A stretch of DNA of 33,174 bases from Burkholderiaceae bacterium (lineage in GTDB: Bacteria; Pseudomonadota; Gammaproteobacteria; Burkholderiales; Burkholderiaceae_C). Under the pieces are notes generated by a model. The model had not been told where the DNA came from. It was given only the letters and a program-made list of their open reading frames with translations, and ran no database searches. The DNA lies in contig JBOFGW010000290.1 in the NCBI GenBank assembly GCA_051649325.1, forward strand, positions 1 through 33,174. Direction: 5' to 3'. Numbering within the stretch: position 1 is the first letter of the stretch; each line of letters begins with the position of its first letter. Both the position numbers and the translations under genes were made by a program. This document shows positions 1 to 33,174 of the stretch, one piece after another.

Positions 1-384
1 TCGGGCAAAAACTGTTTGAGCGCAGCGAGTTTTTTTGCCCGCCGCTTGGCGCTTACCTGACTTGGGAACCCGAAGGGCTGAGCGTGGGGTTTCGCCACGC
101 ATGCGTGGCGCCGCGCGAAGAGCACGCGCCTGCCAGTGCGTGCCCCGTTTAAGCGGGCGCGCCTTCTTTTGGTTACTTTTCTTGGCAAGACAAGAAAAGT
201 AACTTGCCGCCGGGCAACCCCCGGCAAGACTTTCGCAAGACGCGATGCGCTTTAATGCGCAGCATCCACACGCTAAGAGCCCCTCACCCTAACCCTCTCC
301 CGCAAGCGGGAGAGGGGATCAATCAGCTTGCTGCCTCGCGCGGCATCGCCTCACTATCAGCAGATGAGGCCTTTCGACCGGCCC

Positions 385-3300
385 TTACGGCGCACTCGCC
401 TCCTCACTCCCAATCTGCCGCAAGTATGTCACCAGCCGCGACAAATCAGTGTTGTTGATCGTCACACCGCTATGCGCGCGCACGGCTGCTTCGAGCGTAG
501 CGGCGGAGCCGTCATGCAGATAAGGCCCGGTGGCCCACACATCGCGCAGCGTGGGCACATCCAGCCCGGTCAACGCTGCACCCAGCCGGTTACCGCTGGT
601 GGCTTTGATCGTGCCGATGTTGGGCAGAGCGTTGGTTGCGCTGTTGGTAAACGTAGCGCCGCTATGGCACGAGGCGCAGTTGCGGTTGATGAAGACCGTG
701 CGGCCTAGCGATGCAGTACTGGTCAGCGCGCCGTTTGCTTGCCGCGTGGGGCTTTGATCAAAGGTGGTGAGCGACGCAACATAGGCCGCCAGCGCATCCA
801 GATCCGCGCTCACGCCGGCCTTGGGATCACCCAGTGTTTGGCTGCGGGTGCCGGTGGCCAAGTCTGCGTCGCTCATCAGGCCGGCGCCGCCGGCGAGCAC
901 GCGGATCTGGCCTTCAAAGTCCTGCGTTTCATCAAAGTTGCTGGTCCAGTGTTTGCGGCCATGGCCCACACCGCGGCCGCGCAGGCTGATGGTGTTGCGC
1001 AGGCCTTCGCCAAAACCGGTCAGGTCCCAGGTGCGGCCGTCGTGCCCGCCGTCGTTGTGGCAGGTGGCGCAGCTCATGTAACGGTCGCGCGACAAGCGGA
1101 CATCGCGTGCGTCATAGAACAGCTTCTTGCCTTGCAACACTTGCGGCGTGAGCTTCTCTGTAGTTACTGCGCCAAGCAACGCCACGCTGGGCGCGCTCAA
1201 CTGGCCTTGCGTCAGCAGCGGCTGCAGGTCGTACACACCCACGGTGCGGTCCATGAAGTTGTTGACGTACAGCTTCGTGTTGTCCGGCGAGACCAATAGC
1301 GATTGCGGTGCAAAACCGGTGTCGATGCGCATCAGCTCACGGCGGCGGTGGGCATCCAGCACGGCGATTTCGCGGCTGGTCTCCAGCGCCACAAACAGGA
1401 ACATGCCGCTGTTGTCGTATGCCGCGGCACTGGCAACGCTGGCGTTGTCGTGGTCGATGCGGCCGGCATAGTCTTCGGTGCCGGCGGGCAGCACAATGCG
1501 CGAACTGATGGCGCGCACTGTGTTCTGGAAGTTCAGCGCATTGCCATCACGCAGCGAGCCGCGCTGGATGTTGTCTTGTTTGGAGGGCACAAAGGCCTGC
1601 GTGCCGTCTGGCGAGATGGCTGGCGCATGCAGGTAGTTGGGGATGCCGCGGCCCTGGTTTTCAAAATCTGCCTTGTCGCTATTGCGCAGAACAATGGTGC
1701 GTACGACGGCATAAGGGTTGTTGCGGTTGACCTGCACCACCTCGCCGCCGCGCACTACACCGCCCGCGTTGGGATCCACCGCGGCGGTTGCCTCGCCCGG
1801 CATGAAGGGCGTGACAAAGCGCGAGACGTAAATCGCAAACTGATCCGACGCGATCGACAAATGGCGCGGATTGGCACCCACATTCACCGCGTTGTGGTAG
1901 CTGTACTCCACGGTGCGGTACTTGCGGATTTGCCCCAGCGCTTCCAAGATCACCATGGCAATGGTGCCGTCTGGCGTCATGGCAATGCCGTGCGGCTGCG
2001 AGGCGCGCGGCAACTCAATCGTGCGCACCACCTGGCCCAGATTCGGATCAATCACCGAGATGCTGGCGCTTTGCTTGTTGGTCACCCACAGCATGCCGGT
2101 AGATGCACGGGCAATCGAGCGTGGTGCTGCGCCTACCGGCACTTCAAACAGCTTGGTGTTGGTCACCGTATCAAACGCGCTCACAGTGTCGTTGTCTTGA
2201 TTCACAACCCACAGCCGCGGATTGCCAGCGGCAGGTGCATCCCATGCCAGCAATGACGACTGCGTGGGCTTGCGCGTGGTGAGTGCCAGGCCGATTCTTT
2301 GCATAAAGGTGCGTGACTGCACCTGCCCGCTCACATCGCGCGCGGTCACAGTCACAAAATACACGCCGGGGCCAGGGAAGTTGTAGGACACGGTCGGCGA
2401 CATTGACCAGGGCGTATCGGCCGTGCCATCGCCAAAGTTCCAGCTGTACTGCGTGCCGGCGCCGTTGGCCGATGCGGAGTAGGTCACTGCGTTGCCGGAT
2501 ATGGCCACTGCCGGCGTGCCCGGTTGCTGCAGCGTGAGCGGGGCAAAGCTGCCCAGCGTCCACAAGAACGACGTAGATGCCACCGACGTGCCGTCACTGG
2601 CCGCCACGGTGACAAAATAGCTGCCGAGTTTTTGCGGCGTGCCGGTCATCCAGCCCGTGGTCGGGTCAAGGGTGACGCCGGGGGGCAGACCGCTGGCGGT
2701 GTAGCGCAGCACGTCGCCATTGGGGTCGGTCGCTTGCGCGCGCACCGACACGGCATTGCCGGCCAGACCACTCTGATCGGCAATCGCGGTCATCACCGGC
2801 ACTTGTGCAGCATCGCGCGCAGGTGGCACGTTGACGCGCACGATCTTGGCGACTGACGGAACGCCACTCGCATCAAAGACAAACAGCATGTAAAAGCCCG
2901 GCGGCGTATCGGTCACGCGTGAGGGCATGTGCACCTGCACCGCCTGCGCGCCGTCCACCGGCGCGTCTACATGAAACGGCAGGTCAACAAAGCGCTGGTC
3001 GCTGTTCCAAGTATGTGATGCAGAGCCTGAGCGCACCAGTGTCACGCGCGATACCGGACCTGCGCCGGTCTGGATGCCAAAGGTGTTACCCGGCTCCACC
3101 ACCGTGGGCGCCGTATTGATCACGGGCCGCGGTGCACGGTTGCCAGCTGCATCAAACAGATACGCGGGGTAATAGATTTCTGCATTGGTGTTGTTTTGCG
3201 GACCTGGCGCGCCGCCGCCGGCCACCAGTACGGTGGCATCGGGCATCAACAGCGATACCGAGTGATACAGCCGCGCTTTGACGGCCAGCGGGCCGATGAT

Positions 3301-4356
3301 CCACTGCCCTGTCACCGGATCCCACACGTCGGCGCTGTAGCTCACGCCGTTCATCACGTTCCATTCCAAGCTGCCGCCGGTGGCCAGCACGCGGCCATCG
3401 GCCATAACAGAAGTGCTGCCCAGCACGCGCTGGGTGTTCGCGGCCTCGGTCGGCACGCGCACCGGTGCGCCGCTGTTCAAATTGATCACGGTTGCAGCGT
3501 TGGAGTTGGAAGCGAGTTGCAAGATCATGCCCGGCCGGTACATCGCGGAGCCATTGCTATTGCCAGTCTGCGCGCCGGGAATCGTGCCCGCCGCGGTGAT
3601 GGTACCGGTGCCCGTCGGGTCGATGTAGTACTGGCGGCTGCCTCCGTCAAAGCCAAAGATGCGGCCATCCGGTGCGATCCAGTTGCGCGGGTACATCCAG
3701 CTCATTGAATTCGTGTCCACTGAAGACAGCAGCCGGAATGTGCCATCCAGTTGCCGAACTTCAGGCCGGTCCTGCCCACCCGCGCCACCCTGCACATAAA
3801 TTTCGCCGTTCATCAGCGTGGTGGTGGATGAATACCAGCGCGGGCGATTCATGTTGATGCCGCGTGTGAGCGAATTGTCGCGGTAGTCGAACAAGTTGGC
3901 GTTGTTGTTGCCGGTGTTGGTGGTGCGCGTGCCGGTCCAGTTGTCGCCGCCGGCGATGAATGCCTCGCCGGTCAGGGGCAGCAGGGTTTGCGAGCTGCAG
4001 AAAATATCGGTCGCAGTGCCGTTGGGGTAACTCGTGTGCGCTTCAATGCCGGTGCCCAGCGCCGGATCCCACACAGCGTAGTCAAAGAACGCGGTCTGCT
4101 GGCCGCTCGGGCGCGTGCCAAAGCTCATCACCCTGCCATCGGGTAGCACCAGCGCGTGGATTGGAATCACCGGCCAGGGCACCACCGGCCCCCACTGTCC
4201 ACCGACCTGCGGCGTGGTGTCAAAGGTTTTGCTCTTGCCGCCCGTGGCGTTGCTGCGGTCCGGCGCGTCTTGCGGCGCCATCGCGTAGCCAACACTGAAT
4301 TCCGGCGGCATATCTGGCTGGGTGCTCACGCCGCTGACGTCGGGCCCGCTGTCCAC
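385..4356 (-). CDS. Large secreted multidomain protein. N-terminal galactose-oxidase/glyoxal-oxidase-like radical copper oxidase (kelch propeller + DUF1929-like). Then an Ig-like (He_PIG-type) domain, a PKD domain, a YVTN-type beta-propeller, and a C-terminal di-heme cytochrome c peroxidase (CCP/MauG family) domain.
   Basis: A 1,323-aa ORF whose listed start is GTG at 4356. Galactose-oxidase-like motifs are present: DIFCSS (Cys228 equivalent), RWYSSTTT (Tyr272 equivalent), LYHSVSLLMPDATVLVAGGG (Tyr495/His496 equivalent) and SASHTWNSDQRFVDL (His581 equivalent). The PKD signature YSWNFGDGT is present, as are repeated YVTN-like propeller blades. Two CxxCH heme motifs (CATCH, CASCH) are followed by PTLRDVWATGPYLHDGSAATLEAAV, which matches the CCP signature PxLRNVALTAPYFHDGS. 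The true start is probably ATG at 4479 (see the separate feature). Confidence 0.8.
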   Translation of the reverse strand: MDSGPDVSGVSTQPDMPPEFSVGYAMAPQDAPDRSNATGGKSKTFDTTPQVGGQWGPVVPWPVIPIHALVLPDGRVMSFGTRPSGQQTAFFDYAVWDPALGTGIEAHTSYPNGTATDIFCSSQTLLPLTGEAFIAGGDNWTGTRTTNTGNNNANLFDYRDNSLTRGINMNRPRWYSSTTTLMNGEIYVQGGAGGQDRPEVRQLDGTFRLLSSVDTNSMSWMYPRNWIAPDGRIFGFDGGSRQYYIDPTGTGTITAAGTIPGAQTGNSNGSAMYRPGMILQLASNSNAATVINLNSGAPVRVPTEAANTQRVLGSTSVMADGRVLATGGSLEWNVMNGVSYSADVWDPVTGQWIIGPLAVKARLYHSVSLLMPDATVLVAGGGAPGPQNNTNAEIYYPAYLFDAAGNRAPRPVINTAPTVVEPGNTFGIQTGAGPVSRVTLVRSGSASHTWNSDQRFVDLPFHVDAPVDGAQAVQVHMPSRVTDTPPGFYMLFVFDASGVPSVAKIVRVNVPPARDAAQVPVMTAIADQSGLAGNAVSVRAQATDPNGDVLRYTASGLPPGVTLDPTTGWMTGTPQKLGSYFVTVAASDGTSVASTSFLWTLGSFAPLTLQQPGTPAVAISGNAVTYSASANGAGTQYSWNFGDGTADTPWSMSPTVSYNFPGPGVYFVTVTARDVSGQVQSRTFMQRIGLALTTRKPTQSSLLAWDAPAAGNPRLWVVNQDNDTVSAFDTVTNTKLFEVPVGAAPRSIARASTGMLWVTNKQSASISVIDPNLGQVVRTIELPRASQPHGIAMTPDGTIAMVILEALGQIRKYRTVEYSYHNAVNVGANPRHLSIASDQFAIYVSRFVTPFMPGEATAAVDPNAGGVVRGGEVVQVNRNNPYAVVRTIVLRNSDKADFENQGRGIPNYLHAPAISPDGTQAFVPSKQDNIQRGSLRDGNALNFQNTVRAISSRIVLPAGTEDYAGRIDHDNASVASAAAYDNSGMFLFVALETSREIAVLDAHRRRELMRIDTGFAPQSLLVSPDNTKLYVNNFMDRTVGVYDLQPLLTQGQLSAPSVALLGAVTTEKLTPQVLQGKKLFYDARDVRLSRDRYMSCATCHNDGGHDGRTWDLTGFGEGLRNTISLRGRGVGHGRKHWTSNFDETQDFEGQIRVLAGGAGLMSDADLATGTRSQTLGDPKAGVSADLDALAAYVASLTTFDQSPTRQANGALTSTASLGRTVFINRNCASCHSGATFTNSATNALPNIGTIKATSGNRLGAALTGLDVPTLRDVWATGPYLHDGSAATLEAAVRAHSGVTINNTDLSRLVTYLRQIGSEEASAP

Positions 4357-4479
4357 CAGCGTATCTTCGCCGCCGCCGCAGGCGACAACGCTGGCGCCCA
4401 GCGCGAGCGCGGCTCACAATTGAAGAACAGAACGATAGCGCGTGCTTGTGGCGCGCGCGGCCCCTGTGAGATTTTTCAT
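4357..4479 (-). other. N-terminal lipoprotein signal-peptide segment of the large oxidase/peroxidase gene. It is separated from the main ORF by a single in-frame TGA at 4414-4416 (minus strand), suggesting a possible pseudogene or a sequencing error.
   Basis: On the minus strand, ATG at 4479-4477 follows a strong SD (AGGGAG, 8 nt upstream). It encodes MKNLTGAARATSTRYRSVLQL-TGA-AALALGASVVACGGGEDTLVDSG... The lipobox is VVAC. The stop is in frame with the 385..4356 ORF (60 nt, or 20 codons, to the GTG). Confidence 0.6.
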
Positions 4480-4820
4480 TTTTCCAGCTCCCTAATGCTG
4501 CACATCCAGCGGCGCCGCTCTTGGATAAGCTTTTGGCACCGCAAGTCATCCTAGGGAGCGCGGCAGTGTTGTGCAATCGTCAACGGCTTGTGCGCCCCAT
4601 GTTTGACTAGAACCCGGTAGAACGCTGTGCGTTGTGCGCATATTCGTTTCATTTGCTTTACGTTGCGCACTGCCTAAGACATGTGAGTGCAATACCTACC
4701 AAAATGTGTAGAGCGCCATGCAAATGACGGCAAAAGGTGGAATGCGGATTGCTCCTGCGCTAGAGTGTTTTGGAGAGCCGCGTATCCCCGCGGCCCCGCA
4801 TCCGCCCTAGGAGGTGTGCC

Positions 4821-5825
4821 ATGCGTGCTTTGCTCATCGCTGCCGCAATCGCGGCTTTCGTCTCTGCTCCCGTCACTCAGGCTCAGACCACCCGTAACGA
4901 CACCTATGCCGCGCGCAATACGGCGCTGGCGCAGCAGTTGGCCGACTCAATCGTGACCATCCGCGCGCAGATTGTGGATGGCGCCGCCACGGCAGAAACG
5001 CTGGGCCGCGCGCGCGCAGGGTCGGGCATTTTGATTGGCCCTAATTTGGTGCTGACGATCGGCTATCTGGTCATGGAGGCCGACAAGGTCGAAGTGGTCG
5101 GGCCAGACGGCAAGACCACGCCGGTGACCCGCATCGGCTATGACCACACGACCGGCTTTGGCCTGCTGCGCACGCTGCTGCCGGTGCGCGGCAAGGCGCT
5201 GGATTTGGGCGACTCGGACGCGTTGCCCGCGCAAAGCAAGGTGCTCACCATCGGTGCCGGCGAAGATGAGGCGGTGGAAATCGCCGTGCTCGCGCGTGAA
5301 CGTTTTGTCGGCAGCTGGGAATACGCGATCGACCGCGCGATCTACACCTTTCCGCCGGTAGAAAACTGGAGCGGTTCGGCGCTGGTGAATGAAGACGGCA
5401 AACTAGTGGGTGTGGGCTCACTCATCCTGCGCAACGCGGCAGGCACCGATATGCCCGGCAATATGTGGGTGCCGGTGAATCTGCTCAAGCCGATTTTGAA
5501 CGACTTGGCTGAGCGTGGCCGCGCCGGCGGCGCTGTGAAACCGTGGCTAGGCATGACGGTGGACGAAATGGCCGGCGCACTCGTGGTCTCGCGCGTGACG
5601 CGCGGCGGCCCGGCGCATGCGGCCGGCGTGCGGCGCGGCGATGTGGTGGTGGGTGTGGGCGATGTGAACACCAAAAGCCTGGCCGAGTTCTTTGACAGCG
5701 TATGGGCCACCGGCGCGCCCGGCGTGCAGGTCAAAGTGCGCATGCTGATCGACAGCGGCCCGCGCGACGTGACCATCACCACCATGGACCGGCGGGACTT
5801 TTTGCGCCAGCAGACGGTGCAGTGA
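4821..5825 (+). CDS. Secreted trypsin-like (S1C/HtrA-like) serine-protease-fold protein with a C-terminal PDZ domain. The catalytic His and Asp are apparently substituted, so it may be a pseudoprotease.
   Basis: ATG at 4821 is preceded by AGGAGG. The signal peptide reads MRALLIAAAIAAFVSAPVTQAQ. A Ser-region motif, NWSGSALVNEDGKLVGVGS, resembles GNSGGPLVN. The PDZ-like region is GALVVSRVTRGGPAHAAGVRRGDVVVGVGDV. The His position reads TIGYLV rather than TNNHVV. The ORF track begins earlier, at 4770. Confidence 0.65.
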   Translation: MRALLIAAAIAAFVSAPVTQAQTTRNDTYAARNTALAQQLADSIVTIRAQIVDGAATAETLGRARAGSGILIGPNLVLTIGYLVMEADKVEVVGPDGKTTPVTRIGYDHTTGFGLLRTLLPVRGKALDLGDSDALPAQSKVLTIGAGEDEAVEIAVLARERFVGSWEYAIDRAIYTFPPVENWSGSALVNEDGKLVGVGSLILRNAAGTDMPGNMWVPVNLLKPILNDLAERGRAGGAVKPWLGMTVDEMAGALVVSRVTRGGPAHAAGVRRGDVVVGVGDVNTKSLAEFFDSVWATGAPGVQVKVRMLIDSGPRDVTITTMDRRDFLRQQTVQ

Positions 5826-5881
5826 TGCGCTAAGCAGCTCTGGCACGCTTTGAGAGCAAGTTGAGCCGCTTTTAAAGGGCT

Positions 5882-5947
5882 CTACGCAGTATCCATGCGG
5901 TTTTTCAGCCCTTTATGCTTGAAAAGGCGCATGGATAATGCGTATTG
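5882..5947. repeat. Copy 1 of a palindromic intergenic repeat family of about 65 bp (arms CTACGCAgTATCCATGCGG ... CGCATGGATAaTGCGTA).
   Basis: The inverted-repeat arms match the copies at 13537, 17484, 20259 and 25072. The copy is intergenic, downstream of the protease-like gene. Confidence 0.75.
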
Positions 5948-6004
5948 CTCTTTTAAACCTGCAATTTTGGTGTTTTTTAGCGCTAGAGCGTGCCCCGCCC
6001 AGCC

Positions 6005-6868
6005 TTACTTGGTCCGCATCCGCGAAACGATCACCTCTTTCTTGGCGCGGCTGATGCCCCAGATCGTGCCAGGGTCGCTGCGGTCCCACGCGATGCCTTG
6101 GCCGTTCACGTTCAGCGGCACGGTTTCAACCAGCTCAAGAATCGAACCCATCTTGGGCAAGCGCAGCACATAGGTTTCTGTGTGGTCGTGGCCTGTCACG
6201 TAGAGCAATCCGTCCGGCCCCCACGAGCCGCCAGAGATACTCATCGGTTCAGCGCGCTTGATGACTTCGGTAGGAAATATCCAGGCTTGCTCGATCTTCC
6301 ACTTGTCATCCATTTTCACAAGCGTCGTCCAGTAACTGTTGCCGTAGGGCCGCTGGTTGGTGCCAAACACGCGGCTGTAGTTGCCAAACACCGCCCACCA
6401 CGCGCCGTCGTGCCGGTCAATCCACGTGCATGAACCCAGCATGATGCCAAAGCTGTGCGTGCCGATGTGCTTCATCGTCGCCGCGTCGATGATCTCCACC
6501 GAGCTGGTCATCGGCTCTTGCGGATAGTTGGAATGGCTCGCGTAGATCTTGCCGTCGATCACCACGCCGCTGTCAAAGTGAATGATCGGCCCGTCTTTGG
6601 GCATCTCGAACTTGCCGACGAGCTGGCCGGTGTTTTTGTCGTACTTGCCAATCGCAAAGTTGGTGACCGGATAAAAGTGCTGCTTGTCCACCGCAACGCC
6701 CTGGTGCGCCTCGGGCGCGGGGAAGCGTTTGAGTTCGGTGAATTCGCGCACCGTCGGTTTGGCGGCCGGGGTGGCTTGCTGCGCCAACGCGGGCGCGGTG
6801 AATATGGCCACTGCAAATGCCAAGCTGAGTAGAGATCTCTTCAAGATGCCCCCGGAATAGTTGGTCAA
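6005..6868 (-). CDS. Secreted hypothetical protein (N-terminal signal peptide; family not recognised).
   Basis: ORF of 287 aa. The N-terminus, (M)KRSLLSLAFAVAIFTAPALAQQ, is a typical Sec signal. Likely starts are TTG at 6868 or TTG at 6844, the latter preceded by GGGGG. Coding-like composition. Confidence 0.55.
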   Translation of the reverse strand: MTNYSGGILKRSLLSLAFAVAIFTAPALAQQATPAAKPTVREFTELKRFPAPEAHQGVAVDKQHFYPVTNFAIGKYDKNTGQLVGKFEMPKDGPIIHFDSGVVIDGKIYASHSNYPQEPMTSSVEIIDAATMKHIGTHSFGIMLGSCTWIDRHDGAWWAVFGNYSRVFGTNQRPYGNSYWTTLVKMDDKWKIEQAWIFPTEVIKRAEPMSISGGSWGPDGLLYVTGHDHTETYVLRLPKMGSILELVETVPLNVNGQGIAWDRSDPGTIWGISRAKKEVIVSRMRTK

Positions 6869-6941
6869 TGGACGGGCAAGGTTAAGCGCCGATTACGTCA
6901 TCATGATGAACCTGGCTACCAATAGCTATACACAGTATTCA

Positions 6942-7002
6942 TAAGGCTTTTCAGCCATTTTTGCTTGAAAAGGCGCATGGATATTGCGTAGTCTATGTAT
7001 TC
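6942..7002. repeat. Copy 2 of the palindromic repeat family. The left arm is degenerate and the right arm (GCGCATGGATATTGCGTAG) is intact.
   Basis: TTTTCAGCCATTTTTGCTTGAAAAGGCGCATGGATATTGCGTAG matches the core of the other copies. It is intergenic, between the secreted ORF start and the LysR stop. Confidence 0.6.
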
Positions 7003-7021
7003 GACGAGCTTTTTTGAGTAC

Positions 7022-7990
7022 TTAAGCGGCCCACTGCACCGGATCGACGCTTAAATCCGGGTGCCCGCCCAGCAGCTCCACCGCAAAATCCACAAACGCC
7101 CGCACGCGCGCGGGCAGCTGCCGGCGGCTCGGGTAGTGGATGAACAGCTGCAAGCCTTGCAGCGTATGTTCGGCTAAGAGCAGCTTGAGCCGACCGGCTT
7201 TGAGCGCATCCAGCGCCACGGGCTGCGGAAGCTGCGCGATGCCCAGCCCCGCCTCACACGCCGCAAGCAGGCTGCGGTAGTCGCTGCATACCAGGCGGCC
7301 CGCCAGCGGCCCGGCGATGGGCAACATGCGCGGCAGCATCGGCCCGGCGCCCGCACCGTTCTCGGCGCGCGCCTGCACCATGAACGGCGTGGGCTGCGGC
7401 CGGTCGGTAAAGTGCGCGGCCAGCAAACGGTGTTGCGCCAGCGCGTCCAGCGACGCCGGTGCGCCATGCTGCGCAAGATAGCCGGATGATGCGCACATCA
7501 AGAGGCGCAGCGGCCCAAGCGGGCGCGCCACAAACGCTTCGTCCTGCAGCGCGCCAACGCGAATGCCGACATCAAAGCGCCGGCCGATCAGCGGGTTGGC
7601 GTCTTCAGAGAGTTCCAGATCAAGATCAATCGCCGGGTAGCGCGCAAAAAACTGCGACAGCGCAGGGACCAGGTACAGATACGCCACTGGAGATACCGCC
7701 GTCACGCGCACGCGGCCGGTGGGCGCGCCGGCATCTTCTGTGGCTTGGCGGCAGGCCAGATCAAGCTCGGTGAGCGGCTGGCGGCACTGCGCCAGAAATA
7801 CTTCACCCTCTGCGGTCAGGCTCAGTTGCCGCGTGCTGCGCGCCAGCAAGCGCACACCCAGTTGCTGCTCAAGCCGGCTGATGTTTTGGCTGACCGCCAC
7901 TGCGGATATGCCCAGCGCGCGCCCGGCCTTGGCAAAACTGCCCAGCTCCGCGGTGCGCACAAAGTTCAAGATGCCGCGCAGACTTTCCAT
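7022..7990 (-). CDS. LysR-family transcriptional regulator
   Basis: N-terminal HTH reads LRGILNFVRTAELGSFAKAGRALGISAVAVSQNISRLEQQLGVRLLARSTRQLSLTAEG. The length is 322 aa. It is divergent from the YciI-like gene. Confidence 0.9.
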   Translation of the reverse strand: MESLRGILNFVRTAELGSFAKAGRALGISAVAVSQNISRLEQQLGVRLLARSTRQLSLTAEGEVFLAQCRQPLTELDLACRQATEDAGAPTGRVRVTAVSPVAYLYLVPALSQFFARYPAIDLDLELSEDANPLIGRRFDVGIRVGALQDEAFVARPLGPLRLLMCASSGYLAQHGAPASLDALAQHRLLAAHFTDRPQPTPFMVQARAENGAGAGPMLPRMLPIAGPLAGRLVCSDYRSLLAACEAGLGIAQLPQPVALDALKAGRLKLLLAEHTLQGLQLFIHYPSRRQLPARVRAFVDFAVELLGGHPDLSVDPVQWAA

Positions 7991-8003
7991 GTTTAGGCGC
8001 TAT

Positions 8004-8022
8004 TCCAAAGTTTATCTTTGGA
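8004..8022. promoter_or_regulatory. Perfect dyad TCCAAAG-TTTAT-CTTTGGA in the LysR / YciI divergent intergenic region. Candidate LysR-type regulator binding site.
   Basis: The dyad has 7-bp inverted arms and a 5-bp spacer. It sits 14 bp upstream of the LysR start codon, between divergent genes. Confidence 0.45.
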
Positions 8023-8124
8023 GTCTAAGAATCATTACGTCGATTGTCTAGCGTTAATAGGCTGCGTACAGTGCTGATACCGCATTGATCGGTTATCGAT
8101 AAGCAACAAAACGAGAGGAAAGCA

Positions 8125-8478
8125 ATGAAATACTTGTTACTGTGCCAGATCCAACCCGCGCAAATGGCTGACATTACCCCTGAGGCTGAGCAGCACATGA
8201 TGGAAGCGATGATGGGCTACAACCAGCAGCTCATCGGCGCCGGCGCACTGGCCGCCGCCGGGCAACTGAATATGCCGCACGAGGCCATACTCGTCAGCGC
8301 TGCCAGCGGCGCGCTCACCCAAACGCGCGGCCCCGCGTTTACCGGGGATACGCAAGTTGGCGGCTACTACATCGTGGACGTTGCTTCAGAAGAGGACGCA
8401 ATCGCCTGGGCCGCCAAATGCCCGCTGGCGCAGTTTGGTGCGCTTGAAGTGCGGCAGGTGGTGTTTTCGCCGCTGTAA
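8125..8478 (+). CDS. YciI-like (YCII-related) small protein
   Basis: 117 aa, with an SD (GAGAGGAAAG) before the ATG. The tail ...YYIVDVASEEDAIAWAAKCPLAQFGALEVRQV is typical of the YCII/DGPF family. Confidence 0.65.
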   Translation: MKYLLLCQIQPAQMADITPEAEQHMMEAMMGYNQQLIGAGALAAAGQLNMPHEAILVSAASGALTQTRGPAFTGDTQVGGYYIVDVASEEDAIAWAAKCPLAQFGALEVRQVVFSPL

Positions 8479-8561
8479 GCCTGCGCTGCTGATTGCGCCT
8501 GCTGCGGCGTGCGCAATCCCTTCTTCTCAACCGATTAAATACCTTAAAGAGCCTTCTGAAC

Positions 8562-8960
8562 ATGACGACCCTGACCATGCCCCACATCACACTGCTGTTT
8601 GCCGCCTGCGCTGCGCTGTTTCAAGTGGCACTGACCGCGCTGGTGATCGCGCGCCGCGCAAACAAAGACATTCCTTTCATGGACGCAGGCGACGATGTAC
8701 TGCTGCGCCGCATGCGCGCGCACGGCAACTTCACCGAAACCATGCCGATTGCGCTGCTACTGCTGGGCTTGCTTGAACTGCGCGGCTTTGGCAGCGCGTG
8801 GCTGTGGGCGTTTGGCGCGCTACTCATGCTGGGCCGCTTGGTACATGCCTATGGTCTGCTCACACCGGGCGTTCTTTGGGCACGGATTAGCGGCATGCTG
8901 ACCACGCTGGCAGTCATCAGCGTGCAGGCAATCGTTTGCTTGTGGATGTTTGCTGCTTAG
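8562..8960 (+). CDS. MAPEG-family membrane protein (microsomal GST-like)
   Basis: Three or four hydrophobic helices are present. The motif RRMRAHGNFTETMPIALLLLGLLEL...GRLVHAYG is MAPEG-like. The ORF track starts at 8493, but the first hydrophobic helix follows the ATG at 8562 (MTTLTMPHITLLFAACAALF). Confidence 0.65.
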   Translation: MTTLTMPHITLLFAACAALFQVALTALVIARRANKDIPFMDAGDDVLLRRMRAHGNFTETMPIALLLLGLLELRGFGSAWLWAFGALLMLGRLVHAYGLLTPGVLWARISGMLTTLAVISVQAIVCLWMFAA

Positions 8961-9180
8961 CGTGGTCGTACAAACACGGAGGCATTGTGGCGTGCGGGAG
9001 CTGGAATCTACGCACAATCAATGCCTCCGAATTCACGAGATTGACAGCAGCGTCTGCAACGCTCGCTCAACACACACGTCAGTGCTGTGGCCTACTGTGA
9101 ACGATTGACCGCGTAATAGCTGCAACTTAAGCACAACCTCGTAATCCTGACAGTTCAACATCGACGCGGCTGTACCTCAA

Positions 9181-10491
9181 ATGAGTCCTCCATTCCTCGG
9201 AGGACTTATGTCTGTTATTCAAGAAATCGAAACCCACGCCCTCTCCACTCCTCACGCAAGCGCAGCGCCCGCAACAGTTGTCGTAGAACCGTTGCTACTT
9301 AATGCCCTGGAGCGACGGGTTGAAGAGAAGTTCATCTCGCGACGCAATGAACTCTGGACCGACAAATTTTTTGTGCAAGGCCTCACGCCCGGACCAAATG
9401 CTGTGCGGCTGGACGGAAATGACTATCTCGGTCTTAGTGGCCACGAGCACATTATTCGCTCGCAAGCCCACGCGTTACAGCGCAACGGCGTGTCAATGAT
9501 CCAGTCCAGCGTATTTCTGTCAGAGGAACATCCAGCACACGCATTCGAACAGCGCATCGCTAAATTTGTCGGAAAATCCAATGCGGTGCTGTGCCAGTCA
9601 GGCTATGCAGCAAACATCGGCTTGCTGCAGGCCATCGCAGACCAGAACACCCCCATCTATATGGATGCGTTGGCGCATGCGTCGCTTTGGCAAGGAGCCC
9701 TCATTGCAGGCGCGCCTACGCATATGTTCCGCCACAACGACGCCGAGCATCTGAGCAAACAGATCGAACGGCATGGACCCGGCATTGTGGTGGTGGATTC
9801 GGTCTACAGCACAACCGGCTCTGTCTGCCCCCTCGAAGCGATGGTGCAAGTGACGGAACAGCATGGCTGCATGATCGTGGTGGATGAATCGCATTCATTG
9901 GGTACGCATGGCCCGAGCGGACGCGGGCTTACGGTGGCGCTTGGTCTGCAAGACCGCGTGCATTTCATTACGGCAAGTTTGGCTAAAGCGTTCGCCGGCC
10001 GAGCAGGCTTTTTCACTGTTCCAAATCGCCTGCGTCACTATGTTTTGCCAGAGAGCTTTCCCAATGTTTTCAGCTCTTGTCTGCTGCCGCACGAGGTGAT
10101 TGGCCTAGCCGCAACACTGGATGTAATTGAAACCGCCGACATGGCGCGCACGCGCCTGTTTGCACATACCTGTAGGCTGCGCGATGGGCTTGCGCAAGCG
10201 GGCTACCCAATTGGGCAGGGTACCGAACAGATTATTTCACTTGAAGCCGGGCCTGAACTTCAAACAATGCAGTTGCGTAATTGCCTTGAAGAGCGAGGGG
10301 TATTTAGCGCCATGTTCTGCGCGCCGGCGACCAGCAAAAACCGTTCGATGATGCGCCTCACAGTCTCAGCCGCGTTGACCGATGCTGAAGTCGATCATGT
10401 GGTCAAGGTTGCGCAGGACATCGCGCCAATAGTGCAGCCGCAACAGTGGCCGATTGCCAAGCGCTTGAGTAATCACAAAAACCGCGATTGA
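9181..10491 (+). CDS. cqsA: CqsA/LqsA-like alpha-hydroxyketone autoinducer synthase (PLP-dependent alpha-oxoamine synthase family)
   Basis: The protein aligns with V. cholerae CqsA along its length: [14 protein letters not shown] vs [36 protein letters not shown] vs [39 protein letters not shown] vs [17 protein letters not shown], and [13 protein letters not shown] vs TASLAKTFAYRAG. An alternative start is ATG 9208, preceded by GGAGGA. Confidence 0.8.
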   Translation: [436 protein letters not shown]

Positions 10492-11423
10492 CCCGCAGGC
10501 ATTTGGCGAAACTGCGCGAAAGAAACGGCTTGCGGCAAGAGCACACTCTTTGCCGCAACCACCAGCGGATCCTGCAATAACGAGAACGCTGGGCGCGCGG
10601 CCACGCCGTCCTGCACGATGCCGGCCGGCAGCTCAGCAGCAAACAGGTGCGTACCCGCGCGCACCTGATCGGCAAGCGCTGCGGGATGGCCGGCTTCGGC
10701 CAACATTTCTGCGAGCTCGGCGAGTGACGCGGTAGTTTCCAGCTGCAGCCACTGCATCTGGCCGCTTGCTGTGATGCCCAGCACACCAAAAGGCTCGGGC
10801 AAAATGGCATGCTCCACCCAACCGGAAGACTTTGCCTGCGTATTGACTGCCGCCGCAAAGCCAGGATTGGCCAGCAACTGCTGCTGCGAAGACGAAAGCT
10901 TGAGCTGCAGCGCCTCGCCGGCCTGGCCCGCGCCTTCGCTGCGCAGCACGGACACCACGGTCGTCAAACGCTCAAGGCTATTGGGCGCATGCTTCGGAAT
11001 AAAGTGGTCAATCAAGCCGCGGTTAAACGCGTCCACCGCAAGTTGCTCGTCAGCCTGGCCGGTGAGCAGCACGCGCTTGCCGGGCCAATGTTTGAGCTGC
11101 TCAAGCACCGCAAGGCCATTCATCGCCGGCATTTGAAAATCCACTACCAACACGGTGGCCAGCTCAAACCTGGCGTGGCTGGCGTACAGATGGCTTGCCA
11201 ATCCCTCCAGCAGCGACCCCGGCGCCTCGCTCGTGGCGACCAGTTTGGCCATCGCCAATTTTTGGCTTTGCCAACGCGGGACTTGCGCAAGCAGATAGTC
11301 AATGCAGCGCTGCGGCTTTTGAAAATACTGGCAGACAAAATCATCCGGGACCGCGACCGAGAGTCCGTCCAAAAAATGGCGCTCATCATCCAAGAACGCG
11401 ACGGTGCCTGGATACTCAAGCAT
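10473..11423 (-). CDS. LqsR-like orphan response regulator. It has an atypical receiver domain and no recognisable DNA-binding output domain.
   Basis: Receiver features are VAFLDDERHFLDG, the phospho-acceptor-like Asp in TVLVVDFQMPAMNGLAVLEQLK, and the conserved K in DHFIPK, followed by about 170 aa of unique C-terminal sequence. It lies immediately downstream of the sensor kinase (6-nt gap, same strand). The ORF track start is 11462; the ATG at 11423 was chosen. Confidence 0.65.
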   Translation of the reverse strand: MLEYPGTVAFLDDERHFLDGLSVAVPDDFVCQYFQKPQRCIDYLLAQVPRWQSQKLAMAKLVATSEAPGSLLEGLASHLYASHARFELATVLVVDFQMPAMNGLAVLEQLKHWPGKRVLLTGQADEQLAVDAFNRGLIDHFIPKHAPNSLERLTTVVSVLRSEGAGQAGEALQLKLSSSQQQLLANPGFAAAVNTQAKSSGWVEHAILPEPFGVLGITASGQMQWLQLETTASLAELAEMLAEAGHPAALADQVRAGTHLFAAELPAGIVQDGVAARPAFSLLQDPLVVAAKSVLLPQAVSFAQFRQMPAGQSRFL

Positions 11424-12795
11424 GGAGATGTTCACGCACTTCGCTCCTTTCAGAACTGTCAATGGGCAGCGTCAGAGTGAATCGAGTGCCTGCGCCCTCT
11501 TGCGATTCCAGCGCAATGGTTCCGCCCGCGCGCTGGATCACCTGTTTGCAAAACATCAATCCAAGGCCGTGGCCGCTGGACTCATGGGTTGTAAAAAACG
11601 GCTCAAACACCCGCTCACGTACCGCCAGCGGCATGCCAATCCCGCGGTCGGCGAACACGAGTTTGCCGTGTTGGCCAGAGGTTGTGACCGTCACTGAAAC
11701 ATCGCCGAGCACCGGGTCGCGCTGTGTTGCCACTACGGCGCGCAGGGCGTTCTTGAGCAAATTTGTGATGACTTGCGCCGTCAACACTTTGGAGCCGCGA
11801 AACGTGTAGTCGGTAACCACCGACACTTCTACACACTGGGCGAGCGCTGCATCGGTAAACGGATATCCTGCAATCGCTTCCTGCACTACCTGGCCCATGC
11901 GCACGGACTCGCGCGCGCCTGTGGCGACAAGCAAGCTGGAATTACTGATCTGCGTATCGATCTGATGGTTCATCAGCCGCACCAGCTGCGTAATCTTCTC
12001 CACCTGCGGCTGCATGGCCGCCAAGCCGGAGACTGCAGCCGCGGCGTCCTTTGATTGCGCGAGACCAGAGAGTCTTTGATTCAAGGCTTGCCCGATCAAT
12101 GACAAAGTAGCCAGTGGCGTGCGCAGTTCATGTGCCATGATGGCCATGGTCGACAGCATGGAAAGCAGGCGCTGCCGGCGCGTGTTTGCAGCAGACAAGC
12201 CAAGCACGATACCGGACGCCCAAGAAAACAAATGCACTGGCCAGGTTGGTGCCAATGCCTGCAAAACTGCGGCCTCGGAGGCAAACTGCGACCATAGAAA
12301 CATGTTGATGAGCAGGCCCACTGCAACGCCGACGGTTGCAAGGCGCCAATCCGTCACGTAGTAGTAAAAGAAAATCATCGCCGTGACAGAGGCAAGCCAC
12401 ACCGCATCGCCGCCGTTGGCAAAATACATCCACCAAAAGAAAAACGGCAGGTTTACAAACGTGTTGAGTGAGAACACGCGCGCCGCCGTGCGGGAGAATG
12501 GCCGGTTGCACACCGCGGGCAAGAGCAGCGGCACGCCAAACAACATCATGAGCAGCCGCAGGCCCAGATTTTCATAGGGCTCTGGAATGACGAAGGTCCA
12601 AATGATGTAATACAGCGGATGGCCAACCAGGGTAATGGCGCCTACGATCTGTATTCGCAACTTGGATGGGCTGATGATCGGTTCGAGCGGCGCGTGTAGC
12701 ACTGCTTTTCTTGCACCTTGCGCGATCGCGCGTATTCGGGCGCCGAAGCTGAAATTGGATAGAGGCATCACCGTGGTTGCAGTGCGCGCGATCAT
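11416..12795 (-). CDS. cqsS: CqsS/LqsS-like membrane sensor histidine kinase (multi-TM N-terminal sensor, HisKA and HATPase_c domains, no receiver)
   Basis: The N-terminal multi-helix region contains PLYYIIWTFVIPEPYENLGLR ... LPFFFWWMYF, reminiscent of the CqsS sensor domain. The H-box is HELRTPLATL, the N-box is NLLKNALRA, and the G-boxes are DRGIGMP and GHGLGLMFCKQVIQRAGG. The ORF track extends to 13128, but that extension overlaps the LuxR gene on the other strand, so ATG 12795 (or 12768) is the likely start. Confidence 0.7.
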   Translation of the reverse strand: MIARTATTVMPLSNFSFGARIRAIAQGARKAVLHAPLEPIISPSKLRIQIVGAITLVGHPLYYIIWTFVIPEPYENLGLRLLMMLFGVPLLLPAVCNRPFSRTAARVFSLNTFVNLPFFFWWMYFANGGDAVWLASVTAMIFFYYYVTDWRLATVGVAVGLLINMFLWSQFASEAAVLQALAPTWPVHLFSWASGIVLGLSAANTRRQRLLSMLSTMAIMAHELRTPLATLSLIGQALNQRLSGLAQSKDAAAAVSGLAAMQPQVEKITQLVRLMNHQIDTQISNSSLLVATGARESVRMGQVVQEAIAGYPFTDAALAQCVEVSVVTDYTFRGSKVLTAQVITNLLKNALRAVVATQRDPVLGDVSVTVTTSGQHGKLVFADRGIGMPLAVRERVFEPFFTTHESSGHGLGLMFCKQVIQRAGGTIALESQEGAGTRFTLTLPIDSSERSEVREHLHA

Positions 12796-12848
12796 GTGAT
12801 TTGCGCAAAACGTGTTTGCATACAGAGGCCTCAGTATCACATATCTCC

Positions 12849-13529
12849 ATGCAATCAAGCGATGCAATAGCTGACAGGTGCGTATGGAGCGGTTTGCCGC
12901 CGCAGGTGACGCAAGCGCTTGCGCAAGCGGCGCACGCACGCGTTGCGGTCGTTCGGATTCCGTTGCAGGAAGCCGGCGGCAGCCACCATTGGCTTGCGTC
13001 GCACTGGCCGGAAGATGTGCGGGCAGTTGCTGCAGCAGCAATTGGCCAGCCACTGCTCTTTCCTGCGCTGTGGCCCGGCGGCGATGCGGCGCTGACGGCG
13101 CGTTTTTTGGTCGATACCGGGCACACAACCACGCGTAGCGGCCGCTTTCTGCGCGCGTGCCAGCATCTGCAACTGGCCTGCTGCGTGCGCGTGGCGATTC
13201 CGCTGCCGCTGGACGTGGCCTTGGAGTGCCTTTTGTATTTTGGCGATGCGAAATCGCAGTGGGCTACCGATGCGGCCTGCGGCGCGGCAGTGCTGGAGTG
13301 GCTGCCGCTTTTTCGCGGTGCGATGCGCACGCAGTCCAAGCTGCTCACGCCGCGCGAAGTGGAATGTCTGCGCATGGCCTTTGCGGGACTGACCGCAGGT
13401 GAAGTAGCAAGCCGCCTTGACTGTTCTGATCGAACCGTCAATTTTCACTACGCCAACCTGATGACCAAACTGGGCGTGAAAAACAAGCTTGCTGCTGCTT
13501 TGCTCGCGAGCTGGTTGGGGTTGATTTAA
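12849..13529 (+). CDS. LuxR-family (GerE-type HTH) transcriptional regulator
   Basis: The C-terminus, LTPREVECLRMAFAGLTAGEVASRLDCSDRTVNFHYANLMTKLGVKNKLAAALLA, is a canonical LuxR/GerE HTH. About 160 aa of N-terminal domain of unclear type precede it. The ORF track start is TTG 12777; the first ATG is at 12849. Confidence 0.75.
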   Translation: MQSSDAIADRCVWSGLPPQVTQALAQAAHARVAVVRIPLQEAGGSHHWLASHWPEDVRAVAAAAIGQPLLFPALWPGGDAALTARFLVDTGHTTTRSGRFLRACQHLQLACCVRVAIPLPLDVALECLLYFGDAKSQWATDAACGAAVLEWLPLFRGAMRTQSKLLTPREVECLRMAFAGLTAGEVASRLDCSDRTVNFHYANLMTKLGVKNKLAAALLASWLGLI

Positions 13530-13536
13530 AGTGCTT

Positions 13537-13602
13537 CTACGCAGTATCCATGCGGGTTTTGAGCCAAAAATATCTCAAAACCCGCATGGATATTGCGTAT
13601 TG
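13537..13602. repeat. Copy 3 of the palindromic repeat family (CTACGCAGTATCCATGCGGGTTTTGAGCC...CTCAAAACCCGCATGGATATTGCGTA)
   Basis: A near-perfect inverted repeat with arms of 24-26 bp and a loop of about 14 bp. It is intergenic, between the LuxR-family gene and the SDR gene. Confidence 0.85.
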
Positions 13603-13635
13603 TGCTTTTAGAATGCTGCAAAAGGATAGATTTAC

Positions 13636-14391
13636 CTAACCGCGCACATCCGCCACCGGCTCTGCGCCAAAGTCTGCGCGGTTCAGATAGGCAATGACTT
13701 TTTCGGCGGCCTGCGGCGGCGTCATCAACTGGCCTTCTGCCTTCATTTTCACGAAGCGCTCGCGATTGGGAAACTGCGCGGGGTCGCTGCCGCGCAGTTG
13801 CACTTGCATGTCGGTATCAATCACGCCGGGTGCGAGCGAAACGATTTTTGCGCCGTTCTTCTCCGCCGCCTGCTCCAGTGCCACCGCACGCGAATAGTGG
13901 TCCAGCCCGGCCTTGGCGGCGCAGTAGCTTGAGCTGCCGGCCAGCGCAAAGCGGCCCAGGCCGGATGAAATGTTGAGCACTTTGCGCGCGCCCGGCCAGC
14001 CTGCCGTTGCGCGCAAAAACACGGCGGTGAGCAGCATCGGCGCTTCAAGCCCGACGCGCAGCGCAGCACTGACATCTGCACCGTTTGCAGCGGCCAGCGG
14101 CCCCGGCGGCGCAAGCAGTGCAGCGTTGTTGATCAGGGTCACGCTGGCAAAGCGCTTGCCGTCTTGCGCGTGCAGCCAGTCCTCCAGCTGCTGCGCGGCA
14201 GTGTGTGGTTCGGTGAGATCAAGCGTCCACTGCTCACAGGTAGCGCCTTGCTCTTGGGCAAGCGCATCCAGCACGCTGCTGCGCTTGCGCGAAATGGCCA
14301 GCAACACGTGCTTCTCGCGCAGCAGTTGCTGCGCAATCGCTTCGCCCATGCCGCGCGATGCGCCGGTGATGATGGTGAGGTGTGCAGTCAT
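13636..14391 (-). CDS. Short-chain dehydrogenase/reductase (SDR) family oxidoreductase
   Basis: Cofactor motif TGASRGMGEAIA and active-site motif YCAAKAG (YxxxK). ATG at 14391; the ORF track start is 14454. Its 5' end overlaps the 3' end of the MFS gene. Confidence 0.85.
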   Translation of the reverse strand: MTAHLTIITGASRGMGEAIAQQLLREKHVLLAISRKRSSVLDALAQEQGATCEQWTLDLTEPHTAAQQLEDWLHAQDGKRFASVTLINNAALLAPPGPLAAANGADVSAALRVGLEAPMLLTAVFLRATAGWPGARKVLNISSGLGRFALAGSSSYCAAKAGLDHYSRAVALEQAAEKNGAKIVSLAPGVIDTDMQVQLRGSDPAQFPNRERFVKMKAEGQLMTPPQAAEKVIAYLNRADFGAEPVADVRG

Positions 14392-14431
14392 CGTGTCATC
14401 CAGTGTTTGATGTGTGCATGCTACCCGCGGA

Positions 14432-15637
14432 TCAAGATTTTTCGCGCAGCCCAAACGCCAAGGCCAGCAGCCCAGCCAGCGCCACCGCCGCCATCAGCAC
14501 CGGAAAGCCCAGCACGGGCGAAAGCTGCAGCGCAAAGCCGCCCACCACGGGCGCAACCATGCCGCCGGCGGTATACGCCATCACCAGCACGGCGGTGGCG
14601 TTCATGAGCTGCGTGTTTTGATGGCGATGGCCGATTTCAATCATCGACAGCGTATACAGCGCCCCGCCCGCGCCGCCCCACACAAACGCAATCAACCATG
14701 CAAGCCAGGTGGTTTCGCGCGCCAGCGGCAACAGCAGCGTGCCCGCGAGCGTGACCCATGCGCACGTCAAGAACACGGCGCGGCGCGGAAAGCGGTCGGC
14801 CGCCTCGCCAATCGGAATCATCATCAGCGATGAGCCCAGACCGCTCGCACTCACCAGGAGCGTGGCCGCGGCAACGCCAAAGCCTAAAGCCAAACCCCAG
14901 ACCGGCAGCAGGCCGGTAATGCCGGACTCAAAAAACCCGCCGACAAAACCCGCGATCATCACTACCGGCGCAGACTTCAGCGCCAGCCACACGCCGGAAA
15001 AACCCAAATGCCGCGCGTCGCCGCTTTTTTCATGGGGCAGATGCGGCACCAAAAACGACAGCGCAAAGCCCAGGATCACCAGCGCCAGCGCAATCAAAAA
15101 CGGTGCGCGGCCGGCCGTGCCCGTGAGCGCGAGCAGCGCCGGGCCGAGCACGAACGTAGCGCCGATCATGGTCTCGAACAGCCCCACAATCCGGCCACGC
15201 CGCGCTGCGGGTGCAAGCTCCGCCACCGTGGCTTCGGCCACAATCCAGCGCAGCGCGCTGGCCATGCCGCTGATCAGATACAGCGCGCTCCACAGCAGCA
15301 GCGAATTCGTCAGCACAATACCCGTCATGCACACCGCCGGAATCGCGGCAGACACAATCAGCGCGCCGCGTTTGCCCAGCCGCTCTACCCACGCGGCGGT
15401 AAACGGCGTGGCCGCACAAATGCCAAACCAGCCGGCGGCAGAGAACAAACCCACCAGCCCCGCTTCAACGCCGCGCTGCGTGAGGGTGACCACCAAGAGC
15501 GGCACCAGCATGAAGTAGCCAGTCAGCTCGATGAAGGTGGAGCCGAACACCGCCGCGAGGCCGCGACGGCGCAGCGCGGGCGGTAAAGCCGCGGCTTGCG
15601 TTGCACTGTCGGGGTTAGGCTGTCGGCTGGCGTCCAT
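14432..15637 (-). CDS. MFS-family transporter
   Basis: 401 aa with about 12 hydrophobic segments. MFS-like loop motifs are present. It forms an operon with the downstream SDR. Confidence 0.8.
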   Translation of the reverse strand: MDASRQPNPDSATQAAALPPALRRRGLAAVFGSTFIELTGYFMLVPLLVVTLTQRGVEAGLVGLFSAAGWFGICAATPFTAAWVERLGKRGALIVSAAIPAVCMTGIVLTNSLLLWSALYLISGMASALRWIVAEATVAELAPAARRGRIVGLFETMIGATFVLGPALLALTGTAGRAPFLIALALVILGFALSFLVPHLPHEKSGDARHLGFSGVWLALKSAPVVMIAGFVGGFFESGITGLLPVWGLALGFGVAAATLLVSASGLGSSLMMIPIGEAADRFPRRAVFLTCAWVTLAGTLLLPLARETTWLAWLIAFVWGGAGGALYTLSMIEIGHRHQNTQLMNATAVLVMAYTAGGMVAPVVGGFALQLSPVLGFPVLMAAVALAGLLALAFGLREKS

Positions 15638-15742
15638 GGCGGTGGCAGCACGCTCAAGGGCGCGCGTGTAGAAAATTCTCTTAATTAATAGGTGGATTGA
15701 TTACGCGCAAGCATCGTACCTGCGCGTTGCTTGCCGCTTGGT

Positions 15743-16165
15743 TCACTGCATGTATTTGTCCCAATAGCCATCCACCGGTTCAATCTGTTCAACCACGTCA
15801 ATCATTGTTCCGGCCGGGTCTTGGCAGGTGAACCGCAATTGGCCCCACTCTTCTTTGGTCAGCGGGTAGATGATTTTGGCGCCGCTTTTCGCAAGCGCGG
15901 CATGCGCGGCGCTGGCATCTTCTACCTGCACGGTGAGGATCATGCCTTTGCCCTCAAACGGCTCTGGTCCAGGCGGGCGCGTGGGGTGGTTGGGCGCCAT
16001 GAACGCGATGCTAAAGGCCGGCTGCTCGCCCTGCGCGGGGCGCTGCAAATACACAAACCAGTTGGCCTCAAAGCCCACCTGGGCGCCGAAGTGCTGCACG
16101 TAAAAATCGCGGCAGGCGGTCATGGCGGGCGTAGTAATGAGCGGATAGTGATCAACGATCTTCAT
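15743..16165 (-). CDS. VOC / glyoxalase-bleomycin resistance family protein
   Basis: The N-terminus reads MKIVDHYPLITTPAMTACRDFYVQHFG, and the motif GMILTVQVEDASAAHAAL is present. The ATG at 16165 has GGAG nine nt upstream. The ORF track start is 16240. Confidence 0.7.
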   Translation of the reverse strand: MKIVDHYPLITTPAMTACRDFYVQHFGAQVGFEANWFVYLQRPAQGEQPAFSIAFMAPNHPTRPPGPEPFEGKGMILTVQVEDASAAHAALAKSGAKIIYPLTKEEWGQLRFTCQDPAGTMIDVVEQIEPVDGYWDKYMQ

Positions 16166-16200
16166 AGCAAAAACTCCGGTTGACGTTGCGGTCGTGAAAA

Positions 16201-16252
16201 TACATACTGTCTGTATGCGTAACCTCAGATTAGGATACATACTGTCTGTATG
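16201..16252. promoter_or_regulatory. Two perfect 17-bp direct repeats (TACATACTGTCTGTATG) 18 bp apart, each with internal dyad symmetry (ACATAC-N5-GTATG). Candidate TetR operators in the TetR / VOC divergent promoter region.
   Basis: The copies lie at 16201-16217 and 16236-16252. The second overlaps the TetR start codon (ctgtATGtc). Confidence 0.55.
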
Positions 16253-16903
16253 TCAAGAAACCCGTCCTCCGCAATAACCCCGAGTCCGGTGAAAGAAACT
16301 GCCAAGGTGGCAGGAGCGCCGCGCTCTAAGGCGGCGCAATCGGCGCAATCCGTTCAGGCGCTGCTGGCCAGCGCGCGCACGCTGTTTGAAACCGCGGGTT
16401 ATGCAGGCACCTCCACCGAGGCGCTGCTGGCGCAGACCGGGCTGACACGCGGTGCGCTCTATCACCACTTTCGCGACAAAAAAGACTTGTTTGCCGCCGT
16501 GGTGGAGCAGATGCACCAAGAGCTGGCCGCTGCCATTGATGCCGCCACCCTTAACGTGACTGACGCTGCCGACGCACTGCGCAAAGGCTCGCATGCGTGG
16601 CTGCGCGCGATTGCGCAGCCCACCTACGCGCAAGTGCTGTTGATCGATGCGAGCGCCGTGCTGGGCACGCTGGACTGGCACGCCGCGGATGCACGCCACG
16701 GGTTTGCACAACTACTTGAAGGCGTGCGCGCGCTGGAAGGTGAAAGCGGCGCCAAAACCACCGCACGCACGGAGGCGCTGGCGGTGGCGCTCAACGGCGC
16801 GCTAAATGAACTGGCGCGCTGGGTAGCTGAAGACCGCACACGCTTGAACGCGGCGCTAAAAACGATTGATCGCTTACTGGACGCTGTGGCGGCGGACGCG
16901 TAG
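16250..16903 (+). CDS. TetR-family transcriptional regulator
   Basis: The N-terminal HTH reads ALLASARTLFETAGYAGTSTEALLAQTGLTRGALYHHFRDKKDLF. Confidence 0.9.
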   Translation: MSRNPSSAITPSPVKETAKVAGAPRSKAAQSAQSVQALLASARTLFETAGYAGTSTEALLAQTGLTRGALYHHFRDKKDLFAAVVEQMHQELAAAIDAATLNVTDAADALRKGSHAWLRAIAQPTYAQVLLIDASAVLGTLDWHAADARHGFAQLLEGVRALEGESGAKTTARTEALAVALNGALNELARWVAEDRTRLNAALKTIDRLLDAVAADA

Positions 16904-16919
16904 CGATTAAACGCCGCCG

Positions 16920-17390
16920 CTAAACCGGCCGGCCTTCCAGCGGATAAAGAACAACCACCTCACCGTCTTCCACCTCGCCATTGGGAACAAACCCGAGCGA
17001 CAAGTAAAACGGCCCCGGGCCGCCGGGCTCGGGCACATACGAGGTGTAGAAATAGTGAATGCCGGGACGGCTCTTTACATACGCGAGCACGAGGTGCATC
17101 ACCTCTTTGCCGATGCCTTTGCGCTGATACCGCTGATCGATCATCAACCGCCACAGGCCAATGTTGGGTTCGGGTGGAGGGGTTTTCTTGAGCGTTTCAT
17201 CCGAGAGCATGACAAAGCCCACCAGTTCATCGTCTGCATAGATCGCGCGGTACCAGGCTTCGTCGCTAAACAGCGCTTCGGACAGTGAAACCGCGTTGCT
17301 GGCCACAAAGCTTTCCTGACCCGGCGCCACCGCCAATTTGGTGACGGCGCGGACGGTGTCGCTCGTGATTTCGCGCAGGGTGATGTGCAT
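16920..17390 (-). CDS. GNAT-family N-acetyltransferase
   Basis: Acetyl-CoA-binding motif RYQRKGIGKEVMHLVLAYV. The length is 156 aa. Confidence 0.85.
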   Translation of the reverse strand: MHITLREITSDTVRAVTKLAVAPGQESFVASNAVSLSEALFSDEAWYRAIYADDELVGFVMLSDETLKKTPPPEPNIGLWRLMIDQRYQRKGIGKEVMHLVLAYVKSRPGIHYFYTSYVPEPGGPGPFYLSLGFVPNGEVEDGEVVVLYPLEGRPV

Positions 17391-17483
17391 GGCGCTACGG
17401 TAGCGGATGCGCTCGCGAGCGCATTGGACAAATGCGGCATTGTGTAAGCGGTTTGACAGAAAAAACAGCTCCTTAAAGCGGCT

Positions 17484-17547
17484 CTACGCAATATCCATGC
17501 GCTTTTTCAGCCATTTTTGCCTGAAAAAGCCCATGGATATTGCGTAG
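17484..17547. repeat. Copy 4 of the palindromic repeat family
   Basis: The sequence is CTACGCAATATCCATGCGCTTTTTCAGCCATTTTTGCCTGAAAAAGCCCATGGATATTGCGTAG. Confidence 0.85.
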
Positions 17548-17731
17548 AGGCATATTCAGCGGCGATATTCAGCACAGCTAAGCCACAAGTAGTCAGCTTG
17601 GCGGCGCGGCATTGCGCGCTGCCGCGCTTGGTCTGCGTTGACGAAATCTCAAAAGTTGCAGTTTTGTGCGGTCAGGGGGCGACATTCCAAGACAAGGTGC
17701 TAGACCTGCCACACGCAACCACAAATAATTC

Positions 17732-18127
17732 GTGAAAACACCAATGTCTTGGACAAACCCTATGCCTGCACAGCCCTACATCGACAACATTGGCGCCATC
17801 AGCGGTGTGCGCGGGTGCGCGCTGGTAGAAATTGCATCAGGCATGGTGTGGCATACCGCGGGTAGCTTTCCCGAATTGGAACGCATGGGCGAGACCGCCA
17901 GCGAATACTGGCGCCTGCACGACCGCCTGGCCCATAACCTCGCCAGCCTGGGCGCGCCAGCGGTGGGTCTGTTTGCCTTTGCGCGCGGCATGCTGGCGCT
18001 TGAGCCATGCAGCCAAAAACTGGGCGTGCTGCTGGTAGCGGTGGTCGATCAAGGGCAGATGGATTGGGCGGCGTGGCGCGAGCACACCGACAAACTCAAA
18101 GCGCATTTGGAGAGCCGCGCTTTTTAG
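17732..18127 (+). CDS. Hypothetical protein, possibly a Roadblock/LC7-like fold
   Basis: 131 aa. The ISGVRGCALVEIASGMVWHTAG ... GVLLVAVVD pattern is reminiscent of Roadblock/LC7 (MglB-like) proteins. It lies immediately upstream of a clear Roadblock gene. Confidence 0.45.
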   Translation: MKTPMSWTNPMPAQPYIDNIGAISGVRGCALVEIASGMVWHTAGSFPELERMGETASEYWRLHDRLAHNLASLGAPAVGLFAFARGMLALEPCSQKLGVLLVAVVDQGQMDWAAWREHTDKLKAHLESRAF

Positions 18128-18220
18128 CGGACAGAACAAGGCAACTGGTTTCCGCGGCTAGGATGCGCGGGGTACGGAAATCACATTTAACTTCGCGCAT
18201 AGATATTCAAGGGGATAGTC

Positions 18221-18580
18221 ATGGCAACAATCAAACAAGTAATGGAAGAACTGCTCACTGTAGACGGCGCGCTCTGTGCCGCGGTCGTTGATTCCAGCAG
18301 CGGCATGATGCTGGGTTCAGCGGGCGGCGGTGTAGACCTTGAAGTGGCCGCCGCCGGCAACACTGAAGTGGTGCGCGCCAAACTGAAGACCATGCGCGGC
18401 CTGGGCCTGAACGACGTGATCGAAGATATGCTGATCACGCTGGGCAAGCATTACCACATCATCCGCCCGATGGCGCGCAAAGAAGGTGTGTTTATCTACT
18501 TTGTGCTGGACCGCGCCAAGTCCAATCTGGCACTGGCCCGCCGTAAAGTGCAAGACGTGGAAAAAGAACTGACGCTGTAA
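18221..18580 (+). CDS. Roadblock/LC7 (MglB-like) domain protein
   Basis: 119 aa. GALCAAVVDSSSGMMLGSAGG...NTEVVRAKLKTMRGLGLNDVIEDMLITLGKHYHIIRPMARKEGVFIYFVLDRAKSNLALARRKVQDV fits the Roadblock/LC7 pattern. An SD (AAGGGGA) precedes the ATG. Confidence 0.7.
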   Translation: MATIKQVMEELLTVDGALCAAVVDSSSGMMLGSAGGGVDLEVAAAGNTEVVRAKLKTMRGLGLNDVIEDMLITLGKHYHIIRPMARKEGVFIYFVLDRAKSNLALARRKVQDVEKELTL

Positions 18581-18602
18581 CGCGTGCGCGCAAAGCGCTA
18601 TG

Positions 18603-18632
18603 AAAAAAGCCCGGTACTTGCCGGGCTTTTTT
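18603..18632. terminator. Bidirectional rho-independent terminator (AAAAAA-GCCCGG-TACTTG-CCGGGC-TTTTTT)
   Basis: The 6-bp GC stem (18609-18614 and 18621-18626) is flanked by an A-run and a T-run. It lies between the convergent Roadblock gene (stop 18580) and the BLUF gene (stop 18631). Confidence 0.8.
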
Positions 18633-20166
18633 ATGTTGCATCCGCCTGCGCCAGCGCGTCTTTCCATTGCCCGGCCAGGTACTGCACCATGCCCATATTC
18701 AGGTCTGCATCGCGCAGCACCACCCGCACCCAGAGATCGCCGCCACTGCCCGGTACGCTCAGCAGCGCCAGCCATTCAAACGTGCCCCCGCCATGGCTGC
18801 AGGTGAACTCCAGCGGCGCACCGGGCGCCTGTTGGCTACGCATATGTGCCAGGGCCTGCAGCAGATCGGCCGGCGCCTGCTCGGGCGTGCTGGCCGCCAC
18901 CAGATGGTGATTGTCCTGCGACCAAGCGGCCCACGACTGCACCGCGCCCTGGCTTGAAAAAATGCGCTGCAGCGTTTGCGCAAGCGCGGGCGGTGATGCT
19001 GGCGCAGGCGTAGTTACGGCAACCGGCTTGACTGCAACCACCGGCTGCGCAGCGATCGCAGGGGCAGCGCCAACCTTGCCGGGCGCGGCGCGCGGCGAAA
19101 AAACCGTCTCGGCCGATGCCGCGGATACCGCCCATTCATGCTGCACAAAAAAGCGCTCGGCCGCGGCGCGGATCTCGTCCCACACCGCGCTGGGCTCGGC
19201 CAGATGCGAAAACACCACTTGCGCTGTAAAGCCCTGCTCCTGCGCATACGCGCGAAAACGCTCAGCGCTGAGTGTCGACTTAGGCGTAAAAACGCCGATG
19301 ACCACGGGCTGGATACTGCGCATGCTGGCGGTGGCCAGAATTTTTTGCGCAAAGGCCAGCGTTTCGGCCGGCGAGGCGCTGCGAAACAGCATCGCCAACA
19401 CCTGCGTCTGCTGGTTCAGCAGCTCAAACAAAGACGATTGCACCATCCAACCGCTGATACAACTAAGCCGCATGTGGGTGCCCTTGCGCAGGGGAATGTC
19501 CACGTACTCGCACAGGGCCGCCTCGTCGGGCACCGCCGGCGCGTTGAACCAGGTGCGGCTGATGCGCTTGATCTGCGCGGTATCTGCCACATGCCGCACC
19601 AAGGCAGAGGGCCAGATGGAGTTGGTCGCCACGACGCACACGCGCGTATACCTGAACGGCCCTGCCTCGCGCTGGTTGTTGGGCGCATCAGCCGGCTTAA
19701 CCAGGCCGCGCACCAGATCGGCGGCGCTCCAACCGCCGCTGCGCGAGCGCAGCACCACCGCGTCGGCGCGGGCGCGCACGTCTTCTGCGGTCTCGGTGCG
19801 CTTGGCCACACAGACCATCCAGTCATCAGCCAACACTGGCTCGTGGGCATCAAACAGCAGCACGTGGTAGTCACTGTGGCGCGGATCGCGCTGCAAGCGT
19901 TCGTTGAGCGTTTGCAGCGCCGGCAGCGGGCCTTCCAGCCATTGCATGAAAAACCCGCCCATGTAGATCAACGCGCCGCGGATGTGATGCGCCGTGTTGT
20001 GCTTGCACGCCTGTGCCTCGATCTGCACCAGCTCGCGCATGATGTCGCCCTGCACCTGCGAGCGGCTGATGTACACCAGTGTGTGCGAGGCGTTGCCGGC
20101 AGTTTGATCGCGTGAGTCGGGCACGGTTGTGATGAGGTACGTATAAGGCAAATTGGCCGCGTGCAA
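18631..20166 (-). CDS. BLUF (blue-light FAD sensor) domain protein with a long C-terminal extension. The extension has a middle domain of unknown type, an Ala/Pro-rich linker and a C-terminal Roadblock-like segment.
   Basis: The BLUF motifs are the conserved Tyr in HTLVYISRSQ and IRGALIYMGGFFMQWLEGP...RDPRH. The exact start is uncertain: TTG at 20166, or a GTG just before YISRS. The first in-frame ATG would remove the conserved Tyr. Confidence 0.65.
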   Translation of the reverse strand: MHAANLPYTYLITTVPDSRDQTAGNASHTLVYISRSQVQGDIMRELVQIEAQACKHNTAHHIRGALIYMGGFFMQWLEGPLPALQTLNERLQRDPRHSDYHVLLFDAHEPVLADDWMVCVAKRTETAEDVRARADAVVLRSRSGGWSAADLVRGLVKPADAPNNQREAGPFRYTRVCVVATNSIWPSALVRHVADTAQIKRISRTWFNAPAVPDEAALCEYVDIPLRKGTHMRLSCISGWMVQSSLFELLNQQTQVLAMLFRSASPAETLAFAQKILATASMRSIQPVVIGVFTPKSTLSAERFRAYAQEQGFTAQVVFSHLAEPSAVWDEIRAAAERFFVQHEWAVSAASAETVFSPRAAPGKVGAAPAIAAQPVVAVKPVAVTTPAPASPPALAQTLQRIFSSQGAVQSWAAWSQDNHHLVAASTPEQAPADLLQALAHMRSQQAPGAPLEFTCSHGGGTFEWLALLSVPGSGGDLWVRVVLRDADLNMGMVQYLAGQWKDALAQADAT

Positions 20167-20258
20167 TGCGCGGCACGATCGTCAAGGTTTCGACTTTACA
20201 TGGCAATCGCTCGCATGCATGTACTCGATTGTTGGGGTTGGTCAGCAAAAACATCTGC

Positions 20259-20322
20259 TCTACGCAATATCCATGCGGGTTTTGGAGCAAAAATGCCTGA
20301 AAACGCTCATGGATAAAGCGTG
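20259..20322. repeat. Copy 5 of the palindromic repeat family (right arm slightly degenerate)
   Basis: The sequence is CTACGCAATATCCATGCGGGTTTTGGAGCAAAAATGCCTGAAAACGCTCATGGATAAAGCGTG. Confidence 0.8.
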
Positions 20323-20444
20323 TCCTCGCGTTTGCGCCAAGCTAAAACGCGCCCAGATACTGCGTATCGATCAACACCTTTGTGCGTTGAAGCGCATACG
20401 GCACCCACGCAGGCTACAGCGCACCGTGCCTTACACTGATACGT

Positions 20445-21527
20445 ATGACCTTCGCTCCCCTGCAAAACGACACCTTCCTCAAAGCGCTCAAGCGCCAGCC
20501 CACCGAATACACACCTGTCTGGCTGATGCGCCAAGCGGGCCGCTACTTGCCGGAGTATCGCGATACGCGTGCGAAGGCCGGCAGCTTCATGGGGCTGGCG
20601 ATGAACCCGCAGTATTGCTGCGACGTGACGATTCAGCCGTTGGACCGCTACGCACTGGATGCCGCAATTTTGTTCAGCGACATTCTCACCGTGCCCGACG
20701 CCATGGGCCTGGGTTTGAGCTTCGAACAAGGCGAAGGGCCGCGCTTTGCGCATCCGCTGCGCGATGAAGCCGCGGTACACAAACTCGCCGTGCCGGACAT
20801 GGCCAAGCTGCAGTATGTGTTTGACGCGGTGAATCTGATCCGCAAAGAACTCAAGGGCCGTGTGCCGTTGATCGGCTTTTCCGGCAGCCCGTTCACACTC
20901 GCGTGCTACATGATCGAAGGCAAGGGTAGCGACGATTACCGGCTGATCAAAACCATGATGTATCAGCGGCCGGACTTGCTGCACAAGATCCTGGACATCA
21001 ACGCGCAGGCCGTGGCACTGTATTTGAAAGAGCAGATCAAGGCCGGCGCGCAGGCGGTGATGGTGTTTGACAGCTGGGGCGGTGTGCTGGCCGACGGCGC
21101 GTTTCAAAAATTTAGTCTCGCCTATTCCAAACGCGTGATCGACGCGCTCAATACCGACCCGGCCACGATGGCTACACCCAAGATTGTGTTCACCAAGGGC
21201 GGCGGGCCGTGGATTGAAGAGGTGGCCGCCATCGGCGCAGACTGCGTGGGCTGCGACTGGACGGTGAATCTAGGCCAAGCCCGCGCGCGCGTGCAAGACC
21301 GCGTGGCGCTGCAAGGCAATATCGACCCGATGGTGCTGATGGCCGACCCGCCGCAGATCGAGGCAGAAGTCGCGCGTGTGTTGGAAAGTTTTGGCCCACC
21401 CGGCAAGCAGTCCGGCCATGTCTTCAATTTGGGCCACGGCATCAGCCAGTTCACGCCGCCGGACAATGTGAAGGTGCTAGTGGACGCGGTGCACGCCTAC
21501 AGCCGGAAGCTGCGCGCACGTGGCTGA
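20445..21527 (+). CDS. hemE: Uroporphyrinogen decarboxylase
   Basis: The protein is collinear with E. coli HemE: [48 protein letters not shown] and HVFNLGHGI. Confidence 0.95.
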
Positions 21528-22200
21528 TGCGGGCTTGGTTGCAGTAGTGGCCGGTGCCACCGGCCTGACCGGCCGCGCACTGGTGGCGCAGCTGCGCGCA
21601 GACACGCGCTACGCCAAGACCATCGCGCTCACGCGCAAAGCCGGTAGCGTGGCCGCAGATGCACGCGTGCAAGAGTGTGTAGTGGATTATGACGCGCTGG
21701 CCGCATCGCCCACTTTGCCTGCCGGCCATCTTGACCACGCATTTTGCTGCTTGGGCACCACCATCAAAGTGGCGGGCTCACAGGCAGCGTTTCGCAAAGT
21801 GGATTTTGACGCGGTACTGGCATTTGCACGCGCAGCCAAAGCCAGCGGCGCGCGGCATTTGAGTGTGATCAGCGCGCTCGGTGCAAGCGCAAGCTCCAGC
21901 GTGTTTTACAACCGCGTCAAGGGTGAGATGGAGCAGGCCGTTGCGCAACTGGGCTTTGTGAGTGTGCACTTGCTGCAGCCTTCGCTGTTGCTGGGTGAGC
22001 GGTCTGAACTGCGGGCTGGCGAGCGCGCGGGCATCCTTGCGGCCAACGTGATCGCGCCGCTGCTGCTTGGCCCGGTGCGCAAGTACCGGCCAATTCATGT
22101 GGAGGTGGTTGCGCGCGCGATGCGGGCAGGCGCGGCGCAAGAACAGCCAGGCTTGCGGGTCTCTGAGTCCGACCAAATTGCGGTGCTTGGCGCGGCTTAG
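21520..22200 (+). CDS. NAD(P)-binding Rossmann-fold protein (atypical SDR / NmrA-like)
   Basis: N-terminal [16 protein letters not shown] glycine-rich motif. The GTG start overlaps the hemE stop by 8 nt (translational coupling). The length is 226 aa. Confidence 0.6.
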
Positions 22201-22254
22201 CAGCAAACTTTCTTTACCCAGCGCGCTTGACTTATGCACATTTTTTGGCTCCCC

Positions 22255-22282
22255 CAGTATCCATGCGGGTTTTGGGAAACTA
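22255..22282. repeat. Half-copy (left arm only) of the palindromic repeat family
   Basis: CAGTATCCATGCGGGTTTTGGGAAAC matches the left arm, but the right arm is absent. Confidence 0.55.
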
Positions 22283-22506
22283 GCGCAGTTAGAGCGAGAA
22301 GTTGTGTAGCAAGTGCTTGATTATTAAAGAGTATTTCCCTGACTGGTTTCTGCGCACCCGCAAAAACCCGTTGCGAAAGAACGACTTAACCGATTTGTCA
22401 CGTAGTTGCCCACAAAGATATCCACAGCTTTTGTGGACTACTCGAAAAGCGCTTTTGGCAAAGCGCGTTAGACCACAAACTTAAAGTAGTTTCTATGGCG
22501 TGAAAC

Positions 22507-24534
22507 ATGCAAAGCCCGATCAATACCGCCATAGCCGTCAATCTGCCCGGTGCAGACAGTTTTGATTTTCATGCGCAAACCGCACTAGCACCCGGGCAAC
22601 TTGCCGTCGTGCCCTGGGGCAACGGCAAGCGCATGGGCGTGGTGCTGCAAGCCCCTGCGGCGCCGCAGATTGAGGCCGCGCGCATCAAGCCAATTACAGG
22701 CGCGGTGACCGAATGGCCTGCCCTGCCCGCACCCGTGTTGGCGCTGGCACGCTTTGCGGCGGAGTATTACCAGCGCGGCCTGGGTGAAGTGCTGCTCTCT
22801 GCCATTCCCGAGCCGCTCACGCGCGCGGCGGATTACGCGATTGACGATGGAACCGCGCGCTTTGCCAAACTCAAACGCGTCAAGCGCGCGCAAAGCCAAA
22901 GCACCCGCGCGGCGGCCGGCGACGCGCTCACGCTCAACGCGGAGCAAGCGCAGGTGCTCGCGCGCATCAGCGCCACCACTAGTTACGCGCCGCATCTGCT
23001 GTTTGGTGTAACTGGCAGCGGCAAGACCGAGGTGTATCTGCACGCGGTAGCGCAAACGCTGGCGCGCGGCAAAACCGTGCTGCTGCTGGTGCCGGAAATC
23101 GCCCTCACTGAAGGGCTGTGGGCGCAGGTGTTTGCGCGCTTCCCGGACGTGCCTATCGCACTCATGACCAGTGCGCTGTCCGACGGAGAACGCGCCATCG
23201 GCTGGCTGGATGCGCTCAAAGGCGAAGCAACAATTGTGATCGGCACACGCTCAGCCGTGTTTGCGCCGCTGGCGAACGTGGGGCTGATCATCGTCGATGA
23301 GGAGCACGACGCGAGCTACAAGCAAAGCGAAGGCGCGCGCTGGCACGGCCGCGATCTGGCGGTGATGCGCGCGCGGCTGGAAGATTGCCCCATTGTGCTG
23401 GGCAGCGCCACGCCCAGCCTGGAAAGTTGGGCCAACGCGCAGGCCGGCCGCTACAGCTTGCTGCGGCTGGCGCAGCGCGCCAATACCGCCGCGCGCTTGC
23501 CACGCATTGAACTGGTGGAGCCAAGCAAGGCCGCCAATTTGGCAGGCGTATCCGAGCGTTTGTTTGCAGCGCTGCAAGCACGCCTTGCCGCAGGCGAACA
23601 AAGCCTAGTGTTTCTGAACCGCCGCGGTTACGCGCCGGTGCTGGCCTGCGACGCCTGCGACTGGATGGCCGACTGCGACAACTGCTCCGCCCACTTTGCG
23701 CTGCACCGCGCGCGCAGCAAATCTGGCTATCAACTCATCTGCCATCATTGCAGCGCGCACCGCGCCGTGCCGCTGCGCTGCCCGCAGTGCGGCAATGCAG
23801 ACCTGTTACCCAAGGGCCGCGGCACGCAAAAGCTGGAAGACGCGCTCGCGCAAGCGCTGCCGCAAGCGCGCATTGTGCGTATGGATGCAGACACCACGCG
23901 CCGCCGCGGCGCAGGCGCGCAAATGCTGCAAGACATGGATGCCGGCAGCACAGACATCCTCGTCGGCACGCAAATGACCGCCAAAGGCCACGACTTTGCG
24001 CGGCTCACGCTGGTGGGCGTGCTGGGCGCAGATCAATCACTGGGCAGCCCGGATTTTCGTTCTGAAGAGCGGCTATTCGCCCTGCTCATGCAAGTGGCAG
24101 GCCGCGCCGGCCGCGCCGACAAACCCGGCGAAGTGCTGATTGAAACCAAACGCCCGCGCCACATGCTATTTGACGCGCTCAAACAGCAAGACTACGAAGC
24201 CGTAGCCACGCGCCTGCTGCAAGAGCGCGAAGACCTCGGCCTGCCGCCCTACGTAAGCTTTGCCTTGATGCGCGCCAGCGCCAAGAGCGATGCGATCGCG
24301 CAGAGTTTCTTGAAAGACGCCCGCGCGCTCGGCCTTGAGCGCGGCGTAACGCTCTACCACCCCATGCCACAAGCCGTACCCCGCGTCGCCAATCAAAGCC
24401 GCTGGCAACTGCTGGCCGAAGCGCCCAGCCGCGCGCAGATGCAAACTTTTTTGAAAGACTGGCTCGTCAAAGTCAACGCGCTCAAAAGCAGTAACGTGCG
24501 CTGGCATATCGATGTGGATCCACTGGAGCTATGA
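22507..24534 (+). CDS. priA: Primosomal protein N' (replication restart helicase PriA)
   Basis: Walker A (LLFGVTGSGKTEVYL), DEEH box (IIVDEEHDASYKQ) and the Cys-rich zinc-binding region (CDACDWMADCDNCSAHFALH...CHHCSAH...CPQCGN). The length is 675 aa. Confidence 0.93.
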   Translation: MQSPINTAIAVNLPGADSFDFHAQTALAPGQLAVVPWGNGKRMGVVLQAPAAPQIEAARIKPITGAVTEWPALPAPVLALARFAAEYYQRGLGEVLLSAIPEPLTRAADYAIDDGTARFAKLKRVKRAQSQSTRAAAGDALTLNAEQAQVLARISATTSYAPHLLFGVTGSGKTEVYLHAVAQTLARGKTVLLLVPEIALTEGLWAQVFARFPDVPIALMTSALSDGERAIGWLDALKGEATIVIGTRSAVFAPLANVGLIIVDEEHDASYKQSEGARWHGRDLAVMRARLEDCPIVLGSATPSLESWANAQAGRYSLLRLAQRANTAARLPRIELVEPSKAANLAGVSERLFAALQARLAAGEQSLVFLNRRGYAPVLACDACDWMADCDNCSAHFALHRARSKSGYQLICHHCSAHRAVPLRCPQCGNADLLPKGRGTQKLEDALAQALPQARIVRMDADTTRRRGAGAQMLQDMDAGSTDILVGTQMTAKGHDFARLTLVGVLGADQSLGSPDFRSEERLFALLMQVAGRAGRADKPGEVLIETKRPRHMLFDALKQQDYEAVATRLLQEREDLGLPPYVSFALMRASAKSDAIAQSFLKDARALGLERGVTLYHPMPQAVPRVANQSRWQLLAEAPSRAQMQTFLKDWLVKVNALKSSNVRWHIDVDPLEL

Positions 24535-25067
24535 GCACGCCGCAGCGCATTCAACTCATCGGCGGCAGCGGCTCGGGCAAGAGCACGATTGCGCAGCAAC
24601 TCGCGCAGCGCCTGAACGCGGTCTATTGCGATCTGGACGATCTGCACTGGGATCCGCAGTGGATTGAAGTGCCTAACGACGTGATGTTCGCGCGCCTGGC
24701 GCCGGTTGCCGCGCAAGAGCGCTGGATCATCGCCGGCAACTACCCGCAGACGTGGCCGATGCTCTGGCCTAGGCTCGACCTGCTGATCTGGCTTGACCTG
24801 CCGCTGCACGTGAAAGTGTGGCGCACCCTACGCCGCACCTTCAAGCGCGCGTGGCGGCGCGAACCCTGCTGCAACGGCAACTACGAAAGCTTGGTACGCC
24901 TATTCACCCGCGATTCAGTCGTGCTCTATCTGATCCAAACCCATGCGCAGCGGCAGCGTGAATACACCGCGCAGATGAATCGCCGCGACCGGCCGCCGTT
25001 TACTTTTGTGCGGCTGCGCACACAGCGCGAAGTCAGTGCTTTTGTAGAGAAATTAACCGATAAATAA
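24531..25067 (+). CDS. Small P-loop NTPase (adenylate-kinase-like / topology-modulation-protein-like)
   Basis: Walker A LIGGSGSGKSTIAQQLA, followed by LDDLHW. The start overlaps the priA stop (ATGA). Confidence 0.7.
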   Translation: MSTPQRIQLIGGSGSGKSTIAQQLAQRLNAVYCDLDDLHWDPQWIEVPNDVMFARLAPVAAQERWIIAGNYPQTWPMLWPRLDLLIWLDLPLHVKVWRTLRRTFKRAWRREPCCNGNYESLVRLFTRDSVVLYLIQTHAQRQREYTAQMNRRDRPPFTFVRLRTQREVSAFVEKLTDK

Positions 25068-25071
25068 GTGC

Positions 25072-25136
25072 TTTACGCAATATCCATGCGGGTTTTAAGG
25101 CGTTTCTTCCTCAAAACCCGCATGGATATTGCGTAG
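25072..25136. repeat. Copy 6 of the palindromic repeat family
   Basis: The sequence is TTACGCAATATCCATGCGGGTTTTAAGGCGTTTCTTCCTCAAAACCCGCATGGATATTGCGTAG, with a perfect 24-bp stem. It is intergenic, between the ATPase gene and rtcA. Confidence 0.9.
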
Positions 25137-25137
25137 T

Positions 25138-26172
25138 CTAGTGTGTAGTTTCGGTCTTCACATGCCAAGCGGCATCACGCTGCTCAATCACAAATCGCAC
25201 CGGCAAGAACTGCGCAATTGTCTGCGCATTGGTGCGTGTGTGCTGCGTGATTTCATTGGCTACGAATTCGCCCGCGTTATTGTCTCTAGCGGCCAGCGCT
25301 TGCAGCAGCATGAGTTGATCAGCCAAATGCGGCCCCACCGGCGCGTGCGATTTTTGATAATCACGCAGCTCGCTCACCAACCGTTTGGCCACTTCGTCTG
25401 AACTCACCGCTTTCTCGCCAAACTGCGTGAACACTTCTGTCACGTGTTCATACGCGAGCGTGGCGATCAGCGCGTTGCCCGGCCCTTCGTTCTGGCGCGT
25501 GCCGCCGTGACGCAGTTGGTCACCGCTCCAGCCCATCGCCGCGCCCAGCACCTCTAGCTCGCGCGCGGGCACGCTGCGCGGCAGGCCGGGCGCGAGCGCT
25601 TCTGCGTACGCGTCAACAGGCGCGCCGCGCTGCGTGAGTGTGATGGGTTTGAGCTGCGCGGCCGGATAAATCACCGCTGTCATCTCACCCCCGCCCGCCG
25701 GATAAAACCCGTGGCGGCGCAAGCTGAGCTGCAGATCCGCACCCGCGCGGCGCACCAGCGGTGCAAACGCCTGCTGCAGAAAATGAAACGGCGGCGCCAT
25801 TGGGTTATGCGTGCCGCCCGCTAAATGAATCGTGCTGGCTGCATCGGCCAGCAGCAGCGGCGGCAACACCGTTTGCAGCACCAGCGTGCAAGACCCCGCG
25901 CTACCCACCGCAAAACTGTACTCGCCCGCCTTCACTTTGCCCGACGCAAACACCAGTTGCTGCGAATTCAATTCCGCACCTTCCACCTGCGCACCACACA
26001 CCGCCTGCGCCGCCTGCACGCAGGTGAGATGCTGCCGCATCAGCCCCGGCTTGGGCCGCTTCGCGCGAATGCTGTGCATGCGAAACGGCTTGCCCGTCAC
26101 CATCGACAAGGCCAGCGAAGTCCGCAAAATTTGTCCACCGCCTTCTCCGGCGGAACCGTCGATTTCAATCAC
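25138..26172 (-). CDS. rtcA: RNA 3'-terminal phosphate cyclase
   Basis: The protein is collinear with E. coli RtcA: IEIDGSAGEGGGQILRTSLALSMVTGKPF, RPKPGLMRQHLT, FAVGSAGSCTLVLQTVLPPL and RHGFYPAGGG. The GTG start overlaps the upstream gene's stop by 8 nt. Confidence 0.93.
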   Translation of the reverse strand: MIEIDGSAGEGGGQILRTSLALSMVTGKPFRMHSIRAKRPKPGLMRQHLTCVQAAQAVCGAQVEGAELNSQQLVFASGKVKAGEYSFAVGSAGSCTLVLQTVLPPLLLADAASTIHLAGGTHNPMAPPFHFLQQAFAPLVRRAGADLQLSLRRHGFYPAGGGEMTAVIYPAAQLKPITLTQRGAPVDAYAEALAPGLPRSVPARELEVLGAAMGWSGDQLRHGGTRQNEGPGNALIATLAYEHVTEVFTQFGEKAVSSDEVAKRLVSELRDYQKSHAPVGPHLADQLMLLQALAARDNNAGEFVANEITQHTRTNAQTIAQFLPVRFVIEQRDAAWHVKTETTH

Positions 26173-27274
26173 TTTTTTCTTCTCTTCGCCGAGTTACTTT
26201 TTTCTTTCCTCGTTCGAGCTTCTTTTGGTACTCCATCCATCCGCTGTGAAAACCTTGGTCAGCACGACTAGCCCAAGTTTCAAAAAGACTACCCAGGACT
26301 AAAGAGTCGACACTCGGAACAAGATGTAGGACTGCTTTGCCCGTCCGTACTAGAGATGACACCGTTAGGACTCCCGGCTCAGTAAGCCCTGCATTGCTAG
26401 GTCCAGCAAGAAGAATCTTGCCTTGGCTTTGATCATCCAAACCAAGCCTAAACATCACACCTTTTGCACTGGCATGAACGTTTTGGCTAGCAAATTTGTA
26501 GTACGGTCTCAAATATTCGTAGCCAGTGAACTCTTCCAGATCAAAGAAAGTAATCCTCCCGCTCTTAGCAAGCAGCTTTGCGGCCCAACCATAGTCTTTG
26601 GCAAAGCTTTCACCATTTGCAGCAATGGCTTTGTTTCGCTCTTTCGTGATCCGAGCCATTGCTTGACTAGATAGCTTTCTTTCACCAAGTGCGGCAGCGT
26701 GCGTTTGATATTGCAAAGCAGCGTGATAGTTCTCGACTGCGACATGAGAACGATAGAGCTGCGAAACGCCAGCTTCGCTATGAGCAAGTACATCGGCCAC
26801 TGTTGCAACTTCGTGCAATGAGCGCCAGCGTGCTATTGCGCCATCTGCGAATCCGTTAAGTAGCAAGTGATATATCTCACTTGAAATCTGAATAGAGCGC
26901 GCATGAAGCTGAGCTACAACGTCGATTCGAATTCTTTCCGCCTCAGAACGACTTCTTCTCAACGCCAGTTTTATTGACGCTTCAAGTTCAATCGACATAT
27001 TGATTAGCTCAAGCAAGCGGTCAAGGCCTGCATTCCAGTTCCGAGCATTGCTTCGTAGGAATTGGCCGTGATCTCTCTTCCACTCGCGAAGCGAATCTCG
27101 CGAGCGCTGGCGCAAACCCTTGGCAAGAACTTTGGCTAAATCACTCGCTATAGCGGGCAGGTCCTGAGCGAGGCGCTCTAGTTTTTCTTTACCTTCGCCA
27201 TGGGACGGAGAAAGCCCCATCTCCGTCAGCTTATCCGCTATCAGCGATTCAAAGATTTTTTGTATTCCTAGCAT
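26165..27274 (-). CDS. Hypothetical protein (369 aa, lower GC) inserted between rtcB and rtcA. Predicted all-alpha. Contains an RWRSLH (Rx4H) motif.
   Basis: A long ORF with coding-like codon usage, noticeably AT-richer than its neighbours. The ATG is at 27274. It is translationally coupled to rtcA. No family was recognised by eye. Confidence 0.6.
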   Translation of the reverse strand: MLGIQKIFESLIADKLTEMGLSPSHGEGKEKLERLAQDLPAIASDLAKVLAKGLRQRSRDSLREWKRDHGQFLRSNARNWNAGLDRLLELINMSIELEASIKLALRRSRSEAERIRIDVVAQLHARSIQISSEIYHLLLNGFADGAIARWRSLHEVATVADVLAHSEAGVSQLYRSHVAVENYHAALQYQTHAAALGERKLSSQAMARITKERNKAIAANGESFAKDYGWAAKLLAKSGRITFFDLEEFTGYEYLRPYYKFASQNVHASAKGVMFRLGLDDQSQGKILLAGPSNAGLTEPGVLTVSSLVRTGKAVLHLVPSVDSLVLGSLFETWASRADQGFHSGWMEYQKKLERGKKKVTRRREEKSD

Positions 27275-27293
27275 TTATTGGCCGCTTGGCTAT

Positions 27294-27415
27294 CCCTTCA
27301 AACACACAACCTACCTCAACATATAAACCACTTCCACCAAATCCCTCTGCGCTCCCATCATCGCATCAATACCCTTGTACGCCATCGGAATTTCATCGAT
27401 CACATCAGCGTCTTT
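27294..27415 (-). pseudogene. Degenerate duplicate of the rtcB 3' end (last ~40 codons), a non-functional fragment
   Basis: The 122 bp are about 88% identical (14 mismatches) to rtcB 28385-28506. Translation gives KDADVIDEIPMAYKGIDAMMGAQRDLVEVVYMLR*VVCLKG, against the rtcB C-terminus KDADVIDEIPMAYKDIDAVMEAQKDLVEVVYTLKQVVCVKG. An internal stop is present. Confidence 0.85.
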
Positions 27416-27474
27416 GCTTGATACAAACTTGTCCGACGCTTTGCGCTGCGTATGCATCAGTGCCCAGATTCCGG

Positions 27475-28365
27475 TTAGTCCTTTTCGCAGTACCAGCGAG
27501 CATTTTTCGCAATCATGCTGTGGGGGCTGTTACATAGGGCTGCGAGCAGGCTTCTCCTCTGCGGAAAATCCATTCGATTTGCCAGCACTACAAAGGCGCG
27601 CCAAGCTATGTTTTTGTCTGTACTGTGCAGGGCTTGCGATATCGGTTCTTTGAGTTCTGATGCCGGCAGTCTTAACACTGGGCGCAACCAGTTTGAGAGA
27701 TGTTTGCTGTCATTGAGATATGCAGGAATCAGCCAAAACGCGTCCGCGCGGCCAACAGAATGTGCGATTGCCCTACTCGCGGCTTCGCCCAGGTGGTACT
27801 CCCAGCTTCTGTAGGCTGCGTTCTCAGCTTCTTTAATCCAATTCCGCAAGCGTTGTATGTTCGCGCTACCTCCCCAACTTCCCAGTACGCCTACTGCCGT
27901 CGTACGAATACCCCACCATTTGCTGCTCAACGCGTTTTCAACTTCCAACTGAGCGCTTTCATCGGGCGCATGGTTGCTCAAGGCGCGTAGACGTGCCGTC
28001 CATTCCCGCAGCAAATCCGCATTGTTCAGCGCGAACTCACGCCGCGTTTTCCGACACCGTAAGCAGCGCACGGCCTGGCTGTCGATGTTTCCTTTGGCAA
28101 TCTCATACCACCACTTTTGCTGTGCCGCGGTCCAAACGCCGTTTGTGCCGCAATCCTTGCACGTAAACGCGCGGTCTTCGTAGAACTTTGGCAGCAGGTT
28201 GTAAGTGCTGTTGTGCGCGAGCTGAGCCGGATCGGCGCTTATTCGGCTCGTGGAACCTGAAGAAGCAGCGAACCGCACATCATTTATTTTTGATTGAAAC
28301 CATGTAGCCGCCCGCTCCTGCCGGCGCTGCATGATTTCTTTTCGGCGTTTTTTGTTGCTTTTCAT
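27475..28365 (-). CDS. Hypothetical protein (296 aa, lower GC) with a basic N-terminus and a CxxC...CxxC zinc-ribbon. Inserted between rtcB and rtcA.
   Basis: The N-terminus is MKSNKKRRKEIMQRRQER. The Zn-ribbon is CKDCGTNGVW...CLRCRK. The gene starts 15 nt after the rtcB stop. No family was recognised. Confidence 0.6.
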   Translation of the reverse strand: MKSNKKRRKEIMQRRQERAATWFQSKINDVRFAASSGSTSRISADPAQLAHNSTYNLLPKFYEDRAFTCKDCGTNGVWTAAQQKWWYEIAKGNIDSQAVRCLRCRKTRREFALNNADLLREWTARLRALSNHAPDESAQLEVENALSSKWWGIRTTAVGVLGSWGGSANIQRLRNWIKEAENAAYRSWEYHLGEAASRAIAHSVGRADAFWLIPAYLNDSKHLSNWLRPVLRLPASELKEPISQALHSTDKNIAWRAFVVLANRMDFPQRRSLLAALCNSPHSMIAKNARWYCEKD

Positions 28366-28380
28366 TTTCCAGTTTTTTTG

Positions 28381-29613
28381 CTAGCCCTTCACGCACACCA
28401 CCTGCTTCAACGTATAAACCACCTCCACCAAATCCTTCTGCGCTTCCATCACCGCATCAATGTCCTTGTACGCCATCGGAATTTCATCGATCACGTCGGC
28501 GTCTTTACGGCATTCCACGCCGGCGGTGGCTTTGATTTGGTCTTCGATGGTGAACAGTTTTTTGGCTTTGGTGCGGCTCATGGTACGGCCGGCGCCATGG
28601 CTGCATGACTGGAAGCTTTCCGGGTTGCCTTTGCCGCGCACGATGTAGCTGCGCGCGCCCATGCTGCCCGGAATAATCCCCAGCTCGCCTTTTTTGGCGC
28701 TTACCGCGCCTTTGCGCGTGACAAATACCTCTTCACCAAAGTGCGTCTCTTTTTGCACGTAGTTGTGGTGGCAGTTCACGGCTTCGATATGCGTTTCAAA
28801 CGGCTTGGTGATCACTTTGCGGGTGGCACCGATCACGCGCTGCATCATCACCTCACGGTTTAGGCGCGCGAACTTCTGCGCCCAGCCCACGCCGCGCACG
28901 TAGTCACCAAAGTATGTGCTGCCTTCTTCAAAGTAGGCCAAATCCTGGTCTGGCAAATTGCGTTGATGCTGCTCGGCGTCTTTCTTAGCCAGCTCGATAA
29001 ACAGATTGCCCATAGCGTTGCCCACGCCGCGTGAACCGCTATGTAGCATGAACCACACCGCGCCTTCGGTATCCAAACACACCTCGATAAAGTGGTTGCC
29101 GCCGCCCAGCGTACCCATGTGGCGGTGGTTGTTGGTGTTTTTCAGACGCGGGTAGTCTTCACAAATCTGCTCAAACTCCTCGGCCAATTGCGCCCAAGCG
29201 GCATCTGCCTCGTTGGGCGGCGTTTCCCAAGAGCCTTTGTCACGGTTTGAACCTTCACGGCGAAACTGCTTGGGGCTCATGCCGTGCGGCACGGCCTTTT
29301 CAATCTCGGCGCGCAGCGCGCTCAAGTTATCCGGCAAATCTTCCGCGCGCAGCGTGGTCTTGCAGGCAATCATGCCGCAGCCAATATCCACGCCTACCGC
29401 CGCAGGAATAATCGCCTTGAAGGTAGGAATCACGCTGCCCACAGTAGCGCCAATGCCGTAGTGAACATCCGGCATAGCGGCGATGTGTTTGAAGATCACC
29501 GGTAGCTTGGCAGCGTTTTCCAATTGCTTGCGCGCTTCGTCTTCCACCGGCACGCCGCGCGTCCACATCTTCACGGGTACGCCGCCGGGGACTTCGTTCA
29601 ATTCGTAGTTCAT
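28381..29613 (-). CDS. rtcB: RNA-splicing ligase RtcB
   Basis: Collinear with E. coli RtcB from MNYELNEVPGGVPVKMWTRGVPVEDEARKQL to the C-terminus DEIPMAYKDIDAVMEAQKDLVEVVYTLKQVVCVKG. Metal-ligand His/Cys motifs are conserved (HNYV, CSHGAGR). Confidence 0.95.
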   Translation of the reverse strand: MNYELNEVPGGVPVKMWTRGVPVEDEARKQLENAAKLPVIFKHIAAMPDVHYGIGATVGSVIPTFKAIIPAAVGVDIGCGMIACKTTLRAEDLPDNLSALRAEIEKAVPHGMSPKQFRREGSNRDKGSWETPPNEADAAWAQLAEEFEQICEDYPRLKNTNNHRHMGTLGGGNHFIEVCLDTEGAVWFMLHSGSRGVGNAMGNLFIELAKKDAEQHQRNLPDQDLAYFEEGSTYFGDYVRGVGWAQKFARLNREVMMQRVIGATRKVITKPFETHIEAVNCHHNYVQKETHFGEEVFVTRKGAVSAKKGELGIIPGSMGARSYIVRGKGNPESFQSCSHGAGRTMSRTKAKKLFTIEDQIKATAGVECRKDADVIDEIPMAYKDIDAVMEAQKDLVEVVYTLKQVVCVKG

Positions 29614-29626
29614 TTTTTTCTTTCGG

Positions 29627-30085
29627 TCAATTTGCTAGATCATTACTCATTACCCAAACGCCGCCTTCGTGGCTGTACGCGAGTCCGAGCTTTCCAGGCA
29701 CGATTGACACAAACCCTTCTAGAAAGCGAGGTGCATGTTGTTTTAGAAAGGCGTTCAAAGTGCATTGGAATATTTGCGGTTGCCGACTTCGAAAGTGACC
29801 ACAGGCCAAAGCAGTGCAAACCCGCTCAAGGTGCGGCCGTAGAAAGACTTCCGTTATCTTTTCAGTAGTCATTGGCGGCACGTTGTCATAGCAACTGCCA
29901 GGCCAAACATCGATTGGCGAAATTCTGTCCCACCGCTCCTCTGAGCGCGATAGCAAGTACTCCCAACGCTCTGCTTTTTCGGGCGCAAAGGTCTTGAAGA
30001 GCGTTATCAAGTCTCCCTTAGCTGCCGCGGCTTCCTCCAGCGTCATGACATTCCCATTTAAGAACTTCATAAGGTGATTTCTCAC
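29627..30085 (-). CDS. Hypothetical protein (about 150 aa, lower GC), immediately upstream of rtcB in the same operon
   Basis: The listed ORF starts at GTG 30085; an ATG at 30070 gives MKFLNGNVMTLEEAAAAKG... It is AT-richer than the flanking rtcB and SPFH genes. No family was recognised. Confidence 0.5.
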   Translation of the reverse strand: MRNHLMKFLNGNVMTLEEAAAAKGDLITLFKTFAPEKAERWEYLLSRSEERWDRISPIDVWPGSCYDNVPPMTTEKITEVFLRPHLERVCTALACGHFRSRQPQIFQCTLNAFLKQHAPRFLEGFVSIVPGKLGLAYSHEGGVWVMSNDLAN

Positions 30086-30198
30086 TGACTAATGCTGGTG
30101 GCTTCTTCAAAAGCTAAAGAGCTGTTTTCATGAGGGAAGGCCCAAACGGCCCTCCCTCCCACCCGCCATCTCAATTGATGGCGGGGTCAACAACAGTT

Positions 30199-31338
30199 TT
30201 AGCGCACTTTGATCAAGCTGTTCAGTACGCCATCCAGGCCGCCAAATACAGAGATCTTGTCGATCCGTTCGGCGATCTTCTCCAACGTTTCCAACTCCTT
30301 CATCCGCAATGCGGTGGGGTTGTCTTCCATCACCTTGGCCGTGTTCAGCAAAGACCGCGTTGCGGCAGTCTCTTCACGGCGGCGGATGTTGTTGGCTTGC
30401 GCCGTCTTTTCCGCCTCAACAACCTTGGCCAAGATGGCTTTCATCTCACCAGGCAAGATAATGTCTTTCACTCCCACGCTTTGCAGTGCCACGCCGTAGC
30501 CGGCCAATTTGTCGGTCACCGCGGCTACGACCACTTGGTCGATCACGTTGCGGTTTTCCAGCAACTCGTCCAGCAAACGCGTACCTACTGCCGCACGCAA
30601 GCCCAATTGCAGCTCGCGGTACAGCGCTTCAGCGGGCTGATTCAATTGCGTGAAGGCCTTGAGCACATCGGTGTACTTGAAGGTGGCAGACAAATTCAGG
30701 CGCAGGGCCACTTTGTCTTTGGTCAAAATTTCTTGACCAGTCACCTCCAAGGACTGCAAACGCATGTCCACAATCTCTACCGACACCTCGCGGCCAAAGC
30801 GCCAGAACGCATACGCACCGGGGCTGAGCAACTGCATCAACTTGCCGTCTACACGCAGCACACCGCTGGCGTAATCAGGCACGGTGGTTTGCAGCACCGC
30901 ATTCAAGCCAGCCACCGCACGCGCACGCAACTGGGTCTGCGTCAAACGCTTGGCCAGCGCCGCATCCACCTGTACTTGCTCGGCGATTTCAACCGCTTGC
31001 ACGCGTACATCGCGCAGGCCTTTCCAGTACAAGCGCCGGGTTCCGGGCGGCAGCAATTCAACCAGCACGCCGTCTTCAAAGCGCAAACCCGCCTGCGTTT
31101 CTGCCAGCTCAACCCGCACAAACTCTTGCGCCACGATGTCTGGCGCAGAAGCCATCAAATAGTCAGCCACCGGGTTTGCAAACGCGGGCTGTGCCAAGTC
31201 AAAGCGTTCGATGCGCAGCTTGTTCAGTGGGTCAAACAGCGCGTACGCACCAGGCGCCAAAATGCGCTGGAAGTCGCCGCTTTTGAACAGCAAGGCTTTT
31301 TCAGTTTTTTTGATGACGAATCGCTTCAACATTTTCAT
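30199..31338 (-). CDS. SPFH/band-7 (stomatin/prohibitin/flotillin/HflKC-like) domain protein. It has an N-terminal extension and no obvious transmembrane anchor.
   Basis: The C-terminal half, TKDKVALRLNLSATFKYTD...GVALQSVGVKDIILPGEMKAILAKVVEAEKTAQANNIRRREETAATR...LRMKELETLEKIAE, is typical SPFH plus coiled coil. SD AGAGAGGAA precedes ATG 31338/31332. Confidence 0.7.
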   Translation of the reverse strand: MKMLKRFVIKKTEKALLFKSGDFQRILAPGAYALFDPLNKLRIERFDLAQPAFANPVADYLMASAPDIVAQEFVRVELAETQAGLRFEDGVLVELLPPGTRRLYWKGLRDVRVQAVEIAEQVQVDAALAKRLTQTQLRARAVAGLNAVLQTTVPDYASGVLRVDGKLMQLLSPGAYAFWRFGREVSVEIVDMRLQSLEVTGQEILTKDKVALRLNLSATFKYTDVLKAFTQLNQPAEALYRELQLGLRAAVGTRLLDELLENRNVIDQVVVAAVTDKLAGYGVALQSVGVKDIILPGEMKAILAKVVEAEKTAQANNIRRREETAATRSLLNTAKVMEDNPTALRMKELETLEKIAERIDKISVFGGLDGVLNSLIKVR

Positions 31339-31655
31339 TTTCCTCTCTCATTTTCTTTACTTTTTTGTGTACCCTTTGCGCAGCAGGCGGCGGGCTATTG
31401 GGCGGACGTTGAATGATTGCTGCTGCCGCTACCAACGCGCCGTGGCACGCTAGCGTGAACAACCCATTTATTCACATCAGCCCAGCAGCGCAAGCAAACT
31501 TCTTGCGCCTGCTGCGGGTGTTGGGCACTGCGCATCTTGCACACCCGGCTGCAATACTGCCAGCCGTGCGTGACGTTTGCGCCGCACCCGCAACCTTCGG
31601 GCACTTTCCCTGGTTTCCCAGGGCACTGCATCGACAAAACACGTTTCTTAGACGT

Positions 31656-31729
31656 GTGTTCAGGCAGGAGTCGAACCTGCGACAACCGGAGTTGCCCCCG
31701 GGGCTCTAACCAATCTGAGCTACAGAACG
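31656..31729 (-). ncRNA. tRNA-like structured RNA element 1: canonical D-arm and T-arm, defective acceptor and anticodon arms. Possibly a Y-RNA-like tRNA mimic or a tRNA pseudogene.
   Basis: The minus-strand sequence is CGTTCTG-TA-GCTC-AGATTGGTTA-GAGC-...-GCAGG-TTCGACT-CCTGC-CTGAACA. The D-stem and T-stem are perfect and the T-loop is TTCGACT. The acceptor stem has 5 of 7 bp (C1·A72 and U6·U67 mismatches). The anticodon stem has a mismatch, the loop is GGGCAAC (no U33), and no CCA is encoded. Confidence 0.45.
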
Positions 31730-31740
31730 GCGCGATCACG

Positions 31741-31870
31741 GGGAATCGAACCCACAGCTCTTTCGAGCGCCAACCTTGGCTGTTCGCATATCCAATCGCG
31801 TGCAGTGCAGCGGCATACACCAAGATCACACCCGGTCTGGGTGAACTGGCGCACCGGCGGGGTAGATGTT
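31741..31870 (-). ncRNA. Structured RNA element 2 adjacent to element 1. It has a T-loop-like hairpin (GGG-TTCGATT-CCC), a GNRA-capped hairpin (GCTC-GAAA-GAGC) and other stems. It is not a canonical tRNA.
   Basis: Minus-strand features: ...GCCAAGGTTGGC (palindrome), GCTCGAAAGAGC and CTGTGGGTTCGATTCCCCG. It is non-coding and lies between the candidate sigma54 promoter and the first gene of the rtc operon. Confidence 0.35.
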
Positions 31871-31926
31871 TTCTAAACCCCTGACCTGTGAGCGTGCATC
31901 GTCGTTTGATCAGATGCTTGAGATAT

Positions 31927-31943
31927 AGCGATTGGTGTGCCAG
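31927..31943 (-). promoter_or_regulatory. Candidate sigma54 (-24/-12) promoter driving the minus-strand rtc operon
   Basis: Minus strand reads TGGCAC-ACCAA-TCGCT. The GG-N10-GC spacing is correct, -24 TGGCAC is perfect, and -12 is TCGC versus consensus TTGC. It is divergent from rtcR, whose product is a sigma54 activator. An AT-rich region (31950-32055) lies upstream for the UAS/IHF. Confidence 0.5.
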
Positions 31944-32055
31944 GGCTGTTTGAAACTTGCAACCTATTGATTTATATGGGTATTTTTGCCTCCAATTCGA
32001 TAACCCTACTTTGAAAATCTTTTAAACATAGATTTTTAGCTAGTAAGATAGCTTT

Positions 32056-33174
32056 ATGACTAGCAAGAAATCCGTCGTCATCGGCTTTTTGGGCACCCAA
32101 CTCGATAGCGGCCAAGGCACCGGCCGTTGGGAGAAATGGCGGCCAACGGTGTCGCTCGCGCAGCATGAAGACCTGCAGCTTGACCGGCTGGAGCTGATTT
32201 ACACGCCGCGCCATCAAGCGCTGGCGGAGATCGTCAAGGCGGATATTGCGCTTGCCTCACCGCAGACCGTTGTGAACTTGGTCGCCATCGATATCAAAGA
32301 CCCGTGGGACTTTGGCGAGGTGTACGGCGCGCTATATGACTACGTGCGCACCTACGCGTTTGATACCGAGCGCGAGCAGTACTGGGCGCACATCACCACC
32401 GGCACGCACGTGGCGCAGATTTGCATGTTCTTGCTGGTGGAGGCGCGCTTTATTCCCGGTGTGTTGTGCCAAACCGCGCCGCCAAAAAAGCAGCGCCAAG
32501 GCGATGCGGGCACGGTCACACTGATTGATCTTGATCTGTCGCGCTACGACGCGCTGGCGCAGCGCTTTGCAGCAGACAAGCGCGATGCGGTAAGTTTTCT
32601 CAAGAGCGGCATTGCCACACGCAACAAAAAATTCAACGCGCTGATTGAAGAGATTGAACGCGTGGCCGTACGCAGCAAAGCGCCGATTTTGCTCACCGGC
32701 CCTACCGGCGCGGGCAAATCGTTTTTAGCGCGGCGCATGTTTGAGCTGAAAAAAGCGCGCCACCAAATCGGCGGCCCGTTTGTAGAGGTGAACTGCGCCA
32801 CGCTGCATGGCGATGGCGCGGCGTCCACATTGTTTGGTCACAAGAAAGGCGCGTTTACCGGCGCGGCGGCAGACCGGGCGGGCCTTTTAAAAAGCGCGGA
32901 TGGCGGTGTGCTGTTTCTAGACGAGATCGGTGAGCTGGGCTTAGACGAGCAAGCCATGCTGCTCAAAGCGATTGAAGAGAAACGCTTCTTTCCCGTAGGC
33001 GCAGACCGCGAAGTAGCGAGCGACTTTCAACTCATCGCCGGCACCAACCGCGACTTGCGCGATGAGGTGAGCGCCGGCCGCTTTCGCGACGATCTCTTCG
33101 CACGCATCAATTTGTGGAGCTATGACTTGCCGGGCCTGGCGCAGCGGCCCGAGGACATTGAGCCCAACATCGAC
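32056..33174 (+). CDS. rtcR: Sigma54-dependent transcriptional activator RtcR (N-terminal CARF domain + AAA+ sigma54-interaction domain). It is 3'-truncated by the window end.
   Basis: The protein is collinear with E. coli RtcR: VVIGFLGTQLD, RWEKWRPT, LDRLEL, NPWDFGEVY, ITTGTHVAQICMFLL, IDLDLSRY, FLKSGIATRN, APILLTGPTGAGKSFLARR, FVEVNCATL, GAFTGA, GGVLFLDEIGELG, QAMLLKAIEEK, DFQLIAGTNRDL, RINLW and PGLAQRPEDIEPN. No stop falls before the window end. Confidence 0.93.
   Translation, partial: MTSKKSVVIGFLGTQLDSGQGTGRWEKWRPTVSLAQHEDLQLDRLELIYTPRHQALAEIVKADIALASPQTVVNLVAIDIKDPWDFGEVYGALYDYVRTYAFDTEREQYWAHITTGTHVAQICMFLLVEARFIPGVLCQTAPPKKQRQGDAGTVTLIDLDLSRYDALAQRFAADKRDAVSFLKSGIATRNKKFNALIEEIERVAVRSKAPILLTGPTGAGKSFLARRMFELKKARHQIGGPFVEVNCATLHGDGAASTLFGHKKGAFTGAAADRAGLLKSADGGVLFLDEIGELGLDEQAMLLKAIEEKRFFPVGADREVASDFQLIAGTNRDLRDEVSAGRFRDDLFARINLWSYDLPGLAQRPEDIEPNID

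Follow-up and report, generated by a model that had tools for sequence, protein, structure and literature searches.

The locus analyzed here raises the question whether a single bacterial gene encodes both a hydrogen peroxide-producing copper radical oxidase and a dihaem domain that uses the peroxide and, if so, how the two activities might be coupled. We examined the integrity of this gene, its domain organization, its relatives in other genomes and the closest characterized systems.

Gene integrity and domain organization

The window, i.e. the whole stretch of DNA that was analyzed (33,174 nt), contains one long minus-strand frame preceded by a good Shine-Dalgarno sequence (Table 1), in agreement with the original prediction of a single lipoprotein of 1,360 amino acids; however, codon 22 is TGA, which interrupts the frame shortly after the ATG. 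The N-terminal translation around this codon reads MKNLTGAARATSTRYRSVLQL, stop, AALALGASVVAC, GGG. The counterpart of the TGA is CTG (Leu) in the closest homologue, P0001, an orthologue of 1363 aa that is 95% identical to, and collinear with, the window gene from the same ATG, and the motif of the homologues at this position, QLL[AG]A, likewise contains Leu. The longest uninterrupted ORF (1323 aa) starts at GTG 4356, 3' of the lipobox Cys, and its product is therefore predicted to be non-exported; inspection of the frame revealed no ATG, GTG or TTG between the TGA and the lipobox Cys. Judging from the sequence, a genuine TGA would prevent export, and the 1,360-aa lipoprotein would be real only if the TGA is a sequencing error or is read through. 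A lipobox-like motif is present within the first 70 residues in 96 of the 120 listed homologues.

The window copy thus appears to contain either a sequencing error or a freshly inactivated gene. Under the latter possibility, which deserves serious attention although we lean against it, the product would begin past the signal peptide and would be cytoplasmic, with neither haem nor lipid. The in-frame stop, the lack of a start codon ahead of the lipobox Cys and the CTG of the orthologue are all compatible with a pseudogene, but the TGA is the sole defect among 1364 codons, and the dN/dS value of 0.057 for the window gene and the 95%-identical orthologue (0.03-0.08 in each domain) indicates strong purifying selection since their divergence, so that any inactivation would have to be very recent. 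Alternatively, the stop could stem from an error in base calling or assembly; a second copy of the sequence was not found.

No stop codon interrupts the stretch from the oxidase to the haem domain, and accordingly, the two halves lie within one gene, as originally proposed, and are not two genes split by a missed stop. The expected Pfam domains (Glyoxal_oxid_N, GO-like_E_set, PKD and CCP_MauG) were all found. The protein consists of three parts, namely, an N-terminal copper radical oxidase, He_PIG and PKD spacers, and a module resembling the beta and gamma subunits of hydrazine synthase; intact orthologues are predicted to be three-part oxidoreductases that are exported via the Sec pathway and probably lipid-anchored.

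Table 1. Features of the gene and of the encoded protein. Residues are numbered throughout according to the 1342-aa translation (window positions 385-4413, minus strand).
Feature	Position	Strand	Basis or remark
Whole gene	385..4479	-	ATG 4479..4477 to stop 387..385; 1364 codons, one interruption
Shine-Dalgarno GGGAG	4488..4492	-	8 nt upstream of ATG; conserved in L001
In-frame TGA, codon 22	4414..4416	-	Within signal-peptide hydrophobic core
Lipobox V-V-A-C	4378..4389	-	Putative lipidated Cys12, then GGG
Copper radical oxidase catalytic domain, 7-bladed kelch propeller (residues ~70-428)	3130..4206	-	Pfam Glyoxal_oxid_N and Kelch; PDB; AF2/Foldseek
Cys139	3997..3999	-	Thioether partner, = Cys228 of Fusarium galactose oxidase; invariant in 40/40 relatives
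Trp193-Tyr194	3832..3837	-	Tyr194, cross-linked equatorial Cu ligand (= Tyr272); both invariant
Tyr383-His384	3262..3267	-	Axial Tyr and equatorial His Cu ligands (= Tyr495, His496)
GO-like E-set (DUF1929)	2833..3129	-	Pfam PF09118, 1.3e-19; carries His467
His467	3013..3015	-	= His581; within GO-like E-set
He_PIG Ig-like spacer	2557..2799	-	Pfam PF05345, 1e-12
PKD domain	2299..2532	-	Pfam PF00801 and PF18911; 4e-11
Seven-bladed YVTN beta-propeller	1171..2250	-	TIGR02276, YNCE; AF2; PDB match
Dihaem CCP/MauG-superfamily domain	388..1161	-	Pfam CCP_MauG (1.5e-9), RoxA-like_Cyt-c; PDB profile search
Haem motif 1, C1115-A-T-C-H1119	1057..1071	-	Putative catalytic haem; invariant
His1155-Trp1156	946..951	-	Trp1156 aligns with inter-haem Trp94 of P. 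aeruginosa CCP; invariant in 43/43
Haem motif 2, C1246-A-S-C-H1250	664..678	-	Electron-transfer haem; profile/alignment
PTLRDVWATGPYLHDGS	505..555	-	Signature common to CCP, MauG and hydrazine synthase gamma
His1314	472..474	-	Predicted sixth ligand of haem 2 (bis-His); aligns with Met275 axial ligand of P. aeruginosa CCP

The copper radical oxidase domain

The N-terminal half of the protein is a bona fide copper-radical-oxidase fold with all the catalytic residues. It aligns end to end with the solved galactose oxidases in the PDB (E = 1.8e-44), and this alignment bears out the claim that every oxidase hallmark residue is retained: the motifs DIFC139SS, RW193Y194SS, LY383H384S and SH467TWN are found at verified coordinates, and the five cofactor and ligand residues (C139, Y194, Y383, H384 and H467) are invariant across 40 relatives. 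The AF2 model of residues 62-720 has a pLDDT of 88.7; the best PDB matches to the oxidase model are bacterial and fungal galactose oxidases and GlxA, headed by the bacterial galactose oxidase 9g43 (Foldseek, E = 4.6e-33, rmsd 3.0 Å, 28% identity).

Like the galactose oxidases of the AA5 family with which we compared it (Pseudoarthrobacter siccitolerans GalOx, 9g43/9g8h, and Fusarium GAO, 1gof), the domain combines a seven-bladed kelch propeller with an E-set, and the Cys-Tyr pair, the axial Tyr and the two His align. Unlike these enzymes, the protein has no N-terminal carbohydrate-binding domain and carries about 800 further fused residues that include two haem sites; furthermore, the loop that in galactose oxidase holds the stacking Trp290 is shortened by two residues and is without this Trp, and a Trp directly precedes the cofactor Tyr. 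The latter arrangement is that of GlxA, the bacterial radical copper oxidase of Streptomyces lividans (W288-Y289), and Trp193 indeed aligns with GlxA Trp288, although the match to GlxA is moderate (E = 4.6e-20; NCBIfam, 109 bits against a cut-off of 800).

The propeller and the dihaem domain

Pfam and TIGR02276 confirm the Ig-like, PKD and YVTN beta-propeller modules predicted between the oxidase and the haem domain. The PKD domain is immediately N-terminal to the propeller in most annotated family members, including several that lack the oxidase. The propeller, which Pfam assigns to YNCE/Vgb, is modelled by AF2 with pLDDT above 90 across most of its length and contains a highly conserved insertion in blade 5 (SKQDNIxRGxLRDGxxLNFQN); its top PDB match is hydrazine synthase beta (5c2v_B; Foldseek, E = 4.4e-18, TM 0.76, rmsd 3.1 Å). 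In a search of the PDB with the dihaem profile, the best match is hydrazine synthase gamma (5c2v_C, 1.9e-23), followed by the CCPs (1e-21 to 5e-14, CcpA at 1e-21) and MauG (~2e-8). The order of a seven-bladed propeller and a CCP-like dihaem domain is that of hydrazine synthase beta and gamma (Kuenenia, 5c2v), which are fused in some anammox bacteria ("hydrazine_BC"), and the best reading is that the propeller packs against the dihaem domain. The NCBIfam hydrazine_BC model matches at 1.6e-18, but with 66 bits against a family cut-off of 1250. In contrast to hydrazine synthase, the protein carries a Trp at the gamma-His144 position, a residue shared with CCP and MauG, lacks an alpha subunit and is encoded by aerobic heterotrophs; in a published survey, hydrazine synthase homologues were reported only from anaerobic Planctomycetota and Desulfobacterota.

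The beta and gamma subunits are part of a tunnel system (PMC12758564), and the resemblance of the propeller and the dihaem domain to them, along with the conserved loop insertion in the propeller, could suggest that H2O2 is led from the copper site to the haem inside a tunnel, as intermediates are in hydrazine synthase. However, the oxidase and the propeller are set apart by at least two Ig-like domains, and this spacer is anywhere from ~190 to more than 1500 aa long in different relatives, which is unexpected for a fixed tunnel. The variable linkers argue against a rigid channel, and the originally suggested intramolecular peroxide channelling, taken in this sense, appears very unlikely.

The assignment of the C-terminal domain as a "di-heme cytochrome c peroxidase" holds with respect to the CCP/MauG superfamily, the two CxxCH motifs and the signature PTLRDVWATGPYLHDGS, but "peroxidase" is over-specific. 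Compared with the structures of CCPs (P. aeruginosa 1eb7, Shewanella CcpA 3o5c and N. europaea 1iqc) and MauG (3l4m), the domain has two CxxCH motifs as far apart as theirs and retains the inter-haem Trp along with the PTLRxV..PY.HDG motif; unlike in CCP and MauG, it always follows a PKD domain and a seven-bladed propeller. We considered and rejected a canonical cytochrome c peroxidase: the Met ligand of the CCPs is replaced by His1314, a column with His in 42 of 43 relatives and Met in one, and the His71 loop and Glu114 (NPxEM segment) of bacterial CCPs, sought in HMM alignments, fall in gaps. Given these differences and the kinship with hydrazine synthase beta and gamma, peroxide consumption by this domain is something that we only infer. 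Trp1156 sits between the two haems; haem 1 probably has an open distal side, whereas haem 2 is probably ligated by two His residues, as is haem gamma-II of hydrazine synthase (PMC12758564).

Membership in the CCP/MauG superfamily and the retained inter-haem Trp are also consistent with a MauG-like maturase that would use peroxide or O2 to form bis-Fe(IV) and oxidize distant side chains, thereby making or repairing the Cys-Tyr link or another protein-derived cofactor nearby; the maturation of GlxA requires both DtpA and Sco (PMC4736821). We nevertheless regard this role as improbable, considering that the MauG matches are much weaker than those to the CCPs and hydrazine synthase gamma, that relatives without an oxidase exist, and that the position of the CCP Met ligand is occupied by His, so that a His/Tyr haem is not predicted. 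The Tyr294 ligand of MauG occupies the position equivalent to Met275 of CCP. Moreover, characterized copper radical oxidases form the Cys-Tyr link autocatalytically, with Cu and O2.

Distribution of the fusion and conservation of its parts

A search for the same domain order showed that no fewer than 582 species genomes, spread over several phyla, encode the full-length fusion. The oxidase-propeller-dihaem architecture is common and conserved: hundreds of bacterial species share a fusion of a peroxide-making oxidase with a haem module that probably uses peroxide. The claim that this is not a described enzyme class holds insofar as no literature on the family was found, but the architecture is by no means singular. 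Among the genome loci inspected (the best 80 of at least 582), all 80 contain the oxidase fused in the same order. The propeller-dihaem module is conserved at 47% identity or more over 628 aa in all 150 representatives of 50%-identity clusters (the best of 1392 clusters at E <= 1e-30), and 112 of these (~75%) possess the full oxidase, a share that increases once obvious N-terminal fragments are excluded. About 10 apparently complete relatives, such as P0191 and P0236, contain the module without the oxidase, and no oxidase gene was found adjoining these module genes, which implies that the module has a role of its own.

Such relatives could point to two independent activities that share one anchor, with the PKD-propeller-dihaem part acting by itself, as an enzyme or electron-transfer unit that has a separate substrate. 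A small redox-active molecule might serve as this substrate, by analogy with hydrazine synthase gamma; alternatively, periplasmic cytochromes might be the module's partners in electron exchange, and the oxidase would be one among several interchangeable passenger domains on a cell-surface scaffold or polymer. The module is the constant and most conserved part of the family, linkers and terminal extensions vary widely, the solved structures most closely related to the module are those of hydrazine synthase beta and gamma, and the canonical CCP pocket residues are not seen in HMM alignments. Still, such independence seems rather unlikely to us because the prevalence of the full oxidase and the strict domain order are hard to explain without functional coupling, and oxidase-peroxidase partnerships have been documented independently.

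Predicted function and related systems

The explanation that we favor, with its chances about evenly balanced, is a copper radical oxidase tethered to a peroxide-using haem partner. Regeneration of the galactose oxidase radical, whose tyrosyl couple is near +0.4 V, would be beyond a ferric bis-His haem but within reach of a peroxide-activated one. From the sequence anatomy, we infer each of the following steps. A Sco-type chaperone would supply copper, and the Cys139-Tyr194 link would form; the oxidase would then oxidize an alcohol or aldehyde, probably in a glycan, by two electrons and reduce O2 to H2O2, which the tethered dihaem module would meet at haem 1. The resulting high-valent haem would clear damaging peroxide and could also restore the active Cu(II)-tyrosyl radical by oxidizing the off-cycle Cu(II)-tyrosine, the part played by horseradish peroxidase in vitro, by DtpA for GlxA and by CorPerOx for CorAlcOx, with periplasmic donors, via the bis-His haem, possibly accounting for the leftover electrons. 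The coupling would depend on proximity on a flexible tether, not on a fixed tunnel.

Several observations count against such a coupled oxidase: the premature stop in the window copy; the missing stacking Trp290; the lack of the hallmarks of proven peroxidases (Met ligand, His71 loop and Glu114) in the dihaem domain; the low confidence of its AF2 model (pLDDT 30-60); the relatives that possess the module but no oxidase; and the fact that hydrazine synthase gamma, the best solved relative, acts on nitrogen species rather than on peroxide.

If the coupled reading is correct, the fusion would be a covalent version of two known partnerships. Copper radical oxidases require initial oxidation, typically from peroxidases (PMC12951238). 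In the GlxA system, the haem peroxidase DtpA acts on the peroxide of the oxidase and is needed for maturation (PMC4736821); however, DtpA is a Tat-exported b-type DyP, whereas the partner described here, a c-type dihaem domain of the CCP superfamily, belongs to the same polypeptide as the oxidase. In addition, the hosts, unlike Streptomyces, are Gram-negative, the protein is a predicted lipoprotein, and no cslA-like glycan synthase is encoded nearby. In the fungi Colletotrichum and Magnaporthe, a copper radical alcohol oxidase (CorAlcOx) and a dedicated activating haem peroxidase (CorPerOx), the division of labor proposed here, are co-expressed, co-secreted and interdependent (PMC9770985, PMC12951238), but these are two separate secreted proteins, the peroxidase being of the class II plant/fungal type (AA2), to which the dihaem fold of the single polypeptide is unrelated. 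The linkage to a Sco copper chaperone is shared with the GlxA-Sco-DtpA system: a SCO1/SenC gene is the same-strand neighbor in 19 of ~80 loci, and in P0042, a Sco domain is fused into the protein itself.

Reading frame and selection

The oxidase-dihaem gene is interrupted in frame only once, by a TGA that lies within the signal peptide, where the reading is MKNLTGAARATSTRYRSVLQL, stop, AALALGASVVAC, followed by GGG (see table). Because of this codon, the longest listed ORF starts only downstream of the lipobox Cys; no other defect was found among the 1364 codons. In the closest homologue, P0001 from a Pseudomonadota MAG (95% identity over 1363 aa, with the identical ATG start), the window's CAATTG-TGA-GCC corresponds to CAATTG-CTG-GCC, and four more relatives have Leu or Met at this position. 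Comparison of the window gene with the P0001 gene yielded a dS of 0.56 and a dN/dS of 0.057, with per-domain dN/dS values that all fall between 0.03 and 0.08. The gene therefore has a history of strong purifying selection. The TGA stems from a mistake in sequencing or assembly, or else the gene was inactivated very recently. No second copy of the window sequence was found by exact-protein look-ups of the ORF and the neighbouring LysR gene, and none around the stop codon in two DNA-pattern scans of metagenome contigs.

Recoding of the TGA, as selenocysteine or by programmed read-through, was rejected given its position in the hydrophobic core of the signal peptide, the Leu found in homologues and the absence of any other sign of recoding. 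An alternative start that would preserve export was rejected as well because the stretch from the TGA to the lipobox Cys contains none of the start codons ATG, GTG and TTG. The original prediction of a lipoprotein is borne out for the orthologues, in which the signal peptide and the lipobox with its Cys are contiguous with the start codon, but not for the window copy, in which the lipobox VVAC is present but cut off from the ATG by the TGA. The stop codon in the export signal of this copy needs checking before inferences are made on the source organism.

Coordinates of the features in the window and in the loci of homologues; protein residues follow the 1342-aa translation after the TGA
Feature	Sequence	Position	Strand	Remark
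Start codon ATG, oxidase-dihaem gene	window	4479..4477	minus	
Stop codon, oxidase-dihaem gene	window	387..385	minus	
Shine-Dalgarno GGGAG	window	4492..4488	minus	8 nt 5' of the ATG
In-frame TGA	window	4416..4414	minus	codon 22
Translation used for residue numbering	window	385-4413	minus	1342 aa
Longest listed ORF	window	385..4356	minus	1323 aa, GTG start
He_PIG spacer	window protein	residues 539-619		Pfam
PKD spacer	window protein	residues 628-705		Pfam
Trypsin-like protease with PDZ domain (HtrA/DegP-like)	window	4770-5825	plus	divergent from oxidase-dihaem gene
287-aa ORF	window	6005-6868	minus	signal-peptide-like N-terminus
BLUF-domain protein	window	18631-20166	minus	511 aa
Rtc RNA-repair cluster	window	25138-33174		
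tRNA-Cys of the Rtc cluster	window	31656-31729		
Sco gene	L034	5093-5719		
Sco gene	L073	5124-5768		
Sco gene	L075	9629-10267		
Sco gene	L083	5248-5880		
Tandem oxidase-dihaem paralogues	L051 (Variovorax robiniae)	3376-8994 and 9201-14840		
P0191 gene	L085	8001-10046		no oxidase
P0236 gene	L086	2806-5610		no oxidase; PKD present

The oxidase half

The arrangement that defines the fold of copper radical oxidases (CROs), a seven-bladed kelch propeller followed by an E-set domain (DUF1929), was recovered by Pfam, by alignment to the PDB and by Foldseek comparison of an AlphaFold (AF2) model. The Pfam matches in this half of the protein were Glyoxal_oxid_N, kelch repeats and the GO-like E-set (1.3e-19); all the domains anticipated by the original prediction, namely Glyoxal_oxid_N, DUF1929, PKD and CCP_MauG, were matched in the complete protein. 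With the N-terminal 519 residues of the GTG 4356 ORF as the query, the PDB alignment covered segment residues 43-508 and ran end to end with solved galactose oxidases (9g8h/9g43, E 1.8e-44; Fusarium 1gof, about 2e-29); the Streptomyces CRO GlxA (4unm) was matched over its C-terminal part (E 4.6e-20). Residues C139, Y194, Y383, H384 and H467 align with Cys228, Tyr272, Tyr495, His496 and His581 of galactose oxidase, which provide the thioether-linked pair and the four ligands of the copper. Each of the five is invariant in the alignment of family members (40 of 40), and the original assignment of the oxidase catalytic residues is correct. The AF2 model of residues 62-720 has a mean pLDDT of 88.7, and its top 27 Foldseek matches in the PDB are without exception CROs, headed by the galactose oxidase of the bacterium Pseudoarthrobacter siccitolerans (E 4.6e-33, rmsd 3.0 Å, 28% identity). 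The family differs from galactose oxidase at the stacking Trp290, the counterpart loop being two residues shorter and devoid of Trp; it resembles GlxA in the invariant Trp193 that immediately precedes the cofactor Tyr194, the equivalent residue of GlxA being Trp288.

Genomic context

In the window, the gene is solitary, with the divergent trypsin/PDZ protease gene next to it, followed by a secreted ORF, a LysR regulator and then ordinary chromosomal genes. The protease is kept as a neighbour only in the closest relatives (loci L001 and L002) and not in more distant ones. Clustering of all ORFs from 84 loci revealed a sole recurrent neighbour, a SCO1/SenC copper chaperone of about 210 aa, whose gene is an immediate same-strand neighbour in 19 of about 80 loci; the other ORF clusters were rejected as operon partners, being artefacts of antisense or overlapping ORFs. 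There is no Sco gene in the window, and in P0042, a homologue from a Woeseia MAG, a Sco domain is fused inside the protein. This association parallels that in Streptomyces, where maturation of GlxA requires Sco (PMC4736821), and supports the prediction that the oxidase half is a working cuproenzyme.

The propeller and the dihaem domain

After the He_PIG and PKD spacers comes a seven-bladed YVTN propeller with four strands per blade and conserved insertions in blades 4 and 5; AlphaFold modelled most of it with pLDDT >90. In the structural comparison of the C-terminal model, where this confidently predicted part carries the signal, the top match is the hydrazine synthase (HZS) beta subunit (5c2v_B, E 4.4e-18, TM 0.76 on the target, rmsd 3.1 Å). 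The final 258 residues contain the motifs C1115ATCH and C1246ASCH and produced Pfam CCP_MauG and RoxA-like matches. When a profile of this domain from 43 diverse family members was searched against the PDB, the best match was the HZS gamma subunit (5c2v_C, 1.9e-23), followed by Shewanella CcpA (1e-21) and the cytochrome c peroxidases (CCPs) of Nitrosomonas (1.4e-18) and P. aeruginosa (4.8e-14). C1115xxCH, C1246xxCH and W1156 are invariant and align with P. aeruginosa CCP, Trp1156 occupying the position of the inter-haem Trp94, and the superfamily motif PTLRDV..PYLHDGS is conserved, so that the domain has the two CxxCH motifs, the two-domain fold and the inter-haem Trp of the CCP fold.

The His/Met ligation of the high-potential electron-transfer haem that is expected of a CCP is not found: His1314 aligns with Met275, the ligand of this haem in P. 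aeruginosa CCP, and the column contains His in 42 and Met in one of the 43 members, the pattern expected for an axial ligand. Given this replacement, haem 2 is probably bis-His ligated, like haem gamma-II of HZS (PMC12758564). In the profile alignment with 1eb7, gaps take the place of the His71 switch loop, the Gln104 segment and the NPxEM segment that contains Glu114; AF2 modelled the haem part with low confidence (pLDDT 30-60), and a structural equivalent of these CCP pocket residues may exist. The NCBIfam scores were far below the respective equivalog cut-offs, namely 66 bits against 1250 for hydrazine_BC, 53.9 against 443.85 for MauG (TIGR03791) and 23.7 against 150 for CytoC_perox. By these sequence comparisons, the C-terminal domain belongs to the CCP/MauG superfamily and lies outside every characterised family in it. 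Of the H2O2-consuming CCP originally proposed, the superfamily assignment and the CxxCH motifs stand; the equivalog cut-offs are not reached and the Met ligand is His. Since the domain lies outside the characterised families, H2O2 consumption is an activity that we infer for it.

Membership in the MauG family was rejected on the strength of the TIGR03791 score, of the PDB match to MauG, which is at about 2e-8 and extends over about 35 residues only, and of the His at the ligand position, with which Tyr294 of MauG (the ligand of its His/Tyr-ligated six-coordinate haem) presumably aligns. A MauG-like maturase role of the dihaem domain is quite improbable: it is disfavoured by the same His and by the formation of the Cys-Tyr link of CROs, which is autocatalytic. 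HZS membership was rejected too, the hydrazine_BC score being far below the cut-off and key residues being different. The family shares with HZS beta-gamma the combination of a seven-bladed propeller with a CCP-like dihaem unit in which the second haem is predicted to be bis-His; the counterpart of HZS gamma-His144, however, is Trp1156, as in CCP and MauG, and no HZS alpha-like gene was found in the window or the related loci. A 2025 survey placed HZS homologues in anaerobic Planctomycetota and Desulfobacterota only. The C-terminal half described here links the beta and gamma subunits of anammox HZS to a very large protein group in aerobic bacteria, and this link bears on the origin of HZS.

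Spread and domain architecture of the family

A protein search retrieved 2764 relatives at E <= 1e-5. In each of the 120 relatives listed, the match spans 60% or more of the query (93% or more except in two) and the oxidase, Ig/PKD and CCP Pfam domains are present, under uninformative database names such as 'YVTN family beta-propeller protein', 'PA14 domain-containing protein' and 'DUF1929 domain-containing protein'. The domain order first noticed in the window is widespread: in a scan of one genome per species, at least 582 genomes encode a relative, and in most of the 80 best loci the match begins near residue 70 and extends to the C-terminus. Many of the carriers are Burkholderiales, among them Piscinibacter, Rubrivivax, Ideonella, Rhizobacter, Methylibium, Rivibacter, Variovorax, Sphaerotilus, Undibacterium and a Burkholderia; other taxa include Methylophilaceae, Steroidobacteraceae, Verrucomicrobiota, Acidobacteriota, Polyangiales, Chloroflexota, Thiotrichaceae and Methylopila. 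Tandem paralogues of the gene occur in Variovorax robiniae and at two further loci (L054 and L070). The spacer between the oxidase and the propeller has a median length of 198 aa, with an upper range beyond 1500 aa, and C-terminal extensions (PA14, GLEYA and others) vary from 0 to 1564 aa; the window protein represents the minimal form of the family.

An exhaustive HMMER search with the propeller-dihaem part only yielded 1392 clusters (50% identity) at E <= 1e-30, the best 150 of which show at least 47% identity over all 628 residues, in proteins of 680-3000 aa. HMMs built from the family alignment detected a full oxidase in 112 of these 150; the remainder are mostly N-terminally truncated metagenomic fragments, and about ten are apparently complete without an oxidase, for example, the 681-aa lipoprotein P0191. 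Split oxidase/dihaem gene pairs were sought at oxidase-less relatives, and no separate oxidase gene was found beside the two genes concerned, those of P0191 and P0236. The P0191 gene lies near genes for a GMC oxidoreductase and a molybdenum hydroxylase, families that are also able to produce peroxide.

The existence of oxidase-less relatives favours the main rival explanation, under which the PKD-propeller-dihaem module would act autonomously as an enzyme on a substrate of its own, with the oxidase as a frequent passenger. The stronger conservation of the propeller-dihaem module, its resemblance to HZS and the CCP pocket residues missing from the alignment point in the same direction, and we regard this explanation as possible, if somewhat unlikely.

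Functional implications

The explanation that we favour, with about even confidence, is that of a self-activating, self-protecting oxidase. The oxidase half would oxidise an alcohol or aldehyde group and convert O2 to H2O2, with which the tethered dihaem module would react; the peroxide-activated haem could then turn the resting Cu(II)-tyrosine form back to the radical form and also clear excess peroxide. Coupling would be achieved through proximity on a flexible tether; the variability of the multi-domain spacer argues for such a tether and against the fixed peroxide channel of the original prediction. The tyrosyl couple is near +0.4 V, so that a high-valent haem could re-oxidise it and a plain ferric bis-His haem could not, which speaks against a simple 'dehydrogenase with cytochrome acceptor' model. 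Our preference derives from oxidase-peroxidase precedents: CROs require an initial one-electron oxidation that is typically supplied by a peroxidase (PMC12951238), and the fungal alcohol oxidase and peroxidase CorAlcOx-CorPerOx are co-secreted and interdependent (PMC9770985).

No description of the oxidase-dihaem fusion was found in full-text literature searches, in agreement with the initial view that this is not a described enzyme class. The parent superfamilies of the parts and the functional idea of an oxidase with a peroxidase are already known; the novelty lies in the covalent fusion, in the bis-His, HZS beta-gamma-like dihaem partner predicted here and in how large and widespread the family is. 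How CROs are activated in nature and shielded from the peroxide that they make is an unsettled question that, to our knowledge, has so far been studied with two pairs of separate proteins, GlxA with the haem peroxidase DtpA and the fungal AlcOx-PerOx pair. The covalent fusion, which strong purifying selection maintains in hundreds of bacterial species from several phyla, offers a one-protein test system for the coupling. In biocatalysis, enzymes of the galactose oxidase type at present depend on the addition of peroxidase and catalase, and the family could supply a self-activating oxidase.

Taken jointly, the two halves might represent a new class of self-sufficient extracellular oxidase, in which an HZS beta-gamma-like module, recruited by aerobes, would capture the peroxide made by the CRO and yield a high-valent dihaem oxidant; in this full form, the proposal is unlikely. 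If it is true, the oxidant would sustain the tyrosyl radical as well as a second oxidation, such as cross-linking or cleavage of a cell-surface polymer; O2 would be reduced to water in one polypeptide via copper, a protein radical and two haems; and HZS beta-gamma would gain its first large group of aerobic relatives.

Other features of the window

The 287-aa ORF between the LysR and trypsin/PDZ genes has no Pfam match and is probably a strain-specific insertion, since the corresponding stretch of the closest relative (L001), which is otherwise syntenic, lacks it. The Rtc RNA-repair cluster comprises RtcA, a DUF5677 gene, a treble-clef/HEAT protein, RtcB, an SPFH/Band7 protein, the tRNA-Cys gene and RtcR, which runs past the window end. 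Its GC content is 50-57%, compared to 60-65% elsewhere, which may reflect horizontal acquisition of this block next to a tRNA gene; the GC3 of the DUF5677 gene is only 0.42. The 511-aa protein combines an N-terminal BLUF blue-light sensor domain with roughly 400 further residues.

Follow-up and report, generated by a model that had tools for sequence, protein, structure and literature searches.

A probable four-gene alpha-hydroxyketone quorum-sensing module of the Lqs/Jqs type with a divergent LuxR-family gene in a Burkholderiaceae bacterium

The analyzed stretch of 33,174 nucleotides (referred to as the window) belongs to a MAG labeled "Burkholderiaceae bacterium" and probably carries four genes that make up a quorum-sensing module based on an alpha-hydroxyketone (AHK), of the type known as Lqs in Legionella and Jqs in Janthinobacterium, with function read from sequence only. 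A synthase, a sensor kinase and a receiver protein form a triad which, as judged by homology, is a genuine Lqs/Jqs-type AHK signaling system. A divergent LuxR gene, absent from the Legionella, Nitrococcus, Gallionella and Massilia loci examined, is the fourth member.

All four open reading frames were found where an earlier, sequence-only reading had placed them, and homology bore out its naming of a CqsA-like synthase, an LqsS-like kinase and an LqsR-like receiver protein. The kinase gene overlaps the receiver gene by 8–47 nt, and the two thus form one operon. As described in that reading, this operon is convergent with the synthase gene; the 3' ends share 19 nt. The LuxR gene is divergent from the kinase gene, with 53–80 bp separating the two starts.

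The synthase gene (9181..10491, plus strand) encodes a CqsA/LqsA/JqsA-type PLP-dependent AHK autoinducer synthase of 436 residues if translated from ATG 9181, or 427 residues from ATG 9208. The latter is the more probable start: it follows a GGAGGA Shine-Dalgarno sequence, and the call for the closest relative also has 427 residues. A predicted hairpin at the beginning of the gene (9181..9209, plus strand; −18.3 kcal/mol, z = −2.45) pairs this Shine-Dalgarno sequence with an upstream CCUCC. In the RNA fold calculation 3 out of 200 shuffled sequences were equally good, and the CCTCC...GGAGG pairing is kept in two related loci (L001 and L002).

The synthase scored 549.6 bits (profile positions 18–405 of 407) against NF005526, [quoted passage not shown], a curated NCBIfam equivalog model with a cut-off of 428 bits. 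It passed none of the models for BioF (245 vs. a cut-off of 426), KBL (207 vs. 460) and SPT (225 vs. 500). Among enzymes in the PDB, CqsA from V. cholerae (3hqt/2wk8) matched with E = 2.5e-98 and 332.8 bits; SPT, KBL, BioF and all others reached at most 161 bits, about half the CqsA score. The PLP-lysine motif TASLAK (K269) and the motif DESHS each align with an identical motif in CqsA; we take the lysine aligned with K269 to be K236 of CqsA. Sequence identity is 38–46% to Legionella synthases adjoining LqsR and 58–62% to synthases from Polaromonas and Ramlibacter. By these comparisons the protein is a CqsA/LqsA orthologue and does not group with BioF/KBL.

The kinase gene (11416..12795, minus strand) encodes an LqsS-type membrane sensor histidine kinase of 459 residues as annotated, with an alternative start at 12768. 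The raw reading frame extends to 13128, but the identical database protein (P0001, 459 residues, 100% identity) begins at 12795. Six hydrophobic segments (residues 50–71, 76–98, 106–126, 131–148, 152–173 and 184–204) are directly followed by the H-box AHELRTPL with the putative phosphorylation site H222. This agrees with the approximately six N-terminal helices anticipated in the sequence-only reading and with the six-helix topology described for CqsS (PMC3376566). Pfam detected HATPase_c (E = 9e-24) and HisKA (E = 1e-4) and no Response_reg domain, so the kinase is of the LqsS type and not a hybrid of the CqsS type.

No NCBIfam model recognized the sensor domain of the kinase. Legionella kinases adjoining LqsR nevertheless align over residues ~26–445 with 28–31% identity (E-values from 1e-32 to 1e-47), and the sensor domain alone is 23% identical to LqsS from L. 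pneumophila over 178 aligned residues. The LqsS reference matches the published residues S111, S114, I166, F168, A172, T175 and L176 exactly. The kinases share a sensor motif G-x-P-x(4)-W ... (Y/F)E ... LR. Residues W133, S136 and F190 correspond in position to W104, S107 and F162 in CqsS, equivalent to S111, S114 and F168 in LqsS; the roles of these ligand-determining residues and the CqsS-LqsS alignment, through which the likeness to V. cholerae CqsS was drawn via LqsS, are taken from PMC3376566. All 12 aligned kinases have this serine and this phenylalanine. A protein with 85% identity to the kinase (P0002) is named "CAI-1 autoinducer sensor kinase/phosphatase CqsS" by JGI/KEGG. On the basis of this alignment the kinase is an LqsS-type receptor, homologous to LqsS in its sensor domain, that keeps the ligand-determining positions of CqsS and LqsS.

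The receiver gene (10473..11462, minus strand) encodes an LqsR-type orphan response regulator with an extended receiver and a C-terminal domain of unknown function. Candidate starts are TTG 11462, GTG 11435 and ATG 11423, giving a length of 320–329 residues; a relative is called at 320 residues, corresponding to position 11435. Pfam assigned Response_reg only (residues 102–159), and neither Pfam nor NCBIfam found a DNA-binding or enzymatic output domain in residues 154–329. LqsR (PDB-entry 6sy9), which shares 98% identity with the gene located between LqsS and an lqsA-type synthase in L. pneumophila, was matched by the protein alone with E = 1e-17 (residues 12–268). A profile of the clade that contained no Legionella sequences matched it over 262 of 325 positions (E = 1.6e-29). 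The next PDB match to this profile (3.5e-6) covers the receiver core only (~57 residues).

The acceptor aspartate lies in a VVD motif (D108 in ORF numbering), where LVVDFQMP aligns with VVVDYAMP of LqsR, and FLDDE of the acidic pocket aligns with FVDDS. The phospho-acceptor of LqsR is likewise D108 (PMC3376566). With the match to 6sy9 reaching beyond the receiver core, the protein is, on sequence grounds, an LqsR homologue without a DNA-binding domain, as had been read from the sequence before. The LqsR-type gene is encoded together with lqsA- and lqsS-type genes here and in 28 related loci.

A system of this type is not especially rare. We scored more than 1,300 kinase homologues, the sensor domains of which fall into 381 clusters at 50% identity, and such clusters are already on record for Polaromonas, Burkholderia, R. 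eutropha (Cupriavidus) and Nitrococcus (PMC3376566). The earlier view that the triad is known only from a scattering of environmental proteobacteria therefore does not hold.

The fourth gene (12849..13529, plus strand) encodes a LuxR-family transcription factor of 226 residues, in which a long linker helix lies between a sensory domain and a GerE helix-turn-helix at the C-terminus (PF00196, E = 3e-18), which agrees with the divergent GerE-type regulator noted before. The raw reading frame begins at 12777; the database protein (P0121) has 226 residues. The best sequence matches in the PDB are RhlR, QscR, CviR and LasR. A classification as NarL/FixJ-type response regulator was rejected: Response_reg was found in none of 13 family members, and the predicted fold is not CheY-like. 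Without a receiver domain, the protein cannot be phosphorylated by the kinase in the manner of a standard response regulator.

In the structure model (pLDDT 74, i.e. moderate) the N-terminal domain is predicted to adopt an α/β/α fold that resembles LuxR-type receptor and GAF ligand-binding domains equally well, with 4–11% identity to the structural matches. The Pfam domain Autoind_bind (PF03472) was detected in none of the 13 members at E ≤ 1, and hhalign extended over no more than the last ~55 residues before the helix-turn-helix. AHLs are contacted in TraR by W57, Y61, D70, P71, W85 and G113. W75 and D79 are conserved in the family studied here, but being four residues apart they do not fit the canonical W57...D70 spacing.

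The intergenic region between the kinase and LuxR genes (12796..12848) comprises 53 bp (80 bp with the alternative kinase start at 12768) and is presumed to be a shared control region. It is comparably short in related loci (about 50–170 bp). No sigma-70 consensus was found in it, nor any operator motif that the window group shares with the Polaromonas and Ramlibacter groups.

The arrangement of LuxR gene, kinase-receiver operon and synthase gene was found in all 28 related Comamonadaceae-type loci (the L001–L003 group, L089, and the Ramlibacter and Polaromonas types). Across these loci identity drops to ~33% for the LuxR protein and ~40% for the kinase, and the flanking genes are of three kinds: SDR/MFS with MAPEG/YCII, PanK with SecA, and M20 with an Opp transporter. 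Look-ups starting from the LuxR side led to an adjoining kinase in 4 of 4 cases. The sequence-only reading had put the LuxR protein forward as a downstream or partner regulator. The strict co-conservation supports the idea of a partner, while functional coupling stays at the level of what synteny suggests; we found no description of a LuxR-Lqs coupling in the searchable literature. From synteny, the LuxR protein may be a member of the module and a possible link to gene expression in this clade. The pathway as such can do without it, since Lqs-type systems elsewhere function with no LuxR gene next to them. Conserved gene order within one bacterial family can partly reflect shared descent.

It is possible, if somewhat doubtful, that the triad is a real Lqs-type system and the LuxR gene a mere neighbor by descent, encoding an independent "LuxR solo" that responds to another ligand (an AHL from neighboring cells, a compound made by plants or algae, or a xenobiotic) and controls unrelated genes. 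Such solos are, as is generally known, common; many members of the family carry the JGI label "SolR", and the predicted fold resembles AHL receptors. A separate LuxR solo from Comamonadaceae was reported to be responsive to sulfonamides (bioRxiv 10.1101/2023.03.31.535187). Consistent with mere neighborhood, none of 59 loci from Legionella, Nitrococcus, Gallionella, Sulfurimicrobium, Uliginosibacterium and Massilia (48 of them of the Legionella type) has a GerE-type gene within ~6 kb, and the lack of a common operator motif between the kinase and LuxR genes points the same way. An independent gene, however, would be expected to part from the cluster in some rearrangements, whereas adjacency and divergent orientation persist in 28 of 28 loci in spite of the low LuxR identity and the three flanking contexts, and the kinase was at hand in every search from the LuxR side. 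The failure to detect the AHL-binding domain model in any of the 13 members also speaks against a solo receptor of this kind.

Based on the sequence comparisons and the synteny we tentatively propose the following mechanism. By analogy with characterized systems, the synthase would join an acyl-CoA with SAM or aminobutyrate to yield an amino- or enamino-ketone and subsequently a 3-hydroxy-4-ketone. As in Legionella and Vibrio, the autoinducer would bind to the membrane domain of the kinase, which would toggle between kinase and phosphatase modes at H222. The phosphoryl group would then be passed to the LqsR-type protein, which would dimerize. The DNA-binding step of the module may be supplied by the LuxR-family protein, as the conserved synteny suggests. 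Control over its N-terminal domain would most likely come from an interaction with the LqsR-type protein or from a small ligand (the AHK or its precursor being a possibility), and the protein would act on the short control region shared with the kinase as well as on other targets. The Comamonadaceae-type Lqs pathway might have gained a dedicated LuxR transcription factor with a diverged ligand-binding-type domain, governed either by the phosphorylated LqsR-type protein, through direct contact, or by AHK binding. If so, AHK quorum sensing would have its first defined DNA-binding output or its first cytoplasmic receptor, in a hybrid of two-component and LuxR-type quorum-sensing logics.

In a rather unlikely variant the LuxR protein is a second, cytoplasmic receptor for the AHK or its amino/enamino precursor, acting in parallel to the kinase, with a separate, non-transcriptional output through the LqsR-type protein. 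Comparable cases are the binding of AHLs by LuxR-type proteins and of DPO by VqmA; the predicted ligand-binding-type fold, with its LuxR-receptor and GAF matches, would be compatible with such a role. AHKs are, as we assume from the Vibrio and Legionella literature, hydrophobic and membrane-permeant, and the LuxR protein is strictly linked to the synthase while having no receiver domain. To our knowledge, however, a LuxR-type AHK receptor is without precedent, the domain offered no assignable pocket residues, the model is least confident where a pocket would form (pLDDT 54–70 over most of residues 11–80), and the gene adjoins the kinase operon rather than the synthase gene. A reading of the synthase as an ordinary 8-amino-7-oxononanoate synthase or glycine C-acetyltransferase next to a generic two-component sensor, with no quorum sensing at all, could appeal to membership of the alpha-oxoamine synthase superfamily (Aminotran_1_2) and to the unrecognized sensor domain, but it is extremely improbable and is refuted by the synthase models, a CqsA score twice that of any other solved enzyme, the diagnostic residues shared with LqsS, and an LqsR-type partner specific to AHK systems.

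One close parallel to the proposed four-gene module is the Lqs system of L. pneumophila (lqsA-lqsR-hdeD-lqsS; LAI-1). Both have an AHK synthase, a six-helix, non-hybrid kinase and an LqsR-type regulator, in which a receiver with a conserved acceptor aspartate is followed by a C-terminal domain of unknown function, and in both the synthase gene is convergent with kinase and receiver genes that share a strand (PMC3376566). In Legionella hdeD separates the kinase and receiver genes, whereas here it is absent and the two genes overlap. The head-group position is occupied by tryptophan in the window kinase, as in V. cholerae CqsS (W104), instead of Ser111 in LqsS. Identity to the Legionella proteins is 23–31% for the kinase, 25–29% for the receiver and 38–46% for the synthase. 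A LuxR-family gene is attached here but not in the 48 Legionella-type loci; a linked transcription factor of Legionella, LvbR, is encoded elsewhere in the genome (PMC9544456).

The triad had been said to define the Legionella Lqs and Vibrio Cqs systems; it rather defines Legionella Lqs and Janthinobacterium Jqs. Vibrio is without LqsR, and CqsS is a hybrid kinase with a receiver of its own (PMC3376566, PMC3566124). This receiver feeds LuxU-LuxO-Qrr-HapR, whereas the window kinase has no receiver and an LqsR-type partner. Likeness to CqsA/CqsS of V. cholerae (CAI-1) is found in the synthase, a clear CqsA homologue, and in the six sensor helices and the W/S/F triplet of the kinase. The Jqs system of Janthinobacterium/Duganella (jqsA, jqsS, jqsR; JAI-1) is also a beta-proteobacterial Lqs-type triad. 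It was shown experimentally to control violacein (PMC3566124, PMC5080296): deletion of jqsA in Janthinobacterium alters violacein production, and cqsA and lqsA complement (PMC3566124). There, jqsA is divergent from jqsS-jqsR, while in the window the synthase gene is convergent and downstream of the receiver gene. In the Jqs-type Massilia loci that we recovered (L060–L062) no LuxR neighbor was found, and the promoter motif TTGA-N6/7-TCAA of Jqs-regulated genes in Janthinobacterium is absent near the window cluster.

The fourth member of the module resembles AHL-type LuxR receptors and solos (TraR, LasR, QscR, SdiA, RhlR, CviR) in having two domains and about 225–240 residues. A linker helix and a GerE helix-turn-helix ending in ...LGLI are shared with these proteins, and the predicted N-terminal α/β/α sensory domain may be of their kind; they are also the best structural matches to the model, and profile similarity includes the C-terminal portion of the ligand-binding domain. 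It differs from them in the undetectable Pfam autoinducer-binding domain and the low identity of the sensory domain, and in its genetic linkage to an AHK system that has a membrane receptor, instead of to a LuxI synthase.

The window is a whole contig (33,174 bp) of a metagenome-assembled 'Burkholderiaceae bacterium'. The four genes occupy the interval from 9181 to 13529, and both the coordinates and the gene layout of a preceding sequence-only reading proved correct. An alpha-hydroxyketone (AHK) synthase is encoded on the forward strand (ORF 9181–10491), a receiver protein (ORF 10473–11462) and a histidine kinase (11416–12795) on the reverse strand, and a GerE/LuxR regulator again on the forward strand (12849–13529). 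The kinase start is that of the database annotation (P0001, the 459-residue database protein); the raw ORF reaches to 13128, but the annotation does without this extension, which runs into the LuxR gene. For LuxR the raw ORF starts at 12777. P0001 and P0121, the database LuxR protein of 226 residues, are public-collection entries with 100% identity to the window proteins. An exact-sequence look-up of the receiver protein (from 11462 and from 11423) and of the synthase (from 9181) returned no record, and the genomic context of these two was drawn from homologues. The overlapping kinase and receiver genes form a single operon, which converges on the synthase gene with a 3' overlap of 19 nt (10473–10491). 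The same overlap is present in three related loci of the window lineage (L001, L002 and L089), while Ramlibacter has a 6-nt gap instead. Convergent transcription of this kind could couple synthase and receiver expression negatively. LuxR is read away from the kinase, and the two start codons lie 53–80 bp apart. A promoter and terminator scan gave hits no more numerous than in shuffled sequence.

The synthase reached 549.6 bits with the NCBI equivalog model 'alpha-hydroxyketone-type quorum-sensing autoinducer synthase' (cut-off 428). Its top match among solved structures was V. cholerae CqsA (332.8 bits, E = 2.5e-98), a factor of two ahead of the runner-up, a serine palmitoyltransferase (161 bits). 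Like CqsA, the window enzyme carries TASLAK, the PLP-lysine motif, and a DESHS motif. The curated model, the lead of CqsA and the conserved motifs thus argue for the CqsA-like synthase originally suggested and against a place within the BioF/KBL group. Identities as BioF, glycine C-acetyltransferase, serine palmitoyltransferase or ALA synthase were rejected, since all of these models scored far below their own cut-offs. The leader of the gene (9100–9210, forward strand) shares 89% identity with the leader in relatives that have an 82% identical synthase protein. In a hairpin at 9181–9209 (−18.3 kcal/mol, z = −2.45), CCUCC pairs with the GGAGGA Shine-Dalgarno sequence of the ATG at 9208, a hint that autoinducer synthesis may be controlled at translation.

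The kinase comprises HisKA and HATPase_c domains. A receiver domain was absent in a Pfam scan, which makes the protein LqsS-type and not CqsS-type. Six hydrophobic segments between residues 50 and 204, immediately before the H-box (H222), agree with the number of N-terminal helices expected beforehand and with the six-helix sensor topology described for CqsS/LqsS (PMC3376566). Legionella kinases adjoining LqsR share 28–31% identity with the window kinase over residues ~26–445. Twelve aligned sensor domains share a conserved G-x-P-x(4)-W ... (Y/F)E ... LR motif. CqsS positions were assigned via the validated LqsS numbering, so that the link to V. cholerae CqsS runs through LqsS. By this route W133 corresponds to CqsS W104 and LqsS S111, S136 to S107 and S114, and F190 to F162 and F168, respectively. 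The serine (S136) and phenylalanine (F190) positions are invariant in all 12 sequences, and in Vibrio the W104, S107 and F162 positions decide head-group recognition (PMC3376566). Both the LqsS alignment and the positions of W133, S136 and F190 bear out the similarity to CqsS/LqsS sensor domains. An NCBIfam scan found no model for the sensor domain. More than 1,300 kinase homologues were scored, many of them carrying the JGI name 'CqsS', and the sensor domain alone yielded 381 clusters at 50% identity among 1.84 billion representatives, including long proteins of 585–740 residues. The lqsS gene of L. pneumophila subsp. fraseri (L005:3804-5112) reads as two ORFs owing to a masked run of N, translated as X; this split is an artefact of the collection and not a pseudogene.

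In the receiver protein, Pfam detected only a partial receiver domain. The top PDB match was 6sy9_A (E = 1e-17, residues 12–268), a match that continues for over 100 residues after the receiver core ends. A scan of the 6sy9 sequence against one genome per species yielded 80 loci, the best of them in L. pneumophila (98% identity). The matching gene has an lqsA-type synthase on one side and, on the other, a kinase which carries S111, S114, I166, F168, A172, T175 and L176, exactly the published LqsS residues (PMC3376566). This position and this neighbor identify 6sy9 as LqsR, in agreement with the structure paper by Hochstrasser et al. 2020 as listed in PMC9544456. A clade profile whose input was limited to the window protein and its relatives in Polaromonas and Ramlibacter matched 6sy9 with E = 1.6e-29 and covered 262 of its 325 positions; the second-best match (3.5e-6) was confined to the receiver core. 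LqsR D108, the published acceptor aspartate, has its counterpart in the window protein, and so has the acidic pair upstream of it. For the LqsR C-terminal domain the NCBIfam scan gave no model, and Pfam and NCBIfam scans found no DNA-binding domain in the receiver protein. With a match reaching beyond the receiver core, the description as an LqsR-like receiver without DNA-binding output stands.

For the LuxR protein, sequence methods detect the GerE helix-turn-helix alone, and an NCBIfam scan gave no model for the N-terminal domain. Structure prediction was needed because a profile of the family matched PDB sequences only in the helix-turn-helix. The AlphaFold2 model (49-sequence alignment, pLDDT 74, pTM 0.66) has three parts: an N-terminal α/β/α domain built on a sheet of five strands, then a long helix as linker, and finally the helix-turn-helix. 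In a Foldseek search the best 33 PDB matches were all full-length AHL-type receptors (LasR, QscR, TraR, RhlR, SdiA, CviR). A profile-profile comparison with Autoind_bind + GerE proteins gave a probability of 99.6% over 122 columns, made up of the helix-turn-helix and roughly 55 residues of the domain in front of it; the AHL-contacting region lies outside. Judged from the predicted fold and these matches, the protein is probably of LuxR-type receptor architecture with a diverged sensory domain. As it has no receiver domain, it offers no conventional phosphorylation target. The family comprises at least 818 database proteins at E ≤ 1e-10, part of which are mislabelled as the AHL regulator SolR.

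The divergent GerE-type gene beside the kinase is confirmed, and the layout recurs: divergent LuxR, the kinase-receiver operon and the convergent synthase are arranged alike at every recovered locus with a kinase of the window clade. These are L001–L003 and L089 from the window lineage, five Ramlibacter-type and about 20 Polaromonas-type loci, across which identity drops to about 33% for LuxR and about 40% for the kinase. The block is flanked by SDR/MFS genes on one side and MAPEG/YCII/LysR genes on the other in the window lineage, by pantothenate kinase and SecA in Ramlibacter, and by an M20 peptidase and an oligopeptide ABC transporter in Polaromonas. Searches begun from LuxR proteins led to a position beside the kinase in four out of four cases. 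A LuxR-HTH HMM found no hit within about 6 kb at any of 59 loci from Legionella, Nitrococcus, Gallionella, Sulfurimicrobium, Uliginosibacterium, Coxiella-like bacteria and Massilia. Always present in the recovered loci of the clade and absent near these other loci, LuxR is a clade-specific, tightly linked fourth gene. In the searchable open-access literature we found no LuxR gene described beside cqsA/lqsA homologues. We consider a functional link between LuxR and the Lqs-type system somewhat more probable than not; it is the synteny that speaks for such a link. The main rival explanation is an independent solo regulator whose adjacency has been kept by descent. Two contigs labelled as alpha-proteobacterial MAGs (L069, Brevundimonas sp.; L081, Asaia bogorensis) carry four-gene modules nearly identical to those of Polaromonas, most likely by mis-binning and less likely by recent transfer.

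A search of the kinase/LuxR intergenic region for a Lux-box-like operator turned up none common to all groups. In the window group there are just weak palindromes, TGTATGCAAACA, with TGTTTGCAAACA in L001; a different element, (T/G)GACAAT, is common to the Polaromonas and Ramlibacter groups. The Janthinobacterium JAI-1 motif TTGA-N6/7-TCAA has one match in the window (17638), at chance level and away from the cluster.

Directly beside LuxR lies a short-chain dehydrogenase (SDR) gene (13636–14454, reverse strand), which among NCBIfam models comes closest to PRK07023 (261 bits vs 292) and '(S)-benzoin forming benzil reductase' (224 vs 258). The latter enzyme converts a 1,2-diketone to an alpha-hydroxyketone, and CAI-1 synthesis ends in the NADPH-dependent reduction of the 3,4-dione (PMC3376566). 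The SDR gene is also adjacent in L002 and L089 (LuxR 60% identical). It is not adjacent in the Ramlibacter or Polaromonas loci, so the link may be lineage synteny only. Elsewhere in the window, rtcA (25138–26172) and rtcB (28381–29613), both on the reverse strand, are separated by genes for a DUF5677 protein (26165–27274, reverse) and a 296-residue protein without assignment (27475–28365, reverse). The GC content is 0.50–0.55 over about 26–32 kb and about 0.62 in the remainder of the window; the interval looks like an insertion into an RNA-repair operon. A 1323-residue protein (385–4356, reverse) is an unusual fusion of glyoxal/galactose-oxidase-like, Ig/PKD, beta-propeller, di-haem cytochrome c peroxidase (MauG-like) and cytochrome c domains. 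A 511-residue ORF (18631–20166, reverse) combines an N-terminal BLUF blue-light sensor with about 400 residues lacking a Pfam assignment.

Homology identifies the members of the triad as a synthase for AHKs, a membrane receptor kinase of the LqsS type and an LqsR-type phospho-acceptor. By analogy with Legionella and Vibrio, the ligand would toggle the sensor protein between its kinase and phosphatase states, phosphoryl transfer would run from H222 to the receiver aspartate, and the receiver protein would form a dimer. From its conserved position, the LuxR-type protein may provide the DNA binding of the clade's system. It could respond to the LqsR-type protein through contact, or else to a small ligand, and its target would probably be the short control region shared by the kinase and LuxR genes. 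Each specific coupling mechanism, taken singly, is doubtful at best. If LuxR is coupled to the system, this would supply a ligand or partner for a large, unannotated family of 'LuxR solos'. Culturable relatives open to genetics exist in Ramlibacter tataouinensis TTB310, with its locus at CP000245 875405–888751, and Polaromonas isolates.

In comparison with known systems, we are highly confident that the triad is an AHK system of the Lqs/Jqs type. Function has been shown for jqsA-jqsS-jqsR of Janthinobacterium, a system that cqsA and lqsA can complement (PMC3566124, PMC5080296). Given this literature and the numerous homologues, the triad is a further case of a known type and in itself ordinary, adding one more uncultured beta-proteobacterium. 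The observation behind the sequence-only reading is therefore confirmed and its interpretation supported, with corrections regarding Vibrio, rarity and the nature of LuxR: the triad does not also define the Vibrio system, because Vibrio lacks LqsR, and the numbers of homologues and sensor-domain clusters speak against rarity, with clusters from Polaromonas, Burkholderia, R. eutropha and Nitrococcus already in the literature (PMC3376566). LqsR-type regulators end in a C-terminal domain of unknown function, and in Legionella the transcription factor LvbR provides only an indirect link to gene expression. A LuxR gene that stays with the kinase-receiver operon throughout Polaromonas, Ramlibacter and the window lineage is a concrete candidate for the missing step from such regulators to gene expression.

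Follow-up and report, generated by a model that had tools for sequence, protein, structure and literature searches.

An RtcR/sigma-54 RNA-repair operon of a Burkholderiaceae bacterium with probable exchangeable cassettes around a described SPFH and tRNA-like RNA core

The window (the whole 33,174-nt stretch analysed, contig JBOFGW010000290.1 of a Burkholderiaceae bacterium) contains an rtc RNA-repair locus. The 5′ part of rtcR (32056–33174, plus strand), truncated by the contig end, encodes a RtcR/CARF-type N-terminal domain and a sigma-54 activation domain (Pfam RtcR, 4e-83; Sigma54_activat, 5e-51), in agreement with the divergent CARF-type activator proposed in a first-pass annotation; divergent RtcR proteins with 62–79% identity occur in ~45 related loci. 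The minus-strand gene order given there was also borne out: a gene for an SPFH/Band-7 protein (30199–31338), an ORF for a 152-residue protein (p152; 29627–30085), rtcB, encoding the 3′-phosphate/2′,3′-cyclic-phosphate RNA ligase (28381–29613; Pfam RtcB, 1.8e-130), genes for proteins of 296 (p296; 27475–28365) and 369 residues (p369; 26165–27274), and rtcA, encoding RNA 3′-terminal phosphate cyclase (25138–26172; Pfam RTC, 1.7e-79; NCBIfam NF003246, 424 bits against a cut-off of 352). The core gene assignments from Pfam and NCBIfam, together with a conserved leader, uphold the description of the locus as an expanded rtc operon under RtcR/sigma-54 control, with tRNA-like RNAs in its leader. The gaps, measured from the SPFH gene to rtcA, are 113, 13, 15, 200 and −8 nt, the last being an overlap of the p369 stop and the rtcA start. 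The claim that all lie between −8 and +15 nt therefore holds for three junctions and fails for the 113-nt and 200-nt gaps. Homologues indicate that p152 probably starts at the ATG at 30046, which would extend the first gap to 152 nt. Promoters or processing sites could lie within the 113-nt and 200-nt gaps; a search of the operon for sigma-70 promoter-like and terminator-like sites gave no excess over expectation. At the junction of rtcA with a convergent P-loop kinase gene, a long inverted repeat (25075–25134; ACGCAATATCCATGCGGGTTTT...AAAACCCGCATGGATATTGCGT), which matches itself in a blastn comparison with the related metagenomic locus L188, is a probable bidirectional terminator.

The leader contains a −24/−12 promoter-like site of the sigma-54 type (31928–31942, minus strand; TGGCACACCAATCGC). 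The window has a single match to TGGCAC-N5-TCGC where 0.57 would be expected by chance, and the match taken alone is not above chance; 30 of 48 related leaders nevertheless carry this motif at an unchanged distance from rtcR, in conserved alignment columns, and on that support the candidate promoter of the first-pass annotation is a real promoter-like site. The alignment of 48 leaders also reveals a conserved hairpin (31852–31890, minus strand; columns cAC.GG..GGGg...cCcCgCCGGTGC) close to where the leader RNA is predicted to begin. Two tRNA-like RNAs had been proposed further downstream. One of them, a cloverleaf at 31656–31729 (minus strand), was identified by ARAGORN (as "tRNA-Cys gca") and by Rfam (tRNA, 39.2 bits), and its fold is supported by compensatory changes at 9 of 16 pairs across 33 related loci. 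The other (31731–31800, minus strand) is degenerate and was called by neither program in the window. It was read from the sequence as an acceptor-like stem (CGCGAT/ATCGCG), a GAAA-capped hairpin and a T-arm (GGGTTCGATTCCC), and its support comes from relatives, which carry tandem elements here, the one at this position being a full tRNA-like structure in Pseudomonas-type loci. Acceptor-like pairing of 6–7 of 7 bases at family-consistent distances was found in 40 of 42 loci, representing 32 different strands.

The SPFH protein (379 residues, slipin-like; Pfam Band_7, 2.6e-26) has no transmembrane segment (maximum hydropathy 1.14). At least 558 relatives were found in genomes, and synteny was surveyed in the loci of the best 80 (53–70% identity). 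About 45 of the 80 combine a divergent RtcR, a leader of 600–750 nt, SPFH and RtcB, with RtcA where the contig extends far enough. A system of Band-7 protein, b7a-tRNA and RtcB was predicted computationally in 2016 (Burroughs & Aravind, NAR 44:8525), according to a preprint that recounts it (bioRxiv 10.1101/312249), and PaFlo8 of P. aeruginosa is located within an rtc locus (PMC13086221). The proposal of an undescribed module must accordingly be withdrawn for the combination of SPFH/Band-7 protein and tRNA-like RNA beside RtcB.

Variation among the related loci is concentrated at two junctions, one between SPFH and RtcB (slot A) and the other between RtcB and RtcA (slot B). The gap spans 34–5025 nt in the first and 11–4390 nt in the second. 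Genes found there encode RlaP (22 loci), zf_Tbcl proteins (21 loci), MoxR with a vWA-metallopeptidase, HEAT proteins, a ClpP-like protease and proteins of unknown families. In the window, p152 occupies slot A and p296 and p369 occupy slot B. As first proposed, these three genes are AT-richer than the core, with GC3 values of 0.52, 0.59 and 0.42 compared to 0.71–0.72 in SPFH, RtcB, RtcA and RtcR. In two metagenomic relatives, L188 and L189, RtcB and RtcA are 97% and 93% identical to those of the window and the slot-B genes differ; nucleotide homology ends at the rtcB stop codon and restarts 16 nt ahead of rtcA. The 200-nt gap between p296 and p369 contains a decayed duplicate of the rtcB 3′ end (27290–27448, minus strand; RtcB residues 359–410; tblastn, 69% over 52 residues, E 2e-15; blastn, 88% over 126 nt) with an in-frame stop, ending 15 nt ahead of the p369 start codon. 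On this sequence evidence, the duplicate is a recombination scar. The scar and the different cargo on near-identical backbones support the earlier suggestion that AT-rich accessory genes were inserted into an older operon. As judged from these comparisons, the accessory genes are interchangeable cargo and not a fixed, co-evolved set.

Three of the accessory proteins had been assigned to unknown families; Pfam now places two of them. The zinc ribbon noted in p296 is a zf_Tbcl treble-clef finger (3e-14) which, with a basic N-terminal tail, makes up residues 1–110 and is followed by a HEAT-like C-terminal domain (HEAT_2, 8.8e-6, under the cut-off). In 23 of the 80 loci the zf_Tbcl module occurs as a separate protein of 120–160 residues, in either slot A or slot B, and full-length p296 relatives (59–60% identity) follow RtcB in L188 and L189. 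The second protein, p369, belongs to DUF5677. The small α/β protein p152 represents a rare, uncurated family with relatives in other rtc operons. It is immunity-protein-like, resembling the proteins of CdiI (PDB 5T86 chain I) or SciX type that confer immunity to CDI and Rhs toxins. Sequence similarity to these proteins is absent, Foldseek returned no match, no toxin gene is adjacent to p152 in the window, and for the 5T86 toxin itself conflicting activities have been proposed, BECR RNase and VOC.

The predicted fold of p369 is that of HEPN proteins and its Rx4H motif (RWRSLH; R149...H154) is invariant. This agrees with the possible HEPN likeness raised in the first-pass annotation, and p369 is a probable HEPN ribonuclease. 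In an alternative explanation, the cargo consists of autonomous selfish or defence genes (for example, a DUF5677 Abi-like toxin) in a permissive hot spot, linked to RNA repair only by read-through transcription. This explanation is unlikely, although several observations favor it. The nearest homologue of p369 is 40% identical, and the GC3 of the p369 gene is 0.42. Its close DUF5677 relatives stand alone in mobile or defence-like surroundings, near toxin-antitoxin, integrase and prophage genes, with 15 in viral contigs. None of the 95 other loci has rtc or SPFH neighbors, so the presence of p369 here may be incidental. Some p152 relatives, too, are located within an integrase island or next to a HicB-like antitoxin gene. 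Against autonomy, HEPN-type genes recur after rtcB in independent loci: slot B of other rtc operons holds a divergent DUF5677 (in L012), DUF6988 or an Abi_C protein, and a 207-residue Rx4H protein is also found after rtcB. DUF6988 occurs in an experimentally validated anti-phage system (PMC13092281). Relatives of p152 and zf_Tbcl likewise return to the same slots. Furthermore, p369 begins 15 nt past the stop codon of the decayed rtcB copy and is overlapped by rtcA by 8 nt, an arrangement in which expression of rtcA would depend on read-through of the cargo.

The proposal that SPFH, p152, p296, p369 and the leader RNAs evolved together as a single dedicated module for RNA repair or defence, not described before, fares worse: it is already largely contradicted and we regard it as very improbable. 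A single strand from the sigma-54 site to the terminator hairpin, three short junctions and the recurrence of p152 and the zf_Tbcl module across rtc operons are all compatible with it. However, SPFH, tRNA-like RNA and RtcB had been described together before, the cargo combination of this locus was found in 0 of the 80 related loci, RtcB of 97% identity is accompanied by other cargo, and the cargo has a composition unlike that of the core, with the recombination scar between p296 and p369. It is scarcely credible that 31656–31729 is an ordinary tRNA-Cys gene with the operon promoter downstream of it: the tRNA-Cys(GCA) call and an Rfam score above the gathering score favor this, but the element keeps a fixed place between the conserved sigma-54 site and the SPFH gene in dozens of loci, follows a second, degenerate tRNA-like element, has two non-canonical acceptor pairs and no 3′ CCA, and shows an "anticodon" that varies among relatives, which have another sequence there, a length of 2 or 4 nt or, often, a GNRA/UUCG tetraloop.

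The locus is therefore probably a member of the described RtcR/sigma-54 RNA-repair operon family in which slots A and B are hot spots for cassette swapping by recombination. In this MAG they hold three cassettes of low G+C that were acquired recently. How the operon would work, from its co-transcription and inducing signal to every biochemical role of the SPFH protein, RNAs and cargo, is inferred, with the Rtc systems of Salmonella and E. coli as the guide. Damaged or nicked tRNA with a 2′,3′-cyclic phosphate end would activate RtcR, tRNA fragments with such ends being its proposed signal (PMC7790460, PMC10159003). A single transcript of ~6.8 kb would then run from the −24/−12 site to the hairpin at 25075–25134. 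Its leader would yield two tRNA mimics lacking a conserved anticodon, which could be SPFH-bound decoys or cofactors, and broken RNA would be healed and sealed by RtcA and RtcB. The same signal would switch on conflict-related functions in the cargo: p152 as a candidate neutralizer of an incoming RNase toxin, p296 as a putative RNA- or protein-binding adaptor, and p369 as a predicted metal-independent endoRNase whose products, with 2′,3′-cyclic phosphate and 5′-OH ends, would be exactly the substrates of RtcB. Against this reading, a DUF5677 ORF in E. faecalis gave no phage protection (PMC12632615), the divergent DUF5677 of L012 lacks the His of the Rx4H motif, and RlaP is missing from the locus.

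With the canonical E. coli rtcR-rtcBA locus, the operon shares a CARF-type RtcR, a sigma-54 promoter, RtcB and RtcA, and differs in its four extra genes, a ~580-nt leader with structured RNAs, and 2.2 kb between rtcB and rtcA. The parallel drawn earlier with Salmonella rsr-yrlBA-rtcBA (Ro60 plus Y RNAs) is apt, as both are RtcR/sigma-54-controlled operons in which a scaffold protein (RNA-binding in Salmonella) and tRNA-mimicking non-coding RNAs accompany rtcBA. Here, an SPFH protein takes the place of the Ro60 scaffold, and two tRNA-like units in tandem stand in for the Y RNAs; the YrlA model scored 17 bits on the window against a gathering score of 69 and, as already noted, no Ro60/TROVE protein is present among the operon genes (Pfam). 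In the metazoan unfolded-protein response, the IRE1 KEN domain is paired with RtcB, and the anticodon nucleases PrrC and RloC are countered by phage Pnkp/Rnl. The likeness to these pairs lies in a HEPN-fold Rx4H protein encoded beside RtcB, as HEPN RNases leave ends that RtcB can join. In contrast to those pairs, p369 has no sensor domain, DUF5677 is known here from sequence and predicted fold, and any activity of its close relatives would be independent of RtcB. KEN, PrrC and RloC have been assigned to HEPN (PMC3710099). The closest counterparts remain the Band-7/b7a-tRNA/RtcB system and PaFlo8, which share with this locus an SPFH gene directly upstream of rtcB, preceded by a tRNA-like non-coding RNA, together with the divergent RtcR and downstream RtcA. 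Loci of that kind often carry MoxR/vWA genes and the RlaP nucleotidyltransferase, their commonest partner. RlaP is absent from the locus described here, which instead encodes a CdiI-like small protein, a zf_Tbcl-HEAT fusion and a HEPN-fold DUF5677 protein. The core was already known, and what is apparently new at this locus is its cargo.

In the window, which spans a whole Burkholderiaceae MAG contig of 33,174 bp, RtcB and RtcA are encoded in a single direction of transcription, downstream of a −24/−12 promoter-like site. From that site the minus strand encodes an SPFH protein (30199–31338; 379 aa; Pfam Band_7, 2.6e-26), p152 (29627–30085; 152 aa), which matches no family in any library, RtcB (28381–29613; 410 aa; Pfam RtcB, 1.8e-130), p296 (27475–28365; 296 aa; zf_Tbcl, 3e-14, and a sub-threshold HEAT_2 match), p369 (26165–27274; 369 aa; DUF5677, 4e-25), and RtcA (25138–26172; 344 aa; RTC, with an NCBIfam equivalog score above the cut-off). 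The divergent RtcR gene (32056 to the contig end; Pfam RtcR with a CARF-type N-domain, 4e-83, and Sigma54_activat, 5e-51) is truncated by the contig end, and its C-terminal HTH falls outside the window. The promoter-like site, TGGCAC-N5-TCGC at 31928–31942 (−), occurs once in 33 kb, close to the chance level (0.57 expected). In 30 of 48 related loci, however, this motif, TCGC −12 element included, recurs at an identical offset from rtcR, and the corresponding columns of the leader alignment are conserved. Within the operon, there was no excess of sigma-70-like promoters or terminator-like hairpins. A near-perfect 60-nt inverted repeat (25075–25134), also present in the related metagenomic contig L188, separates rtcA from a convergent P-loop kinase-like gene (24531–25067) and probably acts as a bidirectional operon terminator.

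The first-pass annotation described the genes as tightly packed throughout; this holds for three of the five junctions (13, 15, and −8 nt) but not for the remaining two (113 and 200 nt). Its report that the three accessory genes are AT-richer was borne out by GC3 values of 0.52 (p152), 0.59 (p296), and 0.42 (p369), against 0.71–0.72 for SPFH, RtcB, RtcA, and RtcR. The homologues of p152 start at approximately residue 14 of the annotated protein, so the real start is probably the ATG at 30046. No transmembrane segment was predicted in any operon protein, indicating that the SPFH protein is soluble. Directly after the SPFH stop codon, the 113-nt gap contains two adjacent G+C-rich hairpins, neither with a T-tract (30134–30185, −); they could mark an insertion scar or act as an attenuator or a site of processing.

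When one genome per species was scanned, at least 558 relatives of the SPFH protein were identified. The best 80 SPFH loci came from Burkholderiales, Pseudomonas, Rhodocyclales, and others; in most of them the SPFH/Band-7 gene adjoins rtcB, as it does in the window, and about 45 have a divergent RtcR gene, a 600–750-nt leader, SPFH, RtcB, and, where the contig extends, RtcA. Among these 80 loci, the distance from SPFH to RtcB (slot A, occupied here by p152) ranged from 34 to 5025 nt and that from RtcB to RtcA (slot B, occupied by p296 and p369) from 11 to 4390 nt. When the slot ORFs were clustered and annotated with Pfam, the cargo families included the RlaP nucleotidyltransferase (slot B, 22 loci), a small zf_Tbcl protein (mostly slot A, 21 loci), a MoxR-type AAA+ protein with a DUF2201 vWA/metallopeptidase, a 450–470-aa HEAT protein, a ClpP-like SDH protease, and several unannotated families. 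A two-gene version is found in some Escherichia coli (L192; STEC639, CP061233.1, 611814–613738), flanked by a DUF3811 gene and lysC: one gene encodes a slipin (SPFH) 51% identical to the window protein, and the other, in the usual RlaP position, is annotated simply as a nucleotidyltransferase domain protein. Upstream of this module, 530 nt carry no annotation.

Backbones nearly identical to that of the window carry different cargo. RtcB from two metagenomic contigs, L188 and L189, is 97% identical to that of the window (91% for DNA), and RtcA from L188 is 93% identical (89% for DNA). However, slot B of L188 (1–5603) contains a 207-aa protein, a zf-HEAT protein only 60% identical to p296, and a 439-aa HEAT protein between RtcB and RtcA, and in L189 (1–3061) RtcB is followed by a DUF6988 protein, a zf-HEAT protein, and a HEAT protein. 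DNA homology between the window and these contigs ends exactly at the rtcB stop codon and returns 16 nt upstream of rtcA. The reading of a novel module with a fixed set of four genes is therefore rejected, and turnover of slot cargo, as read from these alignments, is fast. The 200-nt gap between p296 and p369 retains a decayed copy of the last 52 rtcB codons (27290–27448, −), with 69% amino acid identity, 88% identity over 126 nt, and an in-frame stop, and its end is 15 nt from the start of p369. Direct repeats of the rtcB 3′ end therefore flank p296 on both sides. The older order was rtcB-p369-rtcA, which p296 entered later by recombination, and this directly supports the first-pass proposal of insertion into a pre-existing operon. 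At another locus (L005, 11973–12236), an 87-aa ORF following SPFH is 84% identical to the N-terminal part of RtcB over 73 residues, no full rtcB was detected, and the ORF may be another recombination remnant. No account of two-slot cassette behavior with strain-level turnover and an rtcB-end duplication scar was found in the accessible part of the literature.

The incoming protein, p296, combines modules that occur separately elsewhere. At 23 loci, small slot proteins match residues 1–110, which comprise a basic tail and the zf_Tbcl treble clef, with 33–56% identity; the C-terminal part of p296 is HEAT-like by sub-threshold Pfam HEAT_2 matching. A separate 450–470-aa HEAT protein occupies slot B at four loci, three of which also have a zf_Tbcl protein in slot A. 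The fusion of the zf_Tbcl and HEAT modules in p296 suggests a joint function. In a set of 5.8 billion proteins, just four other relatives of p296, full or partial, were found, and three of these (on L188, L189, and L190) are in the same position after rtcB. No description of a zf_Tbcl-HEAT fusion was found in those portions of the literature that were available, and an NCBIfam search of the cargo proteins gave nothing.

A word-based homologue search with p152 returned nothing, p152 itself included. Exhaustive HMMER searching of 1.84 billion representatives recovered 24 relatives (best E 6e-22), sharing the motifs ERW..LL....RW.KI.P..W, CGH, and EGFVSI.PG.LALA.NHEGG, and the family appears real but rare. 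There was no match in plasmids, and cluster look-up of the relatives gave no informative names. The closest relative (L088) lies between an SPFH gene (69% identical) and rtcB (81% identical), so the family is syntenic with rtc genes elsewhere. Other relatives are found in an integrase island of small ORFs and beside a HicB-like antitoxin gene, and one distant homologue (P0141, on L091) begins one base after the stop codon of a gene for a 3263-aa RHS/PT-HINT toxin, which is the classical place of an immunity gene. At the end of that RHS/PT-HINT protein (L091, 5801–7000) is a lysine-rich domain of 80 residues that carries the motif EEHFHDIDHND and has no Pfam match; it may be an uncharacterized toxin domain. 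In the window, no toxin gene is adjacent to p152. The AlphaFold model of p152 is confident (pLDDT 90), but its match to CdiI was not reproduced by Foldseek against the PDB and has no sequence-level link; a search of the PDB with a p152-alignment profile gave chance hits only. The reading of p152 as immunity-protein-like is a hypothesis with reasonable grounds, standing at roughly even odds. Neither the family nor its link to toxin immunity was found in the literature, as far as it was available.

The leader between the promoter-like site and the SPFH gene was said at first pass to carry two tRNA-like elements. Element 2 (31656–31729) was recognized by both ARAGORN and Rfam and is the sole tRNA-like element that they found in the window, but element 1 (31731–31800, −) is degenerate and was revealed only by comparison. 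It consists of an acceptor-like stem (CGCGAT/ATCGCG), a GAAA-capped hairpin, and a T-arm, GGGTTCGATTCCC. In most related leaders, ARAGORN detected a tRNA-like element, or two in tandem, at a constant position, with "anticodons" that vary by locus or comprise 2 or 4 nt. At many of these loci, the anticodon loop of element 2 is a GNRA (GAAA, GCAA) or UUCG tetraloop; such RNAs cannot decode, and the usual place of cleavage by anticodon nucleases is gone. An alignment of 33 loci showed that 9 of 16 pairs of the element 2 cloverleaf are maintained through two-sided changes; in the window, two of its acceptor pairs are non-canonical. A true tRNA-Cys gene at 31656–31729 is ruled out by the variable or aberrant anticodon, the non-canonical acceptor pairs, and the location in an mRNA leader.

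MAFFT/RNAalifold recovered only the T-arm of element 1 because its architecture differs between clades, and a positional complement test was used instead. In 40 of 42 loci, the strand 3′ of the T-arm pairs 6–7 of 7 bases with a segment whose distance is constant within a clade, with 32 different sequences, the per-sequence shuffle control being weak. Single-sequence folding of the whole leader was not better than shuffles (z −0.9). The variable or tetraloop anticodons, together with covariation at a fixed leader place, identify these elements as tRNA mimics in an mRNA leader rather than tRNA genes. An encoded ACCA or CCA follows element 1 in many relatives (L012, L035, L041, L043, L047, L053, L071, and others), where the window has GCC, suggesting that in some lineages element 1 is processed to a CCA-ending minihelix. 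The alignment of 48 leaders also contains a conserved hairpin just downstream of the sigma-54 site (31852–31890, −) and a TATGCCGC motif (31810–31817, −). Approximately 320 nt of G+C-rich leader (31339–31655, −) separate element 2 from the SPFH start, with patchy conservation and no Rfam match. A 144-aa ORF overlapping the tRNA-like RNAs (31395–31829) is probably spurious. In SPFH loci without a detected RtcR gene (L051, L058, L062, L066, L073, and L077), the tRNA-like elements are often closely preceded by additional tRNA genes of normal appearance (His, Lys, Met, Asn).

The remaining cargo protein, p369, is only 40% identical to its nearest homologue. Across 30 homologues, neither the sequence GFADGAxARWRSLHE (R149, R151, H154, and E155) nor H267 in NVHA varies, and the confident model (pLDDT 89) is all-helical. 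p369 combines a predicted HEPN helical-bundle fold with a conserved Rx4–6H motif, and the fold and motif conservation lend support to the earlier guess of a HEPN-like protein. At the sequence level, a DUF5677-alignment profile search of the PDB gave chance hits only, and hhalign, run with the DUF5677 alignment against individual HEPN, Abi_C, and DUF6988 sequences, was uninformative (probabilities of ~0.1%). PADLOC yielded nothing informative, its one match being to p369 (E 0.006). Metal-independent HEPN RNases leave 2′,3′-cyclic phosphate and 5′-OH ends, which are the substrates of RtcB. Most HEPN domains are metal-independent endoRNases (PMC3710099).

The main rival to functional coupling treats the cargo as hitch-hikers that simply landed in a recombination hot spot, an explanation most credible for p369. 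The three individually checked p369 homologues stand alone, surrounded by toxin-antitoxin, integrase, or prophage genes. No relative of rtc, SPFH, p152, or p296 was located within 6 kb of DUF5677 homologues at 80 metagenomic and 15 viral loci. In addition, a DUF5677 ORF in Enterococcus faecalis was not among the phage-protective ORFs (PMC12632615). Against hitch-hiking, HEPN-type proteins recur in the slot after rtcB. In Acidovorax (L012), the slot holds a divergent DUF5677 protein (8e-19) without the Rx4H His; it was missed by tblastn and found by Pfam, so absence of cargo based on tblastn represents a lower bound on its occurrence. In Simplicispira (L022), it holds a protein with RNRLGDAHG (4e-20) and an Abi_C domain, the AbiJ-type HEPN domain. 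The L188 207-aa protein has RNQFIH, and the L189 DUF6988 protein has RGVWLH and a weak DUF5677 match. DUF6988 is a domain newly validated in anti-phage systems (PMC13092281). Recurrent HEPN-type genes after rtcB were not found reported in the accessible literature. Synteny of accessory genes with rtc genes extends beyond the window for p152 (L088) and p296 (L188, L189, and L190) but not for the p369 relatives at 95 loci, the divergent DUF5677 protein of L012 notwithstanding.

What was observed comprises the core gene identities, synteny, promoter motif conservation, tRNA mimics, variable slots, scar, and fold assignments. In Salmonella and E. coli, tRNA fragments or nicked tRNAs with a 2′,3′-cyclic phosphate end have been proposed as the RtcR signal (PMC7790460, PMC10159003). 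By analogy, such RNAs would activate RtcR, the whole block would be transcribed by sigma-54 RNA polymerase, and RtcA and RtcB would mend broken RNAs. The SPFH protein and tRNA mimics have been proposed as cofactors or scaffolds (bioRxiv 10.1101/312249); without a conserved anticodon loop, a decoy role for the mimics against anticodon nucleases is plausible. The cargo would bring conflict functions under this switch: p152 may inhibit an incoming RNase toxin, p296 may associate with RNA or with partner proteins, and p369 may cut RNA, reversibly via RtcB, reinforcing the RtcR signal. In its fullest form, which we consider unlikely, the RtcR operon would be a damage-inducible platform capturing conflict cassettes, in which the tRNA-damage signal for RtcB and RtcA would also induce tRNA decoys without an anticodon, orphan immunity proteins against RNase toxins entering the cell (p152, CdiI-like), and HEPN endoRNases (DUF5677, DUF6988, Abi_C) whose 2′,3′-cyclic-phosphate products feed back on RtcR and are resealed by RtcB; under attack by phages or toxins, translation would then be shut down reversibly through cutting and repair that amplifies itself.

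Were the cargo coupled in function to the core, bacterial RNA repair would go beyond routine healing and sealing and serve as an inducible base for a modular counter-attack on toxins and phages that target RNA, with a single damage sensor controlling immunity proteins, decoy RNAs, and an RNase of its own. If the cargo hitch-hikes, the locus is simply one more member of an already known family. The locus gives handles on three uncharacterized families (DUF5677, the zf_Tbcl module, and the p152 family), and near-identical backbones with different cassettes constitute a natural experiment that could show how the operon diversifies.

Among known systems, a Y RNA/Ro (rsr-yrl) module is ruled out by a YrlA model score of 17.1 bits, far below the gathering score of 69, and by the lack of a TROVE domain among the operon proteins (Pfam), as the first-pass annotation had noted. 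That annotation also proposed an undescribed module; this does not stand for the core, which corresponds to the Band-7/b7a-tRNA/RtcB system already described. The association of Band-7, b7a-tRNA, and RtcB is credited to Burroughs and Aravind in 2016 (bioRxiv 10.1101/312249), and a 2026 paper places the Pseudomonas aeruginosa SPFH protein PaFlo8 within an rtc locus (PMC13086221). RlaP is frequent in this system (22 related loci) but not obligatory, and the window has no RlaP gene or remnant. The window does have both an SPFH gene next to RtcB and a tRNA-like RNA upstream of the Band-7 gene. The finding is real and is largely explained already as the Band-7/b7a-tRNA/RtcB system.

Follow-up and report, generated by a model that had tools for sequence, protein, structure and literature searches.

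Some integrative islands regenerate the 3' end of the gene that they target, with att sites in tRNA, tmRNA or protein-coding genes. RNA-repair operons of the Band-7/SPFH type, which carry a band-7-associated tRNA and are controlled by RtcR and sigma-54, were described by Burroughs & Aravind (2016), according to the account given in bioRxiv 10.1101/312249, and RlaP is encoded between rtcB and rtcA in Pseudomonas (PMC12776372). [quoted passage not shown] 2017, PMC5361080, and Rhs studies cited therein).

Here we report a duplicated and decayed rtcB 3' end within a Band-7-type RNA-repair operon from a Burkholderiaceae bacterium. The window, that is, the whole 33,174-nt stretch of DNA that was analysed, is a contig from a metagenome-assembled genome (a metagenome bin). 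An earlier, sequence-only reading had interpreted a decayed duplicate of the rtcB 3' end as an insertion scar in the rtc operon, and a genuine recombination scar it is. The features of the locus are as follows.

25138..26172, minus strand: rtcA, RNA 3'-phosphate cyclase, 344 aa (PF01137, E=1.7e-79)
26165..27274, minus strand: DUF5677 protein, 369 aa (PF18928, E=4e-25; phrog_27456, E=1e-41)
27286..27415, minus strand: rtcB' stub, pseudogenised copy of the rtcB 3' end (blastn repeat, Pfam RtcB match, pattern of private changes)
27416..27474, minus strand: 59-nt spacer between the zf296 stop and the stub (homology break at 27415/27416)
27475..28365, minus strand: zf296, zf_Tbcl treble-clef zinc ribbon and HEAT-repeat protein, 296 aa (PF13451, E=3e-14)
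28377..28506, minus strand: resident rtcB 3' end, rtcB nt 1104-1233 plus 4 nt past the stop, the counterpart of the stub
28381..29613, minus strand: rtcB, RNA 3'-phosphate ligase, 410 aa (PF01139, E=1.8e-130)
29627..30085, minus strand: p152, 152-aa ORF between the SPFH gene and rtcB
30199..31338, minus strand: SPFH/Band-7 protein, first protein-coding gene of the operon (PF01145, E=2.6e-26)
31656..31729, minus strand: tRNA-like element in the operon leader, reported as tRNA-Cys GCA (ARAGORN; Rfam tRNA, 39.2 bits)
31927..31942, minus strand: sigma-54 -24/-12-like element, TGGCACaccaaTCGCT (pattern search)
32056..33174, plus strand: rtcR, divergent sigma-54 activator, partial, running off the contig end (PF06956, E=4e-83; Sigma54_activat, E=5e-51)

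All of the constituents of a Band-7-type RtcB operon were identified, namely RtcR, the sigma-54 site, the tRNA-like RNA, and the SPFH/Band-7, RtcB and RtcA proteins. The sigma-54-like pattern has a single match on the whole contig, and the tRNA-like element fits the 'band-7-associated tRNA' of bioRxiv 10.1101/312249. The SPFH gene is syntenic in the related loci L011, L015-L017, L024 and L044; p152 has a 37% identical homologue at the same position in L017 and no match in Pfam, NCBIfam, PADLOC or PHROGs. The same locus, with its priA flank, is present in L081, whose rtcB is 97.6% identical at the amino acid level and 91% at the nucleotide level, and whose rtcA is 92% and 88.7% identical, respectively, the homology starting about 16 nt before its start codon. 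RtcA is encoded on the right-hand conserved flank of a variable interval.

The gene order in this interval is rtcB, zf296, spacer, rtcB' stub, DUF5677 and rtcA. The sequence-only reading had placed one accessory gene between rtcB and rtcA, but two are present, with the stub between them and 15 nt upstream of DUF5677. The ATG of zf296 lies 15 nt past the rtcB stop and that of DUF5677 15 nt past the original stop of the stub, so that the spacing to the next gene is exactly the same in both copies; the 3' end of DUF5677 and the start of rtcA have 8 nt in common. The 296-aa gene, described earlier as low in GC, is mildly so (0.538 versus 0.595 for the contig), and the far lower value belongs to the DUF5677 gene (0.482, with a GC3 of 0.42), which had gone unmentioned. 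The zf296 protein is 60% identical to zf307 of L081 and zf309 of L082, its N-terminal domain is 48-69% identical to the products of small zf genes of rtc operons, and its HEAT_2 match (E=9e-6) falls below Pfam's cut-off. The DUF5677 protein contains an Rx4H-type motif, R149-W-R-S-L-H154, which is invariant in 27 homologues and, as judged from the sequence, agrees with the Rx4-6H pattern of HEPN RNases. Genes of the DUF5677 family also directly follow an intact rtcB in L025 and L088, so this adjacency is recurrent. A motif common to DUF5677 and DUF6988 is an impression gained by eye; pairwise BLASTP detected no significant similarity between the two. Family scans linked DUF6988 to PDC-S52 and DUF5677 to phrog_27456, and PADLOC, NCBIfam and PHROGs scans of zf296, p152, X207 and Y439 returned nothing useful. 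Neither close homologues of zf296 (>60%) or DUF5677 (>40%) nor a parental arrangement were found in the searched collections, exact-protein look-ups of zf296, DUF5677 and rtcB returned zero other contigs, and rtcB and rtcA each form a singleton when clustered at 90%.

We designated the stub (27286-27415) copy A and the resident rtcB 3' end (28377-28506) copy B. A blastn comparison with the whole window aligned them without gaps over 130 nt at 87.7% identity (E=1.1e-39), the repeat ending near the rtcB stop codon and including 4 nt past it; this pair is the sole large repeat within 24.5-32 kb. The identity of about 88% claimed for 27294-27415 and 28385-28506 holds (108/122 positions, 88.5%), and the ungapped match runs 8 nt further. 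Similarity below 70% or low complexity, either of which had been named as grounds for discarding the duplication, does not apply: copy A contains 49 distinct trinucleotides and has an entropy of 1.87 bits. The copies do lie roughly 1 kb apart, but the distance had been put at 960 bp, and the intervening gap is 970 bp with a start-to-start offset of 1091 bp. They share one exact block of about 31 nt. The in-frame stop and the recognisable but mutated RtcB C-terminus were confirmed as well. The translation of copy A matches Pfam RtcB (PF01139) at profile positions 375-419 (hmmscan, E=1.2e-6), and rtcB residues 359-410 are 69% identical to the stub (tblastn, E=2e-15). On the minus strand the stub reads SKDADVIDEIPMAYKGIDAMMGAQRDLVEVVYMLR, a stop, VVCLKG and a second stop, and its rtcB counterpart reads RKDADVIDEIPMAYKDIDAVMEAQKDLVEVVYTLKQVVCVKG followed by the stop. 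The premature TAG at 27311-27313 derives from a CAG, and the original stop is kept at 27290-27292. The stub has no full-length reading frame and retains the last ~42 codons and the stop, while the protein sequence of the resident end is the same as in relatives such as L011. At 27415/27416, corresponding to rtcB nt 1104, identity falls abruptly from 88% to background. The spacer matches rtcB in register at 24 of 59 positions, no better than in other registers (up to 29), and has no match in any compared locus. This sharp break is an illegitimate, non-homologous junction.

The stub has accumulated changes as a pseudogene does. Ten changes are private to it, eight of them nonsynonymous or nonsense (the premature stop and seven others) and two synonymous; in the intact rtcB ends of copy B, L081 and L082, every one of the 9 private changes is synonymous (Fisher p=7e-4 versus the stub). 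Five of the eight coding changes, including the stop, fall at positions invariant in 14 of 14 more distant relatives, and one more is at a nearly invariant position. The stub is thus an rtcB pseudogene fragment under neutral decay.

Comparison with related genomes showed that the content of the rtcB-rtcA interval varies between near-identical operons. The interval contains X207-zf307-Y439 in L081 and DUF6988-zf309-Y in L082, and homology ends at the rtcB stop on one side and resumes about 16 nt ahead of rtcA on the other. Compared with these close relatives the interval genes are unrelated or just 60% identical, while the rtcB and rtcA flanks are conserved (91% and 89% nucleotide identity with L081). 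Other occupants of the interval include RlaP, HNH and MoxR/VWA genes. In 11 related genome loci, as well as in L081, L082 and L085, the rtcB-rtcA interval includes a zf_Tbcl gene with homology to the zf296 N-terminal domain. It is therefore a regular member of these Burkholderiales operons and no late intruder, and the ancestral junction was not a bare rtcB-rtcA one, as had been supposed. The stub itself is a single event without a recurrent pattern, being one among roughly 40 rtcB-bearing loci examined. The same gene flanked by rtcB-3'-like sequence had been expected elsewhere, but tblastn detected no orphan rtcB C-terminal fragment in 80 genome loci or in L081-L090, and a metagenome scan with a lineage-specific 28-nt rtcB-end pattern recovered seven loci (rtcB 72-83% identical at the amino acid level), none with a stub.

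We propose that DUF5677 was once directly preceded by an rtcB, whose 3' end survives as the stub left behind by one-sided homology-facilitated illegitimate recombination, a reading to which we assign a probability of about 0.7. The interval from the rtcB stop to the ribosome-binding region of rtcA is a variable slot in this lineage, and recombination that is anchored in its conserved flanks would exchange its genes from strain to strain. On one of these occasions, a single end of the incoming DNA would have recombined homologously and the other would have been joined illegitimately at 27415/27416, placing two rtcB-proximal cassettes side by side, after which the stub would have decayed neutrally. 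We infer both the mechanism and the direction of the event, and two one-step scenarios are roughly equally likely. An incoming segment with an rtcB 3' end and zf296 may have displaced the resident rtcB end, which is the cassette displacement suggested from the sequence alone; equally, an incoming rtcB'-DUF5677 segment, possibly extending into rtcA, may have been inserted behind the resident zf296. The import of DUF5677 with the stub fits the data as well as the former; DUF5677 is the more atypical in composition, and its family follows intact rtcB directly in L025 and L088.

The allele from which the stub derives bears on whether the copy arose within the genome. A local tandem or slipped duplication of the strain's own rtcB 3' end, with zf296 and DUF5677 placed around it later, would explain why A and B match each other best overall at the DNA level (86.8-88%, versus at most 81% for A and more distant genera) and have AT-rich synonymous choices in common. 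Yet two informative sites, and a third in part, group A with L082 and B with L081, and none groups A with B. With the private decay of A removed, A and B still differ at 5 positions, about as far as A is from the alleles of other strains (7-8). The stub descends from an allele different from that of the resident rtcB end, as indicated by two to three informative sites in total. Duplication would also require at least two more rearrangements to yield the observed order and would leave unexplained the identical 15-nt spacing before two unrelated genes. A duplication followed by insertion, offered earlier as giving the same picture, is therefore disfavoured, and we consider it quite unlikely. A scan of rtcB and rtcA for mosaicism revealed one low-divergence tract relative to L081 near the repeat boundary (rtcB nt 1042-1214), of marginal significance (Fisher p about 0.05, for a window picked post hoc), which is a weak hint that recombination had its end-points in the 3' region of rtcB.

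Site-specific integration would have a zf296 island enter the rtcB 3' end and regenerate it, with the old end as the distal att repeat. The geometry is indeed that of tRNA- and tmRNA-targeting islands, with the 3' end regenerated and the old end beyond the insert, and the exact block of about 31 nt lies within the repeats. However, no integrase, recombinase or transposase is encoded between the repeats or on the 33-kb contig (no tyrosine or serine recombinase was found among contig ORFs of at least 150 aa or in Pfam scans), and there are no inverted repeats. The putative island would measure just 1.09 kb and hold a single gene, with homologues that belong regularly to rtc operons, and close relatives have other cassettes at the same boundaries without repeats. 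Searches for IS-like repeats, terminal repeats beyond the stub and an internal terminator were negative, and neither an empty site nor the same island with the same repeats was seen in the relatives. The analogy to integrase-borne islands is thus not supported, and we regard such an origin as very improbable.

An assembly artefact, in which contigs of two strains (rtcB-zf296 and rtcB-DUF5677-rtcA) were chimerised through the rtcB end, deserves consideration given the metagenome bin and the clear strain-level variation in the interval. A join through shared k-mers would, however, merge the copies and not add a second one after a unique 59-nt spacer. The premature stop and seven nonsynonymous changes also speak against it: five of the eight occur at invariant positions, and the stub is therefore not the end of another strain's live rtcB. 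We consider a chimera hardly credible. Least plausible of all is functional retention, as a 48-aa ORF (27311-27457) or as an RNA or regulatory element for DUF5677 expression: the ORF starts with ATG and the original stop still lies 15 nt from the DUF5677 ATG, but the substitutions are neutral in pattern (8 nonsynonymous or nonsense versus 2 synonymous), the ORF is missing from every related locus and so is not the conserved functional frame that would have spoken against a scar, no RNA structure was found in the repeat (folding no better than shuffled, z=0.18 and 0.08), and no promoter-like or terminator-like site occurs there on the operon strand.

As the probable remnant of one-sided recombination, the stub provides direct physical evidence that accessory genes in an RtcR-controlled RNA-repair operon turn over by inter-strain exchange, with the rtcB and rtcA ends as its conserved arms. 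It has no evident function, its value is that of a historical marker, and it should be annotated as an rtcB pseudogene fragment. The rtcB-rtcA interval is a place to seek genes functionally tied to RNA damage and repair; the candidates are zf_Tbcl/HEAT, DUF5677, DUF6988, RlaP and HNH genes, several of which look mobile or defence-associated and are uncharacterised. A bolder and unlikely extension would make the rtcB 3' end a recurrent homology handle for swapping RNase-like conflict genes immediately downstream of the ligase gene, namely those for DUF5677, DUF6988/PDC-S52 and an RNxxxH protein, so that the operon would pair a fast-evolving RNA-cleaving effector with an RtcB/RtcA repair arm; in that case an Rhs-like displacement in a repair operon would have its first visible 'orphan' in the stub.

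Among known systems, the islands that regenerate a 3' end resemble this locus in having inserted DNA bordered by a direct repeat of the gene end, together with an intact functional gene. They differ in that there is here no integrase, nor can an att core or an excisable unit be identified; moreover, a lone operon-type gene makes up the insert, and the repeat is 12% diverged. With the Band-7/SPFH RtcB operons the locus shares rtcR, a sigma-54 promoter-like site, the tRNA-like element, the SPFH gene, rtcB and rtcA, and accessory genes in the rtcB-rtcA interval are already known (RlaP). In contrast to those operons, the interval holds zf_Tbcl/HEAT together with DUF5677, DUF6988 or HEPN-like genes in this clade, and its content differs among near-identical operons. 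To our knowledge, an rtcB stub in such operons has no earlier description. As for the Rhs, CDI and T6SS loci, an orphan toxin-immunity array was considered and rejected, the stub encoding a conserved RtcB C-terminus that is followed by the 369-aa DUF5677 protein and not by a small immunity gene. What was duplicated here encodes the conserved catalytic C-terminus of an RNA ligase, where those loci have a polymorphic toxin tip; the gene shifted downstream is an ORF of its own and not an immunity gene with a demonstrated partner; and there is one stub and no array. Under the proposed reading, the locus has in common with displacement in those loci that a conserved upstream gene serves as the homology anchor with the far end joined illegitimately, that the old 3' piece is pushed downstream together with its partner gene and decays, and that most swaps in close relatives are scarless, as they are here. 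The scar reflects this ordinary process of gene swapping and no new kind of element, a modest and well-precedented finding.

The locus is a Band-7-type RtcB repair operon, a type with a 'band-7-associated tRNA' that is credited to Burroughs & Aravind 2016 (in bioRxiv 10.1101/312249), on a complete 33,174-bp MAG contig labelled Burkholderiaceae. All genes under discussion are on the minus strand, except the divergent rtcR on the plus strand and priA and a kinase-like gene on the strand opposite to the operon. Features in operon order:

32056-33174, plus: partial, divergent rtcR (PF06956 and sigma-54 activator domain)
31942-31927, minus: sigma-54 -24/-12-like site, upstream of the tRNA-like element
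31656-31729, minus: tRNA-like element (ARAGORN: tRNA-Cys GCA; Rfam tRNA only 39 bits)
after the tRNA-like element, minus: SPFH/Band-7 gene
between the SPFH/Band-7 gene and rtcB, minus: 152-aa ORF of a family without assignment
28381-29613, minus: rtcB
27475-28365, minus: zf296, the 296-aa zf_Tbcl and HEAT-repeat gene
between zf296 and the stub, minus: 59-nt spacer
27286-27415, minus: rtcB stub, a mutated copy of the rtcB 3' end
26165-27274, minus: 369-aa DUF5677 gene
25138-26172, minus: rtcA
25074-25135, past rtcA: strong hairpin
24531-25067, plus: small kinase-like gene, followed on the same strand by priA

The stretch from rtcB to rtcA contains two genes rather than a single one, with the stub between them; the sequence-only reading had rightly placed the 296-aa gene there and had overlooked the DUF5677 gene. 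The tRNA-like element, in the operon leader downstream of the sigma-54 site and ahead of the SPFH gene, fits the predicted, experimentally unvalidated 'band-7-associated tRNA' type, and a second T-arm-like sequence, GGTTCGATTCC, was noticed by eye just upstream of it (about 31735-31760, minus strand). The hairpin, an inverted repeat whose 27-nt arms are 96% complementary, separates rtcA from the kinase-like gene, which converge on it, and probably terminates transcription in both directions; L081, a contig from a very close relative, has a related inverted match. The kinase-like gene, a 178-aa P-loop ORF between priA and rtcA, is missing from the otherwise syntenic L081, where the rtcA and priA ends are just 133 bp apart.

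A blastn search against the whole window aligned 27286-27415 with 28377-28506 over 130 ungapped nt at 87.7% identity (E=1.1e-39), and no other sizeable repeat was found within 24.5-32 kb. The duplicated rtcB 3' end, first noticed as a 122-nt match (108 identities, gap-free), is thereby confirmed and extended, and a low-complexity artefact is ruled out, the stub being ordinary coding-type sequence. Its translation, SKDADVIDEIPMAYKGIDAMMGAQRDLVEVVYMLR*VVCLKG*, to be compared with the RtcB C-terminus RKDADVIDEIPMAYKDIDAVMEAQKDLVEVVYTLKQVVCVKG*, also matches Pfam RtcB. The homology is limited on one side by the rtcB stop codon and on the other by an abrupt break at 27415/27416. Between the zf296 stop codon and this break, the 59-nt spacer resembles rtcB no more than random registers do and has no match in any fetched locus. 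In both copies the ATG of the next gene (zf296 behind the live one, DUF5677 behind the stub) lies exactly 15 nt past the rtcB stop. RNA folding of either copy was no better than that of shuffled sequence, and no terminator or promoter-like site was found on the operon strand between rtcB and rtcA.

Scanning genomes with the 296-aa protein as query yielded 80 loci. The order SPFH-rtcB-zf-rtcA was found in ten of them (L006, L007, L011, L015-L017, L024, L033, L038, L044), from Rhodoferax, Variovorax, Polaromonas, Rhizobacter and related taxa, where a short zf gene of 123-139 aa begins a few tens of nt past rtcB; an SPFH homologue lies inside the fetched flank in 6/10, and L017 has a 152-aa gene between the SPFH gene and rtcB. 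In L025, zf likewise lies between rtcB and rtcA, surrounded by extra genes. Given this placement in relatives, the zf_Tbcl gene belongs to the operon as a standard component and did not invade a bare rtcB-rtcA junction; the 'ancestral rtcB-rtcA junction' proposed earlier is not upheld. A second rtcB, a divergent paralogue, comes after zf-rtcB-rtcA in Undibacterium-type loci (L009, L018, L020, L030-L032, L034, L039, L041, L068); identity to the window RtcB is about 72% for one of the two paralogues and 56% for the other.

The very close relatives are three JGI contigs, L081, L082 and L083, the last including just the final codons of rtcB. L081 matches the window at 97.6% aa and 91% nt identity in rtcB and at 92% and 88.7% in rtcA, and priA adjoins rtcA in both. 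The intervals of all three are completely unlike that of the window. Homology stops exactly at the rtcB stop and restarts about 16 nt ahead of the rtcA start, which marks the interval as a variable slot between conserved arms. The order is rtcB, X207, zf307, Y439, rtcA in L081, and rtcB, DUF6988, zf309 and a Y homologue in L082 and L083, which stop before rtcA. X207 (L081 1100-1723, 207 aa) directly follows rtcB and carries a HEPN-like RLRNQFIHF (RNQFIH) motif with no family match; the DUF6988 protein (L082 933-1610), also directly after rtcB, matches the PADLOC candidate PDC-S52 (E=1e-14). Each precedes a long zf_Tbcl/HEAT gene, only about 60% identical to zf296, and then the Y protein, which in L081 has 439 aa and weak HEAT-repeat matches. 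Within rtcB, nt 1042-1214 (28400-28572) differ from L081 at 3 of 173 nt, compared with 9.5% elsewhere in the gene; this tract begins some 60 nt ahead of the repeat boundary and suggests, at marginal significance, a distinct recombination event whose tract ends close to the cassette boundary. Precisely where the DUF5677 gene ends and the rtcA ribosome-binding region lies, there is a purine-rich tandem repeat with a 25-nt unit (26171-26220, 18/25 matches), the contig's sole period-25 tandem of such quality and a possible second, small scar of a junction.

The post-rtcB position holds RlaP in L085 and L063, as is known in Pseudomonas (PMC12776372), an HNH nuclease in L090, and MoxR and a VWA-like metallopeptidase as well in L025. 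DUF5677-family genes directly follow rtcB in L025 (8588-9846) and L088 (1-710, minus); both appear disrupted, being split into two overlapping frames or N-terminally truncated, which suggests either frequent inactivation of this class in the slot or sequencing errors. DUF5677 immediately downstream of an intact rtcB therefore recurs, and the simplest reading of the stub, 15 nt and DUF5677 is a former rtcB-DUF5677 unit. Comparison with orthologous rtcBA loci, as proposed in the sequence-only reading, found no further orphan rtcB fragment in roughly 40 rtcB-bearing loci. The DUF5677 protein may belong to an uncharacterised, putative HEPN-like nuclease family: an alignment of 27 homologues has an invariant A-R-W-R-x-L-H-E motif with Rx4H spacing (R149...H154) along with one more invariant His, H267, and AlphaFold predicts an all-helical fold with confidence (pLDDT 88.5). 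It matches PHROG family phrog_27456 (E=1e-41), its homologues have toxin-antitoxin, defence-island and prophage-like neighbourhoods, and it is the most foreign gene by composition (GC3 0.42 vs 0.71-0.74 for rtcB, rtcA and priA).

The scar combines a conserved arm at one end with a sharp non-homologous joint at the other, which on our analysis is the geometry of homology-facilitated illegitimate recombination. One end of the incoming DNA would have paired with the conserved arm and the other joined without homology, leaving the displaced rtcB piece tied to its old downstream neighbour. The contig carries no integrase, transposase or IS-like inverted repeats, and the suggested analogy to islands regenerating the 3' end of their target is not supported. 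Two one-step histories fit and are about equally likely. A recipient rtcB-DUF5677-rtcA and a donor '...rtcB-zf296-spacer' may have crossed over in rtcB and been joined illegitimately at nt 1104 of the recipient rtcB. That history equals the displacement envisaged earlier for the scar; the low-divergence tract points to it weakly, as does the mere 60% identity between zf296 and the remaining long zf genes of the clade. Alternatively, a recipient rtcB-zf296-...-rtcA and a donor 'rtcB(3')-DUF5677-rtcA' may have crossed over in rtcA, with the illegitimate join behind zf296; its weak pointers are the canonical simple arrangement with zf directly after rtcB, and the foreign composition, homologue neighbourhoods and PHROG family of DUF5677. 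The collections searched contained neither a zf296 homologue above 60% identity nor a DUF5677 homologue above 40%. The sequence-only interpretation is partly supported: the locus does carry a scar, and displacement is one possible cause of it.

The last 123 coding nt of the stub, the resident rtcB, L081 and L082 were compared, with more distant genera as outgroups. The stub has 10 private changes, 8 nonsynonymous or nonsense (including a CAG->TAG stop) and 2 synonymous; the other three combined have 9, all synonymous and all at third codon positions (Fisher's exact test, p=7e-4). Five of the 8 fall on positions invariant across all 14 outgroups. The stub is a neutrally decaying pseudogene fragment. 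Among the four ends, no site unites the stub with the resident copy, and two sites, plus one partial, group it with L082 against the resident copy and L081; with private decay discounted, 5 sites separate it from the resident copy, 7 from L081 and 8 from L082. The stub therefore descends from a different rtcB allele than the one now resident, though one belonging to that same narrow clade, which argues against a recent intragenomic duplication of the resident rtcB end. A chimeric assembly of two live strains is disfavoured because a live rtcB could not bear the stub's changes.

The operon type and accessory genes between rtcB and rtcA were already known, and polymorphic-toxin loci offer good precedents for the recombination logic. 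Specific here are a single, datable scar of such recombination within an RNA-repair operon and, from L081-L083, an interval that is hypervariable among near-identical operons. [quoted passage not shown]

Follow-up and report, generated by a model that had tools for sequence, protein, structure and literature searches.

A probable b7a-type tRNA mimic in the structured leader of an RtcR-linked slipin-rtcB-rtcA operon

YrlA and its Ro partner are known in structure, and their function is not clear. tRNA fragments ending in a cyclic phosphate activate RtcR, and YrlA's tRNA-like domain has been suggested to inhibit by competition the anticodon nuclease, by which Salmonella YrlA is not cleaved (PMC7790460). 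The b7a-tRNA ("band-7-associated tRNA") was predicted computationally by Burroughs & Aravind in 2016 in the neighbourhood of Band-7 and RtcB. A later account (10.1101/312249), whose secondary description is the definition of the class used here, reports occasional exchanges between it and YrlA/Rsr. By that account the class had no experimental validation as of 2018 (10.1101/312249), and we have found no later paper on it.

Here we describe the leader of a probably RtcR-controlled operon in a 33,174-nucleotide stretch of Burkholderiaceae DNA (the whole of which is called the window). An original prediction had placed two tRNA-like elements in this leader and had compared them functionally with Salmonella YrlA, an analogy that the literature also draws for the b7a-tRNA class (10.1101/312249). 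From sequence comparison, Element 1 is very probably a conserved, non-decoding tRNA mimic of the b7a type. It is real, yet it is no new type of element, the b7a-tRNA having been published before.

Operon, promoter and leader in the window

The operon runs in the order slipin (Band-7), a 152-aa ORF, rtcB, a zf/HEAT gene, a DUF5677 gene and rtcA (Table 1). The slipin shows 100% identity to a 'slipin family protein' entered at NCBI from a Burkholderiaceae MAG, and a PDB profile search identified its C-terminal half as a stomatin-type SPFH domain, the PDB relatives of which form 16-mer rings. The rtcR product consists of a CARF-like RtcR domain and a sigma54 activator (Pfam). A Pfam scan covering the operon proteins and other large window ORFs found no TROVE/Rsr (Ro60) gene, and the window locus is without a tRNA array and without an HNH gene. 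A structured non-coding leader of ~580 nt precedes slipin in the operon; a coding leader was rejected, since its 56-, 53- and 144-aa ORFs are without conservation (tblastn, all E>0.01).

Table 1. Features of the operon and its leader, in the order of the operon strand
Feature	Position	Strand	Basis or remark
rtcR, divergent, truncated at window end	32068..33174	+	Pfam PF06956, 1.5e-82; PF00158, 4.7e-51
sigma54-type promoter TGGCACACCAATCGC (TGGCAC-N5-TCGC)	31928..31942	-	sole match in window
single-stranded CGCUCAC, conserved	31888-31894	-	5' of leader hairpin 1
leader hairpin 1	31856..31886	-	RNAalifold consensus, 52 loci
leader hairpin 2	31812..31855	-	RNAalifold consensus, 52 loci
tRNA-like module 1 (core of Element 2)	31731..31800	-	family model R2, covariation in relatives
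module 1 closing stem	31795-31800 / 31731-31736	-	CGCGAU / AUCGCG
module 1 D-like hairpin	31769-31780	-	
module 1 GAAA-capped hairpin	31757-31768	-	GCTC-GAAA-GAGC
module 1 T hairpin	31741-31753	-	GGG-TTCGATT-CCC
tRNA-like module 2 (Element 1, b7a-tRNA)	31656..31729	-	ARAGORN, Rfam, family model R1
Element 1 acceptor, imperfect	31723-31729 / 31657-31663	-	
Element 1 D-arm	31703-31720	-	
Element 1 anticodon-arm stem	31696-31701 / 31686-31691	-	GCAA tetraloop 31692-31695
Element 1 T-arm	31664-31680	-	
hairpin ACACGU-CUAAGAA-ACGUGU, then UUU	31639..31657	-	directly 3' of module 2; read from sequence
3' leader section to slipin start codon	31339..31638	-	conserved blocks, covariation
slipin / Band-7 (SPFH) gene	30199..31338	-	operon ORF no. 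1; Pfam PF01145, 2.6e-26
RtcB RNA ligase gene	28381..29613	-	Pfam PF01139, 1.8e-130
RtcA RNA 3'-phosphate cyclase gene	25138..26172	-	closes operon; Pfam PF01137, 1.7e-79

Between the divergent rtcR and the operon lies a predicted sigma54 site with GG at -24, GC at -12 and canonical spacing, from which transcription would start at about 31916. By itself, such a site is not above chance (0.57 expected; at least one match in 46 of 100 shuffles). Across homologous loci, the strict pattern TGGCAC-N5-NNGC recurs at a constant distance: 32 of 33 RtcR-linked loci have it, and none of 43 RtcR-less loci does; in the remaining RtcR-linked locus (L070) the promoter differs by one base, and TGGCAC and the -12 GC are invariant in the 22 RtcR-linked loci that were aligned. 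This distribution supports the candidate sigma54 promoter of the original prediction as a probable genuine one.

ARAGORN reports Element 1 as 'tRNA-Cys gca', and Rfam RF00005 matches it with 39.2 bits (gathering score 29; E=5e-05 over the whole window), compared with 63.7 bits from the family model R1. Its borders, D-arm, T-arm, two acceptor mismatches (C1.A72 and U6.U67) and missing CCA are all as had been predicted. Its 3' border and the slipin start codon, which follows on the same strand, are 317 nt apart. The anticodon arm had been described as having a loop GGGCAAC and, correctly, as lacking U33. The MFE fold and the alignment register favour another reading of the arm, in which a GCAA tetraloop closes a 6-bp stem, CCGGGG/CUCCGG with one G.U. 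The tRNA elbow is retained (U8, A14, G18-G19, A21, G53-T54-T55-C56, A58 and C61), and the features needed for decoding and charging are gone, there being a GNRA-capped anticodon arm, 4-5 reliable acceptor pairs and no CCA. The motif GGTTCGANTCC has two copies in the 33-kb window, both in Elements 1/2 on the operon strand and 75 nt apart, against a chance expectation of 0.04. Single-sequence thermodynamic z-scores (-0.6 to -1.8) are not significant, so that folding energy is not used as evidence here and support comes from comparison with related loci.

Besides the b7a-tRNA, the leader has a tandem degenerate tRNA-like module, two covarying 5' hairpins and a structured 3' part. Element 2 had been proposed as a single element (31741-31870) containing two named hairpins. 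Both hairpins were found within module 1, while the single element has to be divided, as it merges the 5' hairpin pair (31812-31886) with module 1. The window copy of module 1 is degenerate, R2 matching the T hairpin alone (14.3 bits) and the MFE fold being ambiguous. Leader hairpin 1 shows compensatory changes in both helical segments (52 loci), and the window MFE fold agrees with it. In leader hairpin 2, the closing pairs join GGU, from the invariant CCGGUG, to GCC, from the invariant AUGCCGC (31810-31816; ATGCCGC in 52/52 loci), and 8 consecutive pairs have two-sided changes in 6-28 sequences each.

The hairpin directly 3' of module 2 has a counterpart of variable sequence at the equivalent position in most relatives; it was rejected as an intrinsic terminator, for it is not called by the terminator scan and relatives have no U-run. 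Across 45 loci, the 3' leader section shows blocks of conservation along with two helices that covary, one of which is long-range; the window copy is partly diverged. We found no dedicated Rfam family for the leader: a search of 31300-32100 at a permissive threshold returned tRNA, a sub-threshold YrlA match and noise.

Conservation and covariation among related loci

Of the 78 loci with enough upstream sequence, 73 have a homologue of Element 1 on the slipin strand, 230-340 nt upstream of that gene, and these span Burkholderiales and Pseudomonas. Some lineages can do without the mimic: five loci keep slipin-rtcB with no recognisable tRNA-like module, and the three Pseudomonas loci of these five (L072, L073 and L079) still carry the 5' hairpin motif. 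Leader conservation reaches the ribosome-binding site. When viral contigs were scanned for the leader by exact pattern, all 11 hits were chance matches within phage tRNA arrays and with no slipin/RtcB; blastn of the leader against plasmids gave no match.

In a MAFFT alignment of 38 Element 1 homologues (A3), the D, anticodon and T stems are 98-100% paired, and the covariation score is 0.362; shuffles give 0.115 and slid controls no more than 0.095. Two-sided changes occur in 5/5 anticodon-stem pairs and 3/5 T-stem pairs, with an invariant D stem. The acceptor is the least conserved helix, its outer 3 pairs being unpaired in 20-27 of the 38 sequences. The conditions that would have refuted the original prediction thus turn out in its favour: conservation is strong, as is covariation in the anticodon and T stems, and what is called as a 'tRNA' scores low and departs from the canonical form.

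The anticodon arm divides the homologues. Tetraloops (GAAA, GCAA, UUCG) cap it in 15 of 27 RtcR-linked loci, and in the other loci the anticodon loop is 7 nt long, with C32 U33 ... A37 A38 and 23 different triplets. Forty-nine homologues keep this canonical loop shape, and most loci with a 7-nt loop have no adjacent rtcR. Like the tandem module, the two 5' hairpins and the structured 3' leader, the replacement of the anticodon loop by a tetraloop in RtcR-linked loci may be an addition to the original description of the b7a-tRNA. It provides a natural contrast between a tetraloop-capped anticodon arm (RtcR-linked) and a retained anticodon-loop shape (array-linked), by which decoy, scaffold and processing-signal hypotheses become testable in Acidovorax, Delftia, Variovorax and Pseudomonas.

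In RtcR-less loci the order is tRNA array (up to 14 genes), HNH endonuclease gene, leader, slipin and rtcB, the leader lying on the same strand as the array and the HNH gene and having no sigma54 promoter. CCA is encoded in the neighbouring array tRNAs and absent from the b7a elements; with tRNA models the former score 50-63 bits and the latter 31-54 bits, in many cases matching only locally. We also considered, and rejected, that array tRNAs nearby had converted the anticodon arm of the b7a element, the best match still having 4 mismatches in 17 nt.

Module 1 is better preserved in relatives than in the window. R2 finds it immediately upstream of the b7a-tRNA in ~60 loci, with a 6-7 bp acceptor stem and, in 40 of 63, an NCCA tail. 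Its covariation score of 0.428 (0.130 for shuffles) was obtained on a covariance-model alignment, which leans towards the modelled structure. By fixed-column pair counting on the MAFFT alignment only 52% of the acceptor cells are paired, owing to register shifts between loci, and for this reason the covariance-model alignment was used instead. From the Element 2 alignment made with MAFFT, RNAalifold recovered the T-arm alone.

Proposed function and alternative readings

The best explanation overall, towards which we lean with some reserve, is that the non-decoding tRNA mimics are the RNA partner of a slipin-RtcB repair module. Upon RNA damage, RtcR would activate the sigma54 promoter, so that the tRNA mimics are made alongside slipin and RtcB. 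They would then be freed by tRNA-processing nucleases or be retained in the leader; release of Element 1 is uncertain, because RNase P may cut it poorly, given its short acceptor stem. In partnership with the ring-forming slipin and with the RtcB ligase, the mimics could serve as a scaffold, cofactor or competitive decoy displaying the tRNA shape, in parallel with what has been proposed for YrlA with Ro/Rsr in the Salmonella rsr-yrlBA-rtcBA operon. A ribonucleoprotein cofactor or decoy mechanism can be put forward only tentatively.

The tRNA-like pieces might also be domains of one large structured RNA without an Rfam family, a proposal that we regard as rather unlikely. Such an RNA would measure ~580 nt in the window and up to ~650 nt in relatives, and its domains would be, in order, CGCUCAC with the two hairpins, the reduced-D module (with CCA in relatives), the b7a-tRNA, the GNRA hairpin and a 3' domain with long-range helices. 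The leader RNA is conserved in more than 70 Burkholderiales and Pseudomonas species, whichever promoter is present. If this proposal were true, the RNA and the ring-forming slipin would together build a particle of a Ro/Y-RNA-like or vault-like kind, which would dock RtcB or protect tRNAs against nucleases, and the 'b7a-tRNA' of 2016 would merely be its most recognisable domain.

A different and similarly doubtful possibility is that the modules are cis-acting processing or stability signals ('tRNA punctuation') cut by RNase P and RNase Z/E, the cuts separating the slipin-rtcB mRNA from upstream RNA and/or giving it a defined stable 5' end, with no role for the excised pieces. Co-transcription and processing are indeed plausible in RtcR-less loci, given the same-strand tRNA array and HNH gene and the missing sigma54 promoter, and module 1 of the relatives, with its acceptor stem and NCCA tail, resembles a processable tRNA precursor; the conservation of the entire leader is also in line with this possibility. 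However, an invariant D/T elbow and a covarying anticodon arm would be superfluous for a plain cleavage signal across this species range, and the acceptor stem, which is the main RNase P determinant, is the helix that Element 1 conserves least. In RtcR-linked loci, moreover, the leader has its own promoter ~20 nt upstream, so there is no upstream RNA to remove. We consider it improbable that the mimic is a sentinel substrate, which an anticodon nuclease would cut into 2',3'-cyclic-phosphate fragments that bind the RtcR CARF domain and feed back on the operon. The loci that keep the canonical 7-nt loop shape while the triplet drifts, which would suit such a substrate, mostly have no adjacent rtcR, and the RtcR-bearing loci, including that of the window, have mostly swapped the loop for GNRA/UUCG tetraloops. 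The known response of RtcR to cyclic-phosphate tRNA fragments speaks for a sentinel, while the uncut Salmonella YrlA speaks against it (both PMC7790460). A link to the CARF ligand had been raised in the original prediction too, and the nuclease-resistant-looking GNRA tetraloop of the window is partial evidence against it.

That Element 1 is a plain tRNA-Cys gene, or a decaying tRNA pseudogene that is intergenic by chance, is very improbable. The GCA that ARAGORN takes for an anticodon, in a sequence that does pass the RF00005 gathering score, lies within a tetraloop on a 6-bp stem, the acceptor is mismatched and lacks CCA, and array tRNAs differ from b7a elements in both score and CCA. The 73 loci with 23 'anticodons' or tetraloops, an invariant D/T core and compensatory stem changes point to purifying selection on shape, not to decay. 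'tRNA-Cys'-like calls upstream of slipin-rtcB should accordingly not be annotated as decoding tRNAs. A YrlA-type Y RNA as in Salmonella, composed of a T-arm, an acceptor-like stem, a D-arm and a Ro-binding stem, is hardly credible here, despite the RtcR-controlled operon setting and a weak RF02553 match at 31673-31783. This match scores 17.1 bits where the gathering score is 69 (E=1.2), contains many non-canonical pairs and joins the module 1 T-arm to the module 2 D-arm; the apparent YrlA-like order of T-arm then D-arm arises because these two arms abut, and the D-arm sits in a complete cloverleaf whose own anticodon and T arms covary. No terminal stem with the Ro-binding motif GNCGAAN0-1G was found around the window element, and the GUCGAAAG-like string downstream in relatives is a GNRA-capped hairpin with a variable loop (GAAA, GCAA or GCGA) and no Ro-binding motif. 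The original idea of Y-RNA-like tRNA mimics is thus retained in that the operon strand carries non-coding tRNA mimics, placed after an RtcR-type sigma54 promoter and before the first ORF, and is given up as regards membership in the Y RNA/YrlA family, in view of the low score and of the lack of a TROVE/Rsr gene among the scanned window ORFs.

Comparison with known RNA systems

Like YrlA (RF02553; Chen et al., RNA 2014), Element 1 is a tRNA mimic, probably co-transcribed with rtcBA under RtcR and sigma54, with a proposed role as RNA-repair cofactor or decoy. YrlA, however, has a circularly permuted order (T, acceptor-like stem, D) and a Ro-binding stem that closes it, whereas Element 1 follows the normal tRNA order and has its own anticodon arm; the partner of YrlA is Ro60/Rsr, and the candidate partner of Element 1 is slipin. 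With canonical tRNA (RF00005), Element 1 shares the cloverleaf, the universal elbow nucleotides and a score above the gathering threshold. It differs in carrying the GCAA tetraloop in place of a 7-nt anticodon loop with U33, in having a mismatched acceptor without CCA in a family that keeps 4-5 pairs, in place of a 7-bp acceptor with a CCA end, and in sitting inside an mRNA leader.

Module 1 of the relatives resembles the tRNA-like domain of tmRNA, with an acceptor stem, T-arm and CCA, a reduced D and no anticodon. It is much smaller, has no mRNA-like part, shows no G3.U70 in the inspected examples and has no known SmpB context; the likeness is one of shape only. The gene classes of the RtcR-less loci (tRNA arrays, HNH, slipin and rtcB) have also been reported around cyanobacterial L-arrays and in the TrcR regulon. 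The cyanobacterial papers describe no tRNA-like leader upstream of slipin, and the leader of the window is probably driven by RtcR and sigma54.

The b7a-tRNA remains the closest described relative. Element 1 shares with it the strong resemblance to authentic tRNA, here a tRNA-like cloverleaf backed by covariation in 38 homologues, a neighbouring Band-7/SPFH gene and the RtcB RNA-ligase operon, RtcB being encoded two genes downstream, with RtcA and RtcR also present. Its place is immediately upstream of slipin, in an rtcB-rtcA operon that is probably under RtcR control, and none of its features contradicts membership in the class. To this class the present locus brings a covariation-backed leader anatomy, with two tandem mimics that have complementary defects, flanking conserved hairpins and a defined sigma54 promoter.

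Element 1 and its homologues

The tRNA-like Element 1 was called by ARAGORN as 'tRNA-Cys(gca)' at 31656-31729 (minus strand), exactly where the original prediction had placed it, and scores 39.2 bits with the Rfam tRNA model (gathering score 29). As had been claimed from the sequence, its D-arm and T-arm are perfect, its acceptor stem contains two mismatches (C.A and U.U), and CCA is not encoded at its end. For the anticodon arm, a 6-bp stem that ends in a GCAA tetraloop is a better reading than the proposed 7-nt loop lacking U33. The T-loop motif GGTTCGANTCC is found at only two sites in 33 kb, in Elements 1 and 2 (chance expectation 0.04).

A slipin profile yielded 80 related loci from one-genome-per-species contigs, mostly from Burkholderiales and some from Pseudomonas. 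Type A loci resemble the window: rtcR is divergent, and the intergenic region measures ~700 nt (729 nt between rtcR and slipin in the window, containing the tRNA-like elements). Type B loci have no rtcR nearby; 1-3 kb upstream of the leader, and on its strand, they carry arrays of up to 14 canonical tRNA genes, after which comes an HNH endonuclease gene (PF14279). Whatever the type, a tRNA-like element precedes the slipin start codon by 230-340 nt, and ARAGORN assigns it many different 'anticodons' or makes no call. A covariance model built from 38 homologues detects it in 73 of the 78 loci with sufficient upstream sequence, and gives the window copy 63.7 bits.

When aligned by MAFFT, with no structure imposed, this family has 98-100% pairing in its D, anticodon and T stems, with compensatory changes in 5/5 anticodon-stem pairs, and the covariation score is 0.362, compared with 0.115 for shuffles and ≤0.095 for slid controls. 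The elbow nucleotides U8, A14, G19, A21, G53, T54, T55, C56, A58 and C61 are invariant or nearly so. Of the acceptor, the inner four pairs alone are retained, the outer three being unpaired in 20-27 of 38 sequences. GNRA or UUCG tetraloops occur in 15/27 type A loci, the window included, whereas type B loci mostly have a 7-nt loop with conserved C32, U33, A37 and A38 around 23 different central triplets.

Modules of the leader

The sigma54-like site at 31928-31942 (minus strand) is not significant in the window alone; it is, however, conserved as TGGCAC-N5-NNGC at a fixed upstream distance in 32 of 33 type A loci, with a one-base variant in the remaining one, and is absent from every type B locus. 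Within the leader, invariant CCGGUG and AUGCCGC close the second 5' hairpin, in which eight consecutive pairs show 6-28 compensatory sequences each. The range first proposed for Element 2 (31741-31870, minus strand) mixes two modules, the 5' hairpins (31812-31886) and a tRNA-like unit (module 1). Both hairpins described for Element 2 exist (GCUC-GAAA-GAGC at 31757-31768 and GGG-UUCGAUU-CCC at 31741-31753).

In relatives, the acceptor stem of module 1 has 6-7 bp and varies greatly in sequence, the D region is reduced, a hairpin carries a GNRA cap, the T-arm shows covariation, and the tail contains CCA in 40/63. A model of the module matches ~60 loci, abutting the Element 1 homologue in every one; in an alignment fitted to this model, the covariation of the module is 0.428 versus 0.130 for shuffles. 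In two Pseudomonas loci ARAGORN sees a full tRNA-like gene. The window copy is degenerate; the T hairpin alone matches the model, and the fold is ambiguous.

Conserved blocks continue through the 3' leader as far as the ribosome-binding site, together with two covarying helices, of which one extends over ~190 nt; no conserved ORF was found in the leader. In relatives (alignment A10, 45 loci), the blocks include a GGUC-GNRA-GACC hairpin, CCGCCGAACGYGG, CAUCAGCGGCGG and CUGUAACGGCACC, from which the window sequence (31339-31638, minus strand) has partly diverged. That the whole leader is one large functional RNA seems to us unlikely; if true, it would make the finding more interesting.

The tRNA-like modules have been lost in some lineages. 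Three Pseudomonas loci among these (L072:3555-4001, and also L073 and L079) keep the sigma54 promoter and both 5' hairpins, including ATGCCGC, but what is left of the two modules can no longer be recognised, which makes the 5' hairpins the leader's most persistent part.

Gene neighbourhood

The window comes from a Burkholderiaceae MAG, as a contig of chromosomal origin. Its 152-aa ORF matched nothing in Pfam nor, by tblastn, any of the 80 related loci, and may be a lineage-specific insertion or no gene. The zf_Tbcl/HEAT gene adjoins rtcB in many relatives too, and no DUF5677 gene was seen in other related loci. The RtcB-like fragment, 69% identical to the intact RtcB over residues 359-410 of the latter, looks like a leftover of rearrangement or cassette insertion within the operon. 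In five Acidovorax loci rtcR is immediately followed by an RNase P RNA gene (190-210 bits), a curious neighbour for an operon that begins with tRNA-like RNAs, and probably a genus-specific synteny. In two loci (L080:5360-5402, L077:5344-5408), the spacer between slipin and rtcB gives weak matches (~18-22 bits) to both RNA models; these resemble a T-arm and may represent a further T-loop hairpin.

Features of the window and of related slipin loci (L followed by a number)
Feature	Position	Strand	Remark
rtcR	from 32068, cut by window end	+	divergent from operon
5' hairpins	31856-31886 and 31812-31855	-	first leader module; preceded by conserved CGCUCAC
tRNA-like module 1	31731-31800	-	second leader module
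slipin/Band-7	31338-30199	-	first ORF of operon
152-aa ORF	29627-30085	-	between slipin and rtcB
RtcB	29613-28381	-	operon member
zf_Tbcl (treble-clef zinc finger) + HEAT-repeat protein	27475-28365	-	operon member
RtcB C-terminus-like fragment	27293-27448	-	between zf_Tbcl/HEAT and DUF5677 genes
DUF5677 protein	26165-27274	-	operon member
RtcA	26172-25138	-	operon member
tRNA arrays, RtcR-less loci L002-L032 and others	e.g. L008:1135-2813, L006:1804-2840, L015:1819-2877	same as leader	CCA-encoding
HNH endonuclease	L006:2511-3461		PF14279; after tRNA array
RNase P RNA	L033:1195-1635, L038:1219-1654, L049:1278-1629, L050:1301-1640, L051:1296-1635	all -	RF00010

Identity and possible role

The ARAGORN call and the Rfam score could be taken to mean that Element 1 is a plain tRNA or a tRNA pseudogene. 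The generic tRNA model gives its family 31-54 bits, often as local matches only, against 50-63 bits for the array tRNAs, which encode CCA as the family does not. Together with the conserved tRNA core and the drifting or tetraloop-capped anticodon, this shows the element to be under selection for tRNA shape, not for decoding or charging. Nor is it a YrlA-type Y RNA, the kinship first suggested as possible: the YrlA model gives 17.1 bits against a gathering threshold of 69, in a weak match bridging the module 1 T-arm and the Element 1 D-arm, and no TROVE/Rsr gene was seen among the window ORFs scanned. The idea of a tRNA mimic in an RtcR operon was right in spirit, since the elements are conserved, covarying and non-coding under a sigma54/RtcR-type promoter, and the observation of tRNA-like leader elements is confirmed. 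The class itself is not new: a preprint (bioRxiv 10.1101/312249) describes exactly such a linkage of a b7a-tRNA (band-7-associated tRNA) to Band-7, with strong tRNA resemblance, occasional swaps with YrlA/Rsr and, as of 2018, no experimental validation. We found no literature on b7a-tRNA after 2018. Element 1 is a further case of this predicted class.

Taken together, the leader is conserved, structured and non-coding, carries two tRNA mimics and is strictly linked to slipin-rtcB, with a sigma54/RtcR-type promoter in the window-like layout. The mimics would probably be made along with slipin and RtcB upon RNA damage and, by analogy with Ro-YrlA, would act as an RNA partner of the slipin-RtcB module, be it scaffold, cofactor or decoy; two sources express this idea for YrlA (PMC7790460; 10.1101/312249). 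The C-terminal half of the slipin is a stomatin-type, ring-forming SPFH domain, and its N-terminal 185 residues form three beta repeats (AF2 pLDDT 82.7) in which no known RNA-binding fold was seen, which lends such a partner role no support from the protein side. The modules could instead be a purely cis-acting processing or stability signal, or the mimic could be a sentinel substrate feeding the CARF domain of RtcR, against which the tetraloops of the RtcR-linked loci speak.

Some features may go beyond the published b7a description: the second module in tandem, the flanking domains with their covariation, a divide by locus type between tetraloops and loops of anticodon shape, and the association with tRNA arrays. 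The tRNA array and HNH gene of the RtcR-less loci belong to the gene classes that have also been reported around cyanobacterial tRNA L-arrays.
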